A stretch of 64,000 nt of DNA from Anaerolineae bacterium. Its GTDB lineage: Bacteria; Chloroflexota; Anaerolineae; Epilineales; Epilineaceae. Positions 1 to 64,000 of this stretch are shown here, one piece after another. How positions within the stretch are numbered: position 1 is the stretch's first letter; every line of letters begins with the position of its first letter. The notes beneath the pieces are model-generated. The model was not told where the DNA came from and made no database searches. It worked only from the letters and a program-made list of their open reading frames with translations. The position numbers were made by a program, and so were the translations under genes. The stretch covers positions 8,401 through 72,400 of the forward strand of contig JBGAUA010000003.1 in assembly GCA_044228875.1 (NCBI GenBank), in the 5' to 3' direction.

Positions 1-612
1 AACCCGGACACAGTGGTCCCGGCGGGAGCGGTGCGCCAGTTGGTGGAAGACCTGGAGGCGGAGCCGACGCTGGCCGTGGTCGGTCCGCGCCTGCTGCTAC
101 CGGACGGCTCGCTGGACCCGGCCTGCCGGCGCTCCTTCCCTTCGCCGTCGGTCTCCTTCTACCGGCTCCTGGGCCTCTCCCGCCGTTTCCCACGTCATCC
201 GCGCTTCGGCCGCTACAACATGACCTTCCTTCCGGAGGACCAGGCGGCCGACGTCGACAGCGTGGTGGGCGCCTGCATGCTGGTGCGCGGCGCGGCCATC
301 GCCGAAGTGGGACTGTTCGACGAGCGCTTCTGGATGTACGGCGAGGATCTGGATTGGTGCCTGCGCTTCAAGAAGGCGGGCTGGCGCGTCGCCTACCGGC
401 CGCGGACCGTCGTGCACCATGTCAAGCGAGCCGCCAGCCGCGCGAGCTCTCGGGCGCGCTTTGAGTTCCAGCGCGCCATGTGGCTCTTCTATGACAAGCA
501 TTACGCGCGCGAGACCAGCTTGCCTGTGCACCTGCTGGTCTTGCTCGGCCTGGCCCTGCGCGGAGGGCCGCGGCTCCTGGCGGAGATGCTGGGACGCGGC
601 CGGTCGGCCTGA
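1..612 (+). CDS. glycosyltransferase family 2 protein, C-terminal part (5' end lies upstream of window)
   Basis: Frame-1 ORF is open from nt 1. The translation ...VVGACMLVRGAAIAEVGLFDERFWMYGEDLDWCLRFKKAGWRVAYRP... is the conserved C-terminal region of GT-A/GT2 enzymes. Stop at 610-612. Confidence 0.8.
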   Translation, partial: NPDTVVPAGAVRQLVEDLEAEPTLAVVGPRLLLPDGSLDPACRRSFPSPSVSFYRLLGLSRRFPRHPRFGRYNMTFLPEDQAADVDSVVGACMLVRGAAIAEVGLFDERFWMYGEDLDWCLRFKKAGWRVAYRPRTVVHHVKRAASRASSRARFEFQRAMWLFYDKHYARETSLPVHLLVLLGLALRGGPRLLAEMLGRGRSA

Positions 613-645
613 GCCGATGAGCGCCTTCACGCCGTCCCGGCGGCC

Positions 646-2124
646 GTGCTATGCTCAGCGCCGAGGGCCGGTATCGGGTGCCCTCGGCATGGAGAACCCG
701 TCTTGCGCCTAGGTCATTCCACCCGACGCCGCGCCTGGCTGGAGCGGGCGTCGCTGGTCGCCCTCGACGGCGCCGCTTTTGCGGCAGGGTTGCGCATGGC
801 CCACGACCTCTACCTGGTGCTGGCGCCACTCAGCCCGGCCAGCATGGGCGCGCTGCCTCCCTTCGAGGCCCTCGCCCCGCTCCTTCCGGTGCAGGTGCTG
901 ACCTTGAGCCTGGTGTTCTTCTTCTCCCGCCTGTACCACCAGCCGCGCTTCGTCTCGCGCGTCGACCTCGCGGCGCGCCTCCTGCGTGCCATCTCGCTGG
1001 GGATCATCCTCGTGTTCGCCGCCGCCAGCCTCCTGCTCCCGGATCTGGCATACCCGCGCAGCCTGCCGTACCTGGATTGGACCACCTGCTTCATCGCCGT
1101 GCTGGGGCTCCGGCTCTTCCACCGCCAGGCCTGGACCACCCTGCGCCTGCTGGGCTTCGGCCGCACCCGCATCCTCATCGTCGGGGCCGGAGCGGTCGGC
1201 CAGGATCTGGTCGGCCGCATCCATCGACAGCCATCGCTCGGCTACGACATCGTCGGCCTCGTGGACGACACCCCCGGACGCAGCCGCGCCCGCGGCGTGC
1301 CGGTCCTGGGCGGCAGCGACCAGTTGGGCGAGTTGGTGGAACGCCTGGGCGTGGACGAGGTCATGGTGGCCCTTCCCGAGGCCACCCGCTCCGAACTGCT
1401 GGGCCTGATCAACCAATGCCAGGCCGAAGGCGTCTCCATCCGCATCTTCCCGGACGTCTTCCAGATGATCGCCGGCGAGGTGCAGATCAGCGCCCTCGAC
1501 GGCCTGCCGCTTCTGAGCGTGCGCGATGTGTCGCTGCGGGGCTGGCGGCTGACCCTCAAGCGCTCCGTCGACCTGCTGCTCAGCGCGACCACCCTGGTGA
1601 TCCTATCGCCCTTGCTGCTGCTGATCGCCATCCTGATCAAGCTGGAATCGCGGGGTCCGGCCTTCTTCTTCCAGGAGCGGATGGGCTTGGACGCCCGCCC
1701 CTTCTCCATGATCAAGTTCCGCTCGATGCGTCTTGATGCCGAAGCGCAGACCGGCGCTGTATGGGCGCAGCGCGATGACCCGCGGCGCACCCGTTTCGGC
1801 CAGTTCCTGAGGCGCAGCAACCTGGACGAGCTGCCGCAGCTCATCAACGTGCTGCTGGGGGACATGAGCATCGTGGGTCCGCGCCCTGAGCGGCCCGAAT
1901 TCGTTGCCGAGTTCCAGCGCCTGATCCCGCGCTACATGGAGCGGCACCGCGAGAAGGCCGGGATCACGGGCTGGGCCCAGGCCAACGGCCTCCGGGGCAA
2001 CACCTCCATCGAGGAGCGGACCAAGTACGACCTCTACTACGTGGAGAACTGGTCGCTGCTCCTGGACTTCAAGATCATGCTGAAGACCCTCATGGCGGGC
2101 TTCCGCGATCCCAACGCCTACTGA
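646..2124 (+). CDS. polyprenyl-phosphate sugar phosphotransferase (WbaP/EpsB-type 'bacterial sugar transferase', initiating enzyme), copy 1
   Basis: Catalytic block SRGPAFFFQERMGLDARPFSMIKFRSM...DELPQLINVLLGDMSIVGPRPERPEF. N-terminal TM helices plus a RILIVGAGAVGQDL nucleotide-binding-like linker. GTG 646 comes from the ORF track; TTG 703 behind GGAGAA is an alternative start. Confidence 0.9.
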   Translation: MLCSAPRAGIGCPRHGEPVLRLGHSTRRRAWLERASLVALDGAAFAAGLRMAHDLYLVLAPLSPASMGALPPFEALAPLLPVQVLTLSLVFFFSRLYHQPRFVSRVDLAARLLRAISLGIILVFAAASLLLPDLAYPRSLPYLDWTTCFIAVLGLRLFHRQAWTTLRLLGFGRTRILIVGAGAVGQDLVGRIHRQPSLGYDIVGLVDDTPGRSRARGVPVLGGSDQLGELVERLGVDEVMVALPEATRSELLGLINQCQAEGVSIRIFPDVFQMIAGEVQISALDGLPLLSVRDVSLRGWRLTLKRSVDLLLSATTLVILSPLLLLIAILIKLESRGPAFFFQERMGLDARPFSMIKFRSMRLDAEAQTGAVWAQRDDPRRTRFGQFLRRSNLDELPQLINVLLGDMSIVGPRPERPEFVAEFQRLIPRYMERHREKAGITGWAQANGLRGNTSIEERTKYDLYYVENWSLLLDFKIMLKTLMAGFRDPNAY

Positions 2125-2178
2125 GGTCGCGGCGCGACGTTCGCACCGACAGGCTGCCGGCGACGCCCGCCGGCCCTG

Positions 2179-2187
2179 TGCTATACT
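2179..2187 (+). promoter_or_regulatory. candidate extended -10 promoter element (TGcTATACT) for the rib leader
   Basis: TGTGCTATACTGGC lies about 50 nt upstream of the riboswitch. The same TGCTATA(C/G)T / TATACTGGC pattern recurs upstream of other operons in the window. No convincing -35. Confidence 0.4.
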
Positions 2188-2234
2188 GGCCGGGTCCGCA
2201 GCGGGGGTCCGCCTCGCGGCGGCGGCACAATCTA

Positions 2235-2430
2235 TCCGACCTTCAGGGCAGGGTGAGACCGTGGCGCAGCGCGCCGGGCGGTCAATTCCCGACCGGCGGT
2301 ATGGGGCGTCAGCCCCGAGCCCGCGAGCTTCTCTGGACGACGCGCCCTCGCGGGGGCGGGCTGCTTCCGGGGTGGCAGATCCGGTGTGATGCCGGAGCCG
2401 ACGGTACAGTCCGGATGGGAGAAGGTCCCA
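2235..2430 (+). promoter_or_regulatory. FMN riboswitch (RFN element)
   Basis: Conserved RFN strings read directly: CTTCAGGGCAGGGTGA...AATTCCCGACCGGCGGTA...AGCCCGCGAGC...GATCCGGTGTGATGCCGGAGCCGACGGTACAGTCCGGATGGGAGAAGG. It sits immediately upstream of a ribD-E-BA-H operon. Confidence 0.9.
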
Positions 2431-2658
2431 CAGATCACACGCTCCGTGACGAGGAGGAGGGTGTGGTTCTGTTTGGCGTCGCGCGCCGTTGCGCCGCTGC
2501 GCTCTGTCCCGGACCCTACGATCCGGAGTCAGGGCGGCGGGAGCGACGGGGTTCGGCGTCGGTCTGCCCTGCGGGTCGCTTACCTGGAGGGCATTGCCTT
2601 GTTCGTCACCCGCCAACCCTGGCATCCTGGGGATGGCCTGGACTCCCACAACCCGCAC

Positions 2659-3741
2659 ATGCGCCTGGCCTTGGCCCTGGCCCGCCGGAGCCTGGGACGC
2701 AGCAGCCCCAATCCGGCCGTCGGCGCGGTTGTGGTGCGCGACGGAACGGTGGTGGGTCGCGGCAGCACGGCACCGGTCGGCGGTCCGCATGCCGAGGTGC
2801 TGGCCCTCGCCCAGGCCGGCGCCGCCGCGAGGGGCGCCGATCTCTATGTCACCCTGGAGCCCTGCTGCCACCACGGCCGAACGCCGCCTTGCACCACCGC
2901 GGTGATCGCCGCCGGAATCCGCAAGGTGCACGTGGCCACGCTGGACCCCAATCCGCAGGTGGCCGGCGGCGGGGCAGCCGCGCTGCGCGCCGCGGATGTG
3001 GCGGTGGAGATCGGCTTGGGCGGCGCGCCGGCACGCCGCCTGATCGCGCCCTTCCGCCAATGGGTGCTCCGGGGCCGTCCGCAGGTGCTCGCCAAGTACG
3101 CCATGACCCTGGACGGCCGCATCGCCAGCCGTAGCGGCGACAGTCGCTGGGTCAGCGGGCCGGAAGCGCGGCTGCTGGCCCACCGTCTGCGGGACGTCAG
3201 CGACGCGATCATGGTGGGGTCCGGCACCGTGCTCGCCGATGATCCGGCGCTCACGACGCGCCTCCCCGATGAGACCGCGCCGCATCATCCCCTGCGGGTG
3301 ATCCTGGACAGCCGCGGGCGACTGCCGCTCACGAGCCGGGTATTCGATCCCGCCCTGGAGGGACAGACCCTGGTGGCCACGGTGGCGGCGCCCGATCCGT
3401 GGCGCCGCACGTTGGAGGACCGCGGCCTGTCCGTCTGGTCCTTGCCGCCCGACGCGCAAGGCCGCGTGGCCCTCGGACAGCTGCTCGCGCGCCTCGCCGC
3501 GGAGCGCGGCGTGGCCAGCCTGCTCCTGGAAGGCGGGGCCGCCGTGTTGGGCGCCGCCTTCGGCGCCGGGCTGATCGACCATGTCCTGGCCTTCATCGCC
3601 CCCAAGGTCATCGGCGGGCGGGATGCCCCCGGCCCTGTCGGCGACCCGGGTCGGCCGCGCATGGCCCAGGCGCTGTCCATAGACCGCTTGCGCTGGCTGC
3701 GGGTCGGGCAGGACCTCGCCGTCTGGGGCGCCTTGCCATGA
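2659..3741 (+). CDS. ribD: bifunctional diaminohydroxyphosphoribosylaminopyrimidine deaminase / 5-amino-6-(5-phosphoribosylamino)uracil reductase
   Basis: MRLALALARRSLGRSSPNPAVGAVVV...HAEVLAL...YVTLEPCCHHGRTPPC (CMP/dCMP-type deaminase Zn motif), followed by a reductase domain. The ATG at 2386 in the ORF track overlaps the riboswitch and is rejected. An in-frame GTG at 2461 behind GAGGAGGAGG is an alternative start. Confidence 0.9.
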   Translation: MRLALALARRSLGRSSPNPAVGAVVVRDGTVVGRGSTAPVGGPHAEVLALAQAGAAARGADLYVTLEPCCHHGRTPPCTTAVIAAGIRKVHVATLDPNPQVAGGGAAALRAADVAVEIGLGGAPARRLIAPFRQWVLRGRPQVLAKYAMTLDGRIASRSGDSRWVSGPEARLLAHRLRDVSDAIMVGSGTVLADDPALTTRLPDETAPHHPLRVILDSRGRLPLTSRVFDPALEGQTLVATVAAPDPWRRTLEDRGLSVWSLPPDAQGRVALGQLLARLAAERGVASLLLEGGAAVLGAAFGAGLIDHVLAFIAPKVIGGRDAPGPVGDPGRPRMAQALSIDRLRWLRVGQDLAVWGALP

Positions 3742-3762
3742 GACCGGGATCGGAGGCTTGAC

Positions 3763-4392
3763 ATGTTCACCGGAATCGTCGAGGAGCTAGGGCGGCTGCG
3801 GTCGGTGCAGGACCGCGGCGAGCTTGTCGTGCTGGGCATCGACGCGCCGCTATGCGGCGCCGGCCTGGCCTTGGGCGACAGCATCGCCGTCAACGGCGTC
3901 TGCCTGACGGCCACCAAGGTGGCCGAAGGCTCCGCCAGAGACGGGTTCACCGTCGACATCGTGCCGGAGACCCTGCGGCGCAGCAACCTGGGCCGGCTGA
4001 CCGTCGGTGACAGCGTCAACCTGGAGCGGTCGCTGATGCCGACCTCCCGGATGGGCGGCCATTTCGTGCAAGGGCATGTCGATGGAACAGGAACCGTCCA
4101 GGACCTGACGATGGAAGGGGAGTCCATCCTCATGCGCTTCGGCGCCGATCCTTCGCTGCTGTCCCTGGTCGTGCCCAAAGGCTTCATCGCCATCGACGGC
4201 GTCAGCCTGACCGTGGTCGATGTCGCCGACGACCGGGGGTTCAGTGTCGCCTACATCCCGCATACCCTGGCCCACACCATCGCCGGCGCCTATCGCCCGG
4301 GACGGGTGGTCAACCTGGAGCCCGACATCCTGGGCAAGTACGTCGAACGCTTCATCGCGGCCCGCCTGGCGGCCACCGAGAGGACATCCTGA
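3763..4392 (+). CDS. ribE: riboflavin synthase (alpha chain)
   Basis: MFTGIVEELG...GDSIAVNGVCLT...IAIDGVSLTV: the duplicated lumazine-binding repeat typical of riboflavin synthase. Confidence 0.95.
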   Translation: MFTGIVEELGRLRSVQDRGELVVLGIDAPLCGAGLALGDSIAVNGVCLTATKVAEGSARDGFTVDIVPETLRRSNLGRLTVGDSVNLERSLMPTSRMGGHFVQGHVDGTGTVQDLTMEGESILMRFGADPSLLSLVVPKGFIAIDGVSLTVVDVADDRGFSVAYIPHTLAHTIAGAYRPGRVVNLEPDILGKYVERFIAARLAATERTS

Positions 4393-5789
4393 TGAACACC
4401 ACAAGCCCTGCCTGGGCGGATCTGGTCCTGGCCCCGCTGACCGCGAGCGTACCCGGCGCGGGCGCCGACCACGGTCCGGCGCCGGCCGACGCCGACCACT
4501 CCACCGACGAGATCGTCTACTGCGATGTGGAGACTGCGGTCGCCGCGATCCGCGCCGGACGGATGGTCATCGTCACCGATGACGAAGACCGCGAGAACGA
4601 GGGCGACCTGGTGATGGCCGCCGTCCACGCCGACAGCGCGGCCGTGAACTTCATGACCCAGGAGGGGCGGGGCCTGGTCTGCGTGCCCTTGCTGCCCGAT
4701 CGCCTGGCGGCGCTGGACCTGCCGCTGATGGTCCAGGACAACACGGCGCCCTTCGCCACGGCGTTCACCGTCCCGGTGGATGCCCGCGGCCGCACGTCCA
4801 CCGGCATCTCCGCACCCGATCGCGCCGCGACCATCGCCGCTCTGGTGGACCCGAACAGCCGGGCGCACGACTTCGTGCGCCCGGGACACATCTTTCCCCT
4901 GGCCGCCCGGCCCGGCGGTGTGCTCGAGCGCCCGGGCCATACGGAGGCAGCCATCGACCTGGCTCGCCTGGCAGGTCTGCCGCAGGCCGGGGTGATCTGC
5001 GAGATCCTCGCCGCAGACGGCAGCATGGCTCGCGGCGCCGTCCTGGCCAACTTCGCCCGCCGCCACGACCTGCCGGTCCTGTCCATCGCGACCCTGAGCG
5101 CCATGCTCCGCCGGGCAGGGGCGACCGAGCCCCCGGCAGCTCCGGTGGCCGGGCCGCGGCTGCACCTGGCGTCGGAAGCCGATCTGCCGACGGCCCACGG
5201 CCGTTTTCGGGCGCTGGCCTTCACCGAGGCCGGGGCCGCCACGCACCTTGCCCTGCGCATGGGCTTGGACGGCGCTGCCCGTGAGACCGGGCCCGCGGCG
5301 CTCGCGCCCCTGGTCCGCATCCATTCCGAATGCCTCACCGGCGATGTCTTCCATTCGCGGCGCTGCGACTGCGGCGCGCAACTGGACGACGCCCTGGCCA
5401 TGATCGCCGCTGAGGGGGAGGGTCTGCTGCTCTACCTGCGCCAGGAAGGCCGCGGCATCGGCCTGGCCAACAAGATCCGCGCCTACGGCCTGCAAGACGC
5501 CGGATTGGACACGGTAGACGCCAACACCGCGATGGGGCTGCCGGCCGACGGACGCGACTACTCGGTCGCCGCGGCGCTCCTGGCGCAACTCGGCCTGCGG
5601 GCGGTGCGCCTGATCACCAACAACCCCGCCAAGGTTCGCGGCCTGGCCGCTCACGGCATCACCGTCGTGGAGCGGGTTCCGCGCCGGCCGGCCCTGACGC
5701 CGGAGAACCAGCGCTACCTCGAGACCAAGCGAGACCGCATGGGGCATGTCCTGGACCTGTCCCCAAGATCCGACGACCCCCGCCCCTGA
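4392..5789 (+). CDS. ribBA: bifunctional 3,4-dihydroxy-2-butanone-4-phosphate synthase / GTP cyclohydrolase II
   Basis: VIVTDDEDRENEGDLVMAA (DHBP synthase) and RIHSECLTGDVFHSRRCDCGAQL...LYLRQEGRGIGL (GCH II). Its ATG overlaps the ribE stop by 1 nt (TGATG). Confidence 0.95.
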   Translation: MNTTSPAWADLVLAPLTASVPGAGADHGPAPADADHSTDEIVYCDVETAVAAIRAGRMVIVTDDEDRENEGDLVMAAVHADSAAVNFMTQEGRGLVCVPLLPDRLAALDLPLMVQDNTAPFATAFTVPVDARGRTSTGISAPDRAATIAALVDPNSRAHDFVRPGHIFPLAARPGGVLERPGHTEAAIDLARLAGLPQAGVICEILAADGSMARGAVLANFARRHDLPVLSIATLSAMLRRAGATEPPAAPVAGPRLHLASEADLPTAHGRFRALAFTEAGAATHLALRMGLDGAARETGPAALAPLVRIHSECLTGDVFHSRRCDCGAQLDDALAMIAAEGEGLLLYLRQEGRGIGLANKIRAYGLQDAGLDTVDANTAMGLPADGRDYSVAAALLAQLGLRAVRLITNNPAKVRGLAAHGITVVERVPRRPALTPENQRYLETKRDRMGHVLDLSPRSDDPRP

Positions 5790-5822
5790 AGCCGAAGACG
5801 CCCGGGGCACGCGACAGAGGAG

Positions 5823-6305
5823 ATGGCCGACATGGTGCATGAAGGCAGCCTGCATGGCGATGGTCTGACGGTGGGCATCGTCGTAGCGCGTTGGAACAGC
5901 TTGATCACCCGCGAGTTGCTGGCCGGTGCGACCGACACCTTGCGCCGTCACGGCGTGGCCGAGAATGCCGTGGACGTCATCTGGGTGCCGGGAGCCTTCG
6001 AGATCCCGCTGGCCGCCCGCTGGCTGGCGGAAACCGGACGCTACGCGGCCATCGTCGCCTTGGGAGCGGTGATCCGCGGCGGCACCCCGCACTTCGATCA
6101 TGTGGCCAACGCGGCCCTGGGCGGCATCGCGGCGGTAGCCCAGAGCACGGGGGTGCCGGTCACCGCCGGCATCCTGACCACGGACACCAGCGAGCAGGCA
6201 TTGGAGCGCGCGGGCATCAAGGCCGGGAACAAGGGCGCAGAGGCGGCCCAGGCCGCCATCGAGATGGCCACTCTGGCGCGCAGCCTACGCGAACGGGTCG
6301 GCTGA
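5823..6305 (+). CDS. ribH: 6,7-dimethyl-8-ribityllumazine synthase
   Basis: [19 protein letters not shown]...[13 protein letters not shown]...[18 protein letters not shown] are hallmark lumazine synthase motifs. Confidence 0.95.
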
Positions 6306-6343
6306 CGCCTGCCCGACCATCTCCGGCCCCGTGGTTCGGAGGC

Positions 6344-7714
6344 TCATTCCACCCACACCGCCAGCTGGTCGATCTCGCTCAGGTAGTCATGCCCGGAGGT
6401 GCCCACCTCGATGCGGATCAGGTGCGTGGGCACGGGACAACCGCGGTTGGCGAAGCCCCGCGGGTTGCTCCCGTCCAGGAGATTGCCGCTCTGGAAGGCG
6501 TGCCATTCCCCCGGCTGGACCAGGACCCCCTTCTCAGGCGCCTGGGCGCCGGCAGGGGCCGGGACGGCGTAGAAGCCGACCATCCACTCGCAACCGTCCT
6601 GGTTCGGCGTCGACCGGTCGACGCTTCGCAAGCGGAGGATGAGCGGGTACTCGCTGTCCAGTTCGCCGCCACCGGGCAGCGACTGCTCCAGCACCCGGAG
6701 CACGGCGCTGATGCCGATGAACGCGGCCCGCCGCACGTCCAGGTCGCCGGTCGCGGCCTCCCCGTCCGCCATCCCGCCTTCCAGCGGGTCCAGATGCAGG
6801 CGCTGTTGGAAGAACAGGTCGGCCGAACTGCCGGCCGAGCCGCGACGCTCGAAGCGGATGACGCTGCGCGGTACAACGCCGGTGTCGCCCATGGCTGTGG
6901 TGCGGACGGCCCGGCCCGAATCGACCGGTCGATCCGGCAGGCGCTGCCCGAACTCCCAGGTGTCCGGCTGCAGGTCGTTGTCGAAGCCATCATTGCGCAC
7001 CACGTTCTGGGGGCCGGTCCTGGGTGCGGCGGGCGCCGCGCCGCGCCCGACCAGGGTCCGCTCCTCGGGACCCAGCACCACCTGTCCAATCGCATTCGTC
7101 ACGGTGACCGCGCCGCGCTGGCCGAGGACCCGGAACGCGCCTTCGCCCATGAAATCCAGCCTGGCGCGCGCGTCCGGCGCCAACGCGAGATCACCCAAGG
7201 CGGCGCCGGCAGGATCCTGAACCTGGAGGCTGACCCTGCGAGGGCCCCAGGCGCTGCTGATCGTCAGGCCGCCGGCAAAGGCCTGGGTGGCACGCACGGT
7301 CAGGTCCAGTTCGGGTATCCCGCGGCCGAGCGCGAAGCGCGGCCGGCGCAAGCGGTCCAACCGCAATTGGGTCTGCGGCTGGAGGCTGATCACCGTACCC
7401 GGCTGATCGTCACCGCCTTCGCCGTCGGCAATGCTGATGAAGGCCTCGCTGGCGGCGTCGGCGCTGAGGACCGCCCATCCTTCCGCCAGCTCCCGCTCAC
7501 CGTCGCCGGGGAGGAGCACCCCGGCCTCGACGCCGTGGCTGACCTGCAGGGCGCCCTGCACGGCCTCAACGCGGACGGCCGGAACCTGCGTCGCGCCGCG
7601 CAGGTAACGGAGAAGGGCGACAGGACCGCCGAACGCCAACGCCAGGAAGACGCCGAACGCGGCCAGGAGCACCGTCCAGGCGACAGCCTGGCTGTTGCGG
7701 GCGAGAGCGGTCAT
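6344..7714 (-). CDS. membrane-anchored FecR-like domain protein with uncharacterised C-terminal domain
   Basis: Start chosen at MTALARNSQAVAWTVLLAAFGVFLALAF (single TM), downstream of the stop of the preceding gene (7773). The segment VEAVQGALQVSH...ISIADG...TVISLQPQTQLRL resembles FecR-type beta-rich domains. The C-terminal ~230 aa are not recognised. Confidence 0.6.
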   Translation of the reverse strand: MTALARNSQAVAWTVLLAAFGVFLALAFGGPVALLRYLRGATQVPAVRVEAVQGALQVSHGVEAGVLLPGDGERELAEGWAVLSADAASEAFISIADGEGGDDQPGTVISLQPQTQLRLDRLRRPRFALGRGIPELDLTVRATQAFAGGLTISSAWGPRRVSLQVQDPAGAALGDLALAPDARARLDFMGEGAFRVLGQRGAVTVTNAIGQVVLGPEERTLVGRGAAPAAPRTGPQNVVRNDGFDNDLQPDTWEFGQRLPDRPVDSGRAVRTTAMGDTGVVPRSVIRFERRGSAGSSADLFFQQRLHLDPLEGGMADGEAATGDLDVRRAAFIGISAVLRVLEQSLPGGGELDSEYPLILRLRSVDRSTPNQDGCEWMVGFYAVPAPAGAQAPEKGVLVQPGEWHAFQSGNLLDGSNPRGFANRGCPVPTHLIRIEVGTSGHDYLSEIDQLAVWVE

Positions 7715-7772
7715 GGAGGCTGGCGGTCGGACGGTGCGGGCATTGACCGCGTCGCTCGGCGATGCCAGGCTG

Positions 7773-8462
7773 TCAGTCGCGGCTGCGACCGGAAAGCCGC
7801 GAGACCCAGTAGAGCAGCTGCAGCACGGCGCCGGCAGCCGCCGCCACATAGGTCAGGGCCGCGGCGTCCAGAACAGCATCCACCGCCCGTGTCTCGACGG
7901 GTGAGACGAGACCCGCCGCGACCAGATTCCGCTTGGCCCGGCGGCTGGCGTCGAACTCCACCGGCAGCGTGACGAGGGTGAAGGCCACCATGGCGCCGAA
8001 GAGCAACACGCCGGCCCAGGCCACCGGGTACCAGTTCAGGGCCATCCCGATGATGATGACCCAGACCCCCAAGCCCGATCCCAGATTGGCGACGGGTACC
8101 AGGGACGCCCGCAGGTTCAGCAGGGCGTTGCCGGTCTTGTCCTGCTCAGCGTGACCCAGCTCGTGGGCCACCACGGCCATGGCCGCCACCGAGTTACCGA
8201 GCGATGCCTCGGAAAGGCGCATGGTCTTGTCGCGCGGGTCGTAGTGGTCGGTCAGAAAGCCCGGCGTTCGCTCGATCCGGACGCTCTCCAGACCCTGGTG
8301 CCGCATGAGCAGGCGCGCGGTCTGCTCGCCGCTCAAGCCCTGTTCACCGGGCATCTGGCTGTAGCGCCGAAACGCCGATTCCACCCGCCAGCGCGCGTAG
8401 AGGGTCAGGGCCAGGGTCGGCAGCATGACCCAAAGCATGTAGCCGGTGTTGTACATGAACAT
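7773..8462 (-). CDS. YugP-like neutral zinc metallopeptidase (Zn_peptidase_2 family), membrane protein
   Basis: MFMYNTGYMLWVMLP..., DHYDPRDKTMRLSE..., HELGHAEQ (HExxH), C-terminal TM helices. ATG 8462 is preceded by AAGGAG with a 9-nt spacer. Confidence 0.85.
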   Translation of the reverse strand: MFMYNTGYMLWVMLPTLALTLYARWRVESAFRRYSQMPGEQGLSGEQTARLLMRHQGLESVRIERTPGFLTDHYDPRDKTMRLSEASLGNSVAAMAVVAHELGHAEQDKTGNALLNLRASLVPVANLGSGLGVWVIIIGMALNWYPVAWAGVLLFGAMVAFTLVTLPVEFDASRRAKRNLVAAGLVSPVETRAVDAVLDAAALTYVAAAAGAVLQLLYWVSRLSGRSRD

Positions 8463-8616
8463 CGTCAACGACTCCTTACCGCGGTGGGGCGGCAACGGAC
8501 GACGGGCTCCCCGCCGCATGGAGGCAAGGATAGCGCGGCGTGCGAGGCCGGGCCATCAGCGTTGTGACAGAACGGAATCGGCGTGGCCGCACGGCCTCCG
8601 TACCGCCATCAAGGTT

Positions 8617-9129
8617 TCATTCCACGCCAGCGATGGGGGCGCCCAGGCTCGCGGCGAGGGCTTCGATTGCCGCCGAATCACTGCCGGCATAGATGACCAA
8701 GAGCCTGCCGCGGCGGTAGACGTGGGGCGGCGCCGGCCACTGGACGGCGATCTTCGCCCCGGGGTCCTGGGGATCGACCATCATCAAGCCGTCGCGGCTG
8801 ATGCCGGAGGCCGCCTTGACAGCTTCGGCCTCGTCGGCATAGCTGTAGAACTCCACCCGCTCGTCGCCGCCGTCCACGGAATAGATGCGCGCCGTGCCGG
8901 GCAGGTAATGGGTGGGCAGCTCTGAATCCAGGGTCAGGGTCAGCCCCGCCGCTTGCAGCGTCTCCTCCAGGCCGGCCGCGTCGACGATGGCGGCGGCCGG
9001 CGGCGCCGCGGCCTCATCGGCGACGGGCACGGTGTCCAACGGCAGGGGCGGCTGCGGTGCAGGGCGACAGGCGCCCAGCAGCAGGCCGGCCAGGAGCAGG
9101 GTCATCGGGGCGGGTCGCGTCTGGGTCAT
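8617..9129 (-). CDS. hypothetical lipoprotein
   Basis: MTQTRPAPMTLLLAGLLLGAC is a signal peptide with a lipobox (LLGAC). GAGGAGG lies 6 nt upstream of ATG 9129. No recognisable domain. Confidence 0.7.
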   Translation of the reverse strand: MTQTRPAPMTLLLAGLLLGACRPAPQPPLPLDTVPVADEAAAPPAAAIVDAAGLEETLQAAGLTLTLDSELPTHYLPGTARIYSVDGGDERVEFYSYADEAEAVKAASGISRDGLMMVDPQDPGAKIAVQWPAPPHVYRRGRLLVIYAGSDSAAIEALAASLGAPIAGVE

Positions 9130-9194
9130 GCCAATCCTCCTCTGGTAGGGGGGCCATTCTACCCCATGCCGCCGCACGCATGGACCGCCTGGCC

Positions 9195-10817
9195 TCAGCC
9201 GTCGGCTGCCGAAGCCGCGTCGGACGCACCTTCCGGTAGCGTGAAACGGAACACCGCACCACCCCCGGGGTTCGGTTCCATCCAGATCCGGCCACCATGG
9301 GCCTCCACGATGCCCTTGCTCACCGCCAGGCCCAGACCGGTTCCGGACACCTGCCTGGCCTGGCCCTCCGGGCCGCGGAAGAAAGGCTCGAAGATGCGCT
9401 CGGCCAGTTCGGGCGCAATACCCGGGCCGCGATCGGCCACGCCGATCTCCAGCGACGCCGGTATCCTCTCGCCTGACCGCCGCAAGGTCAGCACGATCTC
9501 TCCCCCCTCAGGCCAATACTTGACCGCGTTGGCCACGAGGTTGCCCAGAACCTGCGCGATACGATCGCGATCGATGCTCAGGCGGCTGGAAGCAACCTGG
9601 AGCGTCAGCAGGATGGGGTGACGATCGCTCAAGGTCGACAGGTCGTCGACGGTCTCCCGCAGAAAGGCCACCAGGTCCACCGCTTCCCGGCGCAGCACGA
9701 AGTTGGCGCTGCCCAGTCGCGCGAGGTCGCTGATCTCGTCCACCAGACGGGCCATGAGCCGCGCCTTGTCCAGCACCAGCTCGCCCCATCGCGCCCGCGA
9801 GCCCGGCGGGGCGTCAAGACGATCGTGGAGGAGGCGCGCATAGCCCAGCACGCTGGTCAGCGGCGTGCGCAGCTCGTGGCTGACCACTTCCACCACCGCC
9901 CGCAAGCGATCTCTCGCCTCGAGGGCGCGGGCGTTCTGGGCCCGGAGCTCGGCTTCCAATCGTGCGCGCTCGGTGATGTCCAGCACCAGGATGACGATGC
10001 CCACCACCCCCCGCGACGGGTCTCCCAGGGGAATGAAGGACAGGCCCAGCGACTGCTCCAGTCCATGGGGATCGGCGCCGCGGACCAGACTGAGATGTCC
10101 CGGCGTGCCCCTGAGGGCCGCCTCCATCGCGTCGCGCGCCCGCGGACGGCCCAAGACCGGCAGGACGGCAATGGCCGCCCGGCCCACGAGCGCCTCGACC
10201 GGCTGTCCCAGGAGCCGCGCCAGGGCGGCGTTGGCGCTGGTCACGCGCTGCCGGGCGTTCACCGTCAACATGCCCAGGGGCGCGTCCTCGGAGACAACCA
10301 TCTGCTCCAAGGCCGCGGGTGGCGGCTGTGACGCCAGCCGGGCTTGTTCGATCAGGAGCGCCGCGGCATCGGCGAGCATCGCCACCCGCACCCGCTCCTG
10401 CGGCCCGAACGCGTCGGGGCGGCGGGAGGTCAGCTCGACCACGCCCCAGACCACCGAGCCCGCTCTCAGGGGCTGCCCCAGAAAGCTGCGGACCGGATCG
10501 ACCCCCTCCCAGTCCTGGCGCCGGCGGAGCGCACGCGGGTCCAGGGTGGCGTCGGCGCTCAGGACGGAGCGACCGGTCGCCAGCACCTGGCCCACCAGCC
10601 CCTCGCCTGAGGCGACCCGGTGACCCAAGGCACCGGCGGGCAGCCCCGCGCCGCCGACCAGGGCCAGATCGCCATGGTCCACATCCAGGAGGTAGAGGGC
10701 GCCGGCTTCCGCCCCGGCGGCGGCAGCGAGCCCGTCCACCAAGCCATCAAGGGTGGTCTGGAGGTCGCGCCGGGGGATCGTGGGGACGGTGGGGGCCACC
10801 GATGTCGACCGCTGCAT
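9195..10817 (-). CDS. cytoplasmic sensor histidine kinase (GAF-PAS-HisKA-HATPase_c)
   Basis: H-box VSHELRTPLTSVLGY and G-boxes GTGLGLAVSKGIVEAHGGRIW. Upstream GAF-like (LYLLDVDHGDLALVGGAGLP...GLVGQV) and PAS-like regions, no TM. The upstream ~720 codons of track ORF 9195..12980 are antisense to ntrC/rpoN and are rejected. Start is at MQRSTSV (ATG 10817). Confidence 0.9.
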   Translation of the reverse strand: MQRSTSVAPTVPTIPRRDLQTTLDGLVDGLAAAAGAEAGALYLLDVDHGDLALVGGAGLPAGALGHRVASGEGLVGQVLATGRSVLSADATLDPRALRRRQDWEGVDPVRSFLGQPLRAGSVVWGVVELTSRRPDAFGPQERVRVAMLADAAALLIEQARLASQPPPAALEQMVVSEDAPLGMLTVNARQRVTSANAALARLLGQPVEALVGRAAIAVLPVLGRPRARDAMEAALRGTPGHLSLVRGADPHGLEQSLGLSFIPLGDPSRGVVGIVILVLDITERARLEAELRAQNARALEARDRLRAVVEVVSHELRTPLTSVLGYARLLHDRLDAPPGSRARWGELVLDKARLMARLVDEISDLARLGSANFVLRREAVDLVAFLRETVDDLSTLSDRHPILLTLQVASSRLSIDRDRIAQVLGNLVANAVKYWPEGGEIVLTLRRSGERIPASLEIGVADRGPGIAPELAERIFEPFFRGPEGQARQVSGTGLGLAVSKGIVEAHGGRIWMEPNPGGGAVFRFTLPEGASDAASAADG

Positions 10818-10844
10818 GACGGCGATTGTATTCGGGTTTATAAT
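10816..10844 (+). promoter_or_regulatory. candidate promoter of the ntrC-like/rpoN operon (ATGACG-17-TATAAT)
   Basis: A perfect TATAAT at 10839-10844 lies inside the only AT-rich patch of the 63-bp divergent spacer. The -35 is weak (ATGACG) at 17-nt spacing. ATG at 10881. Confidence 0.35.
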
Positions 10845-10852
10845 GTCCGCAA
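10825..10852 (-). promoter_or_regulatory. candidate promoter of the kinase gene (TTGCGG-16-TACAAT), apparently leaderless
   Basis: The minus strand reads TTGCGGacattataaacccgaaTACAATcgccgtcATG. The -10 ends 7 nt before the ATG at 10817, and no SD is present. Confidence 0.3.
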
Positions 10853-10880
10853 AGCGTACACGGACGTCAGGGTATCGCCC

Positions 10881-12260
10881 ATGCCATCCCAGGTCCTCAT
10901 CATCGACGACGATAGCGCCATCCGCGAGTTGCTCCGGGAGTTTCTCGCGGAGGAGGGCCTGACGACGCGTGAAGCCGCCTCGGCGGCCGAGGCCCGCCAG
11001 GCCATGATGGCCGCGGATCCCGACGTCATCCTGCTGGACATGTGGCTGCCCGACGGCGACGGGCTGGACGTGCTGGACAGCCTGCGCGGTCGCCCGGAGA
11101 TCCCGGTGATCGTCATCACCGCTGACTCCAGTTCGTCGCGGACCATCCGCGCCATGCAGGCCGGGGCCTTCGACTACCTGGTGAAGCCGCTGGAGCCCGA
11201 AGCAGTGCGCGCCGCGATACGGCGGGCCCTTGAGCAGCAGCGCATGGCCCGCGACCTGCGCGCGACCGTCCTCCCCGACGGCCGCGAGCGCATCGTCGGC
11301 AGCGGCGCCGCCATGCAGGCCGTCTACAAGCTCATCGGCCGTATCGCAGACGCCCAGGCTTCGGTGCTCATCACCGGAGAGACGGGCACCGGCAAGGAGC
11401 TGGTGGCGGAGACACTGCACCAGAACTCCAGCCGTCGCGCCGGGCCGCTCATCAGGGTCAACTGCGCCGCCCTGCCGGAATCGCTCCTGGAGAGCGAGCT
11501 CTTCGGGCACGAGAAGGGTTCGTTCACCGGGGCGATCGGTCTGCGCAAAGGGCGCTTCGAGCTGGCGCACGGGGGCACGATCTTCCTGGACGAGGTGGGC
11601 GAGCTCAGCCCGGGAACCCAGAAGAAGCTGCTGCGGGTCCTGCAGTTCGGAGAGTTCGAGCGGGTCGGCGGGTCGGTGACCCTGCAGAGCGATGCCCGCG
11701 TCGTGGCGGCGACCAACCGAGATCTGGAAGCAGAGGTGCAGAAGGGTCAGTTCCGCGAGGATCTCTATTACCGCCTCAACGTCCTCAGGATCGCCTTGCC
11801 GCCGCTCAGGGAGCGGCGGGAGGACTTCCCCGCCCTGATCGCCCATTTCCTGGATCGCTACCGGCCGACCCCGGGCGCGCCGGCGGCCAAGATCAGCGCG
11901 CCGGCCATGCGGCAGCTCATCTCCGGCGACTGGCCCGGCAATGTCCGGCAGCTGGAGAACAGCATCCAACAGGCCGTGGTCCTCTCCGGCGGGCGAGTCA
12001 TCACCCCGGAGCACCTGCGTCAGTCGCCGGTCGGCCCCGCAGCGGACAGGAACCACCTGGATCTGGCCGCCCTCGTGCGTGAGTCCGTGCCGCTGAAATC
12101 CGTGCTGGCCAAGGTCGAGCGCGAGATGATCGTCGAGGCCTTGCGACAGGCCGGGGGCAACCGCAGCGAGGCGGCCCGCATGCTGCACATCTACCGGCGT
12201 CTGCTCTACGAGAAGATCGACGAGTACGGCCTGGGCAACGGCGCCAAGGAACGGAACTAG
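10881..12260 (+). CDS. sigma-54-dependent response regulator (NtrC family bEBP: receiver + AAA+ + Fis-type HTH)
   Basis: Receiver VLIIDDD...ILLDMWLPDGDG...YLVKP. AAA+ domain GETGTGKELVAETLH with ESELFGHEKGSFTGA (GAFTGA-type loop). C-terminal HTH GNRSEAARMLHIYRRLLYEKIDEYGL. Confidence 0.95.
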   Translation: MPSQVLIIDDDSAIRELLREFLAEEGLTTREAASAAEARQAMMAADPDVILLDMWLPDGDGLDVLDSLRGRPEIPVIVITADSSSSRTIRAMQAGAFDYLVKPLEPEAVRAAIRRALEQQRMARDLRATVLPDGRERIVGSGAAMQAVYKLIGRIADAQASVLITGETGTGKELVAETLHQNSSRRAGPLIRVNCAALPESLLESELFGHEKGSFTGAIGLRKGRFELAHGGTIFLDEVGELSPGTQKKLLRVLQFGEFERVGGSVTLQSDARVVAATNRDLEAEVQKGQFREDLYYRLNVLRIALPPLRERREDFPALIAHFLDRYRPTPGAPAAKISAPAMRQLISGDWPGNVRQLENSIQQAVVLSGGRVITPEHLRQSPVGPAADRNHLDLAALVRESVPLKSVLAKVEREMIVEALRQAGGNRSEAARMLHIYRRLLYEKIDEYGLGNGAKERN

Positions 12261-12263
12261 GCC

Positions 12264-13655
12264 ATGTTCCTGGGCATGAGCGGCAGTCAGCGGCAGGAGA
12301 TGCGTATCTCTCCCAGCCTGATCCAGTACACCCAGATCCTGCAGCTGTCGGGGTTGGAGCTGCGGGACCTCATCATGCAGGAACTGGAGGACAACCCCGC
12401 CCTGCGTCTGGAGGAGCGCGGCATCTGCCCGGCTTGCGGCGATCCGCTGCGGACCGATGGCATTTGCTACCGCTGTCGGCGCGGCGAACGACTGGAGGTC
12501 GCCGAAGCCCACGCGCTGCTGGAGGCCGGCGACCCCGATGAAGCCTACGACGCGATCATGGCCATTCCCGACCAGGCCAGCCTGGAAGAGCACCTGATCA
12601 TCGAATTGGGGGCGGTTCTCCAGGAGGAGGACCTGCCGATCGCCGAGTTCCTGGTGGGCGAGCTGAACGATCGTGGCTTCCTCGAGACGCCGCTCGATCT
12701 GGTCGCCGCCACCTTGTCCGTGCCTTTGCGCCGCGTGGAGATGGTTCTGGACGCCCTGCAGCATGTGGGTCCGCTGGGGATGGGCGCCCGCTCCGTCCGG
12801 GAATGCCTGGCCATCCAGCTGTCGCGGCTGGAGGAGCAGATGGGGCCCCTGCCCTTGGTGCGCGCCCTGATCGAGGAGCACCTGGAGGACCTGGCGGCCG
12901 GCCGCTACGCCCAGCTGGCCGGCCGGCTGGGCGTCGATCAGCCCGAGATCCTGGGCGCTCGCGACCTGATCCGCGCCCACCTGCGGCCCTATCCCATCGC
13001 CGAGGACATCGATTCGGCCATCTGGGAGCGGGGTTCCACGACGGGCGCCGCCGCCCCCGACGTCATCATCCGCGCGGCAGAGGACGGCGAGTCCTTCCTG
13101 GTGGAGGTGGTGGAGTCCCGGCGCTTCCAGCTCTCGGTCAACCCGGTCTATGACGATCTGGCCTCCAGATTGCAGGGAAGGGCCAAAGCCCCACCAGGGC
13201 TGTCAGCCCAGGACCGCCAGCACGTTCAGGACCAGGTGAAGCGCGCCCAGAGCTTCCTGGGCTTCGTCCAGGAGCGACGCAACACCTTGGAACGGGTCTC
13301 GTCCTTCATCGTGGGACAGCAAGCAGGGTTCCTGCGGCAGGGTCCGAGCGCCCTGCGACCGTTGACCAGGGCCGAGGTGGCCGCGGCCTTGAGCCTGCAC
13401 GAGTCGACCATCAGCCGCGCCACCAAGGACAAGTTCGCCATGCTGCCCAACCGGCGGGTGGTCCCGTTCAGCACCTTCTTCCACGCCGCACTATCGGCCC
13501 AGGACGCGCTGCGGTCCTTGGTGGAGGACGAGCCGCATCCATACACCGACATCGAACTGGCCGAGCTGCTCAAGGCAAAGGGCCATCCCATCTCCCGCCG
13601 CACCGTGGCCAAGTACCGGCAGCTGCTGGGCATCCTGCCGTCCAACCTGCGCTGA
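12264..13655 (+). CDS. rpoN: RNA polymerase sigma-54 factor
   Basis: Region I: MRISPSLIQYTQILQLSGLELRDLIMQELEDNPALRLEE. C-terminal HTH LHESTISRATKDKF. RpoN box ISRRTVAKYRQLLGILPS. Starts 3 nt after the bEBP stop. Confidence 0.9.
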   Translation: MFLGMSGSQRQEMRISPSLIQYTQILQLSGLELRDLIMQELEDNPALRLEERGICPACGDPLRTDGICYRCRRGERLEVAEAHALLEAGDPDEAYDAIMAIPDQASLEEHLIIELGAVLQEEDLPIAEFLVGELNDRGFLETPLDLVAATLSVPLRRVEMVLDALQHVGPLGMGARSVRECLAIQLSRLEEQMGPLPLVRALIEEHLEDLAAGRYAQLAGRLGVDQPEILGARDLIRAHLRPYPIAEDIDSAIWERGSTTGAAAPDVIIRAAEDGESFLVEVVESRRFQLSVNPVYDDLASRLQGRAKAPPGLSAQDRQHVQDQVKRAQSFLGFVQERRNTLERVSSFIVGQQAGFLRQGPSALRPLTRAEVAAALSLHESTISRATKDKFAMLPNRRVVPFSTFFHAALSAQDALRSLVEDEPHPYTDIELAELLKAKGHPISRRTVAKYRQLLGILPSNLR

Positions 13656-13667
13656 CCAGAGCCTGCT

Positions 13668-15392
13668 GTGGCCCATCTGTCGATCGCGTTGAGCGGAGGG
13701 GTCCGCTGTACCCTCGACGGCCGCAGCCTGCCCCCGCCGCCACGGCGCGACGTCGTCCGCCTGCTGGCATACCTGGCGCTGCACGCGCCGGCGGCCATTC
13801 CCCGATCGGCGCTGGCCGCGGATCTCTGGCCCCAGCTGCCGCCGCCGCGCGGACGGGGCAACCTGCGCCTGATCCTCCACACCCTGCAGCGCCACCTGAC
13901 CGCGGCCGGCGTGGATGCCGTCTGCCTGCGGGTCTCTCCGGAAACGGTGGGCTGGGATCCCTCCTTGCGGGTGACCGTCGACCTCCGGCAGACCCTGGAG
14001 CTGGCCGGGTCCCTGCCCGTGGCAGTGGACGCGGACGCGCTCACGGTTCCCGATGGCACCCTGCCCGATTGGCCTGATCCGTGGTTCGACGGCTGGCGTC
14101 GCCGCTTCGACGACGCTCGCGGGCAGCTGCTGGCGCATCAGGGAGCGCTGCTGGAGGCCGCCGGACGGCCGGCGGCCGCGCGTCAGGCCGCGCTCCGCCA
14201 GCTGACCCTGCGGCCGACGGATGAGGCGGCCCACATGCGTCTGGTCCGCCTTGCGGCGGCCGAGGGCGATCTGGCCGGCGCGCGGCAGCAGTTCGAGCGC
14301 TGCTGCCAGGTCTTGGAGGATGAGCTGGGCCAGTTGCCGGCGGCGGAGTCGCTGGCATTGGCCCGTCGGCTGTTCGGCCCACCGCTCGTAGAGCGAGCGA
14401 CGACGCCGTCCGTCGGCCTTCGGGCGAGCATGGGCGGCATGACTCGCGCCGCGGCGATCCCCTTCATCGACCAGCTGGGGCGGCTGGCCCAGGTGGCCGA
14501 TCTCAGCCGCGATCATCGACTCCTGGTACTGATCGGTCCGGCCGGCTGCGGCAAGAGCCGCCTGCTGCAGGCCTTGCGCGAGAGGCCGGGATCGGCGCCG
14601 ACCTGGGTTGACCTCGACGGTCTCGCACGCGACGGCAGGGTCGTCGCACACATCGATCGGGCGCTTGAACAAGCGGTGGCCCCCGGCGCGGCGAGGCTGT
14701 TGCTCATCGACCATGCCGAGGCCGCCGCGAACCCGGGCCTGGGGCCTCTGCTGCGGGACCGCCTGCGAGCGAGTCCATCCTTGCGCCTGGTAGTTGCCAG
14801 CAGGATTCCGCTTCTGATCGGTGGCGAGCGTCTCTGGCGCGTGCCGTCGCTGTTGACGCGAGCGTCCGCTGAAGCGGGCCAGTCCGTTTCGCGATCGGAG
14901 GGCTTCGCCTTCCTCGCCGCGGCCTTGGAGGACCTCGACCGCGATTCCACGGGCCGCGGCGACCCCCTGGAGGAACTGGTCGCGGCGCTGGAAGGTCGGC
15001 CGCTGGCCCTGCTCGCGGCGGCCACCGCCCTGCGGACGGCGCCGGATCGGGCCGCCCAGGCGCGACGGCTGGCCACGCAGTCCGAACTGCTCCTGGACAT
15101 CCCTGTGGCCGGAGCCCGTCATGGCAGTCTCGCCGACGGCCTGGCCGCGGACGCGTCCTGGCTGGAGCAGAATGCCCTGGCGAAGCTGCCCTACCTGGCC
15201 GGCATCCCAGGCAGCTTTGGCCCGCGGGAGGCCAGAACCTGCATGGCCGGGCTCGACGAAGACGCCGTCTGGGATCTCCTGGGCCATCTGGCGCGCGGCG
15301 GCCTGCTGTCCCCGCTCCCACCCGTTGGGGGCGAACCCCGCTTCCGGCTCGATCCCCTGGCGCGCGTCTTCTGGTCGCGCCGACTTGGTTGA
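13668..15392 (+). CDS. SARP/AfsR-family transcriptional regulator (winged-helix + BTAD + P-loop NTPase)
   Basis: N-terminus LSGGVRCTLDGRSL...VVRLLAYLALHAPAAIPRSALAADLWP...LRLILHTLQRHL (OmpR-type wHTH of SARPs). BTAD-like EAAHMRLVRLAAAEGDLAGARQQFERCCQVLEDELGQLP. Walker A LIGPAGCGKSRLL. Confidence 0.8.
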   Translation: MAHLSIALSGGVRCTLDGRSLPPPPRRDVVRLLAYLALHAPAAIPRSALAADLWPQLPPPRGRGNLRLILHTLQRHLTAAGVDAVCLRVSPETVGWDPSLRVTVDLRQTLELAGSLPVAVDADALTVPDGTLPDWPDPWFDGWRRRFDDARGQLLAHQGALLEAAGRPAAARQAALRQLTLRPTDEAAHMRLVRLAAAEGDLAGARQQFERCCQVLEDELGQLPAAESLALARRLFGPPLVERATTPSVGLRASMGGMTRAAAIPFIDQLGRLAQVADLSRDHRLLVLIGPAGCGKSRLLQALRERPGSAPTWVDLDGLARDGRVVAHIDRALEQAVAPGAARLLLIDHAEAAANPGLGPLLRDRLRASPSLRLVVASRIPLLIGGERLWRVPSLLTRASAEAGQSVSRSEGFAFLAAALEDLDRDSTGRGDPLEELVAALEGRPLALLAAATALRTAPDRAAQARRLATQSELLLDIPVAGARHGSLADGLAADASWLEQNALAKLPYLAGIPGSFGPREARTCMAGLDEDAVWDLLGHLARGGLLSPLPPVGGEPRFRLDPLARVFWSRRLG

Positions 15393-15504
15393 ACCCGTCC
15401 TGGACAACAGGCTCGAGCAGACGCGGCCACGGGCGGCTACCCGAAAGACGGCGGGCGGTGGTGGCCGATGCACGTTGCCCGATTCCGGATGTAGAATCGG
15501 CGCG

Positions 15505-18500
15505 ATGGCTGCCGATCCCCGCTGCTCGAATGATGGGTCCCCTCGACCGAGGACGCGTCGGCCGGGACAGGGTGCCTCTCGCCCGGCCCTGGTGATCGCG
15601 CTCGTCCTCGTCGCGGGCGGTCCGCCGCTGGCGCTGCGCGCGGAATCGCCCGAACACCGCGTCTTTCTACCCCTCCTGTCGCCATCACCGCGAAGGGCCG
15701 ACCCGCCGGACTTCAGCCGGACGCGCGGCTTTCAGGAACGCCCCTTCACCTTGAGTCTGCGGGCTGCCGACGGCCTCGTCATCCGTTACAGCCTCGACGG
15801 ACACGCGCCGGTGCCGGACCGCGGTCAGATCTACACGGCCCCCATCCCCATCGCCCACAGCGTCGTGGTGCGCGCCCTGGCCTACCGGCCGGAGGGCGGC
15901 TTCGCTCCGTCGGCGGTGGAGACCCATAGCTTCGTCTTCGGTGAGTCTGTGTTCCGCCAACCGGCCGCTCCACCGAGGCTGCCCAGTGAATGGGGCGTCG
16001 GCGTGGAGATGCCGGAGTTGGGCCCCGTAGCCGCCGATTACGGCATGGACCCGCGGGTGATCGACGATCCGCGCTACGCGCCCCGCCTGCAGAAGGCGCT
16101 GCGCGATCTTCCAGCGCTGTCCCTGGCCCTGGACCCGGATGACCTGTTCGGTGCGGAGCGCGGCATCTACCGCCACGCCACCGGCGAAGGCCCCGACTGG
16201 GAGCGGCCGGCTTCGGTGGAGCTGATCCGGTCGGACGGCGTCGCCGGCTTCCAGGTGGATGCCGGATTGCGCATGGCGGGCGTGGCCAGCCGGCATCACC
16301 AGTTCACGCGCAAGCACAGCTTCAGCCTGCGTTTCCGCTCCCGCTACGGCAGCCCCCGCTTGGACTATCCGCTCTTTCCCGAGTCGTCCGTGACCCGCTT
16401 CGACACCCTGCGCCTGCGCGCAGGCTTCAACGACAGCTTCGCCTTCGTTCCCTGGCGCGGGCAGTACCTGCGCGATGCCTGGGGGCGGAGCAGCCAGCGC
16501 GACATGGGCTGGCTGGCCCCACGGGGCCGCTTCGCGCACCTCTTCCTGAACGGCCTGTACTGGGGTCTCTACGAGATGGCCGAGGAGCCAACGGCGGCCT
16601 TCGCCGCCGATCACCTGGGGGGGCGCGAAGCGGACTACGACGTGGTCAAGTCGGCCGAGCGCGGCGAGGAGGGCGTGGAGGACGGCAACCGCATCGCCTA
16701 CGAGCGCCTGATCGCGATGACGGATCTGGCAGATCCGGTCCATTACCGGCAGGTGGCCGATCTTCTGGACATCGACGCCTTCGCCGACTACATGCTGCTC
16801 AACATCTACGCCCTGAACCTGGACTGGCAGACCAACTGGCGCGCGGCCCGCGATCGGGTCACCGGCTTCGGCTTCCGCTTCTTCAGCTGGGACACGGAGA
16901 TCAGTCTGGACCTCCTGCAGCCGGGCCATCGGCTGTACGAGCCGGCCTACGAGGATGACGTCTCCGTCACGATGGGGGTCGACGGCCTGCACGATCGGCT
17001 GATGCGCAGCCCGGAGTACCGACTGGCCTTCGCCGATCGTGCGCGCCGCCAGCTCTTCGCCGGCGGTGCCTTGACCGACGGGGCGGCGGCCGAGCGCTAT
17101 CGCCGCCTGGCGGCTCAGATCGAGGACCCGATGATCTTGGAGTCCGCCCGCTGGGGGGACAGCCCCCCCGGCGGGCTGGCGCGGCGGGACGGCGGCGCGC
17201 TGTGGGATGCCTATTTCGCCGCCAAGGGTCCTGGCGCGCCACAGACCCAGGGCCAGGAATGGGCCGCGGAGCGCGACCGTTTGCTGAACGACTTCTTCCC
17301 CCGGCGGGCGAACCGGGTGCTGTGGCAGCTCTGCGACCGGGTGCTCTACCCCCCCCTGGTGGCGCCGGTCTTCGAGCCGGGTGGGGGGCCGCTGGTCGCG
17401 GCCACCCGCGTGCTCATGGCACCGGACGCGGGCGGCTGCCCGGGCGCCGACCGGCGCGGCACCATCTATTACACGACGGACGGAAGCGACCCGCGCCTGC
17501 CCGGCAGCGGCCATCCGGACATCCCCTGGTCGGGGCAGATCGCCCATACGGCACAGGCCTACAGCCATCCCGTCGCGCTCGACGGCTACACCGTCCTGAA
17601 GGCCCGGGCCGCGTTGACCCACCAGGGCAACCTGATCTGGAGCGCCTTGAGCCACGCGAGCTACGGCAGCCCGCGCCTGGCCTTCGACGAGCTGCATTAC
17701 CAGCCGCCCGGTGAGGGCCAAGACCTCGAGTTCGTCGAGATCGTCAACCTGGAACGGCAGCCGGTGGACCTGAGCGGCGCGTCCACGGGCGGCATCACCT
17801 ACACCTTCCCGGCCGGCGCCCTGCGGGCACCAGCCGCGCGGGCCGTCCTGATCCGCGATCCGGACGCCTTCACCCTGCGACATCCCACGGTGCCCGTCGC
17901 CGGGGTCTATTCCGGGCGGCTGGCCGATGATGGTGAGCGCCTGACCCTGACCTCCTCCGGCGGCCAGTTGCTGGCCGAGGCCGTGTACCGCTCCGACGGC
18001 TTCTGGCCGCAGGCTCCGGCGGGGCAGGGCTACAGCCTGGTGCGGGCCGGCGGCACCGGTTCCGGCGCCGCGGCGCCGGAAGGGCCCGATACCTGGCGTG
18101 CCAGCACCGCCCCCGGCGGCTCACCCGGCCGCGGCGACCCACCGCCACCCTACGTTCCGGTGTGGATCAACGAGGTGTTGCCGCGTCCCCAGCCGCCCCT
18201 GGAAGGCGCCGTGGAGCTGTTCAACCCCGGTCCGGCGCCGGCGGACGTCTCCGGCTGGTGGCTGAGCGACGACCGCTCTCGCCTGCGCGGACACCGGCTG
18301 CCGTCGGGAACGGTGCTGCCTCCTGGCGGCTACCACGTGGTCTACCAGGCCCATTGGGAGCGGGATCCCGCGCCGTTGCGGCTCTCGCCGGCCGGCGGCG
18401 AGATCCTGCTGAGCGCCGCCGACGCCCTCGGCCAGCCGACGGGTTTTCTGACCGGCTTCCGCTACGGCGCCGCCCAGCCCAACCGCTCCTTCGGCCGCCT

Positions 18501-19194
18501 GTCAACGGCCGGTGGACCGGTCGTGGCCCCCTTGGCCGAGCCGAGCCTGGGCAGCCTCGCGCCCGAGAGCCCGGAGCGGTTCCGGCAGGGTCGCGGTGAC
18601 CCCAACGGGCCGCCCCTGCAAGGCCCGCTGATGATCACCGAGCTGATGTACCATCCCGGGCCGCGGTCCGGTCCGGAGCCGGAATGGATCGAGATCCAGA
18701 ACATCGGCGATCGACGGCTGGCCCTGGACGGTGCGGCGTCTCTGCCGGGCGCCGCGTCGCTGCCCTGGCGCCTGGTCGATGCCGTCAGCTTCAGCTTTCC
18801 CCCCGGTGCGGTTCTGGAAGCGGGCCAGCGCGCTCTGGTCACCGGCGGTGATCCGGCCGCCCTGCGCGCCCTGCGCCGCCTGCCGGATGATCTGCCGATA
18901 TGGGGTCCCTGGCGAGGCAGACTGGCCAACGAAGGCGAGTCCCTGGCCCTGGGGCAGCCCAGCGACGCCGACGACGGAACTGCCCTCATCGTGACCGATC
19001 GCATCGGCTACGGCAACGCCGCCCCCTGGCCGGCGACGGCGGACGGCCGAGGACCCAGTTTGGAGCGAGTGGACCGGGACCGTTGGGGCGAAGACCCTGC
19101 CGCTTGGGCGGCACCCAGCCGAGACGGCACGCCAGGCCGGCCGAACGCCGTGCCCCGTCGCATCTGGCTGCCCTTGGGCATACGCGGGCGCTAG
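15505..19194 (+). CDS. secreted CotH kinase-family protein with CHB_HEX_C-like domains and three lamin-tail (LTD) domains
   Basis: Signal anchor PALVIALVLVAGGPPLAL. CotH core HSFSLRFRSRYG...RLRAGFNDSF...HLFLNGLYWGLYEMAEEP...DYMLLNIYALNLDWQTNW...FFSWDTE. LTD-like repeats FDELHYQPPG..EFVEIVN, VWINEVLP...VELFNPG, LMITELMYHPG...EWIEIQN. Start ATG 15505 was chosen after the upstream stop at 15392. Confidence 0.85.
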   Translation: MAADPRCSNDGSPRPRTRRPGQGASRPALVIALVLVAGGPPLALRAESPEHRVFLPLLSPSPRRADPPDFSRTRGFQERPFTLSLRAADGLVIRYSLDGHAPVPDRGQIYTAPIPIAHSVVVRALAYRPEGGFAPSAVETHSFVFGESVFRQPAAPPRLPSEWGVGVEMPELGPVAADYGMDPRVIDDPRYAPRLQKALRDLPALSLALDPDDLFGAERGIYRHATGEGPDWERPASVELIRSDGVAGFQVDAGLRMAGVASRHHQFTRKHSFSLRFRSRYGSPRLDYPLFPESSVTRFDTLRLRAGFNDSFAFVPWRGQYLRDAWGRSSQRDMGWLAPRGRFAHLFLNGLYWGLYEMAEEPTAAFAADHLGGREADYDVVKSAERGEEGVEDGNRIAYERLIAMTDLADPVHYRQVADLLDIDAFADYMLLNIYALNLDWQTNWRAARDRVTGFGFRFFSWDTEISLDLLQPGHRLYEPAYEDDVSVTMGVDGLHDRLMRSPEYRLAFADRARRQLFAGGALTDGAAAERYRRLAAQIEDPMILESARWGDSPPGGLARRDGGALWDAYFAAKGPGAPQTQGQEWAAERDRLLNDFFPRRANRVLWQLCDRVLYPPLVAPVFEPGGGPLVAATRVLMAPDAGGCPGADRRGTIYYTTDGSDPRLPGSGHPDIPWSGQIAHTAQAYSHPVALDGYTVLKARAALTHQGNLIWSALSHASYGSPRLAFDELHYQPPGEGQDLEFVEIVNLERQPVDLSGASTGGITYTFPAGALRAPAARAVLIRDPDAFTLRHPTVPVAGVYSGRLADDGERLTLTSSGGQLLAEAVYRSDGFWPQAPAGQGYSLVRAGGTGSGAAAPEGPDTWRASTAPGGSPGRGDPPPPYVPVWINEVLPRPQPPLEGAVELFNPGPAPADVSGWWLSDDRSRLRGHRLPSGTVLPPGGYHVVYQAHWERDPAPLRLSPAGGEILLSAADALGQPTGFLTGFRYGAAQPNRSFGRLSTAGGPVVAPLAEPSLGSLAPESPERFRQGRGDPNGPPLQGPLMITELMYHPGPRSGPEPEWIEIQNIGDRRLALDGAASLPGAASLPWRLVDAVSFSFPPGAVLEAGQRALVTGGDPAALRALRRLPDDLPIWGPWRGRLANEGESLALGQPSDADDGTALIVTDRIGYGNAAPWPATADGRGPSLERVDRDRWGEDPAAWAAPSRDGTPGRPNAVPRRIWLPLGIRGR

Positions 19195-19300
19195 CAGCGG
19201 TCTGGTGCCGGCGGGATTGCAGCGGCTCACGTCTCCCCTCCGGCTCGCGCCTGACGTCCGGAGGATGGGAGCGGGCGGGCATGGCGCCGGCGCGATGCCG

Positions 19301-19343
19301 GAAAACGACGAACCGGCGAGAAGCAGGGCTTCTCGCCGGTTCG
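19301..19343 (-). terminator. intrinsic terminator candidate downstream of the S8 protease gene (may act bidirectionally)
   Basis: Perfect 16-bp stem CGAACCGGCGAGAAGC/GCTTCTCGCCGGTTCG (19309-19324 / 19328-19343) with a 3-nt loop. On the minus strand it is followed by TCGTTTTC. It lies between the convergent CotH and S8 genes. Confidence 0.6.
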
Positions 19344-19409
19344 GTGCGGTCAGGTTCTGATCCGCAGACCGGGCGCTCTGGCCGCCGGGTCTGATCGGAT
19401 CGGGTTCGC

Positions 19410-22400
19410 TCACGGGGTCGGCGTGGGCTCCTGATACGGCGCGGTCAGGTCGTGGTTGGGCATCACCAAGGGCAGGTAGAGGGTGGGATTGGGCTCCCGA
19501 CCCAGCATGATGTCCCTGAGGCCCCATTCCATGCCCGGCATGTTGTAGACGTAGTGGGAGAGGATGCCCAGCGCCATCGGTTCGGCATCCGCGGCCACGG
19601 GCTCGCAGATCCAGGACAGCTCCGCGTCGGCGTTGCCCGTGCTCGCCGGCAGCTCGACCATCGCGTCGATGTCCATCCAGTTGGTCTCGCCCGTCATGAG
19701 CTTGACGCAGTCCAGCTGGGCCTGATCGAAGTGGTAGCGACCACCCTCCTTCACGTCGCTGGGGGCCCAGTCGCCGACCGCCGTGGTGTCACCCTCGGCC
19801 GTGAAGTCGCCCATGTCGTCGACCGTCTGCACCGCGAAGTCGAAGCTGAGCGTGCCGTCGAAGGTCACGTCGGCGCCGAAGAGCTCCAAGGGCAGAGCCA
19901 GGCTGGCGAAGAGGTCCTGGACGTTGTAGTTCACCGACTGGAAGGCGGCGTCACTGAAGACGAGCCACTGCGCCTGATCGGCGATGGGGGTGGGGTAGCC
20001 GTCGGCACCCGTGGCCGCCGGGGCGAAGACATTGAGCGCGTTGACGCCCTGGCCCAGACGGAAGACCACGAAGTCGAAGGTGCCGTCCTTGTCCGCGTCG
20101 AGGAACACCGACACACGGCTGTCGATGACCAGGTTGCTGCTCTGGAAGGTGGCCACGCCGAACTGCAGTACCGGTGAGGCGCTGCCGTCGGCGAAGACGC
20201 GGTCACCGTAGCGCACGCCGACCGCGGCCACGTCGAGGGTGGCGGGGATCATCTCCGCGGGATCGGCGCTCGCGCTTTCCTCGTCGTCCTGGCCCAGGGC
20301 CCAGTAGGTCTCGGCCAGGCCGGTGTTGTTGCATTCATTGGCCCAGCTCATGGGCAGCGCCTGATCCTGCTCCTGACCCAGGTAGACGGCGTCCATGGAA
20401 TCCGGAACCGTGCAGCTGCTGCGCATCGGCAGGGTCTGGAAGGGCACGCCCACCACGTCGCCCTTGTCCACCGGCATGCCCGCGGCATCCACCTCGGTGA
20501 TGTGCAGGTAGCCGTCCACCTCCTGGTCCTGGAAGCGGTCCTCAGGCATGATCGGCGCGGCGCCATAGACGTCGAATTCCTTCATCTCCGCCGGATCCGC
20601 CGTCAAGGTGACCGCCACCTCGGCCGACTTGCCGCCCTCGATTGTGAGCGAGGCCGGCTCCATGCTCAGGGTGACGCCGCTGTCGGCGTCCTGCTCGGGG
20701 AAGGCCAAGGCGTAGTCCAGCGTGTAGGAGGCCGCCTTGTCCGACAGGTTGCGGACCGTCAGATTAATGGTCTTGGAGCTGGGCTCGCCCGCGGCATGCG
20801 TCACGCCGAAGCTGAGCTCCGCCAGACCGCGCTCGGAGCGCACCAGGGTATGCGCCACCGCGCTCTTGTAGGCCTGGGTCAAGCCGGCGCCCTGGCGCGT
20901 CACGCCCTCCAGCGGGCCGGTGTCGTTGCGCGAGCGGTGGATGACCGGGTCGGCGTAGTTCATGGCCAGGGCGGCGATGTCATCGGCGCTGAGGCCCAGG
21001 TTCTGGGTCTTGTTACGTTCCCACAGGAGGGCCGTCACGCCGGCCACCGCCGGGCCGGACATGGAGGTGCCGCTGAAGCTGACCCCCTCCGTGCCGGTGC
21101 CGCTGGCCACGGAGAAGATGTTGTGCCCCGGCGCGGTGATCTGCGGCTTGATATGGGCGTAGAAGCGCCCCGGGCCGCGGCTGCTGGAATCGTCCATGGT
21201 GTCGGTGAGCCAGATCTGCTCGATCTTCGACGCCGGGTCCAGGGTGGCCCTGACCACGGTGCCGCCGACCAGAAGGTCCTTCAGGGCCACGCCCGGCGCG
21301 TTGTCGATCATGACCCCGGGGATCTCGACTTTGGTGTCGCAGGGCGAGGGGGCAAGGCAACCCATGGCCGTCTTGGGGCGGGCGTCGCTGAAGACCACGG
21401 CGGCCGTCGCGCCCATCTTGGCGGCGTTGACCAGCTTGTCGTAGAAGGGGCAGGTGCCGCGCTCGATGAGGGCGATCTTCTCGGTGACGTCCTGCACCGG
21501 GGCCGTGGGGTTGCCCATGTCGTCATTGCAGGCCAGACCGTACCAGGCCAGCTCGCCGGTGCGCACGCCGGTGGAGGCCAGGGAGGCTATCCACTCCGCG
21601 CCCTCAAGGGCCTCGTGAAGTTCTTCCATGGCCGTGCCGTCATCGGTCCAGTTCACCTTGAGCGCCAGGGCCGACTCGCCCGGCGCCACCGAGTTGGCGA
21701 CCGAGAGAACCTTCTCCGTGGCGGAGGGCGACCCGACGATGAAGGGCGTGGGGCCGGAGTTGCCGGCCGAGGCCACCACCGTCACCTCGTGCTCGATCAG
21801 GCTCTCGACCACCTCTTCGTAGTCCCTGGTGCCGCCGCCGAAGCCGGCGCCCAGGCTCATGTTGATCACGTCGATCCTGGTGGCGGGCCGGGTGCCCGGC
21901 ACCTTGTCCGAAACCTGGCCCAGGTACAGGTTGTGGTTGGCCACCCATTCCATGGCCCCGGCCGTGATGTTGGTCGAGCCGCTGGCGCCGAAGACCTTCA
22001 GGGAGACCAGGGTGGCGTCAGGCGCCATGCCCTTGTCCACCTTGCCGCCGCCCGGGCTGGCCGAGATGCCCGCCACGTGCGAGCCGTGGCCGCCGTCATC
22101 GATCGGGTCCTCGTCCGGCTTGGGGGTGGAATTCGCCGCGTTGTTGGCGTCGTAGAGGAAGCCCACAAAGTCCCAGCCGCCGACCACCTTGGCCGTCGGG
22201 AAGGTGCCCGCCTCGATCACCGTGTCGTCGTCGGCGTCGCGCTTGGCCTTGTCGCCGTGGCCGCCGAGGGCCGCATGCATGTAGTCGATGCCGGTGTCGA
22301 TGACCGCGATGGTCGTGCCCTTGCCGGTGAAGCCAAGCTCCTCGGCCACCCTGGTGGCGCCGATATGCGGACGCGCATCCCCAAGATCCACCTGGAAGGT

Positions 22401-22901
22401 GGGCATGCGGCCCATCGAGCGGATGCCCGGGATGGCGGCCAGATCGGCCAGCCGGTCGCGGCGGATCCGCACGTGCAGGGCGTTGGACGTCGTCTGCAGG
22501 CGCTCGATCAACTGCCCGCCGGCGGACTGGATGGCCCGGATGACCGGCTCCTGCCCGCTCGCCAGCGTGTTATGGATGCTGCTGATGGCATCCAGGCTCA
22601 TCGGGGCGCTGGCGTCCTGGATGGCCGCCGTGTTTGTCGCCACCTGGTCCAGGACCTGGTAGAGCGAGGGGGCGTCCAGGCGCAGGAGCAGGTCGAGCGT
22701 CGCGTCGGGCGCCAGACCCTGCAGCGCCGGGGCGCTCACGTCGCCGTCGGTCTGGTCGAGCGGGGCGCCTTCAAAGGTGACCGCGCCCAGCGGCATGGCG
22801 ACGGAGGACTGCTGAGCCTCCGCCGACCCACTACCCAGGCCGGACACCAGGATGGATGCCGCCATCAGGGCGGCGGCCAACGGCCGGTGCTGCAACTTCA
22901 T
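19410..22901 (-). CDS. secreted subtilisin-like serine protease (peptidase S8) with PA-domain insertion and long C-terminal extension
   Basis: Signal peptide MKLQHRPLAAALMAASILVSGLGSGSAEA. Catalytic motifs IAVIDTGIDYMH (D), GHGSHVAGI (H), SGTSMSGPAVAG (S). PA-like IALIERGTCPFYDKLVNAAKMGATAAVVF. ATG 22901 follows CAGGAGGG. Confidence 0.9.
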   Translation of the reverse strand: MKLQHRPLAAALMAASILVSGLGSGSAEAQQSSVAMPLGAVTFEGAPLDQTDGDVSAPALQGLAPDATLDLLLRLDAPSLYQVLDQVATNTAAIQDASAPMSLDAISSIHNTLASGQEPVIRAIQSAGGQLIERLQTTSNALHVRIRRDRLADLAAIPGIRSMGRMPTFQVDLGDARPHIGATRVAEELGFTGKGTTIAVIDTGIDYMHAALGGHGDKAKRDADDDTVIEAGTFPTAKVVGGWDFVGFLYDANNAANSTPKPDEDPIDDGGHGSHVAGISASPGGGKVDKGMAPDATLVSLKVFGASGSTNITAGAMEWVANHNLYLGQVSDKVPGTRPATRIDVINMSLGAGFGGGTRDYEEVVESLIEHEVTVVASAGNSGPTPFIVGSPSATEKVLSVANSVAPGESALALKVNWTDDGTAMEELHEALEGAEWIASLASTGVRTGELAWYGLACNDDMGNPTAPVQDVTEKIALIERGTCPFYDKLVNAAKMGATAAVVFSDARPKTAMGCLAPSPCDTKVEIPGVMIDNAPGVALKDLLVGGTVVRATLDPASKIEQIWLTDTMDDSSSRGPGRFYAHIKPQITAPGHNIFSVASGTGTEGVSFSGTSMSGPAVAGVTALLWERNKTQNLGLSADDIAALAMNYADPVIHRSRNDTGPLEGVTRQGAGLTQAYKSAVAHTLVRSERGLAELSFGVTHAAGEPSSKTINLTVRNLSDKAASYTLDYALAFPEQDADSGVTLSMEPASLTIEGGKSAEVAVTLTADPAEMKEFDVYGAAPIMPEDRFQDQEVDGYLHITEVDAAGMPVDKGDVVGVPFQTLPMRSSCTVPDSMDAVYLGQEQDQALPMSWANECNNTGLAETYWALGQDDEESASADPAEMIPATLDVAAVGVRYGDRVFADGSASPVLQFGVATFQSSNLVIDSRVSVFLDADKDGTFDFVVFRLGQGVNALNVFAPAATGADGYPTPIADQAQWLVFSDAAFQSVNYNVQDLFASLALPLELFGADVTFDGTLSFDFAVQTVDDMGDFTAEGDTTAVGDWAPSDVKEGGRYHFDQAQLDCVKLMTGETNWMDIDAMVELPASTGNADAELSWICEPVAADAEPMALGILSHYVYNMPGMEWGLRDIMLGREPNPTLYLPLVMPNHDLTAPYQEPTPTP

Positions 22902-23312
22902 GTTCGGGGTCCCTCCTGAGGATCGTGGTGCGGACACCGTCGTCTGCCGGTGATGATGGCGGCGGCATGCGGTGACCTGCGGGCCGAATATATCGCGCCA
23001 CCCGTGGGCGGCGCCTTATGGTTCGGGGTTGAACGTGCCCTGTAACGCCGCCAGACCGGCAAGCGTGACCAAGCGCCAGGCCGTCGGCGCGCGCGAGGCG
23101 AGCGAAACGCGGGCAAGCCTATCACGGAAGCCGCTGCGGAGCAAGGGATTTCCCGACCGACAGGTTTCGACAGGCCCCGGGCCGACGGCCCTGGCCCGCC
23201 ATCCGCTATCGGTTGCCATGTCGCAACCATCGGTCTCCGTGTTAGCATGAAGCGCCAGCCCGCCGATCGATCCCGTACCGCATCCCTATCGTTCCGCCCC
23301 GTGGAGGTTGCC

Positions 23313-25343
23313 ATGACCGCTCCCCGACGCGCGCTCCAGTTCCTCGGCTCGGTCCTCTTCCTGTCCCTGATCGCGTTCGTCAGCGGACCGATCCGGCAGC
23401 CGGCCGCGGGCGCTCCGGATGCTTCGATCGGATCGCTGGAGATCGACGACTACAGTCTGGGCGAGATCCTCGAAGGGTCGGGACCGGCCATCGAGCGCTT
23501 CCCACCCGGCGCCCTGCCCGCCGCGCCTCGGATCCGCGCGCAGGAGCCTCTGCCGGCACCGGCCGCGGGCTCGCCGGTGGACTTCCGCCATTACCCCAGT
23601 CCGGAAGAGATCCGTGCCTTCCTGCAGGATCTCGCCACGGCGCATCCGGACCTGGTGACAGTCCAGACCATCGGACAGAGCTGGCAGGGTCGCCCCATCG
23701 ACGCCGTCCGCCTGACCAACGCTCGCGCGCCGCAACCCATCGCCGACCGGCCGGCGATCCTGATCGACGCCCAGCACCATGCCCGCGAGCTGATCAGCGC
23801 CCAGGTCGCCTTGTACAACATCTGGCGCCTGGTGGACGGCTACGGCAAGGATCCGGTGGCCACGCGCATCCTCGACACCCGTGTGGTCCACGTGATCCCC
23901 AGCGTCAACGTCGACGGCAACGCCCTGGTGCTCTCCGACAACCAGAACAACCGCAAGACCCTGAGCCCCGCCTGCTGCGACGACGACGGCGACGGCACGG
24001 TGGACGAGGATCCACCCCTGGGCTACGGCTACGGCACCGACACGCTCAGCCGCTACACCTTCGACCAGGCCTGGGCCGACGCCCATCCCGAGAACCCCTT
24101 CGTCGACGACTGGCGTAGCCATGTCATCGGCCAGGCCCAGCCGCTGGGTCGCTTCACCGGGGCCCTGGGCGGCGAGCGGCGCCCCATCGCGCGCGTTGAC
24201 GCCGACGGCGACGGCCGGATTCAGGAAGATCCGCTGGGCGGCGTGGACCCCAACCGCAACTACGACTGGTTCTGGGAAGGCGGCGACGCGCGCATTGGGT
24301 CGGACGCCTTCCGCGGTCCAGCCGCCTGGTCGGAGCCCGAGGTGCGCACCCTGCGCGACTACGTGGCGGAACTCGACACCATCGCGGCCTCGGTCTCCTA
24401 CCATTCCGGAACCGACCTGCTGCTGCATCCCTGGGCCTATTCGGAGTCGGATCCCTTGCCGGACGAGGGAATCTACGAGCTCCTGGGCGCCAAGGGCAGC
24501 CAGCTGACCGCGGTGCACGGCTTCGATGGCACCGTCCGCACGTGGACGGCGCGCGGCCTCTACGGGGCCATGGGCAGCTCCATGGATTTCATCTACGCCA
24601 GGATGGGTGCCCTGGCCTTCGCTCCGGAGACCTTCGGGGACAGCGGCATCACCCGCGTCGAACGCCTGGGCGCCACCGCCACCTTCACCGTCGGTCAGGC
24701 GACAGGCTTCTCCTTCAATCCTCGCCCGGATCGGATCCTGCCCGTGGCCGATCGCTGGGACCGCTGGGCCCGTTACCTGATGGCCGCCAGCCCCAACATC
24801 GCCCTCAACGCCTTGCGTCGGGACGGCGACGGTCTGCTCGTCGCCATCGGCAGCGAAGGCGTGATGCCCATTAGGCTCCGTGTCACTCTGACCACCGCGG
24901 ACGGTCGCCGCCTGGAGCTGGCGCCGGAGGGCGACCGCGTGGTCCATGCCGAGCAGCTGCGCTGGCGGGTGCCTTTGACCGCCCTGGGCGCCGAGGGCAA
25001 CCGCTTGGAGGCCGAGGCCATCCTGGCTTCGGGCACGCGCCCGCATCGGGTCGAGCTGGCCCACTGGTCCTTCGACCTGGGTCCGGCAGGCCCCCGCTTG
25101 ACCGCAGGCGACATCGAGCCCTTCACCGACCTGTCGGCGCATTTCGGCGGCTGGTGGGCCGGCCCCGAATGGAACGATCCACGCTACCGCTGTTCGAAGG
25201 ATCCCTGCCAGCCGCAGATCCTGGTCACGCCGCCGACGATCCCCACCGTCCCGGCCGAGCCGACGGAAGCGCCGGCCTTGACGCCGACGGCATCGCCGTC
25301 CGGCGCCCCGGAGCTGGTCCTGCCGCTGCTTGGCGCGCCCTGA
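23313..25343 (+). CDS. secreted M14-family zinc carboxypeptidase
   Basis: Signal anchor MTAPRRALQFLGSVLFLSLIAFVSG. YPSPEEIRAFLQDLATAHPDLVTVQTIGQSWQGRPI...ILIDAQHHARELIS (HxxE zinc motif)...VSYHSGTDLLLHPW. GGAGG lies 6 nt before ATG 23313. Confidence 0.85.
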   Translation: MTAPRRALQFLGSVLFLSLIAFVSGPIRQPAAGAPDASIGSLEIDDYSLGEILEGSGPAIERFPPGALPAAPRIRAQEPLPAPAAGSPVDFRHYPSPEEIRAFLQDLATAHPDLVTVQTIGQSWQGRPIDAVRLTNARAPQPIADRPAILIDAQHHARELISAQVALYNIWRLVDGYGKDPVATRILDTRVVHVIPSVNVDGNALVLSDNQNNRKTLSPACCDDDGDGTVDEDPPLGYGYGTDTLSRYTFDQAWADAHPENPFVDDWRSHVIGQAQPLGRFTGALGGERRPIARVDADGDGRIQEDPLGGVDPNRNYDWFWEGGDARIGSDAFRGPAAWSEPEVRTLRDYVAELDTIAASVSYHSGTDLLLHPWAYSESDPLPDEGIYELLGAKGSQLTAVHGFDGTVRTWTARGLYGAMGSSMDFIYARMGALAFAPETFGDSGITRVERLGATATFTVGQATGFSFNPRPDRILPVADRWDRWARYLMAASPNIALNALRRDGDGLLVAIGSEGVMPIRLRVTLTTADGRRLELAPEGDRVVHAEQLRWRVPLTALGAEGNRLEAEAILASGTRPHRVELAHWSFDLGPAGPRLTAGDIEPFTDLSAHFGGWWAGPEWNDPRYRCSKDPCQPQILVTPPTIPTVPAEPTEAPALTPTASPSGAPELVLPLLGAP

Positions 25344-25348
25344 TCTCC

Positions 25349-25366
25349 GACCGGCGTCGGCCGGTC
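25349..25366. terminator. short GC hairpin between convergent M14 and rdgB genes (weak terminator candidate)
   Basis: GACCGGC-gtcg-GCCGGTC: 7-bp stem, no U tract. It overlaps the rdgB stop codon. Confidence 0.25.
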
Positions 25367-25955
25367 AGCGCAGCTGCCGCAAGAGGGCGTCCAAGGCACG
25401 GGCGCGGTGGCTGAGCGCCGCCTTCTGGGCCGGTTCCAGTTCCGCCATCGTCAGACGGCCGTCGATGTCCCCGTCCTCCACCAGGAAGACCGGGTCGTAG
25501 CCGAAGCCGCCGCTGCCACGGGCCTGCAGGCTGATGCGTCCCGCCACCCGGCCTTCCGCCGTCAACAGGCGGCCATCCGGCCAGGCCAGGGCCAGGGCGG
25601 CGCGGAAGCGGGCGCCGCGCTCGGCCATCGGCACGGCGATGAGCCGGGCCAGTAGGGCGGCGACCCGATCGGCGTCGCTGCCCGGCGCCCAACGCGCGGA
25701 GTTGACGCCCGGCTCACCGCCGAGGGCGTCCACCTCCAGGCCGCTGTCGTCGGCCAGCGCGGGCAGGCCGCTGGCCGCCGCGAAGGCGCGCGCCTTCAGA
25801 ACGGCGTTGTCCAGGAAGGTCGCCCCGGTTTCCGCCACCGCCAGCTCCAGGGCCAGATCCGTGGGCACGCGGACCTCCCAGCCGACGGCCGCCAGCATCC
25901 GGCGGAACTCGACGACCTTGCCGGGATTGGTGGAGGCGATCAACAGCAGGCGCAT
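25365..25955 (-). CDS. rdgB: dITP/XTP pyrophosphatase (RdgB/HAM1 family)
   Basis: MRLLLIASTNPGKVVEFRRML...ETGATFLDNAVLKA...ALADDSGLEVDALGGEPGV...GFGYDPVF. Confidence 0.9.
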   Translation of the reverse strand: MRLLLIASTNPGKVVEFRRMLAAVGWEVRVPTDLALELAVAETGATFLDNAVLKARAFAAASGLPALADDSGLEVDALGGEPGVNSARWAPGSDADRVAALLARLIAVPMAERGARFRAALALAWPDGRLLTAEGRVAGRISLQARGSGGFGYDPVFLVEDGDIDGRLTMAELEPAQKAALSHRARALDALLRQLR

Positions 25956-25970
25956 GGGCGCGGCCGCGCC

Positions 25971-26585
25971 TCAGGCGGCGTAGAGGCCACGGGCCTCGAT
26001 GTAGGCCCGGACCCCCTCCGGCACCAGGTAGCGGATCGAACGCCCTTGGGCGCGTCGGCGGCGGATGTCGGTGGCCGAGATCTCCACGCGCGGGCCGTCG
26101 AGCAGCGCGACCCGGCCGGACAGGAAGGGCATCCGCTCGACCAGAGCCCCCAGGTCCAAGGCCACGCCGGGCCGCGCGAAGACCGCCAACCGCGCCTGGG
26201 CGGCGATCCGAGCCGGCTCCTTCCATCCGGACAGGCCGACGAGGCTGTCGGCGCCCAGGACCAGCACCCATTCGGTGGCCGCCGGGATTGCGGCTCGCAG
26301 CAGGGTCAGGCTGTCGATCGTGTAGCTCGGTGGTGGTCGGTCCAGGTCAACCGTGCTCAGGGCGAAGGCCGGATGATCGGCGATGGCCAGCTCGACCATC
26401 GCCCGGCGATGGTGGTCATCCGCCGGCGCCTGGCCGCTCTTGTACGGCGAACGGGCCGCGGGCATGAACAGGAGCCGCGACAGGCCCAGCTGCTCGCGGG
26501 CCTGCTCGGCCATCAGCAGATGCCCCAGGTGGATGGGGTCGAAGCTGCCGCCGAAGACGCCGATGGTTGCGCTGCTCGGGGCCAT
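25971..26585 (-). CDS. nadD: nicotinate-nucleotide adenylyltransferase
   Basis: IGVFGGSFDPIHLGHLLMAEQA (HxGH nucleotidyltransferase motif) ...ISATDIRRR. Confidence 0.9.
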   Translation of the reverse strand: MAPSSATIGVFGGSFDPIHLGHLLMAEQAREQLGLSRLLFMPAARSPYKSGQAPADDHHRRAMVELAIADHPAFALSTVDLDRPPPSYTIDSLTLLRAAIPAATEWVLVLGADSLVGLSGWKEPARIAAQARLAVFARPGVALDLGALVERMPFLSGRVALLDGPRVEISATDIRRRRAQGRSIRYLVPEGVRAYIEARGLYAA

Positions 26586-26588
26586 GCC

Positions 26589-27857
26589 TCATTCGACCCA
26601 TTCCAGCTCGACGACGTCGCCGATGGCCACAAGGTCGCCGTCTACAACCCCCGCCTCGCGCAAGGCGACGCGGGCGCCCACGGTGTCCAGGAGCCGCTGG
26701 AAGCGGGCGATGGACTGGTCGTTGTCCCAGTCGGTGACCTCGGCGGCCACCTCAACACGCTCGCCGCTCAAACGGTAGTAGCCCTCGCCCAGACGCTCGA
26801 CCTTGATCTTCTCGGCATCCACCGCTGACGGCCGGAGCACGGGCAGGCTGATGGGCGTCGCTTCCGGCGCCGGCAAGGCCTTCACCCGCGCGGCGATGGC
26901 CCATAGCAGCTCCCGCACCCCTTCACCGGTGGCGCCGCTGATGGCCATGGCGTCGGGATAGCCTTGCGCCAGCTCGGCGCGCAGCGCCGGCCAGCGCTCG
27001 CGCACGACGGGCAGGTCGAGCTTGTTGACCACCACCAGCTGCGGCCGCGCGGCCAGGGAAGGGCTGAAAGCGGCCAGCTCGGCGTTGATCACGCGCAGAT
27101 CGGCGAGCGGGTCTTCCGCCGAACCGTCCAGGAGATGGACCAGGATGCGCGTGCGGTCCACGTGTCGCAGGAAGCGGTCGCCCAGGCCGCGGCCCTGGCT
27201 GGCGCCCGCCACCAGGCCGGGTACATCGGCCAGCACCAGGGTCTGCTCGCCGACCTCGACCACGCCCAGGTTGGGTACCAGGGTGGTGAAAGGGTAGTCG
27301 GCGATCTTGGGCCGCGCTGCGCTGACCACCGCCAGCAGCGTGCTCTTGCCGGCGTTCGGCATGCCGATGAGGCCCACATCGGCGATGAGCTTGAGCTCCA
27401 GGCGCAGCCGGCGCTCCTGCCCGGGAAAGCCCTTCTCCGCGAAACGCGGCGCCTGGCGCACGGAGTTCTTGAAGGCCACGTTACCCCGCCCCCCGCGACC
27501 ACCGGCGGCCACGACCAGCCGCTGGCCGTGCTCGGTCAGATCACCGATGACATGGCCGGTCGCCGCGTCGTGGATCACCGTCCCCACCGGCACCTTGACC
27601 TCGCGCAGCGCACCGTCAGCGCCATGCATCTGGTTCGGCCCGCCCGGCCCGCCGTTCTCGGCCAGGAAGCGTGTCGTGTAGCGGAAGGCATAGAGCGTGT
27701 TGAGCCCTTCGTCGGCTACGAGGACCACATCGCCGCCCCGACCGCCGTGGCCGCCGGAGGGGCCACCACGCAGCACGAACTTCTCGCGGCGAAAGGTCGC
27801 GAGCCCGTTTCCGCCCCGACCCGCCACCACGTCGATCTCGGCTTCGTCCAGGAACAT
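26589..27857 (-). CDS. obg: GTPase Obg/CgtA with C-terminal OCT extension
   Basis: MFLDEAEIDVVAGRGGNGLATFRREKF...GGRGGDV; G-domain GMPNAGKSTLL...DVPGLV...NKLD; C-terminal RFQRLLDTVGARVALREAGVVDGDLVAIGDVVELEW. Confidence 0.95.
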   Translation of the reverse strand: MFLDEAEIDVVAGRGGNGLATFRREKFVLRGGPSGGHGGRGGDVVLVADEGLNTLYAFRYTTRFLAENGGPGGPNQMHGADGALREVKVPVGTVIHDAATGHVIGDLTEHGQRLVVAAGGRGGRGNVAFKNSVRQAPRFAEKGFPGQERRLRLELKLIADVGLIGMPNAGKSTLLAVVSAARPKIADYPFTTLVPNLGVVEVGEQTLVLADVPGLVAGASQGRGLGDRFLRHVDRTRILVHLLDGSAEDPLADLRVINAELAAFSPSLAARPQLVVVNKLDLPVVRERWPALRAELAQGYPDAMAISGATGEGVRELLWAIAARVKALPAPEATPISLPVLRPSAVDAEKIKVERLGEGYYRLSGERVEVAAEVTDWDNDQSIARFQRLLDTVGARVALREAGVVDGDLVAIGDVVELEWVE

Positions 27858-27858
27858 T

Positions 27859-28512
27859 TCACGGCCTCTCTGATGGCGGCGCAACACGCGCCGCGAAGGT
27901 CGACAACGCCGCCTTGAGCTGCTGCTGTCCCACCGCCACCGTCAGGTCGCCGCGGGTCCGCTCGGTGACGCCGCGGACCATGTCGGTGGTCTGCTTGAGG
28001 TTGCGGGTGATCACGGCCGGATAGTCCACCGTGGTCAGGAGGGTGTAGATCTCCTGCATCCGCCCCAGGATCAGCTCGGCGGTGGCCAGGTCCCCCAAGC
28101 GGATGACGTCCAGCGCGCTGCGACGCAGCTCGCCGGCCGCCTCGCCCAGGCCATTGAGCCACGAGGCGTCGTCCACCGCCAGCGCCTGGGGACCGGGCAG
28201 CGGCTCACCGCGACAGAGCGCCAGGGTCAGGTGCGCCTCCGCCAGCTCCTTCTGCGCATCCAGCATGTAGCCGGCCGCCTGCAGGTCGGGATGGCCCTCG
28301 GCGGCCTCGTGCATTCGCGTCACCAGTTCGCGGGCCTCAGCCAGGGTGTCCGCGGCCGCCGGCCACTCCTCGCGGTGCACGGCGCGGATGGCGCGCGCGG
28401 CATGCTGCACCAGCAGCCGGCTCAGCCCCATGATGGTCTCGCGGCGGGCGTTCTTCTCGTCCAGGCGGGCCAGGATGGCCACCCCCAGATCGTCGATGTC
28501 GCCGGCGGCCAT
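27859..28512 (-). CDS. translin-family protein (COG2178-like)
   Basis: All-helical ~217 aa. The central pattern WLNGLGEAAGELRRSALDVIRLGDLATAELILGRMQEIYTLL...LKQTTDMVRGVTERTRGDL matches the conserved translin/TRAX core (YL.G..D..GEL.R....GD......F.......L....LR.K.D). Its stop is 1 nt from the obg ATG. Confidence 0.65.
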   Translation of the reverse strand: MAAGDIDDLGVAILARLDEKNARRETIMGLSRLLVQHAARAIRAVHREEWPAAADTLAEARELVTRMHEAAEGHPDLQAAGYMLDAQKELAEAHLTLALCRGEPLPGPQALAVDDASWLNGLGEAAGELRRSALDVIRLGDLATAELILGRMQEIYTLLTTVDYPAVITRNLKQTTDMVRGVTERTRGDLTVAVGQQQLKAALSTFAARVAPPSERP

Positions 28513-28982
28513 CAGGTTGCGGCCGAAGGTGCCAGGCGCGCCAGACGCTCGGCCACCGCTTCCAACAGGGCGCGGTCCGAGGCCCCGAAAGCCGCCGGCT
28601 GGTCGCTGTCGATGTCGATCTCGCCGAGCACCCGGTCTCCGTCCCGGATGGGCACGACGATCTCCGAGCGCGTGCTGACGAAGCAGCTCAGGTAGCGCGG
28701 ATCCTGGCGCACGTCATCGACCACGATGGTGCTGCCCGTCGCGGCCGCCGCACCGCAGATGCCGCGGCCGATCGGAATGCGCACGTGCTCGGTAGGCATG
28801 CCGACGTAGGGCCCCAGGACGAGATCGTCGCCCTCGACCAGATAGACGCCGGTCCAGTTGAAATGGGTGAATGCCGCCGCCAGGTCCCGCACGGTCGTGT
28901 CCAGGATCTGGGTCCAGACGGACTCCCGCCGCTCGATCTCGCGATCGAGCCGACGCAGGATCGCAAGGCTGTGGTCGGGCAA
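28512..28982 (-). CDS. GAF domain protein (free methionine-R-sulfoxide reductase-like, COG1956)
   Basis: FNWTGVYLVEGDDLVLGPYVGMPTEHVRIPIGRGICGAAAATGSTIVVDDVRQDPRYLSCFVSTRSEIVVPI...GEIDIDS. Start placed at TTG 28982, 6 nt after CAGGAG, giving ~156 aa, the usual size. ATG 29084 is the alternative. The stop overlaps the translin ATG (TGATG). Confidence 0.8.
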   Translation of the reverse strand: MPDHSLAILRRLDREIERRESVWTQILDTTVRDLAAAFTHFNWTGVYLVEGDDLVLGPYVGMPTEHVRIPIGRGICGAAAATGSTIVVDDVRQDPRYLSCFVSTRSEIVVPIRDGDRVLGEIDIDSDQPAAFGASDRALLEAVAERLARLAPSAAT

Positions 28983-29137
28983 GGGGATCTCCTGGACTGG
29001 GGCCGAATCTCGATCGTCAGCGGCACCTGGTCTCGATTGTAGGGAGCCACACCCAGCGCTGCAAGTGCCTTGACGTGGAACCATCCGGACCGATGGGCCG
29101 TTCGCGGACATCGAGGCGCCTCTTGCCGGGACGGAAA

Positions 29138-29146
29138 TGCTATAGT
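29138..29146 (+). promoter_or_regulatory. candidate extended -10 promoter (TGcTATAGT) for the LCP gene
   Basis: aaTGCTATAGTcaaa lies 30 nt upstream of ATG 29176, in a locally AT-rich spacer. Confidence 0.35.
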
Positions 29147-29175
29147 CAAACCGATCGAGGGTTTTCGAGAAGTAG

Positions 29176-30432
29176 ATGTCCCTTTCCCAATCCACCGCTC
29201 CCCTGCTCAACCTGCCTCCACCGCCGCGGCGCTCCAGTTGGATCCTGCGCCTCTTGTTTGCGTTCCTGTCGCTGGGCATCCTGGCTTCCGGTACCGCGGC
29301 GGCCTTGGTGATCGGTCGGACGCTCTGGGCCCTCGCCGTCCCGGCTCGACCGGCGGCCGTGGCGGTGTCGCCTCCCGACCCGTCCCAAGTGCCCCAGGGC
29401 GAGTCCCTCGCGGTCGAGGCCCCCGAAGCCGCCGTCTGGGACCAGCACGGCCCCCTGGACATCCTGCTTCTGGGTCTGGACATCGATGACTGCGAGCAGG
29501 GCAGCGAGCTGGCCACCGCCAGCGAGGCCCGCCGCACGGACACGATGATCCTGGTGCACATCGATCCAGCCTCCGATCGTGCCGCCATGTTCTCCTTGCC
29601 GCGCGATCTCTACGTCTACCTGGACATTCCCTACGGCGGCGGGGTCGTCGGCGGCAACAAGCTGAACACGGCCCATGTCTTCGGCACCAGACTGGACGAG
29701 GACGGCAAGGCCGTCCCGCACAGCGGTCCCAACGCGGTGAAGCGGGCCATCCAGCAGAATCTCGACCTGTCGGTCCACCGTTACATCCGGGTGGACTTCC
29801 AGGGCTTCAAAGATGTCGTGGACGCCTTGGGCGGCGTCGACATCGACATCCCGCCCTCGGCCGACGATCCGACGGTGGGCCTGGTCGACACCGGCTATCC
29901 GGACGGCCATTGCGGCACGATGACCCTGCGCTTCCTGCCCGGCCTCCAGCACCTGGACGGCACGAAGGCCCTGCAATACGCGCGCTCACGCAAATCGACC
30001 AGTGACTTCGATCGCTCCCGGCGGCAGATGGAGGTCCTCCTGGCCCTGCGCGCGCAGGCGCTCAGGCCTGGCGTCATCCTGGACCTGCACAAGCTCATCC
30101 CGGCCACCATGGACGCCGTGGACACCGACCTCACCACGGAGGAGATCCTGGCCCTGGCGCGCATCGCCCGGCGCATCGATCCTTCCGCCGTGGGCCGCCT
30201 GCAGTTGGACACCAACGCCGGCTACGGCGACATGCTGCCCATCGGCAGCTTCGAGCAGTGGGTGCTCAGGCTCGACTCGGAGCGCTACGCCCCGCTCCGG
30301 GAGGCCTTCCTGAACTTCGGGCCGGATCCCTACGCCTCGCCTCCGGCCGTCACGCCGGCGGCGGACGGATCGGCGCCCGACACCGCGTCGTCGTCGCCGG
30401 ACGCCGCGCCGGGCGGCGACGCCTTGCCCTGA
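29176..30432 (+). CDS. LytR-CpsA-Psr (LCP) family cell-envelope polymer transferase
   Basis: N-terminal TM, then RTDTMILVHIDPASDRAAMFSLPRDLYV...NKLNTAHVFG...YIRVDFQGFKDVVDALGGVDIDIP...ALQYARSRKSTSDFDRSRRQ. Confidence 0.9.
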   Translation: MSLSQSTAPLLNLPPPPRRSSWILRLLFAFLSLGILASGTAAALVIGRTLWALAVPARPAAVAVSPPDPSQVPQGESLAVEAPEAAVWDQHGPLDILLLGLDIDDCEQGSELATASEARRTDTMILVHIDPASDRAAMFSLPRDLYVYLDIPYGGGVVGGNKLNTAHVFGTRLDEDGKAVPHSGPNAVKRAIQQNLDLSVHRYIRVDFQGFKDVVDALGGVDIDIPPSADDPTVGLVDTGYPDGHCGTMTLRFLPGLQHLDGTKALQYARSRKSTSDFDRSRRQMEVLLALRAQALRPGVILDLHKLIPATMDAVDTDLTTEEILALARIARRIDPSAVGRLQLDTNAGYGDMLPIGSFEQWVLRLDSERYAPLREAFLNFGPDPYASPPAVTPAADGSAPDTASSSPDAAPGGDALP

Positions 30433-30505
30433 TATCCCCGGGCCGGCCACGGCGTTCCGGGATGCTGGGGCCGCCCCGCAGTCCGGCCCCGCGATCGAAC
30501 ACCCG

Positions 30506-30514
30506 TGCTATCCT
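30506..30514 (+). promoter_or_regulatory. candidate extended -10 (TGcTATCCT) giving a leaderless helicase mRNA
   Basis: cgTGCTATCCTtggcgtccATG: the -10-like hexamer ends 8 nt before ATG 30523, with no SD. GTG 30505 of the ORF track lies inside this element. Confidence 0.3.
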
Positions 30515-30522
30515 TGGCGTCC

Positions 30523-33084
30523 ATGGCCAAGCCCGCCAAGACCTCCATCGCCGCCTGCTTCGCCCCCGGCGGCGCCCTGGCGCAGGCCCTGCCCGGTTAC
30601 ACGCCGCGCGCCAGCCAGGCGCAGATGGCCGAGGCGGTATGGCAGGCCATCCAGAGCCAGTCGCCCGCCCTGATCGAGGCGCCCACCGGCACCGGCAAGA
30701 GCCTGGCCTATCTCATCCCCGCGCTTGCGTCCGGCAAGACGGTGGTGGTGGCCACGGCCAACAAGTCCCTGCAGCATCAGCTCTTCCTCAAGGATGTGCC
30801 TTTGGCGGCGCGGATCCTGGGCATGGAGCCCGACGCCGTGCTGGTCAAGGGACGACAGAACTACGTCTGCCAGTGGAAGTGGGAGCGCGAATGGGTTGAA
30901 CGGCAGCTGCTGGCCCAGATCGAGGGCCCGGGCGGGCAGGTGAACGCCCTGCGCGACTGGTTGGCCGGCACACCCACGGGCGACGTCGACGAACTGCCCT
31001 TCCTGCTGGCGCCCGACCTGCAGCCTCGCGTCGTCAGCCTGCACGACGACTGCATCCAGCAGGCCTGCCGCCATTTCGAGGAGGGCTGCTTCGTCAACCA
31101 GATGCGGGACGCCGCGGCGGGGGCGCGGGTGCTGATCACCAACCACCACCTGCTGCTCACCGCCCTGCGCCTGGGCGAGGCGGGGCACCGCCTGCTGCCG
31201 CCGGGCCAGGTCTACATCATCGACGAGGCCCACCACCTGGTGGACACGGCCACGGCGGTCTTCAGCGTCGAGGTCACCGACCACGCCGTGGAAGGGCTGT
31301 TGGCCCGCACGGTCTACGCCGAGCATCTGGGCGCGGACACGGTGGACGAGCTGCGCTTCATGGCCCGCGCGGCCTTCGACGACCTGCGTGCCCAGGCCCG
31401 CACCGCCGGGGGCGAGGGCGGCGCCTGGCGCATCGAGGAAGAGCTGCCGCGCCTGCGCCAACTAGCCCAGGCGCTCAAGGCGCAATCCCAGCGCCTCCAG
31501 GATCACAACCCCTACGCCCGCGAGGCCGCCCGGGCGGCGGGCGGCCAGTCGCCGGAGGCGGCGGCACAGGCCGATGGGGTGGAAGAGGCCTGGAGAGCGA
31601 TGAAGCGCCTGCAGCCGACGCGGACGGCGACGCGCGGCAAGGCGGCGACGCCCCTGGACGAGGCCGCCGCGCGTCAGCTCTACGACCTCGCCGTCAGCAG
31701 CCTGAACGGCCTGGCAGACGATTTCCTCACGCTGTCCAGCGCCAGGCGCGACAATCAGACGGTCCGCTACGCCGAACCGGTCAGCGGACGGCGCCAGGTA
31801 CGCCTGGTGCTGCACGCCTCGCCCATCACCCCGGCCACGGAACTCTCCGAGCATCTCTTCGGCGCCACCGGGCGGGCGGTCATCTGCACCTCGGCCACCC
31901 TGGCCGCCTCCGACGGGTTCCGCTCGGTGACGACGCGCCTGGGCATCGAGCGACCACCGCTGGAGCTGGTGACCGAGACGGTCTTCGACTACCCCGCGCA
32001 GGCGCTGCTCTACCAGCCGGCTTTGCCGGAGTTCCGTTGGGATCAGCGCGAGGTCTACTACGACGCCGTGGCCGCGGAGATCGAGCGACTGCTCTCCGCC
32101 AGCCGCGGTCGGGCGCTCTGCCTCTTCACCAGCTGGGCCGGCCTGGAGCAGACGGCCGGGCGCCTGCGCGAGCGCGGCTGCTTCTGGCCCCTGCGCGCCC
32201 AGGGCGACGCCCCCCGGGAGGCCCTCCTCGGCTGGTTCCGCGGCACCGCCCACAGCGTGCTCCTGGCCACCCGCGCCTTCTGGGAGGGCGTGGACGTGCA
32301 GGGCGAGGACCTGAGCCTGGTGGTGTTGGACAAGCTGCCCTTCCCCTCGCCGAGCGATCCGCTGCACGGGGCGCGGATGAAAGCGGTTGAAGCGGCGGGC
32401 GGCAGCAGCTTCGACGACTACCTCCTGCCGCAGATGACCCTGACCCTCAAGCAGGGCTTCGGCCGCCTCATCCGCACCGACCGCGACCGGGGCGTCGTGG
32501 CCATCCTGGACGAGCGCCTCAGCCGCAAGGGCTACGGCCAGGCGGTTCGCCGCGCCCTGCCGCCGGCGCCCCTCACCCGCGACTTCGGCGCGGTGCCCCG
32601 CTTCTTCGACGCGGCGCTGGGGGGCGCGGTGGACTTTGCCTTGGAGGTTCGGGGCCGGGAGGTCGCGGAGGGCGACGCCCCAGGATGGCGCTGGACCCTG
32701 CGCCGGATGGTCGACGGGCGGGCGGACAGCGCCGCGGGAGACACCGACCAGGTGCTGGATTCGGTCTCGGCCGAGTTCTACGCCGCCGCGCTGGGCCTGA
32801 AAGACCTGGCCGCACGGGTGCGCCGCGCCGGCAAGGAGCCCGCGGCCTTCAGCGTGGAGCTGCGCTGCAGCCAACAGGCGGCCGGCTGGTTCGAGCGCGC
32901 CGCCGACCTGCCGGCAGACGCCTTCGGCGGCCGGGGCTTCACGCCCGCGGACTTCCTCGTCGAGCGCGCGACCTGGCGCGCGGTGACCGTTCTGGGGGCT
33001 GCCGTCGAGGCCGCCGACCCGGTGGACGCCGGGCCCCAGCCCCGGACATCGACCAAAGAGACTCCCCCGTGGACGCGATCCTGA
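30523..33084 (+). CDS. dinG: ATP-dependent DNA helicase, DinG/XPD (DEAD_2, Fe-S) family, with ~160-aa C-terminal extension
   Basis: Walker A EAPTGTGKSLAYL; Cys cluster NYVCQ...DDCIQQACRHFEEGCF; DEAH-like IIDEAHHL; C-terminal helicase motifs FWEGVDVQGEDLSLVVLDKLPF...QGFGRLIRTDRDRGVVAILD. Confidence 0.85.
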   Translation: MAKPAKTSIAACFAPGGALAQALPGYTPRASQAQMAEAVWQAIQSQSPALIEAPTGTGKSLAYLIPALASGKTVVVATANKSLQHQLFLKDVPLAARILGMEPDAVLVKGRQNYVCQWKWEREWVERQLLAQIEGPGGQVNALRDWLAGTPTGDVDELPFLLAPDLQPRVVSLHDDCIQQACRHFEEGCFVNQMRDAAAGARVLITNHHLLLTALRLGEAGHRLLPPGQVYIIDEAHHLVDTATAVFSVEVTDHAVEGLLARTVYAEHLGADTVDELRFMARAAFDDLRAQARTAGGEGGAWRIEEELPRLRQLAQALKAQSQRLQDHNPYAREAARAAGGQSPEAAAQADGVEEAWRAMKRLQPTRTATRGKAATPLDEAAARQLYDLAVSSLNGLADDFLTLSSARRDNQTVRYAEPVSGRRQVRLVLHASPITPATELSEHLFGATGRAVICTSATLAASDGFRSVTTRLGIERPPLELVTETVFDYPAQALLYQPALPEFRWDQREVYYDAVAAEIERLLSASRGRALCLFTSWAGLEQTAGRLRERGCFWPLRAQGDAPREALLGWFRGTAHSVLLATRAFWEGVDVQGEDLSLVVLDKLPFPSPSDPLHGARMKAVEAAGGSSFDDYLLPQMTLTLKQGFGRLIRTDRDRGVVAILDERLSRKGYGQAVRRALPPAPLTRDFGAVPRFFDAALGGAVDFALEVRGREVAEGDAPGWRWTLRRMVDGRADSAAGDTDQVLDSVSAEFYAAALGLKDLAARVRRAGKEPAAFSVELRCSQQAAGWFERAADLPADAFGGRGFTPADFLVERATWRAVTVLGAAVEAADPVDAGPQPRTSTKETPPWTRS

Positions 33085-33422
33085 TCCCCGACTCGCCGAT
33101 TCCCATCCTCGAGGTCCGATCCCCCGTCCGGTCGGTGGACGACGCCCTGGATCTGATCGCGGCCTGCTCCGAGCTGGGGACCGATCGCGTCCTGCTACCC
33201 GGCTCCATCCTGCCGGAGGCCTTCTTCGACCTGCACACGCGCTTCGCCGGGGAGTTGGTCCAGAAGCTGCTCAACTACCGGCTGCGCGTCGCCGGCCTGA
33301 TTCCCCCCGACCCGGCCCACGGCGATCGCTTCCGCGAGTTCCTCCTCGAAGCCGGGCGGGGGCCGCAGTTCCGCGTCTTCGGCGCGCGCGACGACGCGAT
33401 CCGCTGGCTCGGGGAGGGCTGA
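33069..33422 (+). CDS. DUF4180 domain protein
   Basis: VDDALDLIAACSELGTDRVLLPGSILPEAFFDLHTRFAGELVQKLLNYRLRVAGLI matches the conserved DUF4180 core (..FFDL.TR.AGE.LQK..NY..). GTG 33069 overlaps the helicase 3' end by 16 nt. Confidence 0.75.
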   Translation: MDAILIPDSPIPILEVRSPVRSVDDALDLIAACSELGTDRVLLPGSILPEAFFDLHTRFAGELVQKLLNYRLRVAGLIPPDPAHGDRFREFLLEAGRGPQFRVFGARDDAIRWLGEG

Positions 33423-33527
33423 GTGGTTGCGTGACGGTATCTGGACGCCGAACCCGGCCGGCCGCCGGGCCATCGCAGCGGACGGCATCGAATGACTGGC
33501 CGACGTCTACGGCGGCCAACGCCAAGG

Positions 33528-33588
33528 ATGATGCCTTCATCGACTCGCCATGATGCCTTCATAAGGTCGTTTTGAAGGCATCATGGCG
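33528..33588. repeat. ATGATGCCTTCAT repeat trio forming a perfect 16-bp hairpin
   Basis: Direct copies at 33528-33540 and 33550-33562, with an inverted copy at 33573-33585. Stem CGCCATGATGCCTTCA (33546-33561) / TGAAGGCATCATGGCG (33573-33588), 11-nt loop. Confidence 0.85.
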
Positions 33589-33596
33589 TCGCGCTT

Positions 33597-33644
33597 ACGG
33601 CATCACGTGCATGACGTGATGCCGTGAGCGCGGCGCGCTCACGG
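33597..33644. repeat. two abutting/overlapping perfect palindromes
   Basis: ACGGCATCACGT-gcatg-ACGTGATGCCGT (33597-33625) and CCGTGAGCGC-ggc-GCGCTCACGG (33622-33644) share 4 nt. ACGGCAT recurs at 33641. Confidence 0.85.
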
Positions 33645-33778
33645 CATGGTGGCTCACGCGCCGCTGTTGCGCCCGAATCCCCTCGCCACGGCCCGGCGCG
33701 CGGGCCACGGCTCCGCCTGAGTCCAGGCGTCTCCGCGCCAGAGATCCATGCTTGAAGGCAGGCGGAGCGCAGTCAATT

Positions 33779-33811
33779 ATGGATCGGTGTTATTGTGTAA
33801 CACCGATCCAT
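33779..33811. repeat. perfect 14-bp inverted repeat with AT-rich centre
   Basis: ATGGATCGGTGTTA-ttgtg-TAACACCGATCCAT. Confidence 0.9.
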
Positions 33812-33864
33812 GTTACCACGTAACACCGATCCCCAATTGACCCAATTACCGATCCCTAGTTACC
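33797..33864. repeat. iteron-like direct repeats (GTAACACCGATCC / TTACCGATCC) with 23-bp periodicity
   Basis: Core CCGATCC at 33803, 33826 and 33849 (23-bp spacing twice), with an inverted copy GGATCGG at 33781. Interspersed (G/A)TTACC at 33812, 33845 and 33859. Confidence 0.8.
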
Positions 33865-34116
33865 GCGAATCTCAGGCGCTGGGGGATGGCGAGGGCCGAA
33901 GCAAGCCGGGGAGACCGCGGCGGCGATGGCTTCCCAAAAGGAAAGACCGAGGGTCCGGCTGCCTGGACTCATGGCGCGCACCCCGCCGTTCCGCGGGCTT
34001 CGCGAGCCCCTCCGCCGTCCCTTTATGAACCTACAGGAGATTGGCCGCAGGGCAGCCACCCTGCGCTTCGGGCACGAAGGGGACCGGAATCGCGCCGACC
34101 TGTGGTACGGCCCTGC

Positions 34117-34740
34117 TCAGGCTTGAGGGCCTGCTTCCGCACCCGCCTTGCCCGCGGCGGCGGCACTGCCCGCCACCTGCTCCCGGATGCCCAGCACCTG
34201 CGCCAGCATCGGGAAGGCCGCGGCCCACATGAAGCCGTCCTTGATGGCCGCGAAGACGAACTGCGGCGTCAGCGTCACCTGCTTCACCGCCACCGCCTGC
34301 GCCGCGGCGTAGGACACGATGCCCAGGGCCAGGGAGATGCCCAGGATCTGCCTGCGGATATGCTTCGGCAGGACGCCGGCCATCGCCGCCAGCCAGAAGC
34401 TGAGCAGCACGCCCAACACCTCCGCGCCCAGGCCGCCCAGATGAGCGCCCCAGGTGCTCGTCAGGGAATGCTCCGCCTGGGGCACCAGCAGCACCTGCCC
34501 CGGCTTGATCTCCAACTGGGCCGGATCCGCCATGGCGTTGGCCTCGGCCAACTGGATCGGCGCCACCTCGAAGGCGCTGGCGATCGTCGCCGCGGTGTCG
34601 CCGGCCTGCACGGTGTAGCGCGTCACCGTCTCCACCGCGTCGGCCGGCACATGGGGCATGAAGTCCCGCGTCCACCAGGCCAGGGAAACGATCAACATCA
34701 GGCAGAGCCCCGCCGCAAGGTATAGCGCCGCCTTTCTCAT
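34117..34740 (-). CDS. LysM domain-containing polytopic membrane protein
   Basis: N-terminal TM MRKAALYLAAGLCLMLIVSLAWW. LysM YTVQAGDTAATIASAFEVAPIQLAEANAMADPAQLEIKPGQVLLVP. Then 3-4 predicted TM helices. ATG 34740 overlaps the upstream stop (ATGA). Confidence 0.8.
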   Translation of the reverse strand: MRKAALYLAAGLCLMLIVSLAWWTRDFMPHVPADAVETVTRYTVQAGDTAATIASAFEVAPIQLAEANAMADPAQLEIKPGQVLLVPQAEHSLTSTWGAHLGGLGAEVLGVLLSFWLAAMAGVLPKHIRRQILGISLALGIVSYAAAQAVAVKQVTLTPQFVFAAIKDGFMWAAAFPMLAQVLGIREQVAGSAAAAGKAGAEAGPQA

Positions 34741-34925
34741 CCCCGGCCTCCGCCCTGCAGGGCCGAGCCCACCATCCCCAAGGTCAGCCAGGCTGCCACC
34801 GCCAGCAGGGTCAGTCCGGCCACCGCGTTTACCGCGGCCAGTCCCGCGCCGGCCACCCAAAGCACGGCCAGTAGCAGAAAAGCACCCACCACCTGCCGCG
34901 GGGCCCAGGCCAATCGCTCGTTCAT
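34737..34925 (-). CDS. small (62 aa) two-TM membrane protein, translationally coupled to the LysM protein
   Basis: MNERLAWAPRQVVGAFLLLAVLWVAGAGLAAVNAVAGLTLLAVAAWLTLGMVG. AAGGAG lies 8 nt upstream of ATG 34925. There is a 4-nt ATGA overlap with the next gene. Confidence 0.5.
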   Translation of the reverse strand: MNERLAWAPRQVVGAFLLLAVLWVAGAGLAAVNAVAGLTLLAVAAWLTLGMVGSALQGGGRG

Positions 34926-34989
34926 CCTTCGCACTCCTTAACATTGTGCTCTTGTGCAACATGCCGATCGGCTGGCATCCGACCAGGCT

Positions 34990-36423
34990 TCAGCGACCCA
35001 CCAGACGCAGAACCTTGGCTGCGGTCCGGAGCAGGATCCAGCCGTCCAAGAGCAGTGAACGGTGCTTGATATAGTACAGATCGTACTGCAGTTTGAGAAG
35101 CGCGTCGTCCGTGGACGCGGCGTAGTCCTGGTGGACGGCCGCCCAGCCCGTCAGCCCCGGCGCCACCGCGTGGCGGGCGCGGTAGAAGGGAATGACCTCC
35201 GCCAGCCGGGCTACGAACTCCGGCCGCTCCGGCCGCGGCCCGATCAGGCTCATCTCCCCGCGCAGGATGTTGAAGGCCTGCGGCAACTCGTCCAGGCGCG
35301 AGCGGCGCAGCCAGCGCCCCAGCCGGGTGACCCGCGGATCCGCGGCCGCCGCCCACCGCGGCCCCGCAGCCTCAGCGCCCGGCTGCATCGTCCGCAGCTT
35401 GTAGAGGGTGAAGGGCCGCCCTCCGCGACCGAGCCGCGTCTGACGGAAGAGAATCGGCCCCGGGCTGTCCAACCAGATCAGGGGGGCCAGAAGCGGCAGG
35501 AGCAGCGCAAGGAAGGCCAGCCCGCCGAGGCCGGCGACGATGTCGCCGGCCCGCCGTCCCAAGCGGTACAAGCCTCTGGACTCCGGAAGACTGAGCGGCA
35601 GAACCACCGCCCATTGCTCGCCGATATGCTCCACCGGCACGCGACCGGTCAGCTGCTCGTAGAGCAGGGGCATGGGGGTGAGCGCAACCCCTTGCTCCTG
35701 GGCATCCAGCACGGCACGGAAGAGGCCGGCCTCCATGCCGTGGGTAATGGCCAGCACCACCTCTGTGACACCCAGATCACGAATGCCGGTCAGGAGGGAC
35801 TCGCGGCCGCCCAGGACCGGGAGATCCGCCACCTGGCGCCCGGCCAGTTCCGGGTCGTCGTCGATGAAGCCGACCACCTCGTAGAGCGGCGCCGCCTCGG
35901 CGCGGACAGCCGCCAGGATCGTCCGTCCGGCCTCGCCGGCGCCGACGATGATCAGCCGCGTGCGGAAGGCGCGGCGCTCGACCACCGCCAGGAAGGCCAG
36001 CCGCCAGAAGGGCAGGGCGAGTGCCGAACCCAGGGCGAAGAAGACCGCCACGTGCCGGACCAGGGTCCAGGGCGGGGGGATGAAGTAGGCAAGGGCCCAG
36101 AGGAGCAGCAGCTGGCCACCGACCGTCAACGGACCCACGAAGGCCAGCAGGCGGCGACGGGGGCGTCCCAGCTCGTAGAGGCCGTTGGCCCAGGCCAGGG
36201 CCAGCCAGAGCGGCAGAAGCAGAGCCAACCAGCGCAGGTACTCGCCCGCGAAGGGCCGTTCCGCCCAGTTCCACCCGGAGCGCAGACCGCCCATGCGCAG
36301 GGCAAGCGCGAGCAGGGCCGCCAGCAGAAGGAAGTCGCCGCCGGCAAGGATGGCCTGACGGCTGCGCCGGTCCAGGGGGAGAAAGGATGGCGCGTTCGCC
36401 GCCGCCGCGGGCGCGGCGCTCAA
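34990..36423 (-). CDS. polyprenyl-phosphate sugar phosphotransferase (WbaP/EpsB-type), copy 2
   Basis: SPGPILFRQTRLGRGGRPFTLYKLRTM...DELPQAFNILRGEMSLIGPRPERPEF, with a RLIIVGAGEAGRTIL linker. Start placed at TTG 36423 (TTGA overlap with the upstream stop). The upstream ATGs at 36495 and 36534 lie inside the preceding GT2 gene and translate to A/G/R/P-rich junk. Confidence 0.9.
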   Translation of the reverse strand: MSAAPAAAANAPSFLPLDRRSRQAILAGGDFLLLAALLALALRMGGLRSGWNWAERPFAGEYLRWLALLLPLWLALAWANGLYELGRPRRRLLAFVGPLTVGGQLLLLWALAYFIPPPWTLVRHVAVFFALGSALALPFWRLAFLAVVERRAFRTRLIIVGAGEAGRTILAAVRAEAAPLYEVVGFIDDDPELAGRQVADLPVLGGRESLLTGIRDLGVTEVVLAITHGMEAGLFRAVLDAQEQGVALTPMPLLYEQLTGRVPVEHIGEQWAVVLPLSLPESRGLYRLGRRAGDIVAGLGGLAFLALLLPLLAPLIWLDSPGPILFRQTRLGRGGRPFTLYKLRTMQPGAEAAGPRWAAAADPRVTRLGRWLRRSRLDELPQAFNILRGEMSLIGPRPERPEFVARLAEVIPFYRARHAVAPGLTGWAAVHQDYAASTDDALLKLQYDLYYIKHRSLLLDGWILLRTAAKVLRLVGR

Positions 36424-37439
36424 AACGCGTCCCGCCGCCGCGTGGCGCGGGTCGCCGGCGCGTCCAGGGCCTCCCGCCAGAAGCCCAGCCCCCATGAAAG
36501 ATGCATGCACAACAGGACGGGCGGCAGCAGGCACACGTCACGCAAGGCCGCCCGACGCCGCAGCTGCCAGGCGGCTGCCAGCAGGGCCAGCAGGTAGGCC
36601 GCCGGGAGCGTCGCCAACCAGAGCCGCAACGCCGGTCGGATGACGGCCAGGAACAGCGCCAACGACAGGAAGGCGACCCACAGCGCTGGCAGCAGCTGCC
36701 GCCAACGCAAGGAGCCGCGGTGCTTGCGCCAGGTGGCGGCCCGGCCCCGGCCGTAGCCCCAGTACTGGCGCACCAGGCCGGCGGCGCTGCCACGGGTCAG
36801 GGTGCTGCTGCGGATCGCCGGGTCCAGCCACACCGTTCCGCCGGCCGCGCGGATGCGCAGGGCCAGCTCGTAGTCCTGGTTACGCTCCAATGCCTCGTCA
36901 AAGCCGCCCAGGCGCGCGAGCGTCGCGCGCGGCCAGGCGCCCAGGTAGACCGTGTCCACCGGCCCCACCCCGCCGCGGCGGAAGGCGGCGTCGCCGGCGC
37001 CCAGAGGATGGGTCCAGGCCAGGGCCACCGCCCGACCCCAGGCCGTCGCGCCCCGCCCACGCAGACCCCCGCCCACGCAGTCGGCGCCCGTGGTATCGAG
37101 GGCCGCAAGGCAGGCCGTCACGTAGTCCGGGGCCGGCAGGGCATGGGCATCGAGGCGCAGGATCACCGCGCCGCGGGCGGCGGCCAGGGCGGCGTTCAGT
37201 CCCGCCGGCGTGCTGCCGGCGGCATTGTCCACCCAACGAATGGGGCAGTCCGCACACCGGCGCTCGTCGGCCAGGGCCACTGCCCTCGTCGCCCCGTCCC
37301 CCGGCAGGCCGGCAACGAGAATCTCCAGTCCCCCTGCCGGCCGCTCGCCGGCCAGGAGGGCGTCCAGGCAGAGGCCGAGGACCGCCCCAGCGTCACGGGC
37401 GGGAATGATCACCGAGACAGCAGGCGCCGTCGCGCTCAT
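36420..37439 (-). CDS. glycosyltransferase family 2 protein with C-terminal TM helices
   Basis: VSVIIPARDAGAVLGLCLDALL...ILRLDAHALPAPDY...FDEALERNQDYELALR. ATG 37439 overlaps the upstream stop (ATGA). The longer track ORF (to 38513) is out of frame with the real upstream gene. Confidence 0.85.
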   Translation of the reverse strand: MSATAPAVSVIIPARDAGAVLGLCLDALLAGERPAGGLEILVAGLPGDGATRAVALADERRCADCPIRWVDNAAGSTPAGLNAALAAARGAVILRLDAHALPAPDYVTACLAALDTTGADCVGGGLRGRGATAWGRAVALAWTHPLGAGDAAFRRGGVGPVDTVYLGAWPRATLARLGGFDEALERNQDYELALRIRAAGGTVWLDPAIRSSTLTRGSAAGLVRQYWGYGRGRAATWRKHRGSLRWRQLLPALWVAFLSLALFLAVIRPALRLWLATLPAAYLLALLAAAWQLRRRAALRDVCLLPPVLLCMHLSWGLGFWREALDAPATRATRRRDAF

Positions 37440-38680
37440 CGGCGACCGACCGCGATCCCTGATTGCCGCGGCGCCGCGGTCTGCGCGCGCCGGTAGACCG
37501 CGTCCGTGGCCCGCGCGGCATGATCCCAGGTCCAGGCCGCGGCCACGGCCAAGGTCTGGGATTCCAGCCGCCGCCGCCAGGCTGAATCGGCAAGCAAGCC
37601 GGCGAGGCCGGCCGCCAGGGCTGCCGGGTCTCCAGGCCGCACCAGCAAGCCGCCGCCGTCGGCAAGGGCCTCCGGCAGGCCGCCGACGGCGGTGGCCAGC
37701 ACCGCCCGCCCGCGGCCGCGTGCCGCCGCCAGCACCGCGCTCATGTCGATGTCGCGGTAGGGCAGCACCACCAGGTCCGCGGCGGCGAAGGCCATGTCTC
37801 GCTCCGCCCGCGGCAGGTAGCCGCTCTGGAAGTCGACCGCTGCCGCGCCGCCGGCCCGATCCACCCGCCGCTGCCAGTCCGCCAGGGCGGCCGCGCCGCC
37901 CGCCACCGCCCCACGGACCATCAACCGCGCCGCCGGTAGGCCGGCGCGGACCGCCGGCCAGGCATCCAGGAGCTGGTCCAGGCCCTTGTAGGGACGCACA
38001 TGGCCCAGGAAGAGCGCCAGGGGGACCGCGGGGTCGATGCCCAGGACCATCCGCGCGGTGACGCGGTCGACGGGCGTCGTCACCGGATCGGCCGGCATGG
38101 GCACGACGGTCACCGGTGGGGCAGCCGCTCCCAGAAGGTTCGCCATGCGCTGTCGCGAGACCTCGCAGTGGACGATCAAGGCCCCGGCGCTGCGGTAGAG
38201 CCGACGCCAGACCACGGCCTGGCCGGCATGCCTCTCGTGGGGCAGGACGTTGTGCGCGGTGTAGACCGCGGCCCGGCCGCGAGCCCGGGCGACGGCCAGG
38301 GACGCAGCATCGACCAGCGGCGCCAGGCTCCATTGCTGGTGGAACACGCCACCCCGCCCCCGGCGATTCTCCAGCCGCCGCAGGGCGACCAGTTCCAGCG
38401 GATAGGTCAGGAGGCGGGCCAGGCGGCGTGGCAACGGTCGCGATCGCAGGAGGCCGGCGGCCCGGCTCGGCCCGGACAGCCAGGGAGCAAAGGCGGTCAG
38501 GACCTCGGCGCATTCCGGAGCCTGGGCCCGGTCCGCCAGCAGCGGCGCGGCGGCGAAGGTGACACGCCAGCCGGCGCGCGTCATGGCCTCGGCCAGGAAC
38601 CGGTCGTAGTCGGGCACCTGGTGGGCGGGATCCACCATCAGCACCCGCCGGATGCCGGACGGCGCGGTGGCAGCGGCCAT
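37436..38680 (-). CDS. glycosyltransferase family 4 (GT-B) protein
   Basis: RVLMVDPAHQVPDYDRFLAEAM...VYTAHNVLPHE...VLPYRDIDMSAVLAAARGRGRAVLATAVGGLPEAL (E-x7-E-like C-terminal motif). Confidence 0.85.
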   Translation of the reverse strand: MAAATAPSGIRRVLMVDPAHQVPDYDRFLAEAMTRAGWRVTFAAAPLLADRAQAPECAEVLTAFAPWLSGPSRAAGLLRSRPLPRRLARLLTYPLELVALRRLENRRGRGGVFHQQWSLAPLVDAASLAVARARGRAAVYTAHNVLPHERHAGQAVVWRRLYRSAGALIVHCEVSRQRMANLLGAAAPPVTVVPMPADPVTTPVDRVTARMVLGIDPAVPLALFLGHVRPYKGLDQLLDAWPAVRAGLPAARLMVRGAVAGGAAALADWQRRVDRAGGAAAVDFQSGYLPRAERDMAFAAADLVVLPYRDIDMSAVLAAARGRGRAVLATAVGGLPEALADGGGLLVRPGDPAALAAGLAGLLADSAWRRRLESQTLAVAAAWTWDHAARATDAVYRRAQTAAPRQSGIAVGRR

Positions 38681-38687
38681 GGTCGCT

Positions 38688-39845
38688 TCAGCCTGTCCGC
38701 TCGGCCAGGATCGTGTGGTAGAGGGAGGCCAGCCGCCGTGCGGCATGGCCCGGCGAGCAATGCAGGCCGACATGGCGCCGGGCGGCCTCGCCCAGGCGGC
38801 CGGCTTGCTCCGGGTTGTCCACGAGGGCCAGCAGCCGCTCGGCCAGCTTGTCGGGGGAGCGCGGTGGGATCAGAAGGCCCGTCTCGCCGTCCTTGACCAC
38901 ATCCGGCACGCCGCCCACCCGCGAAGCGACCACCGGTCGCGACAGGGCCATCGCTTCCAGAAGCACCACCGGCAGGCCCTCCTGCCGCGAGGGCAGCGCC
39001 ACCAGATCGCTCGCGGCCAGGAGCGAGGGCACGTCGGCACGATAGCCCAGGAAACGCAGGACACCCTCCAGTCCCAAGGCCCGGGCCTGAGCCTCCAAGT
39101 CCTGCCGCAGAGGCCCGTTGCCGGCGACGAGGAAGCGGGCCTGCGGCCGGAAGGTGTGCACCACCTGCGCGGCGATGAGAAAGTCATCGATGCCCTTCTG
39201 CGGCGAGAGCCGCCCGATCAGGCTGATGACCGTGGCGTCCAGCGGCAAGCCCAGCCGGGTGCGCACGGCCTGGGGGTCATCGGCTTCGGCGGCGATACGA
39301 TCGACATCGATGACATTGGGCACCAGGACCACCCGCCGCTCGTCCAGACCACGCGCCAGGAGCATCCTGCTCTGGTCGCGGGAGACGGTGACGACCCGGT
39401 CCGCGAGGCGCAGGAGGAACAGATCGATGGCCCGATACAGCCGCAGGCGGCGGGAGGTGCCGGTATGCAGATGCACCGTGGCCACCCAGGGCAGGGCCCG
39501 GTCGGAGCGCCGCGCGGCCAGACCACCCAGGATGTTGCTCTTGTAGTCGTGGGTATGCAGCACGTCGGCGCCGCTCCCCTGCACCCGCCGGGCCACCCGG
39601 CGGGCCAGGCCCAGGCTGAACGGCCCGGGGTCTTCCATCTGCTCCGCCTCGAGGCCCCGCTCACGGGCGCGCTCCAGCCAGGGATGCAGCTCCGACCCGC
39701 CGTCCGGAGCGCGGTAGAGCGCCAGGATACGGGTGGCCACGGCGTAGTCCCGCAGGGCGTCCACCAGCAGCAGCAAGGCCTGCTCCGGCCCGTAGGACTG
39801 GGTTGAGCTGCGAACGTTGAGCACGGCCAGCGGCGGGCGGTTCAC
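38688..39845 (-). CDS. glycosyltransferase family 4 (GT-B) protein
   Basis: DVLHTHDYKSNILGG...GRLSPQKGIDDFL...VALPSRQEGLPVVLLEAMALSRPVVASRVGGVPDVV. GTG start in a GTGA overlap with the upstream stop. Confidence 0.9.
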   Translation of the reverse strand: MNRPPLAVLNVRSSTQSYGPEQALLLLVDALRDYAVATRILALYRAPDGGSELHPWLERARERGLEAEQMEDPGPFSLGLARRVARRVQGSGADVLHTHDYKSNILGGLAARRSDRALPWVATVHLHTGTSRRLRLYRAIDLFLLRLADRVVTVSRDQSRMLLARGLDERRVVLVPNVIDVDRIAAEADDPQAVRTRLGLPLDATVISLIGRLSPQKGIDDFLIAAQVVHTFRPQARFLVAGNGPLRQDLEAQARALGLEGVLRFLGYRADVPSLLAASDLVALPSRQEGLPVVLLEAMALSRPVVASRVGGVPDVVKDGETGLLIPPRSPDKLAERLLALVDNPEQAGRLGEAARRHVGLHCSPGHAARRLASLYHTILAERTG

Positions 39846-40999
39846 GCGGCGGCCCTCCGCCGATGGTCCAACGCCGCCAGCCAGTGGTCGTACTGGTCCT
39901 GGAGCGCCGCGGCATGCGCTTCGATGCTGAAGCGCTCCCGCGCCAGCGCCTGCCCGGCCGTCCCCATCCGTGCCCGACGGGCCGGATCCGTGATCAGGCT
40001 TCGAATGGCCGCGGCCAGCGCCGCGGGATCACGCGGCGGCACGAGCAACGCCGTGCTCCCGTCGTCCACCGCCTCGGCCACGCCTCCCACCCGCGTGGCG
40101 ACAACGGTCCGTCCCGCCGCCTGGGCCTCGAGCAATGCCAGGGGCAGGCCCTCGATGTCCGAGCCGAGGACCACCAGGTCGCAGGCGGCGTAGAGACGTG
40201 GGAGGTCGTCGCGCTGACCGAGGAACTGCACCCGGTCGGCCAGGCCGGCCGCCGCCGCGAGGGCCGGCAGCGTCGCGGTCAGGGGACCGTTGCCGGCGCA
40301 TAGGAGCCTCGGTCGCGGGAGGCAATCGGCCAACAGGACCATGGCGGCCAACAGGTCCGCGTGGCGCTTCTGGGGGTGGAGCCGGGCCGGCGTGAGGAGC
40401 AGCAGGTCATCGAGGGCCAGGCCCAAGGCGGACCGTGCGGCGCTGCGATCCTGCCCGCCGAAGGTCTCGAGCCGGATGCCGTTGGGCAACACCGCCACCC
40501 GACGGGGGTCGATGCCCTGGCGAACCAGCCAGGCGGCGTCGGCAGCGGAGACGGCCAGATAGCGTTGGCCGGGAAGGCGGTCCAGCAGCCGATCGGCCAG
40601 GCGGCGCGCCCGACCGGGCGCCAGGGGTCGGCAATGTTCGTGGGCGATGGTCAAGGGCAGGCCGGCCATGCGGGCGGCCAGGCGGGCATAGGGCGCCACG
40701 CGGCTGTAGAGCGGGGTCTGGACGATGGCTGCCCCGCTGGCACGCAAGGCGGCGGCCAACGCGAGCACCGCCCCCCCGTCGCGAGGGCCGCGCAACCGAC
40801 CCAGCACATGGACGGGAACGCCCATCGTCCGCGCCGCAGCCACCGAAGGGCCCTCGTCCCGGGCGCAGATGAGAACCGGACGGTAACGGGTGGGGTCGAG
40901 CCGCCGCCAGCCGTCCAGCGCCAGGCGTTGGGCGCCGCCCTGCCCGAAGTCCAGGAAGACATGGGCCACGGTCACCGGAACGCCCGGCACGGCGTTCAC
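39842..40999 (-). CDS. glycosyltransferase family 4 (GT-B) protein
   Basis: VAHVFLDFGQGGAQR...ARLHPQKRHADLL...VLGSDIEGLPLALLEAQAAGRTVVATRVGGVAEAV. GTG start in a GTGA overlap. Confidence 0.9.
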   Translation of the reverse strand: MNAVPGVPVTVAHVFLDFGQGGAQRLALDGWRRLDPTRYRPVLICARDEGPSVAAARTMGVPVHVLGRLRGPRDGGAVLALAAALRASGAAIVQTPLYSRVAPYARLAARMAGLPLTIAHEHCRPLAPGRARRLADRLLDRLPGQRYLAVSAADAAWLVRQGIDPRRVAVLPNGIRLETFGGQDRSAARSALGLALDDLLLLTPARLHPQKRHADLLAAMVLLADCLPRPRLLCAGNGPLTATLPALAAAAGLADRVQFLGQRDDLPRLYAACDLVVLGSDIEGLPLALLEAQAAGRTVVATRVGGVAEAVDDGSTALLVPPRDPAALAAAIRSLITDPARRARMGTAGQALARERFSIEAHAAALQDQYDHWLAALDHRRRAAA

Positions 41000-41403
41000 G
41001 AACGGAAGACCATGGCCACGCCGATGATGATCACCACCACGCCCAGGACCCGCTCAAGGGAGATCGTCTCCCCCAGCAGGTGGTGCGCGCTCAGGAGCAG
41101 CGGCAGGTAGCCCAGGGCCAACAGGGGATAGGCCCAGGACAGAGGCTCCCGCGACAGAACCCGGGTCCAGAACAGGGCGGCGACGAACGCGAGCCCATAG
41201 CCTCCGGTGAGCGCCGGAATGGTGAAGGCCTTCCAGAGCCCGGACAGGGAGAACTGCATCTCGCCGCCCATCTGGTTGGTGCCGTGCTTCATCAGCAGTT
41301 CGGCCACCTGGCCGATGGCGATGGCGACCAGCAGCAGCGCGAAGCTCCCCCAGCGTTGATCGGTTGGCATGGTTCTTAGGGTCTCCTGTGATTGCGCGCT
41401 CAC
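40996..41403 (-). CDS. small four-TM EamA/SMR-like (ArnE/ArnF-type) membrane protein, putative polyprenyl-phosphate-sugar flippase subunit
   Basis: WGSFALLLVAIAIGQVAELLMKHG...LSWAYPLLALGYLPLLLSAHHLLGETISLERVLGVVVIIIGVAMV (EamA half-domain pattern). GTG 41403 (GTGA overlap) or ATG 41370 as start. Confidence 0.65.
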   Translation of the reverse strand: MSAQSQETLRTMPTDQRWGSFALLLVAIAIGQVAELLMKHGTNQMGGEMQFSLSGLWKAFTIPALTGGYGLAFVAALFWTRVLSREPLSWAYPLLALGYLPLLLSAHHLLGETISLERVLGVVVIIIGVAMVFRS

Positions 41404-42158
41404 GCGACGCTGGATGATGGTGAACGACGCGCCGTGGCGATGACCGACAATCCGAAGGGCAGTCGATGGCCCGCGGCGATCCAGCGTCGCTCGACGTCGA
41501 GCACCGCGATCGCCAGCCGGTTTATCGGTTCTGGCGGGATGGTCAGGTCACGCGCCGGACCGGCCGGTGTGAAGCGCTCAGCGAAACGCCAGAGGATGGC
41601 CGCGCCGAGAAGCAGGCCGTTGGCGTAGGTCAACCGTTCGACCTCGAAGCCCGCCTGCCGCAGGCGATCCGCCAGCAGATGGGCGTTGTAGCGCTCGCGC
41701 GTGCCTACCTCGTCATCATGGCGGCCGCGCAGCCAATCATAGGCCGGCACTTGGATGAGCAGGCGCCCGCCCGGCCGAAGGATACGGTGGAATTCACGCA
41801 ACGCCGCCAGGTCGGAACCCACGGCCTGATGGTACACCACGTCCAAGGAGCTGACGCTGTCGAAGCTCTCCGACTTCAGAGGAAGCGCGGTGACCGTCGC
41901 CTGGCAGCGCTGCCGTATGCCGCGCCGCCCGGCCCAAAGGAGTGCATCGCGGTAGAGATCCACCGCGACCGCCGCCGGCGCTTCCGGCCGCGCCCGGGCC
42001 AGAGCCGCCAGCCAGCCGCCCGTGCCGCAGCCGGCGTCCAGCAACTCGCCGGGATCTCCCGTTCCCAGGAGCAGGCCCATGGCGGTCGCGCGCATGCCCA
42101 GGTACCACCAATGCAGATCCTCTACGCGGGCCAGGGTTCGATAGGCGGCTTGATTCAT
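41400..42158 (-). CDS. class I SAM-dependent methyltransferase
   Basis: HWWYLGMRATAMGLL...LLDAGCGTGGWLAAL (motif I)...FDSVSSLDVVYH...LRPGGRLLIQVP. Confidence 0.9.
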   Translation of the reverse strand: MNQAAYRTLARVEDLHWWYLGMRATAMGLLLGTGDPGELLDAGCGTGGWLAALARARPEAPAAVAVDLYRDALLWAGRRGIRQRCQATVTALPLKSESFDSVSSLDVVYHQAVGSDLAALREFHRILRPGGRLLIQVPAYDWLRGRHDDEVGTRERYNAHLLADRLRQAGFEVERLTYANGLLLGAAILWRFAERFTPAGPARDLTIPPEPINRLAIAVLDVERRWIAAGHRLPFGLSVIATARRSPSSSVA

Positions 42159-42231
42159 CGCTCAGAGATCTGCCTTGTCGCCGGGACCTGCAGGGGCTGT
42201 CGTGCCGGCTATCTTATCATCGCCCCCATCT

Positions 42232-42260
42232 TTGACCACCCTTGGGCCGGATCCTATAGT
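42232..42260 (+). promoter_or_regulatory. sigma-70-type promoter candidate (TTGACC-17-TATAGT) for the GT-C/GT2/FemAB/YdjC operon
   Basis: TTGACC at 42232-42237 and TATAGT at 42255-42260 with exactly 17-nt spacing, about 80 nt upstream of ATG 42342. The complementary strand offers TGGTCA-16-TAAGAT for the divergent methyltransferase operon. Confidence 0.55.
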
Positions 42261-42341
42261 CTGCGCGGTGGCTTCCTTCTCGCATCCAGCAGGCCTCGCC
42301 CGCTCTCGGCCAGGGCCTTCAGCTGTCTTCTCGTCGAAGTC

Positions 42342-44078
42342 ATGCTAGGGCCATCCCCTGCCGCGGGCAGGCGCTGGCTGCTGATCAGCCTCGTCCTGTA
42401 TCTGGCACTGCGCATCCTGGCCCTGGCCTCCGTGGCGGTGCTCGAAGACCGCGACAGCACGAGCCTGATCCGTGACGCCCAGGTCTTCGCCAGTTGGGAT
42501 GCGGCCCGGATCATCGACCTGCGCCCGGATGCCACGCCGCTCTACCCGCTGCTGACCGCTGTCGCGAACCGCCTGGGCATGTCCTGGGTCTTCGGCGCCC
42601 GCTTCGTATCCTGGTTGGCCGCCGCCCTGTTGGCCTTGGCGATGACCGGCATCGCGCTGCGGCTGGCGCCTCCTGACGCTTCAGGTCCGCCGGCTCCGGA
42701 ACGCTCGGCGACGGCACGGTCCTGGACCCTCCACGTCGCCGCGGCCGGCGTGGCGGTCATGGCCCTCAGCCCCACCTTGGTGGACCTGTCTCGCTCTGTG
42801 CTCACCGAGGGTCTGTACATCGCCGTGGTCTACGGTGGCCTGTGGCTGCTGCTTCGCCGTGGCGCCGCCCCGAGCCGGCGCGGCGCCATGCTTCTGGGGG
42901 CCGTCTTCGCCCTGGCATTCCTGGCGCGAACCGAAGGCCTGCTCTACCTGGCTGCCGTTCCCGTCATCCGGCTTGCCACCGCCTGGAGCGCGGACCGCGG
43001 ATCCGGCGGCAGGACGCGGTGGGTGTCCAGCACTCGCACCTGGCTGTCCTGGTCCGCCGCCTATGCCCTGGGCTTTGGGCTGCTGGCGCTGCCGCAGGTC
43101 TGGCGGGTGAGCCGGTCCATGGGGCAACCGGCATTCAACGGACGCCAGGTCTGGCAAGTCATCCTGAACCAACCAGGCGACAAGCCGTACGAGCAGAAGA
43201 TCTACGGGCTGGACCACAGCCCTTACCAGATCAACCTGGTCTACATCCAGAGCCATCCCGAGCAGGCGCGGCTCATGGCCGGCAACGTGGCCGGCTCCGA
43301 CCTTGTCGCCAAGGCCGCCGGCCTTGGGCGAGGCTTCCTGACCCGAAGCCTGCCCCGGCTCATCAGCCCGCTCGGCCTGCTGCTGGCCGCCCTGGGCGTG
43401 ATGGCGCTCTGGCAGGCGCGCCGCAGGGCGGACCTGGCATGGATGGGTCTCTTCCTGGGCGCCAGTCTGGCCGCCCCCTTGCTGCACGACCTGGACCCCC
43501 GCCACCTGGCGGTGTCCCTGCCAGTCCTCGCGCTCTTGCAGGGCATCGGCCTGGTCTGGCTGGCGGGTGCTTCGCCACCCGGTCTGGGGACGCCGCTCCT
43601 CCCGAAGGTCGCGGCGCGACCAAGGGTCGCGATGCGCGCGGCCTTGACGGTCGCGACCTTGGCCGGCCTGCTCTTGGGCATGCGAAAGGACCTGGCTTTG
43701 GCGACATGGCCGCCACCTGAGAGTCGCGACTACGCCATGGCCGATCAACAGGCGCTGCTGACGGCGCTCCGCCAGGCCGATTGGCCGAAGCCGGTGGATG
43801 GGCTGCGGATCACCGCCCGTCAGGGCTACTTCTCGCTGGCTGCCGGTGCCCAGGAAGTCTACCTGCCTTTCGCCGACTACGAGGCTTTGGTGACGTATTG
43901 CCGTTTCAACCAGGTGGACGTCCTTCTGCTGGAGCACGATCTCCTGGAACGCTACCCTTTCCTGCCGCGCTTCGCGGCGGAGAGCTCGCCGGACTTCATC
44001 CGCGTCCATCGCCACGTCAGCCCCAGCCATGGCCTCCTGGAGCTTTACCGCTTCAGCCCGCGCGGGGACGGATCGTGA
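42342..44078 (+). CDS. GT-C fold polytopic membrane glycosyltransferase (ArnT/PMT-like, GT39/GT83-type)
   Basis: Many TM helices, a first-loop acidic motif VLEDRDSTSLIRDA, and a periplasm/exterior-type C-terminal soluble domain. The track ORF start at 41466 is antisense to the methyltransferase and rejected; ATG 42342 is used. Confidence 0.75.
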   Translation: MLGPSPAAGRRWLLISLVLYLALRILALASVAVLEDRDSTSLIRDAQVFASWDAARIIDLRPDATPLYPLLTAVANRLGMSWVFGARFVSWLAAALLALAMTGIALRLAPPDASGPPAPERSATARSWTLHVAAAGVAVMALSPTLVDLSRSVLTEGLYIAVVYGGLWLLLRRGAAPSRRGAMLLGAVFALAFLARTEGLLYLAAVPVIRLATAWSADRGSGGRTRWVSSTRTWLSWSAAYALGFGLLALPQVWRVSRSMGQPAFNGRQVWQVILNQPGDKPYEQKIYGLDHSPYQINLVYIQSHPEQARLMAGNVAGSDLVAKAAGLGRGFLTRSLPRLISPLGLLLAALGVMALWQARRRADLAWMGLFLGASLAAPLLHDLDPRHLAVSLPVLALLQGIGLVWLAGASPPGLGTPLLPKVAARPRVAMRAALTVATLAGLLLGMRKDLALATWPPPESRDYAMADQQALLTALRQADWPKPVDGLRITARQGYFSLAAGAQEVYLPFADYEALVTYCRFNQVDVLLLEHDLLERYPFLPRFAAESSPDFIRVHRHVSPSHGLLELYRFSPRGDGS

Positions 44079-45130
44079 ACGAGCCCCTGCGCCGCACGGC
44101 GGATCAGCCGCGGCCATTCTCGGCGGCAATGGATGGGCCGCCGGACGCGCCGACGTCAGAGCTCCTGCTCAGCATCGTCATCCCGGCCTACGGGGAGGCG
44201 GGCAACCTGTTCCCGCTGTACGAGGAGATCCTGGAGGCGATGGTGGCGGTTCCCGGCTGGGAGCTGATCATCGTCGACGACGGCAGCCCGGACGACACCT
44301 GGGCGGAGGTGCGGGCGCTGAACGCCCGTGACCCACGGGTGCGAGGGCTGCGCCTCTCGCGCAACTTCGGCCACCAGTACGCCCTGTTCGCCGGCTTGGG
44401 CGCCGCCCGGGGTCAGGCGGTGGTGACGATGGACGCCGATCTGCAGCATCCGCCGGCAGTGATCGGGCAGCTGCTGGAGGAATGGCGCCTTGGCAGCAAG
44501 ATCGTCCACACCCTGCGCATCGACCAAGTGGGCATCAGCTGGCACAAAAAGCTGAGTTCGGCCCTGTTCTACCGGATCTTCTCCTTCCTCAGCGGCGTGG
44601 ACCTGTCGGCGGGCATGGCCGACTTCCGCCTGCTGGACCGCCAGGTGGTCCGCGAGCTGCTGCGCTTCCAGGAAGACGGACTCTTTCTGCGCGGCCTGGT
44701 CCAATGGGTGGGCTTCCCCAGCGTCCGGGTGCCCTTCCAATGCCGCGACCGCCTGGCCAACCGGAGCAAGTACGGCCTGCGCCGCATGCTGCGGCTGGCC
44801 GGCGCGGGCATCACCTCCTTTTCGGTCATCCCCCTGCGACTGGGCATCCTGCTGGGGTTGGTCACCAGCCTCTTCGCCTTCTACCAGCTGGGCGAAGCGC
44901 TCTACGTCCATTACGTTACCGGCCGCACCCTGCCGGGCTGGACCTCCACCTTCGGGGTGATGACCCTGCTCTTCGGCGTGATGTTCATCCTGATGGGCAT
45001 CCTGGGAGAATACCTGGGCCGCATCCTGCTGGAGGTGCGCGGCCGCCCGCGTTTCATCGTCGCCGATGCCATCGGCGAGCCGGCCGGGGCCGAGCCTCCA
45101 CCCGTCGACGTCCGCGGGGCGGGGCGCTGA
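44075..45130 (+). CDS. polyprenyl-phosphate glycosyltransferase (GT2; GtrB/ArnC/DPM1-like) with two C-terminal TM helices
   Basis: LSIVIPAYGEAGNLFPLYEEI...ELIIVDDGSPDDTW...RLSRNFGHQYALFAGL...AVVTMDADLQHPP...WVGF..., with a C-terminal membrane hairpin. GTG 44075 in a GTGA overlap with the GT-C stop; ATG 44129 is the alternative. Confidence 0.9.
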   Translation: MNEPLRRTADQPRPFSAAMDGPPDAPTSELLLSIVIPAYGEAGNLFPLYEEILEAMVAVPGWELIIVDDGSPDDTWAEVRALNARDPRVRGLRLSRNFGHQYALFAGLGAARGQAVVTMDADLQHPPAVIGQLLEEWRLGSKIVHTLRIDQVGISWHKKLSSALFYRIFSFLSGVDLSAGMADFRLLDRQVVRELLRFQEDGLFLRGLVQWVGFPSVRVPFQCRDRLANRSKYGLRRMLRLAGAGITSFSVIPLRLGILLGLVTSLFAFYQLGEALYVHYVTGRTLPGWTSTFGVMTLLFGVMFILMGILGEYLGRILLEVRGRPRFIVADAIGEPAGAEPPPVDVRGAGR

Positions 45131-45138
45131 GAGCCGCC

Positions 45139-46161
45139 ATGCGCACCATTCCCCTGGAACCCCGATACCGGCCGCAATGGGAGCGCTTCGCCACGGAGCA
45201 TCCCGCCGCCACGGTGGCCCATGACCTGCGCTGGGCCACCGTGGTCGAGAACAGCTACAGCCATCAGCCGCGGCACCTGATGGCCTTCGACGGGGACGCG
45301 GTGGCCGGCATCCTGCCCCTCTTCCTGGTGGACGGCGGACCCCTGGGCCGCAGCCTGGTGAGCAGCCCCTTCCTGACCTATGGCGGTGTGGCCGCCAGGG
45401 ATGACGAAGCGGCATGGGCCCTGGCGGAGGCGGCCAGGGCCATGGCCATCTCCCTGGGCGTGGACCATGCCGAGGTGCGCAACGACCGATTGGAGCCGGG
45501 CTTTGCCCACACCAAGACCCTGTACCATACCCTGCGCCTGGATCTCAGCGGAGGGCCGGAGCGCCTGTGGGCCGGTCTGCACGCCTCGGCGCGGCGCAAT
45601 GTGCGCAAAGCCCAGAAGGCGGGACTGGATCTGGTGGAAGGTCTGGAGCATCTGGACGCCTTCGTCGACATCAACCACCGCAACATGCATCGGCTGGGCA
45701 CGCCGGCTCATGGGGGCGCCTTCTTCGGCGAGGTGGCTCGGCAGTTCCCCCAGGCCCGGCTGCTCATGCTGCGCCGGGGGCGGGAAGGGGTTGGCGGGAT
45801 GCTGCTGCTGCCGCACAAGGACACCGTGCACATGCCCTGGGTGGCATCCCTGGAAACGTTCTTCGACCTGCGCCCCAACAACCTGCTCTACTGGGAAGCC
45901 ATCCGCGGCTCCGCCGAGCACGGCTTCGCCAGCTTCGACTTCGGCCGCAGCCGGGAGGACCAGGGTACCTTTCGTTTCAAGGTGCAACATGGGGGCTTGC
46001 CGGTGCCGTTGTACTACCAGTACCACCTGGCCAGCGCCAAGGCCGTCCCGCACCTGGACCCCAGCGCGCCGCGCTTCCGAGCCCTGGTGGCGGTCTGGCG
46101 TCGCCTGCCCTTCCCCCTGGCCCGCGCCTTGGGGCCGCGGCTGATCGGTTGGATCCCGTAG
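45139..46161 (+). CDS. FemAB-family (GNAT-fold) acyl/aminoacyl-transferase, EPS-locus type
   Basis: WERFATEHPAATVAHDLRWATVVENSY...AGILPLFLV...LVSSPFLTYGGV...ARRNVRKAQKAGL...HRNMHRLGTPAHGGAFF...VHMPWVASLETFFDLRPNNLLYWEAI...FDFGRS resembles the FemAB-related proteins found in exopolysaccharide loci. Confidence 0.75.
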   Translation: MRTIPLEPRYRPQWERFATEHPAATVAHDLRWATVVENSYSHQPRHLMAFDGDAVAGILPLFLVDGGPLGRSLVSSPFLTYGGVAARDDEAAWALAEAARAMAISLGVDHAEVRNDRLEPGFAHTKTLYHTLRLDLSGGPERLWAGLHASARRNVRKAQKAGLDLVEGLEHLDAFVDINHRNMHRLGTPAHGGAFFGEVARQFPQARLLMLRRGREGVGGMLLLPHKDTVHMPWVASLETFFDLRPNNLLYWEAIRGSAEHGFASFDFGRSREDQGTFRFKVQHGGLPVPLYYQYHLASAKAVPHLDPSAPRFRALVAVWRRLPFPLARALGPRLIGWIP

Positions 46162-46165
46162 ACCG

Positions 46166-47071
46166 ATGGCGAAGCCCGTGCGGTTTTCTCTGGCGGACCC
46201 TGCAGCGCGCCTGCTCATCGTCCACGCCGACGATTTCGGCCTGTCGTCGGATATCGACGCCGGCATCCTGCGCGCCCACCGCGAAGGAATCGTCACCTCG
46301 GCCTCCTTGGTGGCCGGGGGTGAGTCCTTCTCCGCCGCGGTGGCGGCGGCGCGGGACACGCCCACCTTGGACATCGGCGCTCACCTGACCTTGGTGGGTG
46401 AACGGCCGGTCCTGGACCCGCGGCTGGTACCTAGCCTGGTGGGTCCAGACGGGCGCTTCCACCGCCACGCCAACGGCTTCATCGCCCGCTTCCTGACCGG
46501 AAGGATCGTGATGGGGGAGCTGCGCGCGGAATTGGCTTCCCAGCTCGAACGGCTCCTGGCCACCGGCTTGCCCATCAGCCACCTGGACAGCCACCAGCAC
46601 CTGCACGTCCTGCCGGGGATCAGCCGCCTGACGGCCGAACTGGCCCGCGAACACGGCATCTCTTTCATTCGCCTGCCCCGGGAGCGGCGGCCGCCGGGTC
46701 GGGGATCTGACGCCGGACGGCTGCGGCGCCTTCAGCGCGTGGCCCTTCAAGGCTGCTCGGCCCTGGCACGGCGTCACGGGCCGCGCCAGGGCCGGCGCCA
46801 TCCGGATGCCTTCCACGGCTTCCTCGACGGCGGCCGCTTGGATCGGACAGCCCTGCTGCGCGTGCTGGACGCGGTAGGGCCGGGCCTGAGCGAACTCATG
46901 TGCCACCCAGGGCTGGGGGTGGCGCCCCTGCCCCATCACGTCGACTGGGGCTATCGCTGGTCGGCGGAGCTGGATGCCTTGACGGACCCGCGTGTCCGCG
47001 AGCGCGTGGACGCCCTCAGCCTTCAGCTGGTAGGCTACGGGGAGATCGGCCTTCGGCAAACGGAGACTTGA
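46166..47071 (+). CDS. YdjC/ChbG/HpnK-family carbohydrate deacetylase
   Basis: LLIVHADDFGLSSDIDAGILRAHREGIVTSASLV...DIGAHLTL...ISHLDSHQHLHVLPG are hallmark YdjC metal-binding motifs (D-D...H...H-x-H). Confidence 0.85.
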   Translation: MAKPVRFSLADPAARLLIVHADDFGLSSDIDAGILRAHREGIVTSASLVAGGESFSAAVAAARDTPTLDIGAHLTLVGERPVLDPRLVPSLVGPDGRFHRHANGFIARFLTGRIVMGELRAELASQLERLLATGLPISHLDSHQHLHVLPGISRLTAELAREHGISFIRLPRERRPPGRGSDAGRLRRLQRVALQGCSALARRHGPRQGRRHPDAFHGFLDGGRLDRTALLRVLDAVGPGLSELMCHPGLGVAPLPHHVDWGYRWSAELDALTDPRVRERVDALSLQLVGYGEIGLRQTET

Positions 47072-47159
47072 GCCCCAGAGGGTTGAGGGTTGGGATCCAG
47101 GTGAGGGACGCCGGCACCGACAGGACCACCGGGCCATCCCAGCGGGCGATCGCTGGACC

Positions 47160-48173
47160 TCAGCCGAAGCGCTCGCTCCGCCCAAAGCGCCCCCCGAGGT
47201 AGTCGGCGATCCCCCACAGCACCGCGACCGCGTCGCGCCGCCGGCTGGGGAAGAGCCATCGCAGCGGTTGGCGCGCGGCCAGGGTCATGGTCTCCAGCCA
47301 GCAGCGCCGCCTCGCCGCCCTGTCGCCCCAGCGCCGCGCGAAGCGCAGGCGGTTGCGGATGTTGTAGTAGCGCCGTCGCGCCGGATCCGTGGCGGTGCCG
47401 GCCGACCCCAGATGCAGTACCCATGCCTGCGGCACGTAGCAGATCCGCCAGCCGGCCTCCCGGGCGCGCAGACCCCAGTCCACGTCCTCGAAGTAGAGGT
47501 AGCAGGCTTCGTCGAACGCGCCCACCGCCTCCCAGGCGCGGCGGCTGATCAGGCTGGCCGCGCCGCTGGGGTAGTCCGGATCCGGTGAATGGTCGTACTG
47601 GCCCTCGTCGGCCTCGCCTTCGCCGCGCAAGGCGGCGAAGGCACGTTGGCGGTCGACGGCGCCCCCGGCCCCGTTTAGGATGCCCGGTCGATCGCGATAG
47701 CCCAGCCGGGCCGTTGTTGCCGCGATGCGGGGATCCTCGGCGAGGGCTCGGGCGAGCGCTGCGACCGCTCCCGGCTGGACGAGGGCATCGTCGTTGAGGA
47801 TCAAGACGGCCACCGCACCCATGTCCCAGGCCGCCTGCCCGCCCTGGTTCACTGCTGTCGGCCAACCGCGGTTGTCGGGATTGCGAATGACCCGGATCCA
47901 CAACGGCGGCGCGTTCACACGGGGCATCGTCGCGTCATGGCGAACGCCGTCATCCCTCTCGTGTACCGCTGCGCCCCGCCCCTCCAGCCAGTCGCCCGTT
48001 CCATCCGTAGAGGCATTGTCCACCACCACTGCGCCGACGATCTGGCCCCGGAGCGCGCTCAGGACCTCCGGCAGGCGCTGGCGGGCGTTCCAGGCCGGGA
48101 TGACTGCCCAGACACCCGCCCCGGGCTCCGTGGCGCCGAGCGCGACATCGCCCGACCGATCCGTCGCGGTCAT
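47160..48173 (-). CDS. glycosyltransferase family 2 protein (rhamnosyltransferase-like)
   Basis: WAVIPAWNARQRLPEVLSAL...VVVDNASTDGT...VLILNDDALVQPGAV...YLYFEDVDWGLRAREAGWRICYVPQAWVLH. Confidence 0.85.
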   Translation of the reverse strand: MTATDRSGDVALGATEPGAGVWAVIPAWNARQRLPEVLSALRGQIVGAVVVDNASTDGTGDWLEGRGAAVHERDDGVRHDATMPRVNAPPLWIRVIRNPDNRGWPTAVNQGGQAAWDMGAVAVLILNDDALVQPGAVAALARALAEDPRIAATTARLGYRDRPGILNGAGGAVDRQRAFAALRGEGEADEGQYDHSPDPDYPSGAASLISRRAWEAVGAFDEACYLYFEDVDWGLRAREAGWRICYVPQAWVLHLGSAGTATDPARRRYYNIRNRLRFARRWGDRAARRRCWLETMTLAARQPLRWLFPSRRRDAVAVLWGIADYLGGRFGRSERFG

Positions 48174-49792
48174 GGCCCCGGCATCCCGCGGCCTGTCAAC
48201 CGCCGTCCCAGGTCGCCGAGCAGCGCCTGATCATCGTCGGTCAGCTCGCCCGAGCATCGCAAAGTCGCCAGGGCGGCCGCCGCTCCCGCCGCGCCGCTCA
48301 AGAGCAGCCCCGGCCAAACGGCCGGAAGGCTGGTAATCAGACCTCCGGCCACGAGCCCCCCGATCGCCGCCGCCAGAACCGCTCGGCCATCGGGGAACAG
48401 CTCCCTCGCGCGCAAGCCCTGCTCCAAGGCGAAGGCCGCCAGCATCCACAGCCCGCCGGCGGCCAGGCCGCCGGTCAATCCGCAGGCGACGCCCGCGAGC
48501 CCCCAGGATCGGGCCAGGTAGGCACCGCCCAGGGAGACAGCGGCCGTGCAGAGCCCAGCCGCCGTGCTATGCGCGGGTTGTCCGGCCGCCTGGGTGATCA
48601 AGAAGGCCGGCAGGGCCATGAGGGCCAGCATCCAGCCGGGGCTGAGAATCTGGACCGCTCGAGCCACTTCGGGCGCCGGATCGCCCCCCAGCCACAGCCG
48701 GCAGAAGGCCGGCGCCAGAACGGCCATCAGGCACCAGCCGGGCAGCACCAGCCGGCCGGTCCAGCGCCAGGCCCGGGCGTGCAGATCGAGGATGGCCTGA
48801 CGACGTCCGGCTCCGGCGGAGATGCCGTCCAGCCGGGCCGCGGCGGGAAAGAGCCCCGCGGCAGCGGCCATGCAGGCACCGCCGAACTGGCCCGTGATGC
48901 GCGCGGCGAGTTCGTAGGCCGCCACGGCGCCCAGACCGCTGGCCGCACCCAGGATGACCTTTGCTGCCGGGTCGATCAGGGCGCTGGCCAGGTTGACCGA
49001 CTGAGCATGGCTGCCGAAGCGAAGGAGCTGGGCGGCGACCACCGGCGACAGACCAGGACGGGTTACCGCCAGCACTGGGTTGACGCGAGATAGCTCCCGC
49101 TGGATCCATAGACCGGCCAGTACCGCCATGGCGGCGTTCTTCGCGACGAGACCGACGAGGCCTCCACCGGCCCAGAGCACCGGCAACACCAGCCACGGTG
49201 ACAGCAGGCGCTGGACCACCGCATCGATCAGGTTGACCCGATCCAATCGCCCGAGGCCCTCAAGGGCGGCCTGGCCGGGAGCGAACAGGCCTTCCAGGGC
49301 AGCGACCGCGGCGGTACCCAGGAACACCCAGCCCGCCTCCCGGGCCAGATCGGCCGGTATTCCGAAGCGGGGATCGATCAGAGCGGGCAGGAGGAGCGAC
49401 ACGAGTGCGATAACCCCCAGGCCCACCAGAATCGCGAGGCCGCGAGCGGTGGCCAGGGCCTGGACGGTGGCCGAAACAAGCGGATCGGCGCGCCGCGTCA
49501 GGGCCGCCTGCCGGCTCAGCGCCCGCCCCACGCCCAGGTCCGCCAGCCGCAGCAGACCGATCAGCCCCCCGGCTGCGGCCCAGAGCCCGAAACGCGCCGC
49601 CCCCAGCCGATCCAAGGTGAAAGGGGTCACAAGGAGGGCGCTCAAAGCGCCGATGACCACCCGACCGCCGCCGCTCAGGGCGGAGACCGCCAGCCGCGGC
49701 GTATCCGGGTTCGCGTCGCCGGAAGTCGAGGGCTGATCGGTCGACTTCTGTCGACCTGTTGACGGCGGGTCAACGGTACTGGGTTCTGGCAT
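48170..49792 (-). CDS. polysaccharide flippase (Wzx-like, MOP/MATE superfamily)
   Basis: About 12-14 predicted TM helices with Gly/Ala/Leu-rich composition. N-terminal pattern LVTPFTLDRLGAARFGLWAAAGG is typical of the 'polysaccharide biosynthesis protein' family. ATGA overlap with the downstream GT2. Confidence 0.75.
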   Translation of the reverse strand: MPEPSTVDPPSTGRQKSTDQPSTSGDANPDTPRLAVSALSGGGRVVIGALSALLVTPFTLDRLGAARFGLWAAAGGLIGLLRLADLGVGRALSRQAALTRRADPLVSATVQALATARGLAILVGLGVIALVSLLLPALIDPRFGIPADLAREAGWVFLGTAAVAALEGLFAPGQAALEGLGRLDRVNLIDAVVQRLLSPWLVLPVLWAGGGLVGLVAKNAAMAVLAGLWIQRELSRVNPVLAVTRPGLSPVVAAQLLRFGSHAQSVNLASALIDPAAKVILGAASGLGAVAAYELAARITGQFGGACMAAAAGLFPAAARLDGISAGAGRRQAILDLHARAWRWTGRLVLPGWCLMAVLAPAFCRLWLGGDPAPEVARAVQILSPGWMLALMALPAFLITQAAGQPAHSTAAGLCTAAVSLGGAYLARSWGLAGVACGLTGGLAAGGLWMLAAFALEQGLRARELFPDGRAVLAAAIGGLVAGGLITSLPAVWPGLLLSGAAGAAAALATLRCSGELTDDDQALLGDLGRRLTGRGMPGP

Positions 49793-49824
49793 CGCGGGGG
49801 CGACGGGCGAGATGGGCGGCCTCC

Positions 49825-50949
49825 TCAGGTGAGGATCCGCTCCAATGCCCCCTGGTCCAGAGCGGCGCGCAACTCCATGGCGATGCGCTCGCCCACAGAA
49901 ACCGGGCGGCCATGGAGGTAGGCGCTGTAGGGCGTGGCGACGATGCCCGGCGATCCGGGCACACGAGGGCTGACGTCCACCACGACAAAGTCCTTCTTGG
50001 GTGGTCCGGGCACCACAATGCTCTGCAAGGCGAAGGGCCCGATGACCCCCGGCGGGTACAGCTGCGAAGCGGCGGTGGCGAAGCGCTCACCGGCGGCGAA
50101 GATATCCTCCAGCATGCTCTCCAGAACGGTCACGGCAAAGTGACCCGCCTCCTCGTATTTCAGCGGAATGGCGCCGAGTACCTCTGCCTGAAGTTCGGCC
50201 GGAAGCATCGCCAGACCTCCGATGTTGGTCTGACGCCGAGCATCGGTACCCAACAGCTCGAGGCGACCGTCCAGAGGCGATTGAAAGAAGTTGAAGTTGA
50301 CCGGCGCCCCCAGGACATACTCCTCGATGGTGGCTTCGGCCAGACTGTCCTTGGTAAACACGCCTTCGTTGATCTTGGCGGCCGCCTCGCGTCGGTATTC
50401 GTCTTCGTCGCGGGCGATGAAGAAGGCTCGTTCGAATCCCCGCGCGTTCTCCAAGGCCTTGACCAGCACGGGGCGGTCGATCTCCTCCGGAGTGGCGAAG
50501 ATCAGCGGACGGCGGACGCTGGCAGCGTCCAGGAGGTCATACTGGTTGGGATGCTGGCTGCGCTCCTCGATGCGCAGGAGAAAGCGGTTGCCGAACATGG
50601 GCACGCGGAAGGCGTGCTCGATGGCATCGTAGTCGCTCTGCAGGTAGACCTCAAAGGAGCGGTGGGGGACAAAGACGGCGTGGCGCTCGACCAGCTCAGC
50701 CTGCACCTCCGGCAGCAGGATGTCCGCGAAGCGATCCACCACGATCACGTCGTCCACGCAGCCCCGACCATCCTGAGCCCGGTAATGCTCGGCGTAGGTG
50801 CGCTCTCGGCCCTTCTGGGCGATGACCAGGGTGCGGAAGCCGCCCAGGCGGGCGCCGCGGCAGACCTCCAGGGCCGAATGGCTGCCGAGAACGGCCACGG
50901 TCAGGCGCCCTTCGTCCAGACGGGCGATGGATTCCTTCAACCAAGGCAT
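49825..50949 (-). CDS. purP: archaeal-type 5-formaminoimidazole-4-carboxamide ribonucleotide (FAICAR) synthetase family protein, paralogue B
   Basis: VAVLGSHSALEVCRGARLGG..., VFVPHRSFEVY, RVPMFGNRFLLRIEER, IEEYVLGAPVNFNFFQSPL...LELLGTD.R.QTN, VIGPFALQS, VSVGERIAMEL. Collinear with the MJ0136-type PurP ATP-grasp enzyme. Confidence 0.85.
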   Translation of the reverse strand: MPWLKESIARLDEGRLTVAVLGSHSALEVCRGARLGGFRTLVIAQKGRERTYAEHYRAQDGRGCVDDVIVVDRFADILLPEVQAELVERHAVFVPHRSFEVYLQSDYDAIEHAFRVPMFGNRFLLRIEERSQHPNQYDLLDAASVRRPLIFATPEEIDRPVLVKALENARGFERAFFIARDEDEYRREAAAKINEGVFTKDSLAEATIEEYVLGAPVNFNFFQSPLDGRLELLGTDARRQTNIGGLAMLPAELQAEVLGAIPLKYEEAGHFAVTVLESMLEDIFAAGERFATAASQLYPPGVIGPFALQSIVVPGPPKKDFVVVDVSPRVPGSPGIVATPYSAYLHGRPVSVGERIAMELRAALDQGALERILT

Positions 50950-50971
50950 GGCGGGCGGTCCTTTCCGGGGA

Positions 50972-52003
50972 TCAATCGATGATCTCGTCCATGCGCCCGG
51001 CCAGCCAGGCCTCGCGGATCTCGCGAGCGATGCGGCGGCCGGTGGACATGGGCTCGTCGAAGTACAGCGCGGCGTAGGGCGATCCGTTGACGAAGAGGTT
51101 GGTGCCGGCGACGATGCGGCAGCTGATCTCGATGACGTGGAAGGCCAGGTCCGGCGTGATGATGGTCTCCAAGCAGAAGGGGCCCCAGAAACCGCGCGGA
51201 CTCACCAACTCACGGGCGGCGGAAACCACCCGCTCCCCCATCTGGTAGGCCTCTTCCAGCATGGACTCCCGGAGCACCAGTTCCGAGTTGCCCACCACCA
51301 CGTAGCTGGGGCTGGGCTGGATCTCCGCCTGCACATGATGGGGCAGACGCCCCAGGCCGTCGACGTTGGTCTCGTAGCGGCGATCCATGCTGAGGATCTC
51401 CAGCCGGTCGCGCATGACGGACTGGAAGAAGTGGATGTAAAGGGTGACGCCCAGGACATAGCGCTGCACGGTATAGCGCCGCGGCCCCTGGTCCAGACCC
51501 CTCTCGGCCAACTGCTCATCCAGGTGCGCCCGCGAGCGGGCCAGGAAATAGCCGCTGCCGCCCGCCGCGCCGAAGGTCTTGACCAGCACCGGCCAACCGT
51601 CGATGGTGGCGAGGTCGGTGTATTCGGCCGGCTGGGGTATACCGGCCGCGGTCAGCCATTGGCGCTGCAGATCCCGGCTGCCCTCCCAACGCAGCACGGG
51701 CCGGCTGCCATAGTAGCCCACCCGCATGGAGGCGTTGACCGCTTCGCCCAGGTAGGCGACGAAGGAGCCGTGCGGCACCATGACGACGCCGCGCGCCACC
51801 AGATCCGTCTCGAGGTCCGCGAACGCCGCGTAGCTGTCGATGGTCAGCACATCGTCGACGAAGGGATATCGCCGATACAAGCCATCCTTGCCCTTCGGAG
51901 CGATCACCAGGTTGGGCAGGGCTTCGTCACGCGCGCCGCGCAGGATCTGCAGCGCCGAATGGCTGCCCAGGGTGGCGATGGTGGGAAGGGAGCGTTGGGG
52001 CAT
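50972..52003 (-). CDS. purP: archaeal-type FAICAR synthetase (PurP, formate- and ATP-dependent), paralogue A
   Basis: IATLGSHSALQILRGAR, MVPHGSFVAYLG, YYGSRPVLRWEGSR, VQRYVLGVTLYIHFF, LEILSMDRRYETNVDGL, SYVVVGNSELVLRESML, GPFCLETI, EISCRIVAGTN, MSTGRRIAREI: block-by-block match to Methanocaldococcus-type PurP as I recall it. Start at MPQRSL (52003), downstream of the purD stop. Confidence 0.9.
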   Translation of the reverse strand: MPQRSLPTIATLGSHSALQILRGARDEALPNLVIAPKGKDGLYRRYPFVDDVLTIDSYAAFADLETDLVARGVVMVPHGSFVAYLGEAVNASMRVGYYGSRPVLRWEGSRDLQRQWLTAAGIPQPAEYTDLATIDGWPVLVKTFGAAGGSGYFLARSRAHLDEQLAERGLDQGPRRYTVQRYVLGVTLYIHFFQSVMRDRLEILSMDRRYETNVDGLGRLPHHVQAEIQPSPSYVVVGNSELVLRESMLEEAYQMGERVVSAARELVSPRGFWGPFCLETIITPDLAFHVIEISCRIVAGTNLFVNGSPYAALYFDEPMSTGRRIAREIREAWLAGRMDEIID

Positions 52004-52065
52004 GGGTGGCTGCCGTGGGAGATCCGCCGGACGGGGGCAGAGTGTACCATGCGGCGGGATGGGCG

Positions 52066-53409
52066 TCAGACTGGAGGCGACTCCGGCGTCCGGGCTGCGA
52101 TGTCGCGGCGCCACTGCATCCCGGCGAACCCGACGCCCGTGGGATCGTCGCAGTCGTGGTCCTTCAGCCGTCCGTCGATGGCGCCGTAGGCCCGGTTGCG
52201 TGCCAGTTCCAGCGAATCCGCCACCGCCACCACGCTGAGCACCCGCCCGCCGTTGGTCTCTACGCCGCCACCATCCGTAAGTCGGCTACCGGCGTGCAGG
52301 ATCTTGACCCCCGGGGCAGATCCGACCACATCAAGCCCTCGGATCAAGTTCCCCTTTCGGCTTGACTCAGGGTAGCCGGCAGAAGCCAGAACCACACAGA
52401 TGGCTTCCTTGTCCTCGTGCATCTCCAATCGAAGCTCGCTCAGCCGGCCTTCGGCGGAGGCGCGGAGGATGACGGCCAGATCCGTCTTCAGCAGCGGCAG
52501 CTGCACCTGGGTCTCCGGGTCGCCGAGGCGGCAGTTGAACTCGATGACCTTGGGGCCTTCCTGGGTCATCATCAGGCCGCAGTACAGGCAGCCAACGAAG
52601 GGATGCCCTTCGTCGCACATGCCACGAAGGGTGGGTTCGACCACACCCTTTAGGATCCGCTCCAGCAACTCCGGCGCGACGGCCACCGGGGCGTAGCTGC
52701 CCATGCCGCCCGTGTTGGGGCCTCGTTCGCCGTCCTTGAGTCGCTTGTGGTCCTGGGCCAGGGGCAGGAGGCGGTAATGGATGCCGTCGGTGATGGCCAT
52801 CACCGAGAGTTCCGGTCCTTCCAGACGCTCCTCGATCAGCACCCGCTCGCCGGCCGCCCCGAAACCGCCATCCACCAACATGGTCCTCGCGGCGGCCATG
52901 GCCGCCGCCTCGTCGTCGGCTACCACCACTCCCTTGCCCGCGGCCAGACCGTCGGCCTTCACCACACAGTGGCCGCCCATGCGGCGAATCGCCGCTTCCG
53001 CCGTCACCAGATCACGCGTCACTTCGAAATCCGGGCTCGGAATGCCGTGGCGTGCCATGAACGCTCGAGCCCAGGCCTTGGAACTCTCCAAGCGCGCCGC
53101 AGCGGCCGTGGGGCCGAAGACCGTGAGTCCCGCCGCTCGGAAACGGTCGACGATGCCCGCCGCCAGCGGATCCTCCGGGCTGATCACCGTCAGGCCGATA
53201 CCTTCGACCAGGGCGTGGGCCACCAGCGCATCGAAGTCCATGACGCCGATGGGCACGTTGCGCGCCTTGGGCTCGGTGGCCGTCCCGCCATTGCCGGGGG
53301 CCACGTCGATGCGGGTGACCGAGGGCGAGCGCCCCAGGATCCAGGCGAGCGCATGCGCCCGGGCATCGGCGCCCACGATGAGGATGCGCCCGGGATCTGG
53401 TGGGGTCAT
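52066..53409 (-). CDS. purD: phosphoribosylamine--glycine ligase
   Basis: ILIVGADARAHALAW...APGNGGTA...VVKADGLAAGKGVVV...ERVLIEERLEGPELSVMAITDG...AQDHKRL.DGE.GPNTGGMGSY...GCLYCGLMMT..GPKVIEFNCRLGDPE. Confidence 0.95.
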   Translation of the reverse strand: MTPPDPGRILIVGADARAHALAWILGRSPSVTRIDVAPGNGGTATEPKARNVPIGVMDFDALVAHALVEGIGLTVISPEDPLAAGIVDRFRAAGLTVFGPTAAAARLESSKAWARAFMARHGIPSPDFEVTRDLVTAEAAIRRMGGHCVVKADGLAAGKGVVVADDEAAAMAAARTMLVDGGFGAAGERVLIEERLEGPELSVMAITDGIHYRLLPLAQDHKRLKDGERGPNTGGMGSYAPVAVAPELLERILKGVVEPTLRGMCDEGHPFVGCLYCGLMMTQEGPKVIEFNCRLGDPETQVQLPLLKTDLAVILRASAEGRLSELRLEMHEDKEAICVVLASAGYPESSRKGNLIRGLDVVGSAPGVKILHAGSRLTDGGGVETNGGRVLSVVAVADSLELARNRAYGAIDGRLKDHDCDDPTGVGFAGMQWRRDIAARTPESPPV

Positions 53410-53448
53410 GGCCTGTGCTCCTGGAGTCGAACGGCCGCCGTGTCCGCG

Positions 53449-55110
53449 TCAGGCCGCGTCCGTAAGAAAGACCTGGGCGACGATCACCGGCCGCCGCTTG
53501 AGCCGCTCAGCCACCAACTCGCCAAGACGGCGGACGATCTGGTCCTCCAAGCCGCTCCGTCCGGCGTTGGACGTTCGCAGAACCTCGACAGCGGCCCCCC
53601 GAAGCGCTTCCAGGAGGCCTTCGGCTCCCGGCTGGAAGACGCAGCCGCGGGTTGAGACGGCCACCTGCGGCTTGGATCTGGAGTCGGTGCGATCCAGGGT
53701 GGCGGAGACAAGGATGAAGCCGCTCTCGGACAGTCGGCGCCGCTCGCGCAGCACCGTCTCTCCCACGTCCCCCACGCCGGAACCGTCGACGAAGATGTAG
53801 CCGCCCGGTATCTCCCCCTCCTGCCGCGCGCCGGCATCGTCGATGCTGACCACCTGGCCGCTCTCGATGATGAAGATGTCCTCCGGGGCCATTCCCAGCT
53901 CTTGGGCCAGGCGACCGTGCAGCACCAGCATGCGGTACTCACCGCCGGCGGGGATGAAGTAGCGCGGCCGGGTCAGGCGGAGCATCAGCTTGAGTTCTTC
54001 ACGGCTGGCATGGCCGGAGACATGCACCGGCATCAGGGCCTGGTAGAGCACATCCACCCCCAGACGGAAGAGGTTGTCCAGGGTACGATGGACCAGCTCT
54101 TCATTGCCGGGGATGGGCGTGGCGGACAGCACCACGGTATCACCCTTGCGCAGGGTCACGCGCGGATGCGTGCCCTCCGCCATGCGGGTGAGGGCGCTGG
54201 TCGGCTCGCCCTGGCTTCCGGTGCAGCAGATGGCCACCTCGTCGGGCGGCAGCTTGTCCAGTTCCTTGATCCCCAGGAGGGTGCCGGGCTCCGGGGTCAG
54301 GAAGCCGAGATCCAGGGCCATGTCCCCGTTGTTCTCCATGGAGCGACCCACCAGTCCCACCTTGCGCCCGTAGAGTTCGGCGACGTTGATCACCTCCTGC
54401 ACCCGCGAGATGTTGGACGCGAAGGTGGCGATGATCACCCGCCCTTCGGCCCGCTCGAAGACGCGCTCCAGGGCATCGCGCACCAGCGACTCCGAGGGCG
54501 TGTGGCCGGCCCGCTCGGCATTGGTGCTGTCGGATAGCAGGGCCAGGACGCCGCGGCTACCGTAATCGGCCAGGCGGTGGATGTCGGTGGGCTCACCGGA
54601 TACCGGTGTCAGGTCGAACTTGTACTCGCCGGTGTGGATGACCACGCCCAGGGGCGTCTCGATGGCGAATCCAACGGCATCGGGAATGGAGTGGGCCACG
54701 CGAAAGGGTTCGACGGTGAAGGGCCCGGCCTGAATCCGCTCCCCGGGCTCGATGGTGGTGATCTGGGCCCCCGCGAGCCGCTTGTGCTCCTTCAGCTTGA
54801 CCTCAATGAGACCGCGGGTCAGTCGGGTGGCGTAGATCGGCGCCGGCGCGTTGGGCAACACGTAGGGCAAGGCCCCATGATGGTCTTCGTGGCCATGGGT
54901 GATGAAGTAGGCGACCAGCCGGTCCACATTGTCGACCAGATACTGGAAATTGGGCAGGACGAGATCGACCCCCGGCATGTCGCTTTCCGGGAACATCAGG
55001 CCGCAGTCGATCACGATGATCGCCCCGTCGTATTCCAGGGCGGTCATGTTGCGCCCCACCTCACCGTAACCGCCCAGGGGAAGGATCTTCAGATTGCCGC
55101 TTGGTTTCAA
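53449..55110 (-). CDS. rnj: ribonuclease J
   Basis: LKILPLGGYGEVGRNMTALEYDGAIIVIDCGLMFP...YFITHGHEDHHGALPYVL (metallo-beta-lactamase HxHxDH) ...beta-CASP...VHVSGHASREELK. Confidence 0.95.
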   Translation of the reverse strand: MKPSGNLKILPLGGYGEVGRNMTALEYDGAIIVIDCGLMFPESDMPGVDLVLPNFQYLVDNVDRLVAYFITHGHEDHHGALPYVLPNAPAPIYATRLTRGLIEVKLKEHKRLAGAQITTIEPGERIQAGPFTVEPFRVAHSIPDAVGFAIETPLGVVIHTGEYKFDLTPVSGEPTDIHRLADYGSRGVLALLSDSTNAERAGHTPSESLVRDALERVFERAEGRVIIATFASNISRVQEVINVAELYGRKVGLVGRSMENNGDMALDLGFLTPEPGTLLGIKELDKLPPDEVAICCTGSQGEPTSALTRMAEGTHPRVTLRKGDTVVLSATPIPGNEELVHRTLDNLFRLGVDVLYQALMPVHVSGHASREELKLMLRLTRPRYFIPAGGEYRMLVLHGRLAQELGMAPEDIFIIESGQVVSIDDAGARQEGEIPGGYIFVDGSGVGDVGETVLRERRRLSESGFILVSATLDRTDSRSKPQVAVSTRGCVFQPGAEGLLEALRGAAVEVLRTSNAGRSGLEDQIVRRLGELVAERLKRRPVIVAQVFLTDAA

Positions 55111-55889
55111 GAGAATGCCTCGTGAGATGGTGCGCCCCGGTCAGCCGCCGCCCGGACCAGCGCGGCGAAGGGCTCGGCTTCCAATGAAGCTCCGCCCACC
55201 AGGGCACCGTCGATGTCCGCGACGGCCAGGTAGGCCGCGATGTTCTCTGGTTTGACCGATCCGCCGTAGAGCAGCCGAGCGGCCGCAGCGCCCGCCGCTC
55301 CGAAGCGGGCACCGAGGGCCTCGCGCAGTAGACCCATGACCCGCGCCGCCTCGGCGGCATCGCAGGCCTTGCCGGTACCGATGGCCCAGACCGGCTCGTA
55401 GGCCAGCACGAGGCGCGCCGCCTCGGCTTCGGCGATGCCGTCCAGGGCCTTGAGCTGCGCCAGCACCACCGCATCTGCCTGACCCGCCTCGCGTTGGTCC
55501 AGGTGCTCGCCGACGCAGAGGATGGGGACCAGACCGTGGGCGAAGGCAGCGTGCACCTTACGTCCCAAGGCCTCGTCTGTCTCGCCGAAGAGGCTGCGCC
55601 GCTCGGAGTGGCCAAGGATCACGTAATCGGCCAGTTCCATCACCATGACCGGCGAGATCTCGCCGGTGTAGGCGCCTTGGTCCGCCCAATGCATGTTCTG
55701 CGCCGCGACGCTGAGTCCCCGCGGTCGCGCGATCTCAGCCACGGCGGCCAGGGCGATTGCCGGAGGTGCCAACAGCACCTCGACGTCGTCGATCCCGGCG
55801 ACGGCGGCAGCGACATCCGCTGCCAGCGCGCGGGCCTGGGCCACGGTCTTGTGCATCTTCCAATTGCCGGCGATGAGCGGTCTGCGCAA
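55107..55889 (-). CDS. tpiA: triosephosphate isomerase
   Basis: RRPLIAGNWKMHKT...ILGHSERR...CVGE...AYEPVWAIGTGK...YGGSV. The start is a TTG: an in-frame TAG lies two codons upstream and no ATG or GTG is available. Confidence 0.95.
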   Translation of the reverse strand: MRRPLIAGNWKMHKTVAQARALAADVAAAVAGIDDVEVLLAPPAIALAAVAEIARPRGLSVAAQNMHWADQGAYTGEISPVMVMELADYVILGHSERRSLFGETDEALGRKVHAAFAHGLVPILCVGEHLDQREAGQADAVVLAQLKALDGIAEAEAARLVLAYEPVWAIGTGKACDAAEAARVMGLLREALGARFGAAGAAAARLLYGGSVKPENIAAYLAVADIDGALVGGASLEAEPFAALVRAAADRGAPSHEAFS

Positions 55890-55951
55890 AGCCTACACCC
55901 CGGGGCGTCGTTCGAATGCGATCGGCGTCGAGCGGCTGTTTGTGGAGCGCC

Positions 55952-55981
55952 AGTATAGAGGATGCCGGGAAGGTGGCTCAA
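55952..55981 (-). promoter_or_regulatory. candidate promoter (TTGAGC-18-TATACT) for tpiA-rnj-purD...
   Basis: The minus strand reads TTGAGCcaccttcccggcatcctcTATACTggcg, about 65 nt upstream of the tpiA start. It shares TATACTGGC with the rib-leader promoter candidate. Confidence 0.35.
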
Positions 55982-56110
55982 ACCTACCGGCCGGGTCATC
56001 GCCATGAACCGTTGGCCAGACGATCCGCCGCAGCCTGCTTCTCGTCACTGGTCCCTCGGAAGCGCCCGTGATGTTGATCGACCCCTGGACACGCTCACCG
56101 ACCGGAGCGG

Positions 56111-56536
56111 TCAGTTCGTCACCAAGCGGCTGCGCAGCGAAATCGTCTCCACCGCCGCCAAGGCCTTGGACACCGGGCAGCCTTCCTTGGCCCGCAAGGC
56201 GATGACGTCGAAGGTCTCCTCGTCGATCCCGGGGACCACGCATTCGGTCTCCAATTCGATCCTGGTGATGGTCGGCCCGGCTTCCAGATGCACCTTGGCC
56301 GTGGTGCGGATCGTCGTCGGAGGATGGCCTTCCTTGGTCAGTTGGGCCGACAGGAACATGGAGAAGCAGCCGGCATGCGCGGCGGCGATGAGTTCCTCCG
56401 GATTGCTTCCCTTGGCCTCTTCGAAGCGTGAGCCGAAGCTGTAAGGCACCTCGACGAAACCACTCTCGACGCGCACGGTGCCGTCGCCCTCGCGCAAGGT
56501 GCCGTTCCAGACCGCCTTAGCCGAACGAACCGTCAT
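56111..56536 (-). CDS. osmC: OsmC-family peroxiredoxin
   Basis: MTVRSAKAVWNGTLREGDGTV...GSNPEELIAAAHAGCFSMFLS...EGCPVSKAL (two conserved Cys). AGGAGG lies upstream of ATG 56536. Confidence 0.9.
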   Translation of the reverse strand: MTVRSAKAVWNGTLREGDGTVRVESGFVEVPYSFGSRFEEAKGSNPEELIAAAHAGCFSMFLSAQLTKEGHPPTTIRTTAKVHLEAGPTITRIELETECVVPGIDEETFDVIALRAKEGCPVSKALAAVETISLRSRLVTN

Positions 56537-56895
56537 GAGCCTCTGCCTCCTGAGTTGGATGGATGCCGTCGGACCGAATGCGACATGCAATTATGGCGGC
56601 CGCGCCGGCAGGGTCCAAAGACCTGCGGCCGGCGGTTCGTGTCGCGCGGATGACACGCGACGCCCCGCGACCATGCCGGGACCAAGGTGATCGGGATCCT
56701 CGCCAGGGGAACCTGTCGATATCGTGAGAACACCCACGTTATAGAGGACGCAACGAATACGCGCGGCGGCGCATTGGCCGCCGCCGTCCTCGGAGCAAAG
56801 CCGGAACGTGCAGGTCGGCGCCGCGGGCCGCGATACGACGCCTTCGTCAATTGCCGGTCAAGCTGGTTTCCTGTTCCAAGAAAGGGCGATGCGTC

Positions 56896-59800
56896 ATGAC
56901 ATTCCAGAGTGCCGCGCTGGCGTTCACCGTCTGGTTGCGGCGGTCCGGTTGGCGACCAGGTCTGCTCGCGGGGATGGTCTTGACCGGTCTGGTCGGCGGC
57001 TGGATGCAGCGATCGCCGTCCACCGCTCTGCCTCGCGTTCGTTCGGCAACCGCGCAGGAGCCGTCTCCGCCGGGTTTCCTGGGTCTGCCCATCTTGAACT
57101 ACCTGGGTGAAGACGATGTCTGCCGTAGCCTGGTGGGCCTGCAGAACCTCGGTGACGAGGCGGCTCAAGCTGTCGTCCTGTTCTGGGACGATCAACGTGC
57201 GGGCGATCCTTGCGCCGGCCCCTTCAAGGTGGAATGCAGCGGGCTCCTCGCTCCCGGCGCCATCTGGTCCTTGCGCGGAGCCCAGATTCCTCCGGGCAGT
57301 CGCAGCGCCATGGCCTTCAGCGTGACCGCCAGGCGGCTGAGCGAGCTCGGCCTGGACATGGGATTCGACAGTACGGCGGCGCATTACCTTTGCGCCACCT
57401 TGTCCAGCGATCTGATGCTGGGCGACTGCGCCGCCTACGCGCGCTTCCGCGCGGCATGGGCCTCCGGCGGCAGCTTCGCCGGGCTGCCATTGGGTCTCGC
57501 AGCAGGGCCGCCACTTTCCGCCCAAGTGTTGCGCCACTGTCCCTCGGCAAATTCGCCGGGCCTGGAGGTCAGCTCCCTCTACGCCGCTTCCTGGCAGAGC
57601 GCCGCGGCGAAAGGACCCCACGTCTATCTGGCCGGCCGGATTCGCGTCCCCGACCCCTTTCTGTCCGCCTTCGTCCATCTGCAGAACCTGGGATCGCGGG
57701 AGGCTCAGGCCACCGTCGCCTTCCATGCGGCTGGAGATTGCCTGCCGGCTCGAGCCTGCGGCCGATTGACCGTACAGCCGGGCGCATCGGCGATGTTGTC
57801 CTTGGCGGACTGCGCCCCGACCGACGGCGGGCTCAGCATCCAGAGCGATGAGCCCCTGGCCGTGACCGTCGACCTGGAAGGAGCGGACAGCCTGTCCACA
57901 GTGGAGGGCACCGACGCCGTCAACTGGGGCACGCGGCTGGTCGGCGCCATGGACCCCGATGCGGCCCGCGGTTGGTCCACCACCACCTATGTGCAGAGCC
58001 CGCCAGGCGCCGAGCGCGAGACCAGGGTGCGCGTCGAGCATCTGTCGCCGGACGGTGCGGTGCTGCACAGCGCCGAACAAACGCTCTGCCCCGGAGGCAT
58101 GCTGACCTTTCCTCGGCCGGCCGCGGACTCGCGACCCGGACGTCGGACCGGGACCTTGCGCGTCAGCAGCCTCGACGGGATTTCGGTGGCGGCCGGTGCC
58201 CTGATGGAGCGCTCCGGCCGCTTCGGGCGGTCGGTCGAGGCGGCGCTCGTCAACCTGGTGCCGGATCCGGCGCCGGGGCGCGGGACTGTCCATTCCCTGC
58301 CCATCGTGGCCAAGGATCTGGATGGCCTGGGACTGACGACGGAGATTGCCCTGGCCAACCACAGCATCTCGCCCGGCTGGGTGGATCTGGCCCTGATGAC
58401 CTACGACGCGAGCGGCCCGCTGGACATCCGCTGCCGCCGTCTGGCCGCCGGACAGGTGGGCTACATCGATGTTGAGCAGATGGTTCAGATCCCGATTGGT
58501 TTCCTTGGCGGCATGGTGGTCTCCCCGGTATGGTGGTCGCACGCGACTCCGGACGGTGAATCGACGAGCCCCTCGCTGAGCGTCAGCTCGATCCTGCGCA
58601 CGGGAACCCGTGACGGTGAAGACATCCCGGGCGACGAACTGGCGGTCAGCCAGGGCATTCGGCTGAACAGCATCCCGGACTTCCTGCGCGCGGCTCCCGC
58701 GCAGCGTTGCCGGCCACTGCTGGCGGCGATCCAGCCACAGCCCACCGCGACGGCCGATCCGCTGGTCAAGGACGAAGCCCTTCAAGCCATGGCCTGGCTG
58801 CCCGCCTTGGCCTACCTGGGTCAGGATCCCGTTTGCCTCGCCACGGTGACGGTGACCAACGAAGGCGACAGGCCGGCGCAGCTGCTGTGGCTGGCTTGGA
58901 CGGAGCCTGGCTTCTGCCCCCCGAAGGCCGCAGGTCCTATGGCCTTCGGCTGCTCCGGTCTCCTGGCCCCGGGCGGAACCTGGGTGCTCGGCGAAGGCAC
59001 CTTGCCCGATACGGCGAACGGAGGTCTGATCTACAGTTTGAGCACAGCCACGCTGCTCGAACTGGAACTGGATCCTGTTTCACGGGAACCCATCGCCTCG
59101 GTCCTCTGCCAGCGTATGTCAGGGATCTCGGTTCCGGCCGATCAAATGGAAGGTCGCCTGCGGATGGCCTTCCAGACAGGAGGTCGCTTCGCCGACCTGC
59201 CCCTGGGCAAAGCCTGGGGGCCGCCGATCACGGCCTCGGTCAGCCGAACCTGCCCGGCAGACCAGACGCCGGGCTTCGAGGTGACCGACAGCTATGCGGC
59301 ACTGCGGCCGGACAAGGGGCGAGCGACGCGCATGGAACATCGCTACGCGGCCCAGCCCATCCTGGCCGACTGGGCCCAGCTCAACAGCACCCTCTACCTC
59401 CAGAACACCGGCCTTAGCTGCGCCGCGGTCAACCTGGCATTCCAGGTCCTGGGCGACTGCGTGTACACCCGCAACTGCCAGATCGGATCCCTGGCCCCCG
59501 GCGAGACCTTTGCTTTCGACGCCACGGATTGCGTCGGGCCGGATTGGCGGGGCAGCGCGGTCATCACGGCCAACGAACCGCTGGCCATCGTCCTGGACCA
59601 GATCGGGCGCGACCGCCTGCGAAGCAGTCGCGCGGGATCCAGCGCCCTGGCCTACGACATGGACGGCAACGGACAGCTGGAGTCAGCCGATGTGGATCGG
59701 GTCCTCGCCGCCCTGGGCCGCCGGCGGGGCGACGGCGGTTGGGACGCGCGCCTGGACCTCAACAGCGACGACGAGGTGAACGATCTCGATGTGGCCACCG

Positions 59801-61719
59801 CCCGGACCGGCCTCTGCCGACCTGCTCAGCCGGCGGGTGTCCCCGTCCCCAGGCCCGACGATCCGTTGCCCCGCCTGCAGACCTTCCTGCCGGCCCTGAC
59901 CGGCGATGGGTCCGGGCGCGCCGACTGCAACGCCTACGTGGACATCCAGAACCTGGGCCAGGTTCCAGCCAAGGCCATCCTCCTCCTGTGGAGCGCGGTG
60001 ACCGCCGATTCGGGCGATTGCCAGAGTCCCAGCCGCGTAGAATGCTCGCCGCTGCTGGCGCCGGGGACCCGTTGGCTGTTGCCGCGGCCGACGCTGGCGG
60101 GAGTCGGAAGCGCGGTGGCCTTCGGGGTGGACGGTATCGCGGATCCGACGGCAGTTCTTGGTATCGAAGCGGACGATACCGTGGCCGATATCCTCTGCGA
60201 GACCCTTCGCTTTGCTGTGGTCGGCGAATGCGCGGACTACCGCCGTTTCAAGTCCGCCTGGGACAGCAAGGGGTCCTTTTCCGGGATCCCCTTCGACAAG
60301 CTCAACGGTGTTCCGTTGGGCATCCGCGTCGAGCGGGATTGCGCCTCGTCCGGACCGCGGGTTCCGGCAGGCCGGCGCGAGCGCAGCGCCTACACCGGGC
60401 TGGATGCCGCGCAGCTCTCCGGCTGGGACGAAGCCGCCGGCGCCCATGTCAGTACCGTGCCGGTCCTCTACGCCAACAAGGCTGGCATCAACACCCGGCT
60501 CTGGCTGCAGAACGCCGGTGTCGCCGCCGCCCAGGTTGAGGTCTGGCTACAGGCCCAGAACGACTGCACCGGCAGCCGCCGCTGCACCTCCTTGTCCGTG
60601 CACCCTGGAGCGGTGGTCGCCGTCGATCCCTACGTCGACTGCCGACACATCGACTGGCAGGGCTCTGCCTGGCTGCGGTCGACAGCGCCTATCGCCGTGG
60701 TGGCGGAGACCGACGGGCGCGGCGTTCGGATGGCCGCCGCGGCACCGATGCGACAGCCGCCCCTGGGCGCCGATCCTGCAGCGCTCACCACGAACACCGT
60801 GCTCTTCGGCCCGCTCATCCAGGCGGACCAGCAGGGCTGGGACGTGGGGGTCAACGTCCAGAACCTGAGCCTGAGCCAGGAAGCCTGGGTGGATGTGGCC
60901 TTCCTGGACGGGCAGGGCGCACCGGTGTCCACCTTCGACGCCCGTATCTGCGCCGGCGACACCGAGACCTTCTTCCTGCCCGTGTCCGATGTGTCGCGGC
61001 AGCGGTTGGGGTCCTTGGGCACCGTCCGCGTGCTGAGCCGGCCGCCGGAAGGCCAGGCCGGCCTCGTCTCGACGCCCATCGCTGGAATTCTGATGATGAT
61101 GAACTATGCCGATCCCTCTCGCGCCACCTTGCTGGAGGCGGTCTCCTATCCACTGCTGACCTCAGACGCGGTGGGTCCATGGCCGCTTGGCCAAGGGCGG
61201 CCAGGCACGGCAGTGCTGGCCTTGCCGGGACTGGTTCATCAACCCGGACCGGAGGGCGAGACCGGCGAGCTGGTGATCAGCAATCTGGCCGGACTGCCGG
61301 GTGAGACGGTGGTGGACGTCACGCTGTTCGACGACAAGGGTGTGGTGGCCAAGACCGTGAGGCGATTGGCGGCCGGCGCGGTGGAGGCCATTCCGCTGGC
61401 GGAACTGGGCGTTCCCGCAGGCTTCCGAGGCGCGGCGCTGGTCTCGGCCGCCAGCTGGACCCATCGTCGGCCGGACCGGCCCGCGGACCCGGCGGTGATT
61501 GCCCTGGCGGCCGCGGCGCTGACCAAGGTGGGTGCTGACGACTCGCCACGCTTGAGCCCGGGGCCGCGCATGGCCGCTGAGCCGGGCATCCCGCTGGTGC
61601 GGCTGCCAGGTGTGGGGACGTCGGAGCCACGTCCACCGGCTCCGACCGCGGAACCGCGCACGCCTGAACCGCTAGGAACCGGAAAGGCCTGGCTGCCGCG
61701 GCTCGGAAAGGGGCGCTGA
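56896..61719 (+). CDS. giant (about 1,607 aa) secreted/anchored Cys-rich repeat protein: three paralogous super-modules, a dockerin-like Ca-binding pair, C-terminal Pro/Thr linker
   Basis: N-terminal hydrophobic anchor AALAFTVWL...GLLAGMVLTGLVGG. Three collinear modules (nt ~57076-57885, 58786-59595, 59872-60711) share LP.L..LG....C...V..QN.G....A...W......C......ECS.LLAPG..W ... LC..L.....C..Y.RF..AW...G.F...P. Repeated V.(V/L)QN.G / V.V.N.G beta-sandwich (CARDB-like) signatures. No enzyme motif recognised. Confidence 0.8.
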   Translation: MTFQSAALAFTVWLRRSGWRPGLLAGMVLTGLVGGWMQRSPSTALPRVRSATAQEPSPPGFLGLPILNYLGEDDVCRSLVGLQNLGDEAAQAVVLFWDDQRAGDPCAGPFKVECSGLLAPGAIWSLRGAQIPPGSRSAMAFSVTARRLSELGLDMGFDSTAAHYLCATLSSDLMLGDCAAYARFRAAWASGGSFAGLPLGLAAGPPLSAQVLRHCPSANSPGLEVSSLYAASWQSAAAKGPHVYLAGRIRVPDPFLSAFVHLQNLGSREAQATVAFHAAGDCLPARACGRLTVQPGASAMLSLADCAPTDGGLSIQSDEPLAVTVDLEGADSLSTVEGTDAVNWGTRLVGAMDPDAARGWSTTTYVQSPPGAERETRVRVEHLSPDGAVLHSAEQTLCPGGMLTFPRPAADSRPGRRTGTLRVSSLDGISVAAGALMERSGRFGRSVEAALVNLVPDPAPGRGTVHSLPIVAKDLDGLGLTTEIALANHSISPGWVDLALMTYDASGPLDIRCRRLAAGQVGYIDVEQMVQIPIGFLGGMVVSPVWWSHATPDGESTSPSLSVSSILRTGTRDGEDIPGDELAVSQGIRLNSIPDFLRAAPAQRCRPLLAAIQPQPTATADPLVKDEALQAMAWLPALAYLGQDPVCLATVTVTNEGDRPAQLLWLAWTEPGFCPPKAAGPMAFGCSGLLAPGGTWVLGEGTLPDTANGGLIYSLSTATLLELELDPVSREPIASVLCQRMSGISVPADQMEGRLRMAFQTGGRFADLPLGKAWGPPITASVSRTCPADQTPGFEVTDSYAALRPDKGRATRMEHRYAAQPILADWAQLNSTLYLQNTGLSCAAVNLAFQVLGDCVYTRNCQIGSLAPGETFAFDATDCVGPDWRGSAVITANEPLAIVLDQIGRDRLRSSRAGSSALAYDMDGNGQLESADVDRVLAALGRRRGDGGWDARLDLNSDDEVNDLDVATARTGLCRPAQPAGVPVPRPDDPLPRLQTFLPALTGDGSGRADCNAYVDIQNLGQVPAKAILLLWSAVTADSGDCQSPSRVECSPLLAPGTRWLLPRPTLAGVGSAVAFGVDGIADPTAVLGIEADDTVADILCETLRFAVVGECADYRRFKSAWDSKGSFSGIPFDKLNGVPLGIRVERDCASSGPRVPAGRRERSAYTGLDAAQLSGWDEAAGAHVSTVPVLYANKAGINTRLWLQNAGVAAAQVEVWLQAQNDCTGSRRCTSLSVHPGAVVAVDPYVDCRHIDWQGSAWLRSTAPIAVVAETDGRGVRMAAAAPMRQPPLGADPAALTTNTVLFGPLIQADQQGWDVGVNVQNLSLSQEAWVDVAFLDGQGAPVSTFDARICAGDTETFFLPVSDVSRQRLGSLGTVRVLSRPPEGQAGLVSTPIAGILMMMNYADPSRATLLEAVSYPLLTSDAVGPWPLGQGRPGTAVLALPGLVHQPGPEGETGELVISNLAGLPGETVVDVTLFDDKGVVAKTVRRLAAGAVEAIPLAELGVPAGFRGAALVSAASWTHRRPDRPADPAVIALAAAALTKVGADDSPRLSPGPRMAAEPGIPLVRLPGVGTSEPRPPAPTAEPRTPEPLGTGKAWLPRLGKGR

Positions 61720-61822
61720 CCATGGACCGGAACCTCCCTCGGCCGTTGCCCCGGTCCATCCGGCTGGCTATCGTTAGCCACAGCGATCAGCCACCCCTTC
61801 CGTAGTCCAAGGAGTTCTTCCC

Positions 61823-62335
61823 ATGACCGCCATCGACGTCCTGCGCTCGGCCTTCGGCGGAGCGCATCACTGGTACCAGGGCACTGTCGCCGACATCACC
61901 GCCGACCAGGCCAACCACCTGCCTCCGGGCATCGCCCATCCCATCGGCTCGCAAATGGCCCACATCCTGCATTCCGAGGACATGATGGTCGGTATGCTCA
62001 GCGGACAGCCCACCCTCTGGGAAAGCCAGGGCTGGGGGCAGAAGCTGGGGCTGCCCATGCTCAGCAGCCAGACCACCGAAAGCTCCCGCGCCTTCCAATG
62101 CGAGCCCGGCCAGCTCAACGACTACTGCCAGGCCGTCTTCGCGCGCACCGATGGCTATCTGGCCGGCCTTTCGGCCGATGATCTGGATCATCCCTTCGAC
62201 CTGTCGTCCTGGGGAATGGGCTCGATGCCGGTCGGCCAGATCCTGACGACGATGCTCCTGGGCAACACCTATGCGCATACCGGCGAGATCTCGGCCCTCA
62301 AGGGTACCTTGGGCTTGAAGGGCTATCCTTTCTGA
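61823..62335 (+). CDS. DinB-family (DinB_2/YfiT-like) metal-dependent protein
   Basis: DVLRSAFGGAHHWYQGTVADITADQANHLPPGIAHPIGSQMAHILHSEDMMV...GNTYAHTGEISALKG (His triad pattern of the DinB superfamily). AAGGAG lies upstream. Confidence 0.85.
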   Translation: MTAIDVLRSAFGGAHHWYQGTVADITADQANHLPPGIAHPIGSQMAHILHSEDMMVGMLSGQPTLWESQGWGQKLGLPMLSSQTTESSRAFQCEPGQLNDYCQAVFARTDGYLAGLSADDLDHPFDLSSWGMGSMPVGQILTTMLLGNTYAHTGEISALKGTLGLKGYPF

Positions 62336-62372
62336 TCACTCACCACCAGAACGCCATGAACCGGATCGATAG

Positions 62373-62407
62373 CAGGGGGCGCGGCTGGCCGCGCCCCCTG
62401 TTTCGTT
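62373..62407 (+). terminator. intrinsic terminator downstream of the DinB-family gene
   Basis: CAGGGGGCGCGG-ctgg-CCGCGCCCCCTG: a perfect 12-bp GC stem immediately followed by TTTCGTT. Confidence 0.65.
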
Positions 62408-62439
62408 CGGTCGAGGTTCCTTGTTCCCGTCCTTGCGGC

Positions 62440-64000
62440 TTAGCGTCGCTCGGTTCGCGGGATCCACAGCCGGCCGACCTGGGACGTGGCGCTGGCTGCG
62501 ACGGAGACCGTCGCGGCAGCCGTTGGACTGGGCGTGGCACTGGGCGCGGGGGTTGCTGTCGGCGGTGCGGGATCGACGGACAGCCAGATGGCGCGCGGAT
62601 TGCCCCAGCGGCCGGCAGCGGATCGGCCACGAACGATGAGGTAGTAGCGACCGGGCGCGAGCGTCGTCGTGTCCAGTTCCACCGAGGCCTCCTCGATCAG
62701 GCTGTCGAAGGCGCCGTCATCGGCCGTCAATGCGAGCCCGCTTCCGGGCTCGGCATCTGAGCGCGGCAGCGCGATCCCGGCCGGCGGCCCGCCCGGCCCG
62801 CCGACAGTGACCTCTGCGCCGTCCACCTTCATCCCGCCGACCCCCGTACCGTCCAGTCGTGCGGTGACCCACAGCGGATCGCCCTGCTGCAACTCGACCG
62901 TATCCAGGCGCACCTGCGACACTTCGGGGGCATAGACCCGCGCGTAGGGCTGGTCGGAAAGGGTGAGCATGCGCTGCAATTGAGGGAGCTGGCTGCGAAT
63001 GATGCCGGGAACCTGGCTGCAAGGGGTCAGGAAGGTGTCGCCCTCCAGTTCGATGACGTAGCCGGGGATGCCCAACTCGCCGTATGCCCAGTCTCGGGCG
63101 TCGCCGCTGACGGGGTACAGGCTGTTCTTGGTGACGTAGCCGATGGGTGCGGCATACTGGGCGGCGATGGTCGACAGGCCGTCGTGGTTCGGTGCCCGGG
63201 CATCGGTCCAGCTCCAGGGATAGAGCATGGTGCCGGGCGACGTGTAGTTGTGGAAGTTGATCATGGCCCCCACGGTATCCTCGGGGGCCTTGTCGTCGTC
63301 CGCCGGCCCGCGCTGGTCGGGGAAGATCCGGCGCAGCATCGTCTCGTAGGCCTGGGTTTCGGGCTCAGATCCGGCGGAGCGGCCGCGATAGGTCTGCTCG
63401 CAGGCATCAGTGCTATGACCGGGTGCGTTCCACTTGAAGATGTGGTTGCGGTTGAGATCGACACCATAATGGCTGCCGGTGGTAGGAGGCCATTCGCAGG
63501 CCTCCCGCTCCCGGTGGGCGTTCTTGCGCCATTCCCAAGGACGGCCGTCAGCCGACGTGGCGCCCAACTCCACCAGCTCCCGCCCGTCAGGGTTCATGGC
63601 CAGACCCACATAGAGCTCGCGATGGTCCAGGAGGTAGGTGATCTGGGGATCGCGGCCATAGCCCTCCACCATGGTCTGGATGAAGGCGCGCATGAGTTCG
63701 ATGGTGGGCAGCTCTCGCGCGTGCAATCCGCCGTCGGCCCAGAAGCGCCCCACTTTGGCGCTGGTCGCCTCCCGCGCGGTCACTTTGGCCACCAGGATAT
63801 CGTGCCCCGTCAGCGCATCGCCCTTGGGGCTGCGGCAGGGGCCTTCGGCCTTGCAGTAGCTGTCGCCGGCGTCGATGACCTCCACCAGGTGGGAATGCTG
63901 CGCGGCGTAGTCCTTCAGCCAGTCCAGGGCTTCGGCCACCTCCAGGTAGCAGCTGGGCCAGGCCTGGGGCGCGGCGGGCATCTGGCCAAGGACGGTCAAC
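62440..64000 (-). CDS. secreted M14-family zinc carboxypeptidase with C-terminal beta-domain and Pro/Thr linker (5' end beyond window)
   Basis: ADGGLHARELPTIELMRAFI (HxxE), LAMNPDGRE, GVDLNRNH, YRGRSAGSEPET, INFHNYTSPGTMLYPW. The ORF is still open at the window edge and no signal peptide is seen, so it is N-terminally incomplete. Confidence 0.85.
   Translation of the reverse strand, partial: LTVLGQMPAAPQAWPSCYLEVAEALDWLKDYAAQHSHLVEVIDAGDSYCKAEGPCRSPKGDALTGHDILVAKVTAREATSAKVGRFWADGGLHARELPTIELMRAFIQTMVEGYGRDPQITYLLDHRELYVGLAMNPDGRELVELGATSADGRPWEWRKNAHREREACEWPPTTGSHYGVDLNRNHIFKWNAPGHSTDACEQTYRGRSAGSEPETQAYETMLRRIFPDQRGPADDDKAPEDTVGAMINFHNYTSPGTMLYPWSWTDARAPNHDGLSTIAAQYAAPIGYVTKNSLYPVSGDARDWAYGELGIPGYVIELEGDTFLTPCSQVPGIIRSQLPQLQRMLTLSDQPYARVYAPEVSQVRLDTVELQQGDPLWVTARLDGTGVGGMKVDGAEVTVGGPGGPPAGIALPRSDAEPGSGLALTADDGAFDSLIEEASVELDTTTLAPGRYYLIVRGRSAAGRWGNPRAIWLSVDPAPPTATPAPSATPSPTAAATVSVAASATSQVGRLWIPRTERR

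Follow-up and report, generated by a model that had tools for sequence, protein, structure and literature searches.

A YdjC-linked FemABX-fold transferase in a putative glycan-decoration operon of an Anaerolineae bacterium: a candidate enzyme for aminoacylation of carrier-linked hexosamine

The window analysed in this study, a stretch of 64,000 nucleotides from an Anaerolineae bacterium (contig JBGAUA010000003.1), carries four consecutive genes encoding a GT-C fold glycosyltransferase, a GtrB/ArnC-type GT2, a FemABX-fold transferase (hereafter the Fem protein) and a YdjC-family de-N-acetylase. Judged from sequence, we read this operon as a lipid-carrier sugar decoration system of the Nax/Lgm/Arn type with one extra step, an aminoacylation that would be carried out by the Fem protein, and we give this reading a probability of roughly 0.45. 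Observed here are the identities of the genes, the folds, and the conservation of both the catalytic Phe-Lys pair and the gene linkage; the GT-C/GT2/FemAB/YdjC cassette is a conserved module found in several phyla and no one-off arrangement.

The Fem gene (45139..46161, + strand, 340 aa) belongs to the YdjC-linked clade of a TIGR03019-like family. Its ATG at 45139 lies 8 nt (gagccgcc) after the GT2 stop codon (TGA, 45128-45130), and its own stop codon (TAG, 46159-46161) is followed after 4 nt (accg) by the YdjC ATG at 46166; these distances agree exactly with the initial annotation. The mechanical ORF of the same frame begins at 44482 and would encode 559 aa, and the start at 45139 is supported because homologues of 340-346 aa align from residue 1. 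The GC content per codon position is 0.73/0.48/0.87, comparison with the orthologue of Ca. Epilinea brevis shows 40, 34 and 91 differences at the first, second and third codon positions (72 codon changes synonymous, 55 non-synonymous), and 1221 homologues of the protein were retrieved at E<=1e-5. On account of these three properties of the sequence, the ORF is taken as a real gene and not as a chance ORF of a 70% GC genome.

The first gene of the putative operon (42342..44078, + strand) encodes a GT-C fold membrane glycosyltransferase of the ArnT/PMT_2-like type, 578 aa in length, which is presumed to be the extracytoplasmic transferase of the modified sugar. Public data call the gene with the same length (P0121, 99% identity, 100% coverage); an 870-aa ORF at 41466-44078 was rejected, as its 5' part overlaps the methyltransferase gene on the opposite strand. 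PF13231 is carried by the homologues of the GT-C protein, at least 8 hydrophobic segments were found in it, and all 24 Foldseek matches of its AF2 model (pLDDT 82) at E<1e-3 were GT-C enzymes, including STT3, ALG9/12, PglB, ArnT (5f15), AftA/B and Pmt4. Residues E35, D38 and S39 are invariant and would lie within the first external loop.

The second gene (44075..45130, + strand, PF00535) encodes a GtrB/ArnC-type GT2, a candidate polyprenyl-phosphate (N-acetyl)hexosamine synthase with two C-terminal TM helices. Its best NCBIfam matches were PgfS (210 bits) and ArnC (133 bits), and comparisons with Synechocystis GtrB (sll0501) and ArnC gave 2.5e-59 and 1.8e-37, respectively. Two start candidates are present, GTG at 44075, which overlaps the GT-C stop, and ATG at 44129; GC3 switches frame near 44060, and a 449-aa ORF from TTG at 43781 was rejected because GC3 in that frame stays at 0.43 until about 44060. 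The last gene (46166..47071, + strand) encodes a soluble YdjC-family de-N-acetylase of 301 aa (PF04794, 8.5e-67), for which the best NCBIfam match was the hopanoid-associated HpnK (215 bits, below the cut-off of 232.6); the alignment with the ChbG-like deacetylase 7vi8 (7.6e-19) brings the ADDFG and DSHxHxH motifs into register, and both are intact. No TM segment was found in the YdjC protein, and both it and the Fem protein are devoid of a TM segment or signal sequence, which fits a step at the cytoplasmic face, where tRNA is accessible, before flipping.

A promoter-like site (TTGACC-17 nt-TATAGT, 42232..42260, + strand), recognised by consensus match only at 10/12 positions, is situated ahead of the GT-C gene, between it and its divergently oriented neighbour, and is the only such site within 40900-48300. 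From the gene spacing, the four bases GTGA shared by the GT-C stop and the candidate GT2 start at 44075, and this single site, we infer that the four genes are co-transcribed and probably translationally coupled. The initial annotation had called the Fem gene almost certainly co-translated with its two neighbours, for which the present wording is preferable.

On the opposite strand, divergent from the operon, a class I SAM methyltransferase (41400..42158; Methyltransf_23, Methyltransf_11) is encoded, the role of which in the module is uncertain; methyltransferases also adjoin the FemAB-YdjC pair in the loci L086, L087 and L088, but their similarity to the one in the window is weak (26% identity in L087). 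Next to it, also on the - strand, lies a gene (40996..41403) for a small membrane protein of the EamA/SMR type with hydrophobic segments, a candidate polyprenyl-P-sugar flippase resembling ArnE/ArnF (EamA 8.6e-4; ArnF 8.5e-11 and ArnE 1.2e-6, both under their cut-offs), which is 90% conserved in Ca. Epilinea brevis. L002 and L088 have a GtrA protein instead, and in L081 and L102 an uncharacterised protein of 116 aa with no Pfam match is encoded at this position. By homology, the GT2, YdjC, GT-C and ArnE/F-like proteins together make up a putative cassette of the Nax/Lgm/Arn type, as had been proposed.

The polysaccharide repeat-unit genes (34990..40999, - strand) comprise a priming polyprenyl glycosyl-phosphate transferase (34990-36534), a GT2 (36420 to about 37457) and three GT4 genes (37436-38773, 38688-39845 and 39842-40999), all on the - strand; this gene order is also found in L001, L081 and L102, and these genes likely make the acceptor glycan. 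Converging on the operon from the other side, a GT2 (47160-48173) and a Wzx-like flippase (48170-49792), both on the - strand, are conserved in L001. Since an LCP ligase together with the Wzx-type cluster is present and the window showed no genes for lipid A, the acceptor of the operon is expected to be something other than lipid A. A dedicated tRNA gene was sought in the window and none was found.

In Pfam searches the Fem protein was matched most strongly by PF13480 (Acetyltransf_6, 3.6e-17), a generic family in which we know of no member with an established donor, and also by PF02388 (FemAB; 1.4e-8, 34.5 bits against a gathering cut-off of 24), over residues 120-211 only. The NCBIfam model TIGR03019 was matched over the full length with 277.4 bits (cut-off 260.35), and a member from a Geomonas XrtA locus scores 392 against the same model. 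The AF2 model of the protein (pLDDT 97.3) shows two GNAT-like domains in tandem, separated by a cleft. Searched against the PDB with Foldseek, it retrieved in order Sbb17/Sba18 bound to streptothrisamine, FemX from Weissella viridescens (FemX_Wv) and S. aureus (FemX_Sa), FemA and MprF; the TM-scores were 0.66-0.68 for FemX_Wv and 0.67 for FemX_Sa, with a probability of 1.00. All of the 14 best matches were tRNA-dependent enzymes, with the catalytic domain of MprF at ranks 12-14, and acetyl-CoA-dependent tandem GNATs were listed only from rank 15. A profile search of PDB sequences gave Sbb17 (1.5e-14), S. aureus FemX (5e-12) and Weissella FemX (3e-9), and the matches at E<1e-8 were tRNA-dependent enzymes throughout; the Sbb17/Sba18 entry 9wqw was found at 1.5e-14 by profile and 9.4e-15 by Foldseek. 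The solved structures nearest to the Fem protein, at about 20% identity, are those of Sbb17 and Sba18, aminoacyl-tRNA-dependent peptide synthases crystallised with streptothrisamine and presumably related to Orf11 of the BD-12 pathway.

Features that the Fem protein shares with FemX from Weissella and with FemX, FemA and FemB from S. aureus are the double-GNAT fold, the catalytic Phe-Lys pair and the basic helix with which domain 2 begins. In the profile alignment, F280-K281 aligns with F304-K305 of Weissella FemX, of which K305 is the catalytic residue (PMC12945691); F280 and K281 are invariant in 84 homologues and at least 97% conserved across 90 locus-encoded copies. The basic helix at 149-160 (SARRNVRKAQKA) aligns with those of Sbb17, FemX_Sa and FemX_Wv. 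Both the sequence and the predicted structure thus indicate a true FemABX-fold enzyme, and the FemAB/GNAT assignment made at first sight is borne out by the PF02388 score, the Foldseek matches and the profile matches to FemX.

The same data bear on whether the donor is an acyl-CoA or acyl-ACP. As a tandem-GNAT N-acyltransferase, the enzyme would load the deacetylated hexosamine with an acyl group other than acetyl, such as propionyl, hydroxybutyryl or fatty acyl, in keeping with the acetyltransferase-type GNAT domain of PF13480 as best Pfam match, with the structural matches to 2wpw at rank 15 and, at rank 42, to the glucosamine N-acetyltransferase 5kf1 of C. acetobutylicum, and with an AMP-binding acyl-activating enzyme that adjoins the Fem gene in the XrtA-clade loci L030, L055 and L077. 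We regard this as rather unlikely: tRNA dependence is common to the PDB sequence matches at E<1e-8 and to the top 14 structural matches, the Phe-Lys pair that characterises Fem enzymes shows no variation, PF02388 exceeds its gathering score, and at the GNAT CoA motif Q/RxxGxG/A the Fem protein, as read from the alignment, has LRPNNLLYWE, similar to LPN of S. aureus FemX. Provided that the Fem protein N-acylates the amine freed by YdjC, aminoacyl-tRNA is the probable donor, for which the nearest relatives, the conserved basic helix at 149-160 and the cytoplasmic location speak indirectly.

A Fem-like mode of action does not imply a role in peptidoglycan. The family fold and the catalytic pair, and the JGI label 'serine/alanine adding enzyme' on some homologues, would also suit a branching FemX that builds the interpeptide bridge on lipid II or UDP-MurNAc-pentapeptide. 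The S. aureus enzymes act on a polyprenyl-linked precursor at the membrane ('Lipid II:glycine glycyltransferase'). The identity to FemX structures is, however, only 14-16%, and the protein is of the size of FemX_Wv and lacks the coiled-coil arm. The position aligned to K36 of Weissella FemX, a residue that binds UDP-MurNAc-pentapeptide, is hydrophobic in the Fem protein, a difference that is expected for another acceptor but does not speak positively for one. The neighbours of the gene are those of a glycan-decoration operon, not mur/fts genes, and a partner deacetylase would be senseless for a stem-peptide lysine acceptor. A peptidoglycan-branching function is therefore scarcely credible, and because K36 is not conserved and the gene context is one of glycan decoration, the protein is taken as an enzyme that works in the manner of Fem proteins but does not branch peptidoglycan.

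Related loci were screened for co-occurrence of FemAB, YdjC, GT2 and GT-C, and the linkage was found to recur in several phyla. Wherever the sequence downstream could be read, FemAB homologues of 42-84% identity have YdjC as a neighbour, with one exception (YdjC-linked loci L001, L002, L081-L093, L097, L100 and L102; in L095 the contig ends before the YdjC position). The gap between the two genes is from 4 to about 235 nt, YdjC being on the opposite strand in L088, and the linkage spans Chloroflexota, Ignavibacteriales, Planctomycetota and unassigned metagenome contigs. The exception, L094 (48% identity), has no YdjC nearby; because a group II intron reverse transcriptase adjoins the gene, the locus looks rearranged, so that it was not taken as a counter-example but was kept as an exception. 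In trees, which were neighbour-joining only, the YdjC-linked copies formed one clade with a bootstrap of 72/100, or 95/100 without a divergent second copy. The usual order GT-C-GT2-FemAB-YdjC is kept over 42-84% identity with small or negative intergenic distances. In the reciprocal test, starting from the small GT-C family (18 homologues), both members with readable downstream sequence (L100 and L102, at 42% and 51% identity) were followed by GT2-FemAB-YdjC, and L101 was cut off. Functional coupling of FemAB to YdjC is very likely, and it is also likely, with less confidence, that FemAB N-acylates the amine that YdjC frees.

The name given by JGI and NCBI to close relatives, after the XrtA/PEP-CTERM exopolysaccharide system, suggests a different role, in which the protein would be an accessory of that system, tied to the exosortase, with the YdjC neighbour being accidental. 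The TIGR03019 equivalog cut-off is indeed passed, and the XrtA FemAB proteins share with the window protein full-length homology (37-44% identity), the two-GNAT architecture, the invariant segments NM(H/R)(R/D)LGTP, PNNLLYWEA, DFGRS and GTFRFK, and the adjacency to an enzyme that yields a sugar amine. However, in the neighbour-joining tree with bootstraps the window protein was placed outside the XrtA-linked clade and inside the YdjC-linked clade, and the two clades show fixed differences (among them Y129/K, N179/F, R185/D, H191/Y and Y293/W, YdjC clade first). The scan of window ORFs detected no exosortase gene, and among the same ORFs none of the models for the chain-length determinant, Tyr kinase, ATPase (TIGR03015), CE4 deacetylase (TIGR03006), amidotransferase (TIGR03108) and exosortase passed its cut-off. 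The context is a GtrB/GT-C lipid-P-sugar cassette as against an XrtA EPS locus, and YdjC adjoins the gene in all but one of the clade loci examined, over several phyla. The TIGR03019 match was accordingly rejected as a settled function, as no XrtA-system genes were found in the window and the protein lies in a different clade, and we consider dependence on the exosortase system highly improbable.

The initial annotation had named conservation with exosortase/PEP-CTERM genes irrespective of the deacetylase as evidence against its proposal; what was found instead is a separate YdjC-linked clade, and even the XrtA clade is mostly located beside an enzyme of related kind. YdjC is absent from all XrtA-clade loci, but a CE4 de-N-acetylase is present within 3 kb in 30/78 of them (immediately adjacent in 27, with an overlap of 4 nt in Geomonas), a DegT aminotransferase within 3 kb in 24/78, and one or both in 50/78; neither was present in 13 loci with adequate flanks. 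CE4 de-N-acetylases and DegT aminotransferases both yield sugar amines. The partner of the window protein is YdjC and not CE4 or DegT; no CE4 deacetylase was detected in the window by tblastn, and YdjC is there instead. From the YdjC, CE4 and DegT neighbours, the constant partner of the Fem gene therefore appears to be an enzyme producing a sugar amine. The literature searched on PEP-CTERM FemAB, on YdjC with FemAB and on Fem-like enzymes acting on polysaccharides yielded annotation tables and one in-silico description only, and it contained neither biochemical nor genetic results on members of the TIGR03019-like family.

Within the decoration reading, what is inferred is the order of the steps, tRNA as donor, a lipid-linked acceptor, the kind of amino acid and the final acceptor; the pathway would run as follows. 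The GtrB/ArnC-like GT2 would form polyprenyl-phosphate-N-acetylhexosamine at the cytoplasmic face, and the soluble YdjC would then remove the acetyl group. The soluble Fem enzyme would transfer an amino acid from aminoacyl-tRNA to the freed C2-amine, giving polyprenyl-P-(N-aminoacyl)hexosamine; this product would be flipped by the small ArnE/F-like protein (elsewhere GtrA) and transferred by the GT-C to an envelope acceptor, here most likely the polysaccharide of the adjacent Wzx-type cluster. As the Fem gene lies in an amino-sugar lipid-carrier operon that recurs across phyla, the amino acid is probably added to the sugar before its display at the surface.

If the donor is aminoacyl-tRNA, the polyprenyl-P-monosaccharide is the acceptor that we favour to some degree. 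YdjC and the Fem enzyme might otherwise act on a HexNAc in a polyprenyl-diphosphate repeat unit or on a nucleotide sugar, the GT2 and GT-C forming an independent side-chain system. The XrtA CE4-FemAB pair is found among repeat-unit glycosyltransferases with no GtrB/GT-C pair in the gene-annotated loci, and the window GtrB-type GT2 is weakly matched in 6/78 XrtA-clade loci and the GT-C in none. The Planctomycetota locus L086 has the FemAB-YdjC pair with neither GT2 nor GT-C within 8 kb, so a lipid-P-monosaccharide acceptor is not universal, and the acceptor of Weissella FemX is nucleotide-linked (PMC12945691). Against this stand the gene order retained over 42-84% identity at small or negative distances, the GT-C members L100 and L102 with GT2-FemAB-YdjC behind them, and the precedent of NaxD, a YdjC enzyme that deacetylates undecaprenyl-P-GalNAc, a polyprenyl-P-monosaccharide (PMC10927774). 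Such another acceptor is, on balance, unlikely.

The window operon would follow the same logic as NaxD/FlmF2/FlmK of Francisella, LgmABC of Bordetella and ArnC/D/E/F/T. In these pathways a GT2 charges undecaprenyl phosphate with a HexNAc or a formylated amino sugar, the amine is then exposed by a deacylase, and the product is flipped by a small membrane protein and transferred by a GT-C. The Nax, Lgm and Arn pathways go no further than the free amine and are devoid of a Fem-type gene, whereas the window operon has one; they decorate lipid A, which is not the expected acceptor in this Chloroflexota relative. The initial annotation knew of no description of aminoacyl-hexosamine chemistry for this pathway type, and for envelope sugars none is known to us, but a precedent exists in streptothrisamine, where Fem-like Orf11 transfers glycine from Gly-tRNA to the C2-amine of the amino sugar (PMC10156733, PMC12945691). 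A paper cited in PMC10156733 is reported to describe an N-acetyl-gulosamine deacetylase of streptothricin biosynthesis. Orf11, Sbb17 and Sba18 act on a soluble antibiotic intermediate in Streptomyces, whereas the Fem protein is encoded among envelope glycan genes of a lipid carrier pathway. MprF, the aminoacyl-phosphatidylglycerol synthase, likewise combines tRNA-dependent aminoacylation of a lipid-linked envelope molecule with subsequent flipping; it differs in forming an ester on glycerol and not an amide on a sugar amine, in being fused to its own flippase, and in matching the Fem protein at the structural but not the sequence level. In the Pap cluster of Pseudomonas fluorescens F113, a polysaccharide cluster described in silico only (PMC7716237), the GNAT/FemX-like PapO adjoins the YdjC-like PapP. 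PapO differs in its length of 391 aa and its annotation as CelD-like.

Aminoacyl-tRNA feeds peptidoglycan bridges, membrane-lipid aminoacylation and some antibiotics, but to our knowledge no part for it in decorating surface polysaccharides or glycoproteins has been described. We put forward, tentatively, that GT-C/GT2/FemAB/YdjC may be a multi-phylum module for tRNA-dependent aminoacylation of carrier-linked hexosamine, displayed on envelope polysaccharide or surface protein, and that the whole TIGR03019 family, including the XrtA loci searched, may consist of sugar-amine aminoacyl transferases. If true, aminoacyl-tRNA would here be seen for the first time to supply the decoration of bacterial surface glycans, in parallel to what MprF does for lipids and D-alanylation for teichoic acids, and bacteria would have a new means of adjusting surface charge and antigenicity by extending or capping the amine of a sugar. 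It would also explain N-aminoacyl amino sugars in bacterial glycans and give a testable function to the large, automatically named 'PEP-CTERM-associated FemAB' family, the current equivalog name of which would be wrong for the YdjC-linked clade. The carriers are related to Ca. Epilinea, filamentous Chloroflexota that live in activated sludge, where surface glycans matter for floc structure.

The FemAB gene (45139-46161, +) was located where the initial annotation had placed it, close behind a GT2 gene and just ahead of a YdjC gene: the GT2 TGA ends at 45130 and is followed by 8 bases and the FemAB ATG at 45139, and the FemAB TAG ends at 46161 and is followed by 4 bases and the YdjC ATG at 46166. 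The product translates to 340 aa, as had been proposed. The mechanical ORF in this frame opens at 44482, and the start was set at 45139 because alignments with homologues of 340-346 aa begin at residue 1. Several frames of the window (GC 70%) hold long ORFs, and the coding status of the FemAB ORF was therefore checked; its GC per codon position (0.73/0.48/0.87) and its differences from the Ca. Epilinea brevis orthologue per codon position (40/34/91) identify it as a real gene.

Pfam searches of FemAB returned PF13480 (Acetyltransf_6, 3.6e-17) and PF02388 (FemAB, 34.5 bits against a gathering score of 24), and the full-length NCBIfam match was TIGR03019, 'FemAB family XrtA/PEP-CTERM system-associated protein' (277.4 bits; cut-off 260.35). 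An AlphaFold2 model built with 84 homologues as input had a mean pLDDT of 97.3. In the Foldseek comparison with the PDB, which concerns predicted models and summary scores only, the ranking was headed by Sbb17 and Sba18, annotated as 'aminoacyl-tRNA-dependent peptide synthase', the nearest solved relatives, two of whose three entries are complexes with the amino-sugar intermediate streptothrisamine; these were followed by Weissella viridescens FemX (FemX_Wv), S. aureus FemX (FemX_Sa) and FemA, and the aminoacyl-phosphatidylglycerol synthase domains of MprF. The first acetyl-CoA-dependent tandem GNAT came at rank 15, and an acyl-CoA or ACP donor in place of aminoacyl-tRNA is considered improbable. 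The family profile matched the PDB sequences of Sbb17 (1.5e-14), FemX_Sa (5e-12) and FemX_Wv (3e-9). The FemAB-family identity originally proposed is thus borne out by PF02388 and by FemX and FemA among the best structural matches, and the protein is classed as a FemABX superfamily member and a divergent relative of TIGR03019.

The active-site comparison with FemX that the initial annotation had called for aligned FemX_Wv F304-K305 with FemAB F280-K281 in the profile alignment. FemX_Wv uses K305 for catalysis, and the corresponding lysine is indispensable in DhpH-C (PMC12945691). F280 and K281 were invariant in the 84 homologues, and of 90 locus-translated copies at least 97% retain them. The basic helix 149-160 aligned with equally basic helices in Sbb17, FemX_Sa and FemX_Wv, and a hydrophobic residue occupied the position aligned with FemX_Wv K36, a UDP-MurNAc-pentapeptide contact. 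Since F280-K281 is kept and the K36 equivalent is hydrophobic, the protein is predicted to have the Fem catalytic apparatus without the peptidoglycan acceptor site.

The upstream GT2 (44075-45130, +) matched Synechocystis GtrB (2.5e-59) and ArnC (1.8e-37), had PgfS and ArnC as its best NCBIfam models and carries two C-terminal TM helices, and is classed by similarity as a GtrB/ArnC-type polyprenyl-phosphate glycosyltransferase; TTG 43781 was rejected as its start in favour of GTG 44075 or ATG 44129. Upstream of it, the GT-C gene (42342-44078, +), preceded by a promoter-like site (42232-42260), encodes a 578-aa membrane protein with no Pfam match of its own, whose homologues bear PF13231 (PMT_2) and ArnT-like names; its model (pLDDT 82) matched only GT-C enzymes at E<1e-3 in Foldseek (STT3, ALG9/12, PglB, ArnT, AftA/B and Pmt4). 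The downstream protein (46166-47071, +) matched the YdjC family (8.5e-67), to which we take NaxD to belong, and its ADDFG and DSHxHxH motifs aligned with a solved ChbG-like deacetylase. No hydrophobic segments were found in FemAB or YdjC.

A SAM methyltransferase and an ArnE/F-like small membrane protein are encoded divergently from the operon, and beyond the latter lie three GT4 genes, a GT2 and a priming glycosyl-phosphate transferase; on the other side, a GT2 and a Wzx-like flippase are convergent with it, and an LCP ligase lies at 29176-30432. The 697-aa mechanical ORF 36420-38513 (-) was rejected as a high-GC artefact: it overlaps the GT4 gene 37436-38773 (-) by about 1 kb, and its GT2 domain and conservation in Ca. 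Epilinea are limited to the C-terminal half (~36420-37457). A second, WcaJ-type priming polyprenyl glycosyl-phosphate transferase scored above cut-off at 646-2124 (+), 33 kb from the cluster, and with this gene the organism is likely to produce at least two lipid-linked glycans. Among the window ORFs scanned, none scored above cut-off for an exosortase or any other XrtA-system model, and no tRNA genes were found in the window.

Elsewhere in the window, two tandem PurP-like genes (formate-dependent FAICAR synthetase, ATP-grasp; 49825-50949 and 50972-52114, both -) lie just upstream of purD; with scores of 265 and 333 bits they fall well short of the NCBIfam cut-offs (~560-580). A sigma-54-dependent NtrC-type response regulator is directly followed by rpoN (10620-13655, +; rpoN 262 bits, slightly below the cut-off of 277). 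A 1357-aa protein with CotH kinase, lamin-tail, Fn3-associated and chitobiase C-terminal domains (15121-19194, +) adjoins a 1175-aa subtilisin-like protease on the opposite strand (19410-22937), and a coding-like 1622-aa ORF (56851-61719, +; GC3 0.81) had no Pfam or NCBIfam match.

Relatives were scanned with one genome per species (at least 599 hits), the best 80 loci were kept, and gene contexts were read within 8-10 kb. YdjC, a GtrB-type GT2 and a GT-C stood beside the Fem gene in two of these best 80 loci, namely Ca. Epilinea brevis (Chloroflexota), the closest genome, with 84% FemAB identity and full synteny, and an Ignavibacteriales MAG (L002; DegT, GT2, GT-C, GtrA, FemAB, FemAB, YdjC). 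Closer homologues (45-63% identity) came from metagenomic contigs L081-L088, which were ordered GT-C, GT2, FemAB, YdjC (L081/82); Arn-like operon, PMT_2, GT2, FemAB, FemAB fragment, YdjC (L083, a JGI contig); GT2, FemAB, YdjC (L084/85); Formyl_trans_N, FemAB, YdjC (L086, Planctomycetota); GNAT, FemAB, YdjC, with a 45%-identical GT2 ~4 kb off on the other strand (L087); and methyltransferase, FemAB, with YdjC and GtrA on the other strand (L088). In the metagenome scan YdjC was also present in L089-L093 and L097, and the L095 contig ends after FemAB. In the reverse test, GT2, FemAB and YdjC came next after two GT-C homologues (42% and 51% identity; n=2 loci). The sole exception to YdjC adjacency was L094, whose FemAB homologue has a group II intron reverse transcriptase/maturase (L094:521-1897) directly upstream. 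The pattern that would have spoken against the original proposal, conservation alongside exosortase genes whether or not a deacetylase is near, was therefore not seen: YdjC is adjacent in all but one of the clade loci examined.

Tandem Fem-type genes precede YdjC at L002:8918-11026 and L083:8001-10306, the second L083 copy being a 149-aa fragment; they recall successive FemX/A/B additions, by analogy with which a dipeptide could be added. Directly upstream of PMT_2-GT2-FemAB-YdjC, L083:1-4871 holds a complete Arn-like set (epimerase/dehydratase, formyltransferase, GT2, DegT and DUF2334 deacylase-like), so that two lipid-carrier amino-sugar systems lie side by side.

The remaining 78 of the best 80 loci were of the XrtA type. 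That of Geomonas limicola contains, in this order, a chain-length determinant, Tyr kinase, TIGR03015 ATPase, TIGR03016 outer-membrane protein, TIGR03006 CE4 deacetylase, TIGR03019 FemAB, two GT2 and TIGR03108 amidotransferase; its FemAB and CE4 genes overlap by 4 nt, and the CE4 protein opens directly at the catalytic motif, without a signal peptide. Among the 78, CE4 was directly beside the Fem gene in 27, within 3 kb in 30 and at 3-10 kb in a further 8, and a DegT aminotransferase lay within 3 kb in 24; one or the other was near the Fem gene in 50, contigs were too short to judge in 15, and neither was found in 13 despite adequate flanks. DegT/DnrJ (~410-440 aa) stood directly 3' of the Fem gene in 12 loci (L004, L022, L032, L033, L035, L037, L051-L053, L060, L069, L075) and is an alternative source of the sugar amine in XrtA-type loci. 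In a neighbour-joining (distance-based) tree of 90 copies, the YdjC-linked copies formed one clade with bootstrap 72/100, or 95/100 after the divergent second Ignavibacteriales copy was left out, and fixed residue differences separate it from the XrtA clade.

Several precedents bear on the operon's function. We presume Sbb17 and Sba18 to be relatives of Orf11, a Fem-like enzyme. In the BD-12 pathway, Orf11 adds glycine to the C2-amine of streptothrisamine from Gly-tRNA (PMC10156733, PMC12945691), and an N-acetyl-gulosamine deacetylase is reported in streptothricin biosynthesis (via PMC10156733); NaxD of the Nax pathway deacetylates undecaprenyl-P-GalNAc ahead of transfer to lipid A (PMC10927774). 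A FemX-like/YdjC pair has been described in silico (PMC7716237), and in the literature searched TIGR03019 appeared in gene tables only (PMC3684757), with no functional study found. The window operon resembles Nax/Lgm/Arn-type cassettes with an added Fem step, a combination not found in the literature searched. Precedents are known for the parts and for the chemistry taken singly, but not for the combination and its biological setting.

From the gene identities, folds, conserved residues and linkage observed, we infer a pathway, including all its substrates and step order, in which GT2 would form polyprenyl-P-HexNAc, YdjC would remove the acetyl group, the Fem enzyme would N-aminoacylate the sugar from aminoacyl-tRNA at the cytoplasmic face, the ArnE/F-like protein would flip the product and GT-C would transfer it onto the polysaccharide from the adjacent cluster. 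This order is the most likely one when the amine-producing partner, the Fem fold and catalytic pair, and the streptothrisamine and NaxD precedents are taken together; the full chain is tentative, with a probability of about 0.45. A different acceptor, either a repeat unit or a nucleotide sugar, is favoured by the lack of GT2 and GT-C in L086 and of a GtrB/GT-C pair in the XrtA loci annotated here, and is regarded as rather unlikely. A very large ORF lies directly 3' of YdjC in four loci (L002:13758-16058, L083:11330-17041, L084:3684-10293, L100:6549-10149, the last reached via GT-C homologues), with GDSL-lipase domains in L002, L083 and L084 and also fn3 and Big_1 in L083 and L084, and its product may be the GT-C acceptor there, i.e. 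protein glycosylation. A protein acceptor would be comparable to that of the Pgf system, whose GT2 (PgfS) is the best NCBIfam match of the window GT2. Directly upstream of FemAB-YdjC lie Formyl_trans_N (L086:7367-7999), a classical GNAT acetyltransferase (L087:7274-7942) and a SAM methyltransferase (L088:7333-7995), and a methyltransferase is also beside the module in the window; speculatively, the new alpha-amine is perhaps capped in some lineages.

The name 'XrtA/PEP-CTERM system-associated', which has been put on the Planctomycetota protein P0015 and, by JGI, on the cluster of the window protein, is misleading for YdjC-clade members. The sister XrtA clade is mostly tied to another de-N-acetylase or an aminotransferase. 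Members of the family share their fold and catalytic pair with tRNA-dependent amide-forming transferases, and the constant partner of the family is an enzyme creating a free amine on a sugar.

Follow-up and report, generated by a model that had tools for sequence, protein, structure and literature searches.

Directly downstream of purD, a bacterium of the Anaerolineae (Chloroflexota; Epilineaceae) carries two adjacent ATP-grasp genes that resemble archaeal purP, and the locus raises the question of how this organism carries out the last two steps of purine synthesis, and what each of the two proteins may contribute to them. The window analysed here is a stretch of 64,000 nt from contig JBGAUA010000003.1 of assembly GCA_044228875.1. 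[quoted passage not shown] To our knowledge FAICAR synthetase activity has been demonstrated for a single PurP, Methanocaldococcus jannaschii MJ0136, and we know of no PurP of type II or III for which activity has been shown, nor of any type III protein that has been characterised. MJ0136 is proven in this role (Brown et al. 2011, PMC3261824), and a survey that included 1,266 bacterial genomes described purP as restricted to Archaea and as having arisen after the domains split (Cruz et al. 2019, PMC6486802). Our reading, with a probability of roughly 0.62, is that the two proteins, here called PurP-A and PurP-B, correspond in bacteria to the PurP II/III pair of archaea and most likely act together as a folate-independent replacement of PurH.

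The earlier note had described two adjacent ATP-grasp reading frames of 343 and 374 aa directly after purD, and both were found as described (Table 1). They are the only two DUF1297 genes in the genome. PurP-A begins 62 nt beyond the end of purD. A longer form of it with a GTG start (to 52114) would overlap the 3' end of purD, and the 343-aa form is the one chosen by gene callers elsewhere. An Rfam search of the window found neither a ZTP nor a purine riboswitch; its sole match was an FMN riboswitch at 2235–2430.

Table 1. Features of the purD–purP string, with positions in the window.
Feature	Coordinates	Strand	Description
purD (phosphoribosylamine-glycine ligase)	52066..53409	-	TIGR00877, 464 bits (cut-off 288); heads the purD-purP_A-purP_B string
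PurP-A	50972..52003	-	343 aa, ATG start; type II / cluster Ib, canonical ATP-grasp FAICAR-synthetase-like subunit
A-B spacer	50950..50971	-	22 nt between the PurP-A stop and the PurP-B start, with the Shine-Dalgarno-like run GGAAAGGA 5' of the PurP-B start (read from sequence)
PurP-B	49825..50949	-	374 aa; type III / cluster II, putative partner

Both proteins belong to the PurP family by domain profiles, by comparison with solved structures and by fold. The family assignment made in the earlier note was right, and the motifs named there are present in the two proteins (IATLGSHSAL / VAVLGSHSAL, VPHGSF / VPHRSF, GPFCLE / GPFALQ, GRRIA.E / GERIA.E). Matches to the Pfam models lie far above the gathering cut-offs of 25 bits for DUF1246 and 23.8 bits for DUF1297: PurP-A gave E 1e-33 (113 bits) and E 2e-66 (223 bits), respectively, and PurP-B E 7.5e-37 (127 bits) and E 1e-55 (189 bits). 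Over its whole length each can be aligned with solved structures of PurP, the closest to PurP-A being PF1517 of Pyrococcus furiosus (2r84, E 7e-90). PurP-A is also nearer than PurP-B to the characterised MJ0136 (2r7k; E 2.5e-81 versus 1e-66, about 45% versus about 36% identity), as had been noted before, and the two are 35% identical to each other. The PDB has no type III structure; an AF2 model of PurP-B (pLDDT 87, pTM 0.84) had only PurP structures as its top nine PDB matches (2r7l/2r7k, TM 0.79–0.84, E 1e-35), the next best being biotin carboxylase and PurK at TM of about 0.5. The NCBIfam PurP equivalog models, which were built on archaeal sequences, have cut-offs of 482–603 bits, above the best scores of PurP-A (334) and PurP-B (265).

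Within the family the two are of different types, PurP-A being PurP II (cluster Ib) and PurP-B being PurP III (cluster II). In MJ0136 numbering, and with residue roles (formyl, phosphate and carboxamide contacts) taken at second hand from PMC3261824 and PMC6486802, PurP-A has His27, Gly93, Ser94, Asn258, Arg264, Glu310 and Arg314, and so carries the Asn258, His27, Arg314 and Gly-rich loop that mark types I and II. Its loop reads GAAGGSG; compared with the consensus (K/R)GG(K/R)G of archaea (161–165), the glycines are kept and both basic positions are replaced. PurP-B departs from types I and II in having His258 and the loop ENARGFERA (ENARGFERAFF in full), which is two residues longer and not Gly-rich. 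It possesses every residue typical of type III throughout the family (Glu255 together with Arg93, Asn208, Gln230, His258, Gln297, Asp310 and Gly317, the latter seven 87–100% conserved among 39 type III representatives), and also retains His27, Ser94, Lys156, Ser266 and Arg314. In its own numbering His258, Asp310 and Lys156, the shared lysine of the ATP-grasp, are His270, Asp325 and Lys164. The earlier note had proposed placing both proteins in a phylogeny with archaeal PurP, and in a maximum-likelihood tree of full-length representatives, 29 on the type I side and 39 on the type III side, the two sides were split with support of 100/100 and the two proteins fell on opposite sides. PurP-A lies in a bacterial clade (100/99) that is sister to PF1517, a type II protein (93/86 for this grouping), the bacterial B proteins likewise form a clade of their own (100/99), and the Chloroflexota/CPR splits run parallel in A and B. 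The pair does not stem from a recent duplication; the genes are not ordinary paralogues, as the earlier note had it, but the anciently diverged types II and III, whose tandem is conserved across bacterial phyla.

A search of the genome for purH and purO, also proposed in the earlier note, found neither. These absence calls come from HMM and BLAST searches of a genome that is 87% complete. The PurH domain PF01808, which 356 of the 401 Chloroflexota genomes possess, was found neither in this genome (G000) nor in two fuller genomes from its family (96–97% complete), tblastn with five full-length PurH proteins gave nothing in G000, as did two HMMs, and in this family neither half of PurH was found. 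Nor was PurH found in the pair-carrying genomes of Ca. Epilinea brevis, UCB3, a member of the Caldilineae and a member of the Daviesbacteria, and seven pair genomes (G000, G290, G386, G401, G402, G404 and G405) gave no match to PurH or to the PurH-type IMPCH domain. PurO was not found in G000, G290 and G386, the three genomes searched for it, and as MGS domains occur only in ORFs of CarB size there is no PurJ. Ten other genes of de novo purine synthesis are present in G000, namely those for PurF, PurD, PurL, PurQ, PurM (truncated by the end of a contig), PurK, PurE, PurC, PurB and PurA; E. coli sequences of PurN, PurC, PurE, PurF and PurB served only as tblastn leads, and the matches used were re-verified with NCBIfam.

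PurN and PurT also appeared at first to be missing. A PF00551 search gave Fmt as the only match in G000, G290, G386, G404 and G405, and no protein in six genomes exceeded the PurT cut-off (TIGR01142, 502 bits), the matches being PurK, CarB and PurD only; the best of them in G000 is PurK (382 bits with TIGR01161), and PurP-A and PurP-B are not among them. Because PurN and PurT went undetected, it was attractive to regard one of the PurP proteins, most plausibly PurP-B, as a PurT-like formate-dependent GAR formyl ligase, which would also explain its position right after purD. However, G000 contains a divergent PurN-like protein of 294 aa (C197) that is missed by Pfam, retains the catalytic motifs NxHPSL and DxGP, and has PurN structures as its best solved-structure matches (3auf, E 6.7e-5). 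With the product of the gene that immediately precedes purD-A-B in Caldilineae it shares 65% identity, so that the gene is purD-linked in relatives, and many of its homologues have been named PurN by JGI, often on contigs with PurP pairs; in CPR operons it is an ordinary PurN that adjoins the pair. Judging from these sequences, the apparent lack of PurN and PurT is probably not real. A role of PurP-B in GAR formylation was largely rejected when this gene was found and is now very improbable, and the suggestion in the earlier note that the second protein carries out a related ligation has lost support.

The PurN-like gene shows that enzymes of this lineage can escape Pfam models, and this bears also on the idea that IMP synthesis is independent of the pair, relying on purine salvage or on a PurH-like enzyme too divergent to be recognised, with the pair serving some other nucleotide-related role. 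Loss of step 9 is tolerated in the phylum, since neither PurH nor PurP occurs in about 42 further Chloroflexota genomes. Against this, the ten other de novo genes have been kept, the pair lies inside pur operons in several phyla, and neither the five PurH queries nor the two HMMs recovered anything, so we consider this reading improbable.

The arrangement of the pair is conserved well beyond this contig. The order purD-A-B recurs in Ca. Epilinea brevis (L003), UCB3 (L004), a Caldilineae locus (L055) and genome G290 (L058), and the A-B tandem is found in eight further loci. Among the type III representatives, gene context shows L060 to be archaeal. In Caldilineae and CPR bacteria the tandem is part of pur operons, usually without PurH although sometimes beside it, and it occupies the purH position of CPR and Chloroflexota pur operons. 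An intact PurH accompanies the pair in some bacteria and archaea (L057, L061 and family f12), and in L063 it again stands beside PurH, PurJ or PurO; since pair and PurH can share a genome, the two are not simply exclusive. PurP is rare in the phylum (10 of 401 Chloroflexota genomes), so that the case which the earlier note had named as speaking against its proposal, a complete PurH beside PurP-like genes that are widespread and vertically inherited in the phylum with another demonstrated function, does not apply. The impression of native GC content and codon style was borne out: GC3 is 0.88 for PurP-A and 0.82 for PurP-B against a genome median of 0.86. This composition fits an old transfer and not a recent one, and recent horizontal transfer was rejected on these values, on the synteny kept with Ca. 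Epilinea brevis (92% identity) and on the parallel Chloroflexota/CPR splits of A and B.

On our preferred reading, in which the pair replaces PurH, PurP-A with its canonical active site would spend ATP to join formate onto the 5-amino group of AICAR, giving FAICAR, presumably through a formyl-phosphate intermediate as in the M. jannaschii enzyme. PurP-B would be co-expressed as an obligate partner, the two probably forming a mixed oligomer of an A trimer and a B trimer, and closure of FAICAR to IMP might then be carried out by PurP-B, by an undetected enzyme, or by a slow non-enzymatic reaction. The archaeal literature points the same way: PurP II and III always occur together in archaea (PMC6486802; PMC3261824), one-to-one in 61 genomes, and the two have been proposed to form a heterohexamer (PMC6486802). 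The loop of PurP-A, which lacks the two archaeal basic residues, counts against the pair being an active replacement of PurH, as do the scores below the NCBIfam equivalog cut-offs, the genomes that have both the pair and PurH, the incompleteness of G000 and the inactivity of PF1517 and PF0421 when assayed singly.

It could also be supposed that PurP-A suffices alone, as does the M. jannaschii enzyme, with PurP-B a dead or unrelated paralogue and ring closure left to another enzyme or to no enzyme at all. It is true that PurP-A retains all positions conserved among proteins on the side of types I and II, Asn258, Arg264 and Glu310 among them, and at NCBI bacterial A-type proteins are named 'formate--phosphoribosylaminoimidazolecarboxamide ligase' while B-type proteins are left as DUF1297. 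A dead paralogue is hard to reconcile with the conservation of B, which between Chloroflexota and CPR exceeds that of A (about 60% versus about 54% identity), with its constant position beside A, where stop and start overlap by 1–4 nt or are separated by 3 nt in L053, L057, L058 and L059, or with the strictly one-to-one pairing of the two types in 61 archaeal genomes (PMC6486802). In addition, according to assays cited in PMC3261824 and PMC6486802, PF1517 and the type III protein PF0421 were each without FAICAR synthetase activity on their own. The sufficiency of PurP-A is thus unlikely. The proposal of the earlier note that the bacterium runs step 9 with formate and ATP gains from the missing PurH, but since PF1517 and PF0421 are inactive singly it is not established that PurP-A runs the step by itself.

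A further possibility, raised already by Brown et al. (PMC3261824), is that PurP-B closes the ring, either as a third, hitherto unrecognised class of IMP cyclohydrolase or as a FAICAR cyclase assisted by ATP, which would make A and B a two-protein analogue of PurH. It would account for the seven pair genomes without PurH or a PurH-type IMPCH domain, and for PurO not being found in the three searched; the solo type I PurP of genome G244, the only solo type I PurP examined, adjoins a gene for a stand-alone IMPCH. Among the archaea, 37 of the 61 genomes with the pair are without a known IMPCH (PurO, PurJ or PurH), and solo PurP I is accompanied by PurO in 24 of 25 (PMC6486802). The phyletic pattern is imperfect, however, as the pair lies beside PurH, PurJ or PurO in 24 archaeal genomes (PMC6486802) as well as in L057, L061, L063 and f12, and a divergent IMPCH may have escaped detection. 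In PurP-B the contacts to phosphate (Ser94, Ser266) and formyl (His27, Arg314) are kept, the residue at the carboxamide and the loop for ATP differ in a way that is invariant across the family, and His258, which replaces the Asn at the AICAR carboxamide, could be the base for attack on the formyl carbon. A cyclohydrolase of the ATP-grasp kind would, as far as we know, be without precedent, which counts against the idea, and we hold it only tentatively, as a minority possibility.

The closest known system is that of P. furiosus, where PF1517 (PurP II; PDB 2R84–2R87) and PF0421 (PurP III) form the same two-type pair. As in the archaeal pairs, A has Asn258 and a Gly-rich loop, B has His258, Arg93, Asp310 and a longer loop, and the two genes are neighbours with linkage to other purine genes; the host, like Pyrococcus and Crenarchaeota, appears to have neither PurO nor a PurH-type IMPCH. 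It differs in being a bacterium with genes for folate C1 metabolism (FolD, Fmt and the PurN-like gene), in the clades that its A and B proteins form apart from those of P. furiosus, and in the loop of PurP-A. Folate and formate routes can exist side by side, as with PurN and PurT in E. coli. As the P. furiosus proteins were inactive when assayed singly, any function common to the two pairs is putative. MJ0136 (PurP I, cluster Ia; PDB 2R7K–2R7N) shares fold and domain architecture with A and B, and the PurP-B model superposes on it at a TM of about 0.8. Its His27 and Arg314, which touch the formyl group (PMC3261824), and its phosphate contacts Ser94 and Ser266 are kept in both proteins, and Asn258 in A. 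Unlike the present pair of diverged types in a genome where PurO was not found, MJ0136 is a single gene product paired with PurO. PurH catalyses the same steps 9 and 10 (as AICAR transformylase and IMP cyclohydrolase) and fills the same operon slot in relatives, but its fold and chemistry are unrelated to those of PurP. PurT is an ATP-grasp enzyme of the same pathway that also uses formate and ATP, but is of another subfamily and acts on GAR, not AICAR.

The presence of a whole PurP II/III module in uncultured Chloroflexota and CPR, in the place of PurH, bears on the status of PurP as an archaeal signature; bacterial A-type proteins are already named as PurP by NCBI despite the survey statement that purP is confined to Archaea. 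For the metabolic reconstruction of these activated-sludge filaments the PurN-like gene matters too, as three purine steps would otherwise be scored as missing. The pair itself is a known kind of system, and its interest lies in what it says about the role of PurP II and III and about closure of the purine ring without a known cyclohydrolase. Our guess is that a mesophilic bacterial pair may suit expression and assay better than the hyperthermophile proteins. It is conceivable, though we would not favour it, that PurP III in complex with PurP II is the missing ring closer of organisms without PurH, PurJ and PurO, among them Crenarchaeota, Pyrococcus, CPR and this Chloroflexota family; if so, the two-gene module would be a complete folate-independent analogue of PurH built on the ATP-grasp scaffold.

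The two adjacent ATP-grasp genes that the earlier note described directly after purD, PurP-A and PurP-B, are real and were rightly identified as members of the archaeal formate-dependent FAICAR synthetase family. DUF1246 and DUF1297, the Pfam domains composing PurP, match both proteins with E-values of 1e-33 to 2e-66, each protein aligns end-to-end with three solved PurP structures, and purD matches TIGR00877; because these lines of evidence agree the observation stands, although both proteins fall far short of the NCBIfam PurP equivalog cut-offs. A and B share 35% identity. After PurP-B come a flippase-like gene and then a glycosyltransferase. Elsewhere in the window, the only match of an Rfam scan was an FMN riboswitch (81.9 bits against a gathering score of 66.2), and a long ORF whose segments repeat internally has the look of a large protein that is secreted or displayed at the surface.

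Coordinates of the features discussed, in the window unless another locus or contig is named
Feature	Position	Strand	Remarks
FMN riboswitch	2235-2430	plus	RF00050
PurP-B	49825-50949	minus	374 aa, ATP-grasp
PurP-A	50972-52003	minus	343 aa, ATP-grasp
purD	52066-53409	minus	
RNase J (rnj)	53449-55110	minus	
tpiA	55107-55889	minus	
Repeat-containing ORF	56851-61719	plus	1622 aa
PurN-like gene, host genome	C197:1510-2391	plus	294 aa
PurN-like gene, Caldilineae	L055:6530-7432		
PurN-like gene, relative	L066:8001-8951		
Divergent purM, sister genome G386	C4:2687109-2688131		
ORF in pur operon	L062:6853-8004		383 aa

PurP proteins are of three main types: type I (cluster Ia), including M. jannaschii MJ0136, the sole proven FAICAR synthetase, type II (cluster Ib), including P. 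furiosus PF1517, and type III (cluster II), including PF0421 (Brown et al. 2011, PMC3261824; Cruz et al. 2019, PMC6486802). Cluster I is marked by Asn258, a contact of the AICAR carboxamide, together with a Gly-rich loop, and cluster II by His258 and two extra loop residues; the formyl contacts His27 and Arg314 are universal (PMC3261824; PMC6486802). In two alignments, one of 120 relatives of A and 116 of B with MJ0136 and PF1517, the other of 65 full-length representatives obtained by searching 1.84 billion cluster representatives, diagnostic residues split the family cleanly in two. In MJ0136 numbering, the type I/II side carries Gly93, Tyr208, Glu230, Val255, Asn258, Glu297, Glu310 and Ala317 with the loop GAxGGxG, and the type III side Arg93, Asn208, Gln230, Glu255, His258, Gln297, Asp310 and Gly317 with the loop xxxERxFF, longer by two residues. 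PurP-A has the full first set, PurP-B the full second, and both keep the shared residues His27, Lys156, Arg228, Glu265, Ser266 and Arg314. The two sides part at 100/100 support in an IQ-TREE tree, where the bacterial A-type clade (100/99) is sister to PF1517, the bacterial B-type clade (100/99) is nested within type III, and a split between Chloroflexota and CPR runs in parallel through both. P0245, a representative of type III that falls outside the B clade of bacteria, has archaeal neighbours (PolB, Pus10, split guaA) and adjoins a second PurP. When B as modelled by AF2 (pLDDT 87) is compared with solved structures, those of PurP reach a TM of about 0.8 and all others about 0.55 or less; the PDB holds no type III structure. 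PurP-A and PurP-B are the known archaeal PurP II/PurP III pair, the same system in a different host domain. Their base composition is native, as the earlier note had judged, so any inter-domain transfer would be old.

The host genome (3.9 Mb, 315 contigs, 87% complete; the window is C249:8401-72400) has Candidatus Epilinea brevis (Chloroflexota) as its closest named relative, which shares the order rnj-purD-A-B-flippase at about 92% protein identity. A genome search for purH and purO, proposed with the original observation, found neither in the host. PF01808, the AICAR-transformylase domain of PurH, which 356 of 401 Chloroflexota genomes carry, was found neither in the host nor in either of the other two family members (96% and 97% complete, one of them assembled in 5 contigs), and tblastn of the host genome with five full-length PurH proteins gave no match. 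Its MGS domains occur only within CarB-sized ORFs, which argues against a stand-alone IMP cyclohydrolase (IMPCH). PurH and PurH-type IMPCH were also not found in four more carriers of the pair (Ca. Epilinea brevis, UCB3, one Caldilineae and one Daviesbacteria). PurP itself is rare in the phylum, occurring in 10 of the 401 genomes, spread over three families. About 40 Chloroflexota genomes, plus G043, G076 and G006 (families f2 and f4, of the window's class), have neither PurH (PF01808) nor PurP; they are near-complete, some single-contig, and PurO was not found in G043, G076 and G006, the three searched. These organisms are either purine auxotrophs or users of an unknown step-9 enzyme.

PurF, PurC and PurB (all above NCBIfam cut-offs), PurL, PurQ, PurA and PurK with PurE (purK-purE on contig C244) were found in the host; PurK had no match in G290 and G386. 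The host PurM is truncated by the end of contig C96 and is 73% identical to PurM within a Caldilineae pur operon, and in sister genomes (L051/L052, G386, G290) the family PurM is divergent and stand-alone, with 175 bits against the TIGR00878 cut-off of 236. FolD and Fmt are present, indicating folate one-carbon metabolism. Searches in the family with PF00551 returned Fmt only and no PurN, and those with TIGR01142 PurK only and no PurT, which raised the idea that B might be the GAR ligase, a form of the related ligation that the earlier note had offered for the second paralogue. This is now very unlikely, given a divergent PurN-like protein in the host. In a Caldilineae locus (L055) the gene directly upstream of purD-A-B, without a recorded Pfam match, has a 65%-identical homologue on host contig C197. 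The latter, a hypothetical protein according to NCBI, scores only 12-15 bits on PF00551, retains the catalytic motifs of PurN as GVNLHPSLP and VDEGPVV (NxHPSL, DxGP), and has PurN structures as its top solved-structure matches (3auf, E 6.7e-5). JGI often gives the name PurN to its 96 homologues, many of which share contigs with PurP pairs. One genome has the gene 2 kb upstream of purD-A-B, and in Chloroflexota MAGs (relatives in L055 and L066) it is linked to purD and the pair. From the motifs, structure matches, names and linkage, GAR formylation in this lineage is probably carried out by a divergent folate-dependent PurN. Since Pfam missed this protein, absence calls in the lineage are not absolute.

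The favoured reading, with a probability of about 0.6, is that A and B jointly serve as a folate-independent PurH substitute, in which A would offer the canonical active site where formate is joined to AICAR at the expense of ATP and B would be its obligate partner. Joint action is suggested by the strict one-to-one co-occurrence of PurP II and III in archaea (PMC6486802), the tight bacterial tandem, the greater conservation of B than of A, and assays in which PF1517 and PF0421, taken one at a time, reportedly showed no activity (cited in PMC3261824 and PMC6486802). That B closes the purine ring is a less likely reading, suggested by the lack of any IMPCH in the pair-holders and by the replacement of Asn with His where the carboxamide is contacted.

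The A-B tandem is a conserved bacterial module. It occurs as purF/N-purD-folD-purL-purQ-(purA)-A-B-purB-...-purK-purE-purC in a Daviesbacteria genome, purN-purD-purL-purQ-A-B-purB-purK-purE-purC-purM in GCA_040961665, and purD-A-B-purE-purC in Caldilineae and G290, with the A stop and B start overlapping or abutting at several of them. Exceptions occur: A-B is followed by a complete purH in one operon in GCA_040960095, PurPs stand alongside PurH in L061 and Chloroflexota family f12, and alongside PurO and PurV in L063. In G244 (family f63; L028/L013) a solo type-I PurP (376 aa) adjoins a stand-alone IMPCH, in the order purM, 198-aa IMPCH (PurJ), PurP and AICARFT-like ORF; here PurP lies inside a split purH, separating its two halves. 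The f12 genomes (G001, G027, G051, G063; L009, L010, L014, L016, L017, L020) carry two Asn258-type PurPs in tandem, only one of which has the Gly-rich loop. With a type III gene that stands apart, their PurP genes number three or four in each genome, and PurH and an ordinary purM-purN are present too. In L062, an ORF with no Pfam match and a signal-peptide-like N-terminus lies in a pur operon between the type I-side and type III PurP genes.

None of the 1,266 bacterial genomes surveyed by Cruz et al. (2019) had purP, which they termed archaea-only (PMC6486802), and what is new against the published accounts (Brown et al. 2011; Cruz et al. 2019) is the host domain, Bacteria rather than Archaea. 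The NCBI pipeline names the bacterial A-type 'formate--phosphoribosylaminoimidazolecarboxamide ligase' and the B-type 'DUF1297 domain-containing protein'. Particular to the present case are the family-wide lack of PurH, PurJ and PurO against the phylum-wide background, the hidden PurN, and the Chloroflexota/Epilinea host.

Follow-up and report, generated by a model that had tools for sequence, protein, structure and literature searches.

The gene studied here encodes a large, apparently extracellular protein built from two and a half copies of a unit of about 580 residues, and this unit, in which four beta-sandwiches are predicted, represents a real, undescribed family. It lies in a stretch of 64,000 nucleotides of an Anaerolineae contig that is called the window below. 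The architecture of the protein is a full unit, a half-unit with a type-I dockerin and a second full unit, followed by a Pro/Thr linker and a short LP tag. We give a probability of roughly 40% to the reading that it serves as an extracellular, probably glycan-binding attachment scaffold which recruits a cohesin partner.

The whole gene (56896..61719, + strand) is an intact open frame of 1,607 amino acids plus stop when counted from the ATG, which has a Shine-Dalgarno-like GAAAGGG 8-14 nt upstream, and a second possible start is the TTG at 56851. Its codon-position GC is coding-like (GC3 0.81, GC2 0.56). The disrupted frame that would have refuted the earlier note is not seen. A full-length orthologue with 94% identity (P0001) was found on three metagenome contigs with the gene order kept. 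Compared with the orthologue of Ca. Epilinea brevis, dN/dS is 0.29 for the whole gene and 0.14 for its most constrained part, the first half of the last unit (B3); the gene is under purifying selection. Unlike the forward frame, a long antisense ORF (56533-58785, - strand) does not pass the filter on codon-position GC, the simplest explanation for it being an artefact of high GC. The search around the gene found no informative promoter or terminator. The neighbouring genes encode RNase J, TpiA, OsmC, DinB and an M14 peptidase, and this neighbourhood is kept among close orthologues only and differs around distant family members. Because the neighbours are housekeeping genes that are not conserved across the family, the genomic context lends no support. 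At the N-terminus, hydropathy and a conserved AxAQE point to a putative export region (aa 1-53, 56896..57054, + strand), in which a basic n-region (RRSGWR) is followed by a hydrophobic stretch at aa ~22-37 (hydropathy peak 1.73 over 15 aa, at aa 23) and by A-x-A-Q-E, the latter kept across orthologues P0001-P0007. Judging from the sequence, this would be a cleaved signal peptide or a signal anchor.

The earlier note had described three collinear paralogous blocks, and pairwise BLASTP of these Cys-rich blocks of ~290 aa each (B1, B2 and B3) confirmed them at 37% identity with E 3e-48, 36% with E 1e-36 and 30% with E 3e-27, far beyond chance. The tails behind the first and third blocks (T1 and T3) are also paralogous (28% identity, E 1.6e-11, BLASTP). 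Since block and tail together (~580 aa) form the true repeat, the protein contains 2.5 units and not three super-modules with extras. Unit 1 (aa 59-625, 57070..58770), defined by BLASTP and HMM self-matches, consists of B1 with sandwiches D1 and D2 (aa 59-345, 57070-57930) and T1 with sandwiches D3 and D4 (aa 346-625, 57931-58770). The middle copy is a half-unit, B2, with D1 and D2 only (aa 630-919, 58783..59652; BLASTP E 3e-48 to B1), its second half being replaced by the dockerin. Unit 3 (aa 993-1575, 59872..61620), which has an AlphaFold model of its own, is again divided into B3 (D1 and D2; aa 993-1290, 59872-60765) and T3 (D3 and D4; aa 1291-1575, 60766-61620), and the Pro/Thr-rich linker, as read from the sequence, occupies aa 1576-1596 (61621..61683); all these features are on the + strand. 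The block borders given previously, which were counted from the TTG and correspond to aa 61-330, 631-900 and 993-1272 in ATG numbering, were right at their starts, but their ends were ~15-20 aa short. No DNA-level repeat was found within the gene, indicating that the duplication is old. The ancient internal triplication proposed before therefore holds in its age but not as a simple triplication of a 270-aa module, because the unit measures ~580 aa. D2 and D3 are related with an hhalign probability of 94%, and the four sandwiches of the ancestral ~580-aa unit are, by such profile evidence, distantly related to one another.

Structure prediction, which the earlier note had recommended, was run with AlphaFold and gave confident models (pLDDT 87-91, pTM ~0.9). 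The model of unit 3 (pLDDT 86.6, pTM 0.90) contains four beta-sandwiches of ~8-9 strands each according to DSSP, and the model of aa 630-985, which covers B2 and the dockerin, reached a pLDDT of 91.1 and a pTM of 0.89. Two sandwiches are modelled per tail, as expected from the two beta-sandwich-like units noticed earlier after blocks 1 and 3. In the model D1-D4 are laid out similarly, each with some eight strands, the fifth of which is followed by a short helix. The unit is thus predicted to be a compact bundle of four eight-stranded beta-sandwiches, the first of which carries a Cys-rich two-helix insertion (aa ~1080-1139 in D1 of unit 3, 60133-60312, + strand, AlphaFold model). Some relatives are without profile positions ~90-143, which marks the D1 helices as an insertion.

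Foldseek found no match to the whole unit among the solved structures of the PDB (TM <= 0.16) or in BFVD. Complement C5/alpha-2-macroglobulin, GH2, seed globulin and virus capsid structures were rejected as generic multi-sandwich noise (TM <= 0.25, rmsd >13 A). The only match of probability 1.0 in both PDB searches, which used two independent models, was TM1070 (1nc7), to which a single sandwich aligned with a target-normalised TM of 0.59-0.70, an rmsd of 2.6-4.7 A and an identity of ~10-12%. The single sandwiches, as predicted models, thus appear to share the TM1070 topology at the fold level only. TM1070 belongs to the ASRT/ASRAH superfamily (Pfam DUF1362; PDB 1nc7, 2ii7) of predicted sugar binders, whose extracellular versions are arranged in dyads or tetrads and are in some cases fused to cell-wall amidases (PMC2739507). 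A Pfam scan of the query found no PF07100 match even at E<=10, and neither the SHEshChhN signature nor a conserved His/Cys pair at that place was seen in the sequences read, in which the recurring motif is h-x-h-Q-N-x-G. A derivation of the sandwiches from DUF11 was also rejected, as hhalign of D1-D4 against 86 DUF11 repeats of the family giants gave probabilities of 1-7%.

Cys positions had been said to be conserved between the modules in spite of low identity, and indeed nine Cys per block fall in aligned columns, with B2 having an alternative pair (C674/C842) in place of C106/C178 of B1 and C1042/C1112 of B3. In the family alignment, Cys columns are gained and lost as pairs, 56/144 in 21 of 21 sequences and 52/259 in 13 of 13; columns 273/437 and 281/304 are further pairs, and four further Cys are invariant. 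The disulfides that we infer come from this covariation only; among those predicted are C1042-C1112, C1224-C1352, C1230-C1249 and C855-C974. The earlier view that these are disulfide-stabilised extracellular domains gains support from the signal or anchor, the paired Cys covariation, the linker and the dockerin, while the disulfides and the export themselves stay putative.

The dockerin-like pair seen earlier after block 2 turned out to consist of two canonical Ca-loop/helix repeats, and we assign this segment (aa 920-975, 59653..59820, + strand) to a diverged type-I dockerin on the basis of its loops, the helices of the model and the Pfam scores of relatives. A type-I dockerin was recognised by two loops with D/N at positions 1, 3, 5 and 12 and a helix after each, and the query segment has this pattern, its two Ca-binding loops being DMDGNGQLESAD and DLNSDDEVNDLD. 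The helices lie at aa 930-938 and 963-972 of the model (segment residues 301-309 and 334-343), where 10-residue blocks have mean pLDDT values of 89-95. Against Pfam Dockerin_1 (PF00404) the query scored 8.3 bits as a whole protein and 16.3 bits as the isolated segment, below the cut-off of 22.9, but the aligned segments of three of the seven relatives scanned (P0009, P0011 and P0015) scored 29.1, 25.7 and 33.6 bits and lie above it; three more relatives scored 16.4-21.5 bits. The region also matched the X-dockerin chains 5k39_B and 5m0y_B in Foldseek with a probability of 0.95-0.96. In the dockerin-bearing alignment rows, as we read them, the Cys after the dockerin and its putative partner in D2 are present or absent together, which suggests that C974 probably forms a disulfide back to C855 and staples the dockerin to the preceding sandwich. 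The scan of 19 ORFs of the window brought up no cohesin.

Searches of Pfam, NCBIfam and PDB sequences with the whole protein and with a profile of 26 unit sequences returned only the dockerin, below threshold, and EF-hand noise. The modules lie outside every Pfam and NCBIfam model, which agrees with the unrecognised family suggested in the earlier note, and its statement that there is no recognisable catalytic domain holds both by sequence (Pfam, NCBIfam, PDB) and by fold (Foldseek). As to homologues and their taxonomic spread, which had been marked for checking, an exhaustive profile search found 2,812 cluster representatives at E<=1e-3, 1,406 at E<=1e-10 and 455 at E<=1e-30. The family comprises at least 2,800 clusters defined at 50% identity, and the named representatives are nearly all Chloroflexota. 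The members with a taxon in their names are Anaerolineae, Ardenticatenales, Caldilineae or 'Chloroflexi' and mostly MAG proteins, the exceptions being a partial protein from an Acidobacteria bin and another whose label says just 'bacterium'. The family is not rare, and the unit is common to thousands of Chloroflexota surface proteins. No relative has a name that refers to a four-sandwich module, and no description of such a module was found in the literature searched.

Many members contain the unit as the sole domain behind a signal peptide (600-700 aa), and in others it follows variable cargo. In 12 proteins of 2,000-4,800 aa it lies within 11-22 aa of the C-terminus; those that were scanned or named are DUF11 repeat proteins, and most of the complete giants begin with a hydrophobic signal- or anchor-like N-terminus. 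The unit is also fused to S8 peptidase, SdrD-B, PPC, CarboxypepD_reg and P-domain modules. This occurrence alone or after variable cargo suits a generic attachment or binding module. Across 151 non-redundant units, 45 columns are at least 85% conserved, of which unit 1 keeps 38 and the other full unit 41. The polar residues conserved at this level are R and Y in D1, the N of the QN motifs, and D-x-N, S and W-x-H in D4.

The C-terminal tag (KAWLPRLGKGR, aa 1597-1607, 61684..61716, + strand) was recognised from the tails of family and window proteins; like the N-terminal hydrophobic segment and the Pro/Thr linker, it had been pointed out before, and all three are present in the sequence. A permissive LP-centred tail with the consensus G-R-[IV]-[YFW]-L-P-x-[AL]-x-[RK], or in short h-[YFW]-L-P-x-[AL], ends 70 of 300 family proteins. 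In the same window, two other proteins, a CotH/LTD protein and an M14 peptidase, terminate in the stricter form, while an S8 peptidase and another M14 have looser LP motifs at their ends or close to them. Examples of tag peptides are GKAWLPRLGKGR, RRIWLPLGIRGR and GRLWIPRTERR. In Ca. Epilinea brevis the orthologue of the M14 peptidase has kept the tag. In the query just six residues (RLGKGR) stand behind the L-P, with no hydrophobic helix beyond the tag, and because a transmembrane helix is missing, this is not a sortase- or exosortase-type signal (LPXTG, PEP-CTERM). No NCBIfam model matches the tag, and the literature searched contained nothing relevant to its motifs. The start of a unit after a Pro-rich linker (x-x-[HWF]-L-P-[IA]-L) resembles the tag ([IV]-[YFW]-L-P-x-[AL]).

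In the explanation that we prefer, the protein of this Ca. Epilinea-like filamentous Chloroflexota would be exported through its N-terminal signal peptide or anchor, and its sandwiches would be locked by five to six disulfides per unit. The modules would provide multivalent binding or attachment, their most probable target being a polysaccharide that belongs either to the cell envelope or to the surface of a partner, the Ca2+-dependent dockerin would couple the protein to a cohesin-bearing partner, and the C-terminal tag would be a sorting or retention signal common to other exoproteins of the cell. The analysis establishes the repeat anatomy, the predicted fold, the dockerin, purifying selection, the size of the family and its domain partners; export, the binding of a ligand, a part in attachment and the function of the tag are what we infer here. 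The surface scaffold or adhesin proposed in the earlier note is thus a reasonable reading to which the extracellular features point, its function being still conjectural. Against this explanation stand the ASRAH link, which appears at the fold level only, and the lack of a cohesin in the 19 ORFs of the window that were scanned. Should retention depend on the tag itself, the modules would not have to serve as anchors and might bind foreign surfaces instead.

A rival that we consider rather unlikely is an adhesin or tip module, whose units would attach to something foreign, for instance other Chloroflexota filaments or floc material, and not to the envelope of the cell itself. In the giant relatives the unit would then be the distal head of an N-terminally anchored DUF11 stalk, comparable to GhlA of Litorilinea aerophila (WP_141610714.1), a giant DUF11 grappling-hook protein with a predicted N-terminal TM segment and its hook at the opposite end (PMC13319060). 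By our own arithmetic from the counts in that paper (PMC13319060), the 49 DUF11 domains of GhlA, at ~122 aa each, leave ~640 aa unassigned. Ca. Epilinea filaments attach to other filaments by an adhesion mechanism that was called unclear (PMC10746286), and both the 12 giants with their near-C-terminal unit and mostly hydrophobic N-termini and the query's own N-terminal hydrophobic segment speak for this reading. However, the query lacks a stalk, the family searches, including one with the unit of a 4,615-aa relative, turned up no Litorilinea protein, and that the unit is fused to secreted peptidases speaks for retention no less than for adhesion. Distinctly less probable is a lattice or sheath subunit, in which the unit self-assembles into the proteinaceous outer layer of filamentous Chloroflexota and multi-unit proteins cross-link the lattice. 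It would account for the lattice-like protein layer that covers Litorilinea filaments, whose composition was reported as unknown (PMC13319060), for the many members that are a signal peptide plus one unit, for the rigid pseudo-tetramer of the model (pTM 0.90) and for the likeness of the tag to the first strand of each unit, which would permit head-to-tail contacts. Against it, the protein has no SLH-type module, the cargo is very diverse family-wide, and at least one contig (414,186 bp) carries two different members (P0022 and P0100). Poor conservation is also usual among S-layer proteins, but here units from different classes share ~50% identity.

The conserved polar residues of D4 (N, D-x-N, S, W-x-H) would also fit an unrecognised enzyme or metal site, and in that case the protein would be a multi-site exoenzyme, acting for example on envelope glycans or peptides. 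The conservation of these residues in at least 85% of the 151 units and the strong constraint on B3 are consistent with this, but the unit resembles no catalytic domain in sequence or fold, its architecture is all beta-sandwich, it is an accessory part on bona fide enzymes (S8) and half-unit B2 is wholly without D4; we therefore hold an enzyme to be improbable. The reading to which we assign least weight is that unit and LP tag form a Chloroflexota-specific display or assembly system, in which the tags of other exoproteins (S8, M14, CotH) or of the next copy of the protein would dock onto a unit by beta-strand addition. If true, it would mean surface tethering or head-to-tail polymerisation without a sortase and without a membrane anchor. 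Akin to this is the idea that the unit would be the head of the DUF11 grappling hooks.

Filamentous Chloroflexota dominate activated sludge. The family bears on their unusual, multilayered envelope, on the retention of proteins there and on their adhesion to flocs and among themselves. What is new is a very large, well-conserved extracellular module that has no Pfam or NCBIfam model and no solved whole-unit analogue and whose partners include peptidases and giant stalk proteins; the gene also reveals a short tag that recurs at C-termini. If module and tag were named and characterised, thousands of 'hypothetical' proteins would receive an annotation, and both are concrete candidates for surface attachment in Chloroflexota.

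Among known systems, SLH, CWB2 and LPXTG are comparable by functional analogy only, as they likewise place a constant module or tag, often C-terminally, on varied secreted cargo, but the unit has no sequence or fold relation to them and the Pfam scan found no SLH or CWB match. The grappling-hook protein GhlA and other Chloroflexota DUF11 giants are extracellular proteins of the same phylum, and among the distant relatives of the query there are DUF11 giants with a single unit at their end; unlike GhpA/GhlA, however, the query has no DUF11 domain in the Pfam scan and hence no long DUF11 stalk. With type-I dockerins (PF00404), both cellulosomal and non-cellulosomal, the query shares two 12-residue Ca loops with a helix after each, but its copy is sub-threshold, sits mid-protein in place of the second half of a unit and is seemingly disulfide-stapled. 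A cellulosomal scaffoldin is not indicated, since the Pfam scan of the query gave no cohesin or CBM match and nothing suggests a cellulosome. Finally, the solo ASRAH protein is tetrameric and the extracellular forms are dyads or tetrads, which the four sandwiches predicted to pack into a single compact unit of the query resemble; what sets the query apart is that the four belong to one chain, with putative disulfide cross-links and a Cys-rich helical insertion in the first.

The target gene (56896-61719, plus strand) is intact and under purifying selection. Its 1,607-codon frame runs uninterrupted from the ATG, so that the disruption which the earlier note had allowed for is not seen, and its codon-position GC is coding-like (GC3 0.81, GC2 0.56). 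A GAAAGGG stretch lies 8-14 nt upstream of the ATG and an in-frame TTG 45 nt upstream. P0001, a relative of exactly 1,607 aa and 94% identity, was called on three independent metagenome contigs, and where these are long enough the flanks are those of the window, with OsmC upstream and DinB then an M14 peptidase downstream. The Candidatus Epilinea brevis MAG (Chloroflexota, Ardenticatenia) has a 76%-identical orthologue, preceded by ORFs with sizes and strands matching RNase J, TpiA and OsmC, and the window most probably derives from the same lineage. Between the two genes dN/dS is 0.29 over the whole length and drops to 0.14 in the third block. An antisense ORF of 750 aa (56533-58785, minus strand) fails the codon-position GC filter while the forward frame passes, and is therefore most simply an artefact of the 67-70% GC and not a gene.

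Pairwise BLASTP of the three Cys-rich blocks, B1 (aa 59-345), B2 (aa 630-919) and B3 (aa 993-1290), gave 37% identity (E 3e-48), 36% (1e-36) and 30% (3e-27), and an HMM built from them recovers exactly these three copies. The tails following B1 (T1, aa 346-625) and B3 (T3, aa 1291-1595) are also paralogous (28% identity, E 1.6e-11), and therefore the repeat is ~580 aa, block plus tail. Thus, the three super-modules proposed in the earlier note stand as paralogous blocks with the motifs and borders it described, and their unit size is revised. The architecture is block-tail, block-dockerin, block-tail. A DNA-level repeat was looked for in the gene and none was found, which indicates that the duplications are old. 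The N-terminal hydrophobic stretch is present as described, and the nine Cys of every block occupy aligned columns, in agreement with the conservation of Cys positions noted earlier.

Cys covariation was scored in an alignment of 26 units, in which four Cys columns are invariant. Columns 56/144 (21/21 sequences), 52/259 (13/13), 273/437 and 281/304 (25 sequences each) are jointly present or absent, from which these columns can be inferred to be probable disulfide partners. The query equivalents are C1042-C1112, which would join a sandwich to its helical insertion, C1224-C1352, which would join the second and third sandwiches (D2 and D3), and C1230-C1249 within D2; B2 has an alternative pair between D1 and D2, C674-C842.

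Modelled in AlphaFold2 from the same alignment, unit 3 (aa 993-1575; pLDDT 86.6, pTM 0.90) comprises four beta-sandwiches, D1 (~1-180), D2 (185-295), D3 (305-432) and D4 (440-575, unit residues), each built of about eight strands, the fifth of which is followed by a short helix. Such a high pTM implies that the sandwiches are packed compactly and in fixed positions. A helical insertion in D1 (~90-145) bears conserved Cys and is the segment absent from some relatives. B2 and the next segment (aa 630-985) were modelled as one piece (pLDDT 91.1, pTM 0.89). Profile-profile comparison of D2 with D3 (probability 94%, E 1.5e-7) and of other pairs with D2 or D4 (equivalent positions aligned, E 3.5e-4 to 1e-2) argues for a common ancestry of the sandwiches; the D1-D3 comparison gave nothing. 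A DUF11 ancestry of the sandwiches was rejected. The whole unit found no Foldseek match among PDB and viral models (query-normalised TM <= 0.16), and the only probability-1.0 match in both PDB searches was TM1070 (1nc7), which aligns with a single sandwich (target-normalised TM 0.59-0.70, rmsd 2.6-4.7 A, 10-12% identity). This protein is a member of the ASRT/ASRAH superfamily, for which sugar binding has been proposed on contextual and structural grounds; the solo form is tetrameric, and extracellular members come as dyads or tetrads, some of them fusions with cell-wall amidases (PMC2739507). The likeness is one of fold, seen in predicted models of the target, and the unit falls outside the sequence criteria of that family. 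Given the fold match and this tetramer or tetrad habit, the simplest reading of the unit is a tetrad of TM1070-type sandwiches that have fused and diverged.

The segment after block 2 (YDMDGNGQLESADVDRVLAALG...LDLNSDDEVNDLDVATARTG), which the earlier note had rightly called dockerin-like, contains two canonical Ca loops of 12 residues, with a modelled helix after each, and resembles X-dockerin chains in Foldseek (probability 0.95-0.96). Its Dockerin_1 score of 16.3 bits lies below the Pfam cut-off of 22.9, while the aligned segments of three relatives reach 25.7-33.6 bits; the query segment is a diverged type-I dockerin. The part of the window that was scanned yielded no cohesin. Although D3 is missing from B2, the D2 Cys C855 is retained there, and C974 directly follows the dockerin. 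Since this type of pair is jointly present or absent in the dockerin-bearing rows of the alignment that includes them (A2, read by eye), the dockerin seems to be stapled to D2, at the site that D3 would otherwise occupy. In P0011-P0013, outside the window, a shorter cassette of D2 alone plus dockerin lies between two full units and keeps the apparent stapling Cys pair; D2-dockerin therefore acts as an insertable piece.

The C-terminus, a Pro/Thr linker followed by KAWLPRLGKGR, is as the earlier note gave it. Under a permissive pattern a similar tail ends 70 of 300 family proteins, with the consensus G-R-[IV]-[YFW]-L-P-x-[AL]-x-[RK] and most frequently six residues after the Pro. The motif is not family-specific, because it also occurs in four large exoproteins of the window, in most cases preceded by a stretch rich in Pro or Pro/Thr: a CotH/LTD protein (14857-19194, plus strand; terminal RRIWLPLGIRGR), an S8/PA peptidase (19410-23015, minus strand; a looser LYLPLVMPN some 20 aa short of the end) and two M14 carboxypeptidases (23046-25343, plus strand, looser LVLPLLGAP at the end; 62440-63999, minus strand, terminal GRLWIPRTERR, identical in Ca. 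Epilinea brevis). The same observation takes in 15511-17667 (minus strand) of L001, a sequence other than the window. Strict matches number three among 201 ORFs, versus 0.8 expected by chance. No hydrophobic or transmembrane helix follows the motif, which rules out a sortase- or exosortase-type signal; NCBIfam models did not match the target tail, and a literature search on the motif strings returned nothing relevant. The motif looks like an undescribed C-terminal tag. Each unit opens with a tail-like strand after a Pro-rich linker (consensus Q-V-H-L-P-I-L); in sequence, the C-terminal tail resembles the opening strand of one more unit.

Other loci of the window include an NtrC-type sigma-54 activator (10611-12260, plus strand; receiver domain, AAA+ domain, Fis-type HTH) ~2.6 kb upstream of the CotH/LTD ORF, with two more ORFs intervening, and two coding-like ORFs without a Pfam match at E<=1e-4 (41424-44078, plus strand, 884 aa; 6344-7852, minus strand, 502 aa). 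Polysaccharide-synthesis genes are scattered at 613-2124 (plus strand), 34990-36537, 38688-40028 and 48170-49792 (all minus strand), comprising two Bac_transf sugar transferases, a GT4 glycosyltransferase and a Polysacc_synt flippase, and could serve an envelope or exopolysaccharide polymer.

Searched against Pfam-A, NCBIfam and PDB sequences, the whole protein gave only a sub-threshold Dockerin_1 match (aa 920-967) and EF-hand noise, which bears out the proposal of an unrecognised family, and the 26-sequence unit profile had no match among PDB sequences even at E<=10. A word-indexed search returned only 23 relatives. Exhaustive HMMER searching of 1.84 billion cluster representatives with the unit profile gave 2,812 matches at E<=1e-3, 1,406 at 1e-10 and 455 at 1e-30, and a further search with a single distant unit gave 325 proteins. 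Relatives with a named taxon are from Anaerolineae, Ardenticatenales, Caldilineae or 'Chloroflexi', apart from a partial protein assigned to an Acidobacteria bin and another that bears only the label 'bacterium'; their product names are 'hypothetical' or taken from an accompanying domain. Among 190 members surveyed, many consist of a signal peptide and one unit (600-700 aa), and others carry one unit after a variable N-terminal part, including DUF11, PPC or a galactose-binding-like domain. In some the unit is joined to S8 peptidase, SdrD-B or CarboxypepD_reg modules, some lack profile positions ~90-143, and a ~180-aa C-terminal extension marks one subfamily, with a P-domain match in several members. 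Multi-unit members exist (P0010 has four), and query-like members combine a half-unit with a dockerin. Twelve giants of 2,000-4,800 aa, all outside the window (P0083, P0086, P0088, P0090-P0094, P0098, P0100, P0102, P0106), carry exactly one unit each, 11-22 aa from the C-terminus, and most complete ones have a hydrophobic N-terminus; P0083, the single giant scanned, contains 14 DUF11 repeats, and DUF11 or TIGR01451 appears in the names of others.

We favour, at a probability of roughly 0.4, the reading that the protein is an extracellular scaffold for multivalent binding or attachment, which would also couple to a cohesin-bearing partner. The reasons are the signs of export and the disulfide-like covariation of Cys; a rigid module of several sandwiches, for which the closest fold is a predicted sugar binder working in fours; the constancy of the unit beside secreted cargo of widely differing kinds; the conservation of polar and aromatic residues, above all in D4 (N, D-x-N, S, W-x-H); and the dockerin and shared C-terminal tag. 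The gene neighbourhood was not informative. Among the close rivals, an outward-facing adhesin or hook head is rather unlikely, and the giant DUF11 relatives ending in a unit point towards it; in architecture these may be analogous to GhlA, the giant DUF11 grappling-hook protein of Litorilinea, whose non-DUF11 remainder is an estimated ~640 aa, and Epilinea filaments attach to other filaments (PMC10746286). We hold a lattice or sheath subunit to be improbable, and an unrecognised enzyme slightly more so.

The family is very large and makes a worthwhile target, both for domain annotation and for experimental work on the Chloroflexota envelope; it would be a first-order surprise only if the tag-docking or hook-head idea were true. 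The 580-aa module, the compact tetrad with its Cys-rich insertion and the short C-terminal tag seem not to have been described before, judging by the libraries and literature searched; the target itself, a secreted surface protein of several sandwiches and a dockerin, is of a familiar kind.
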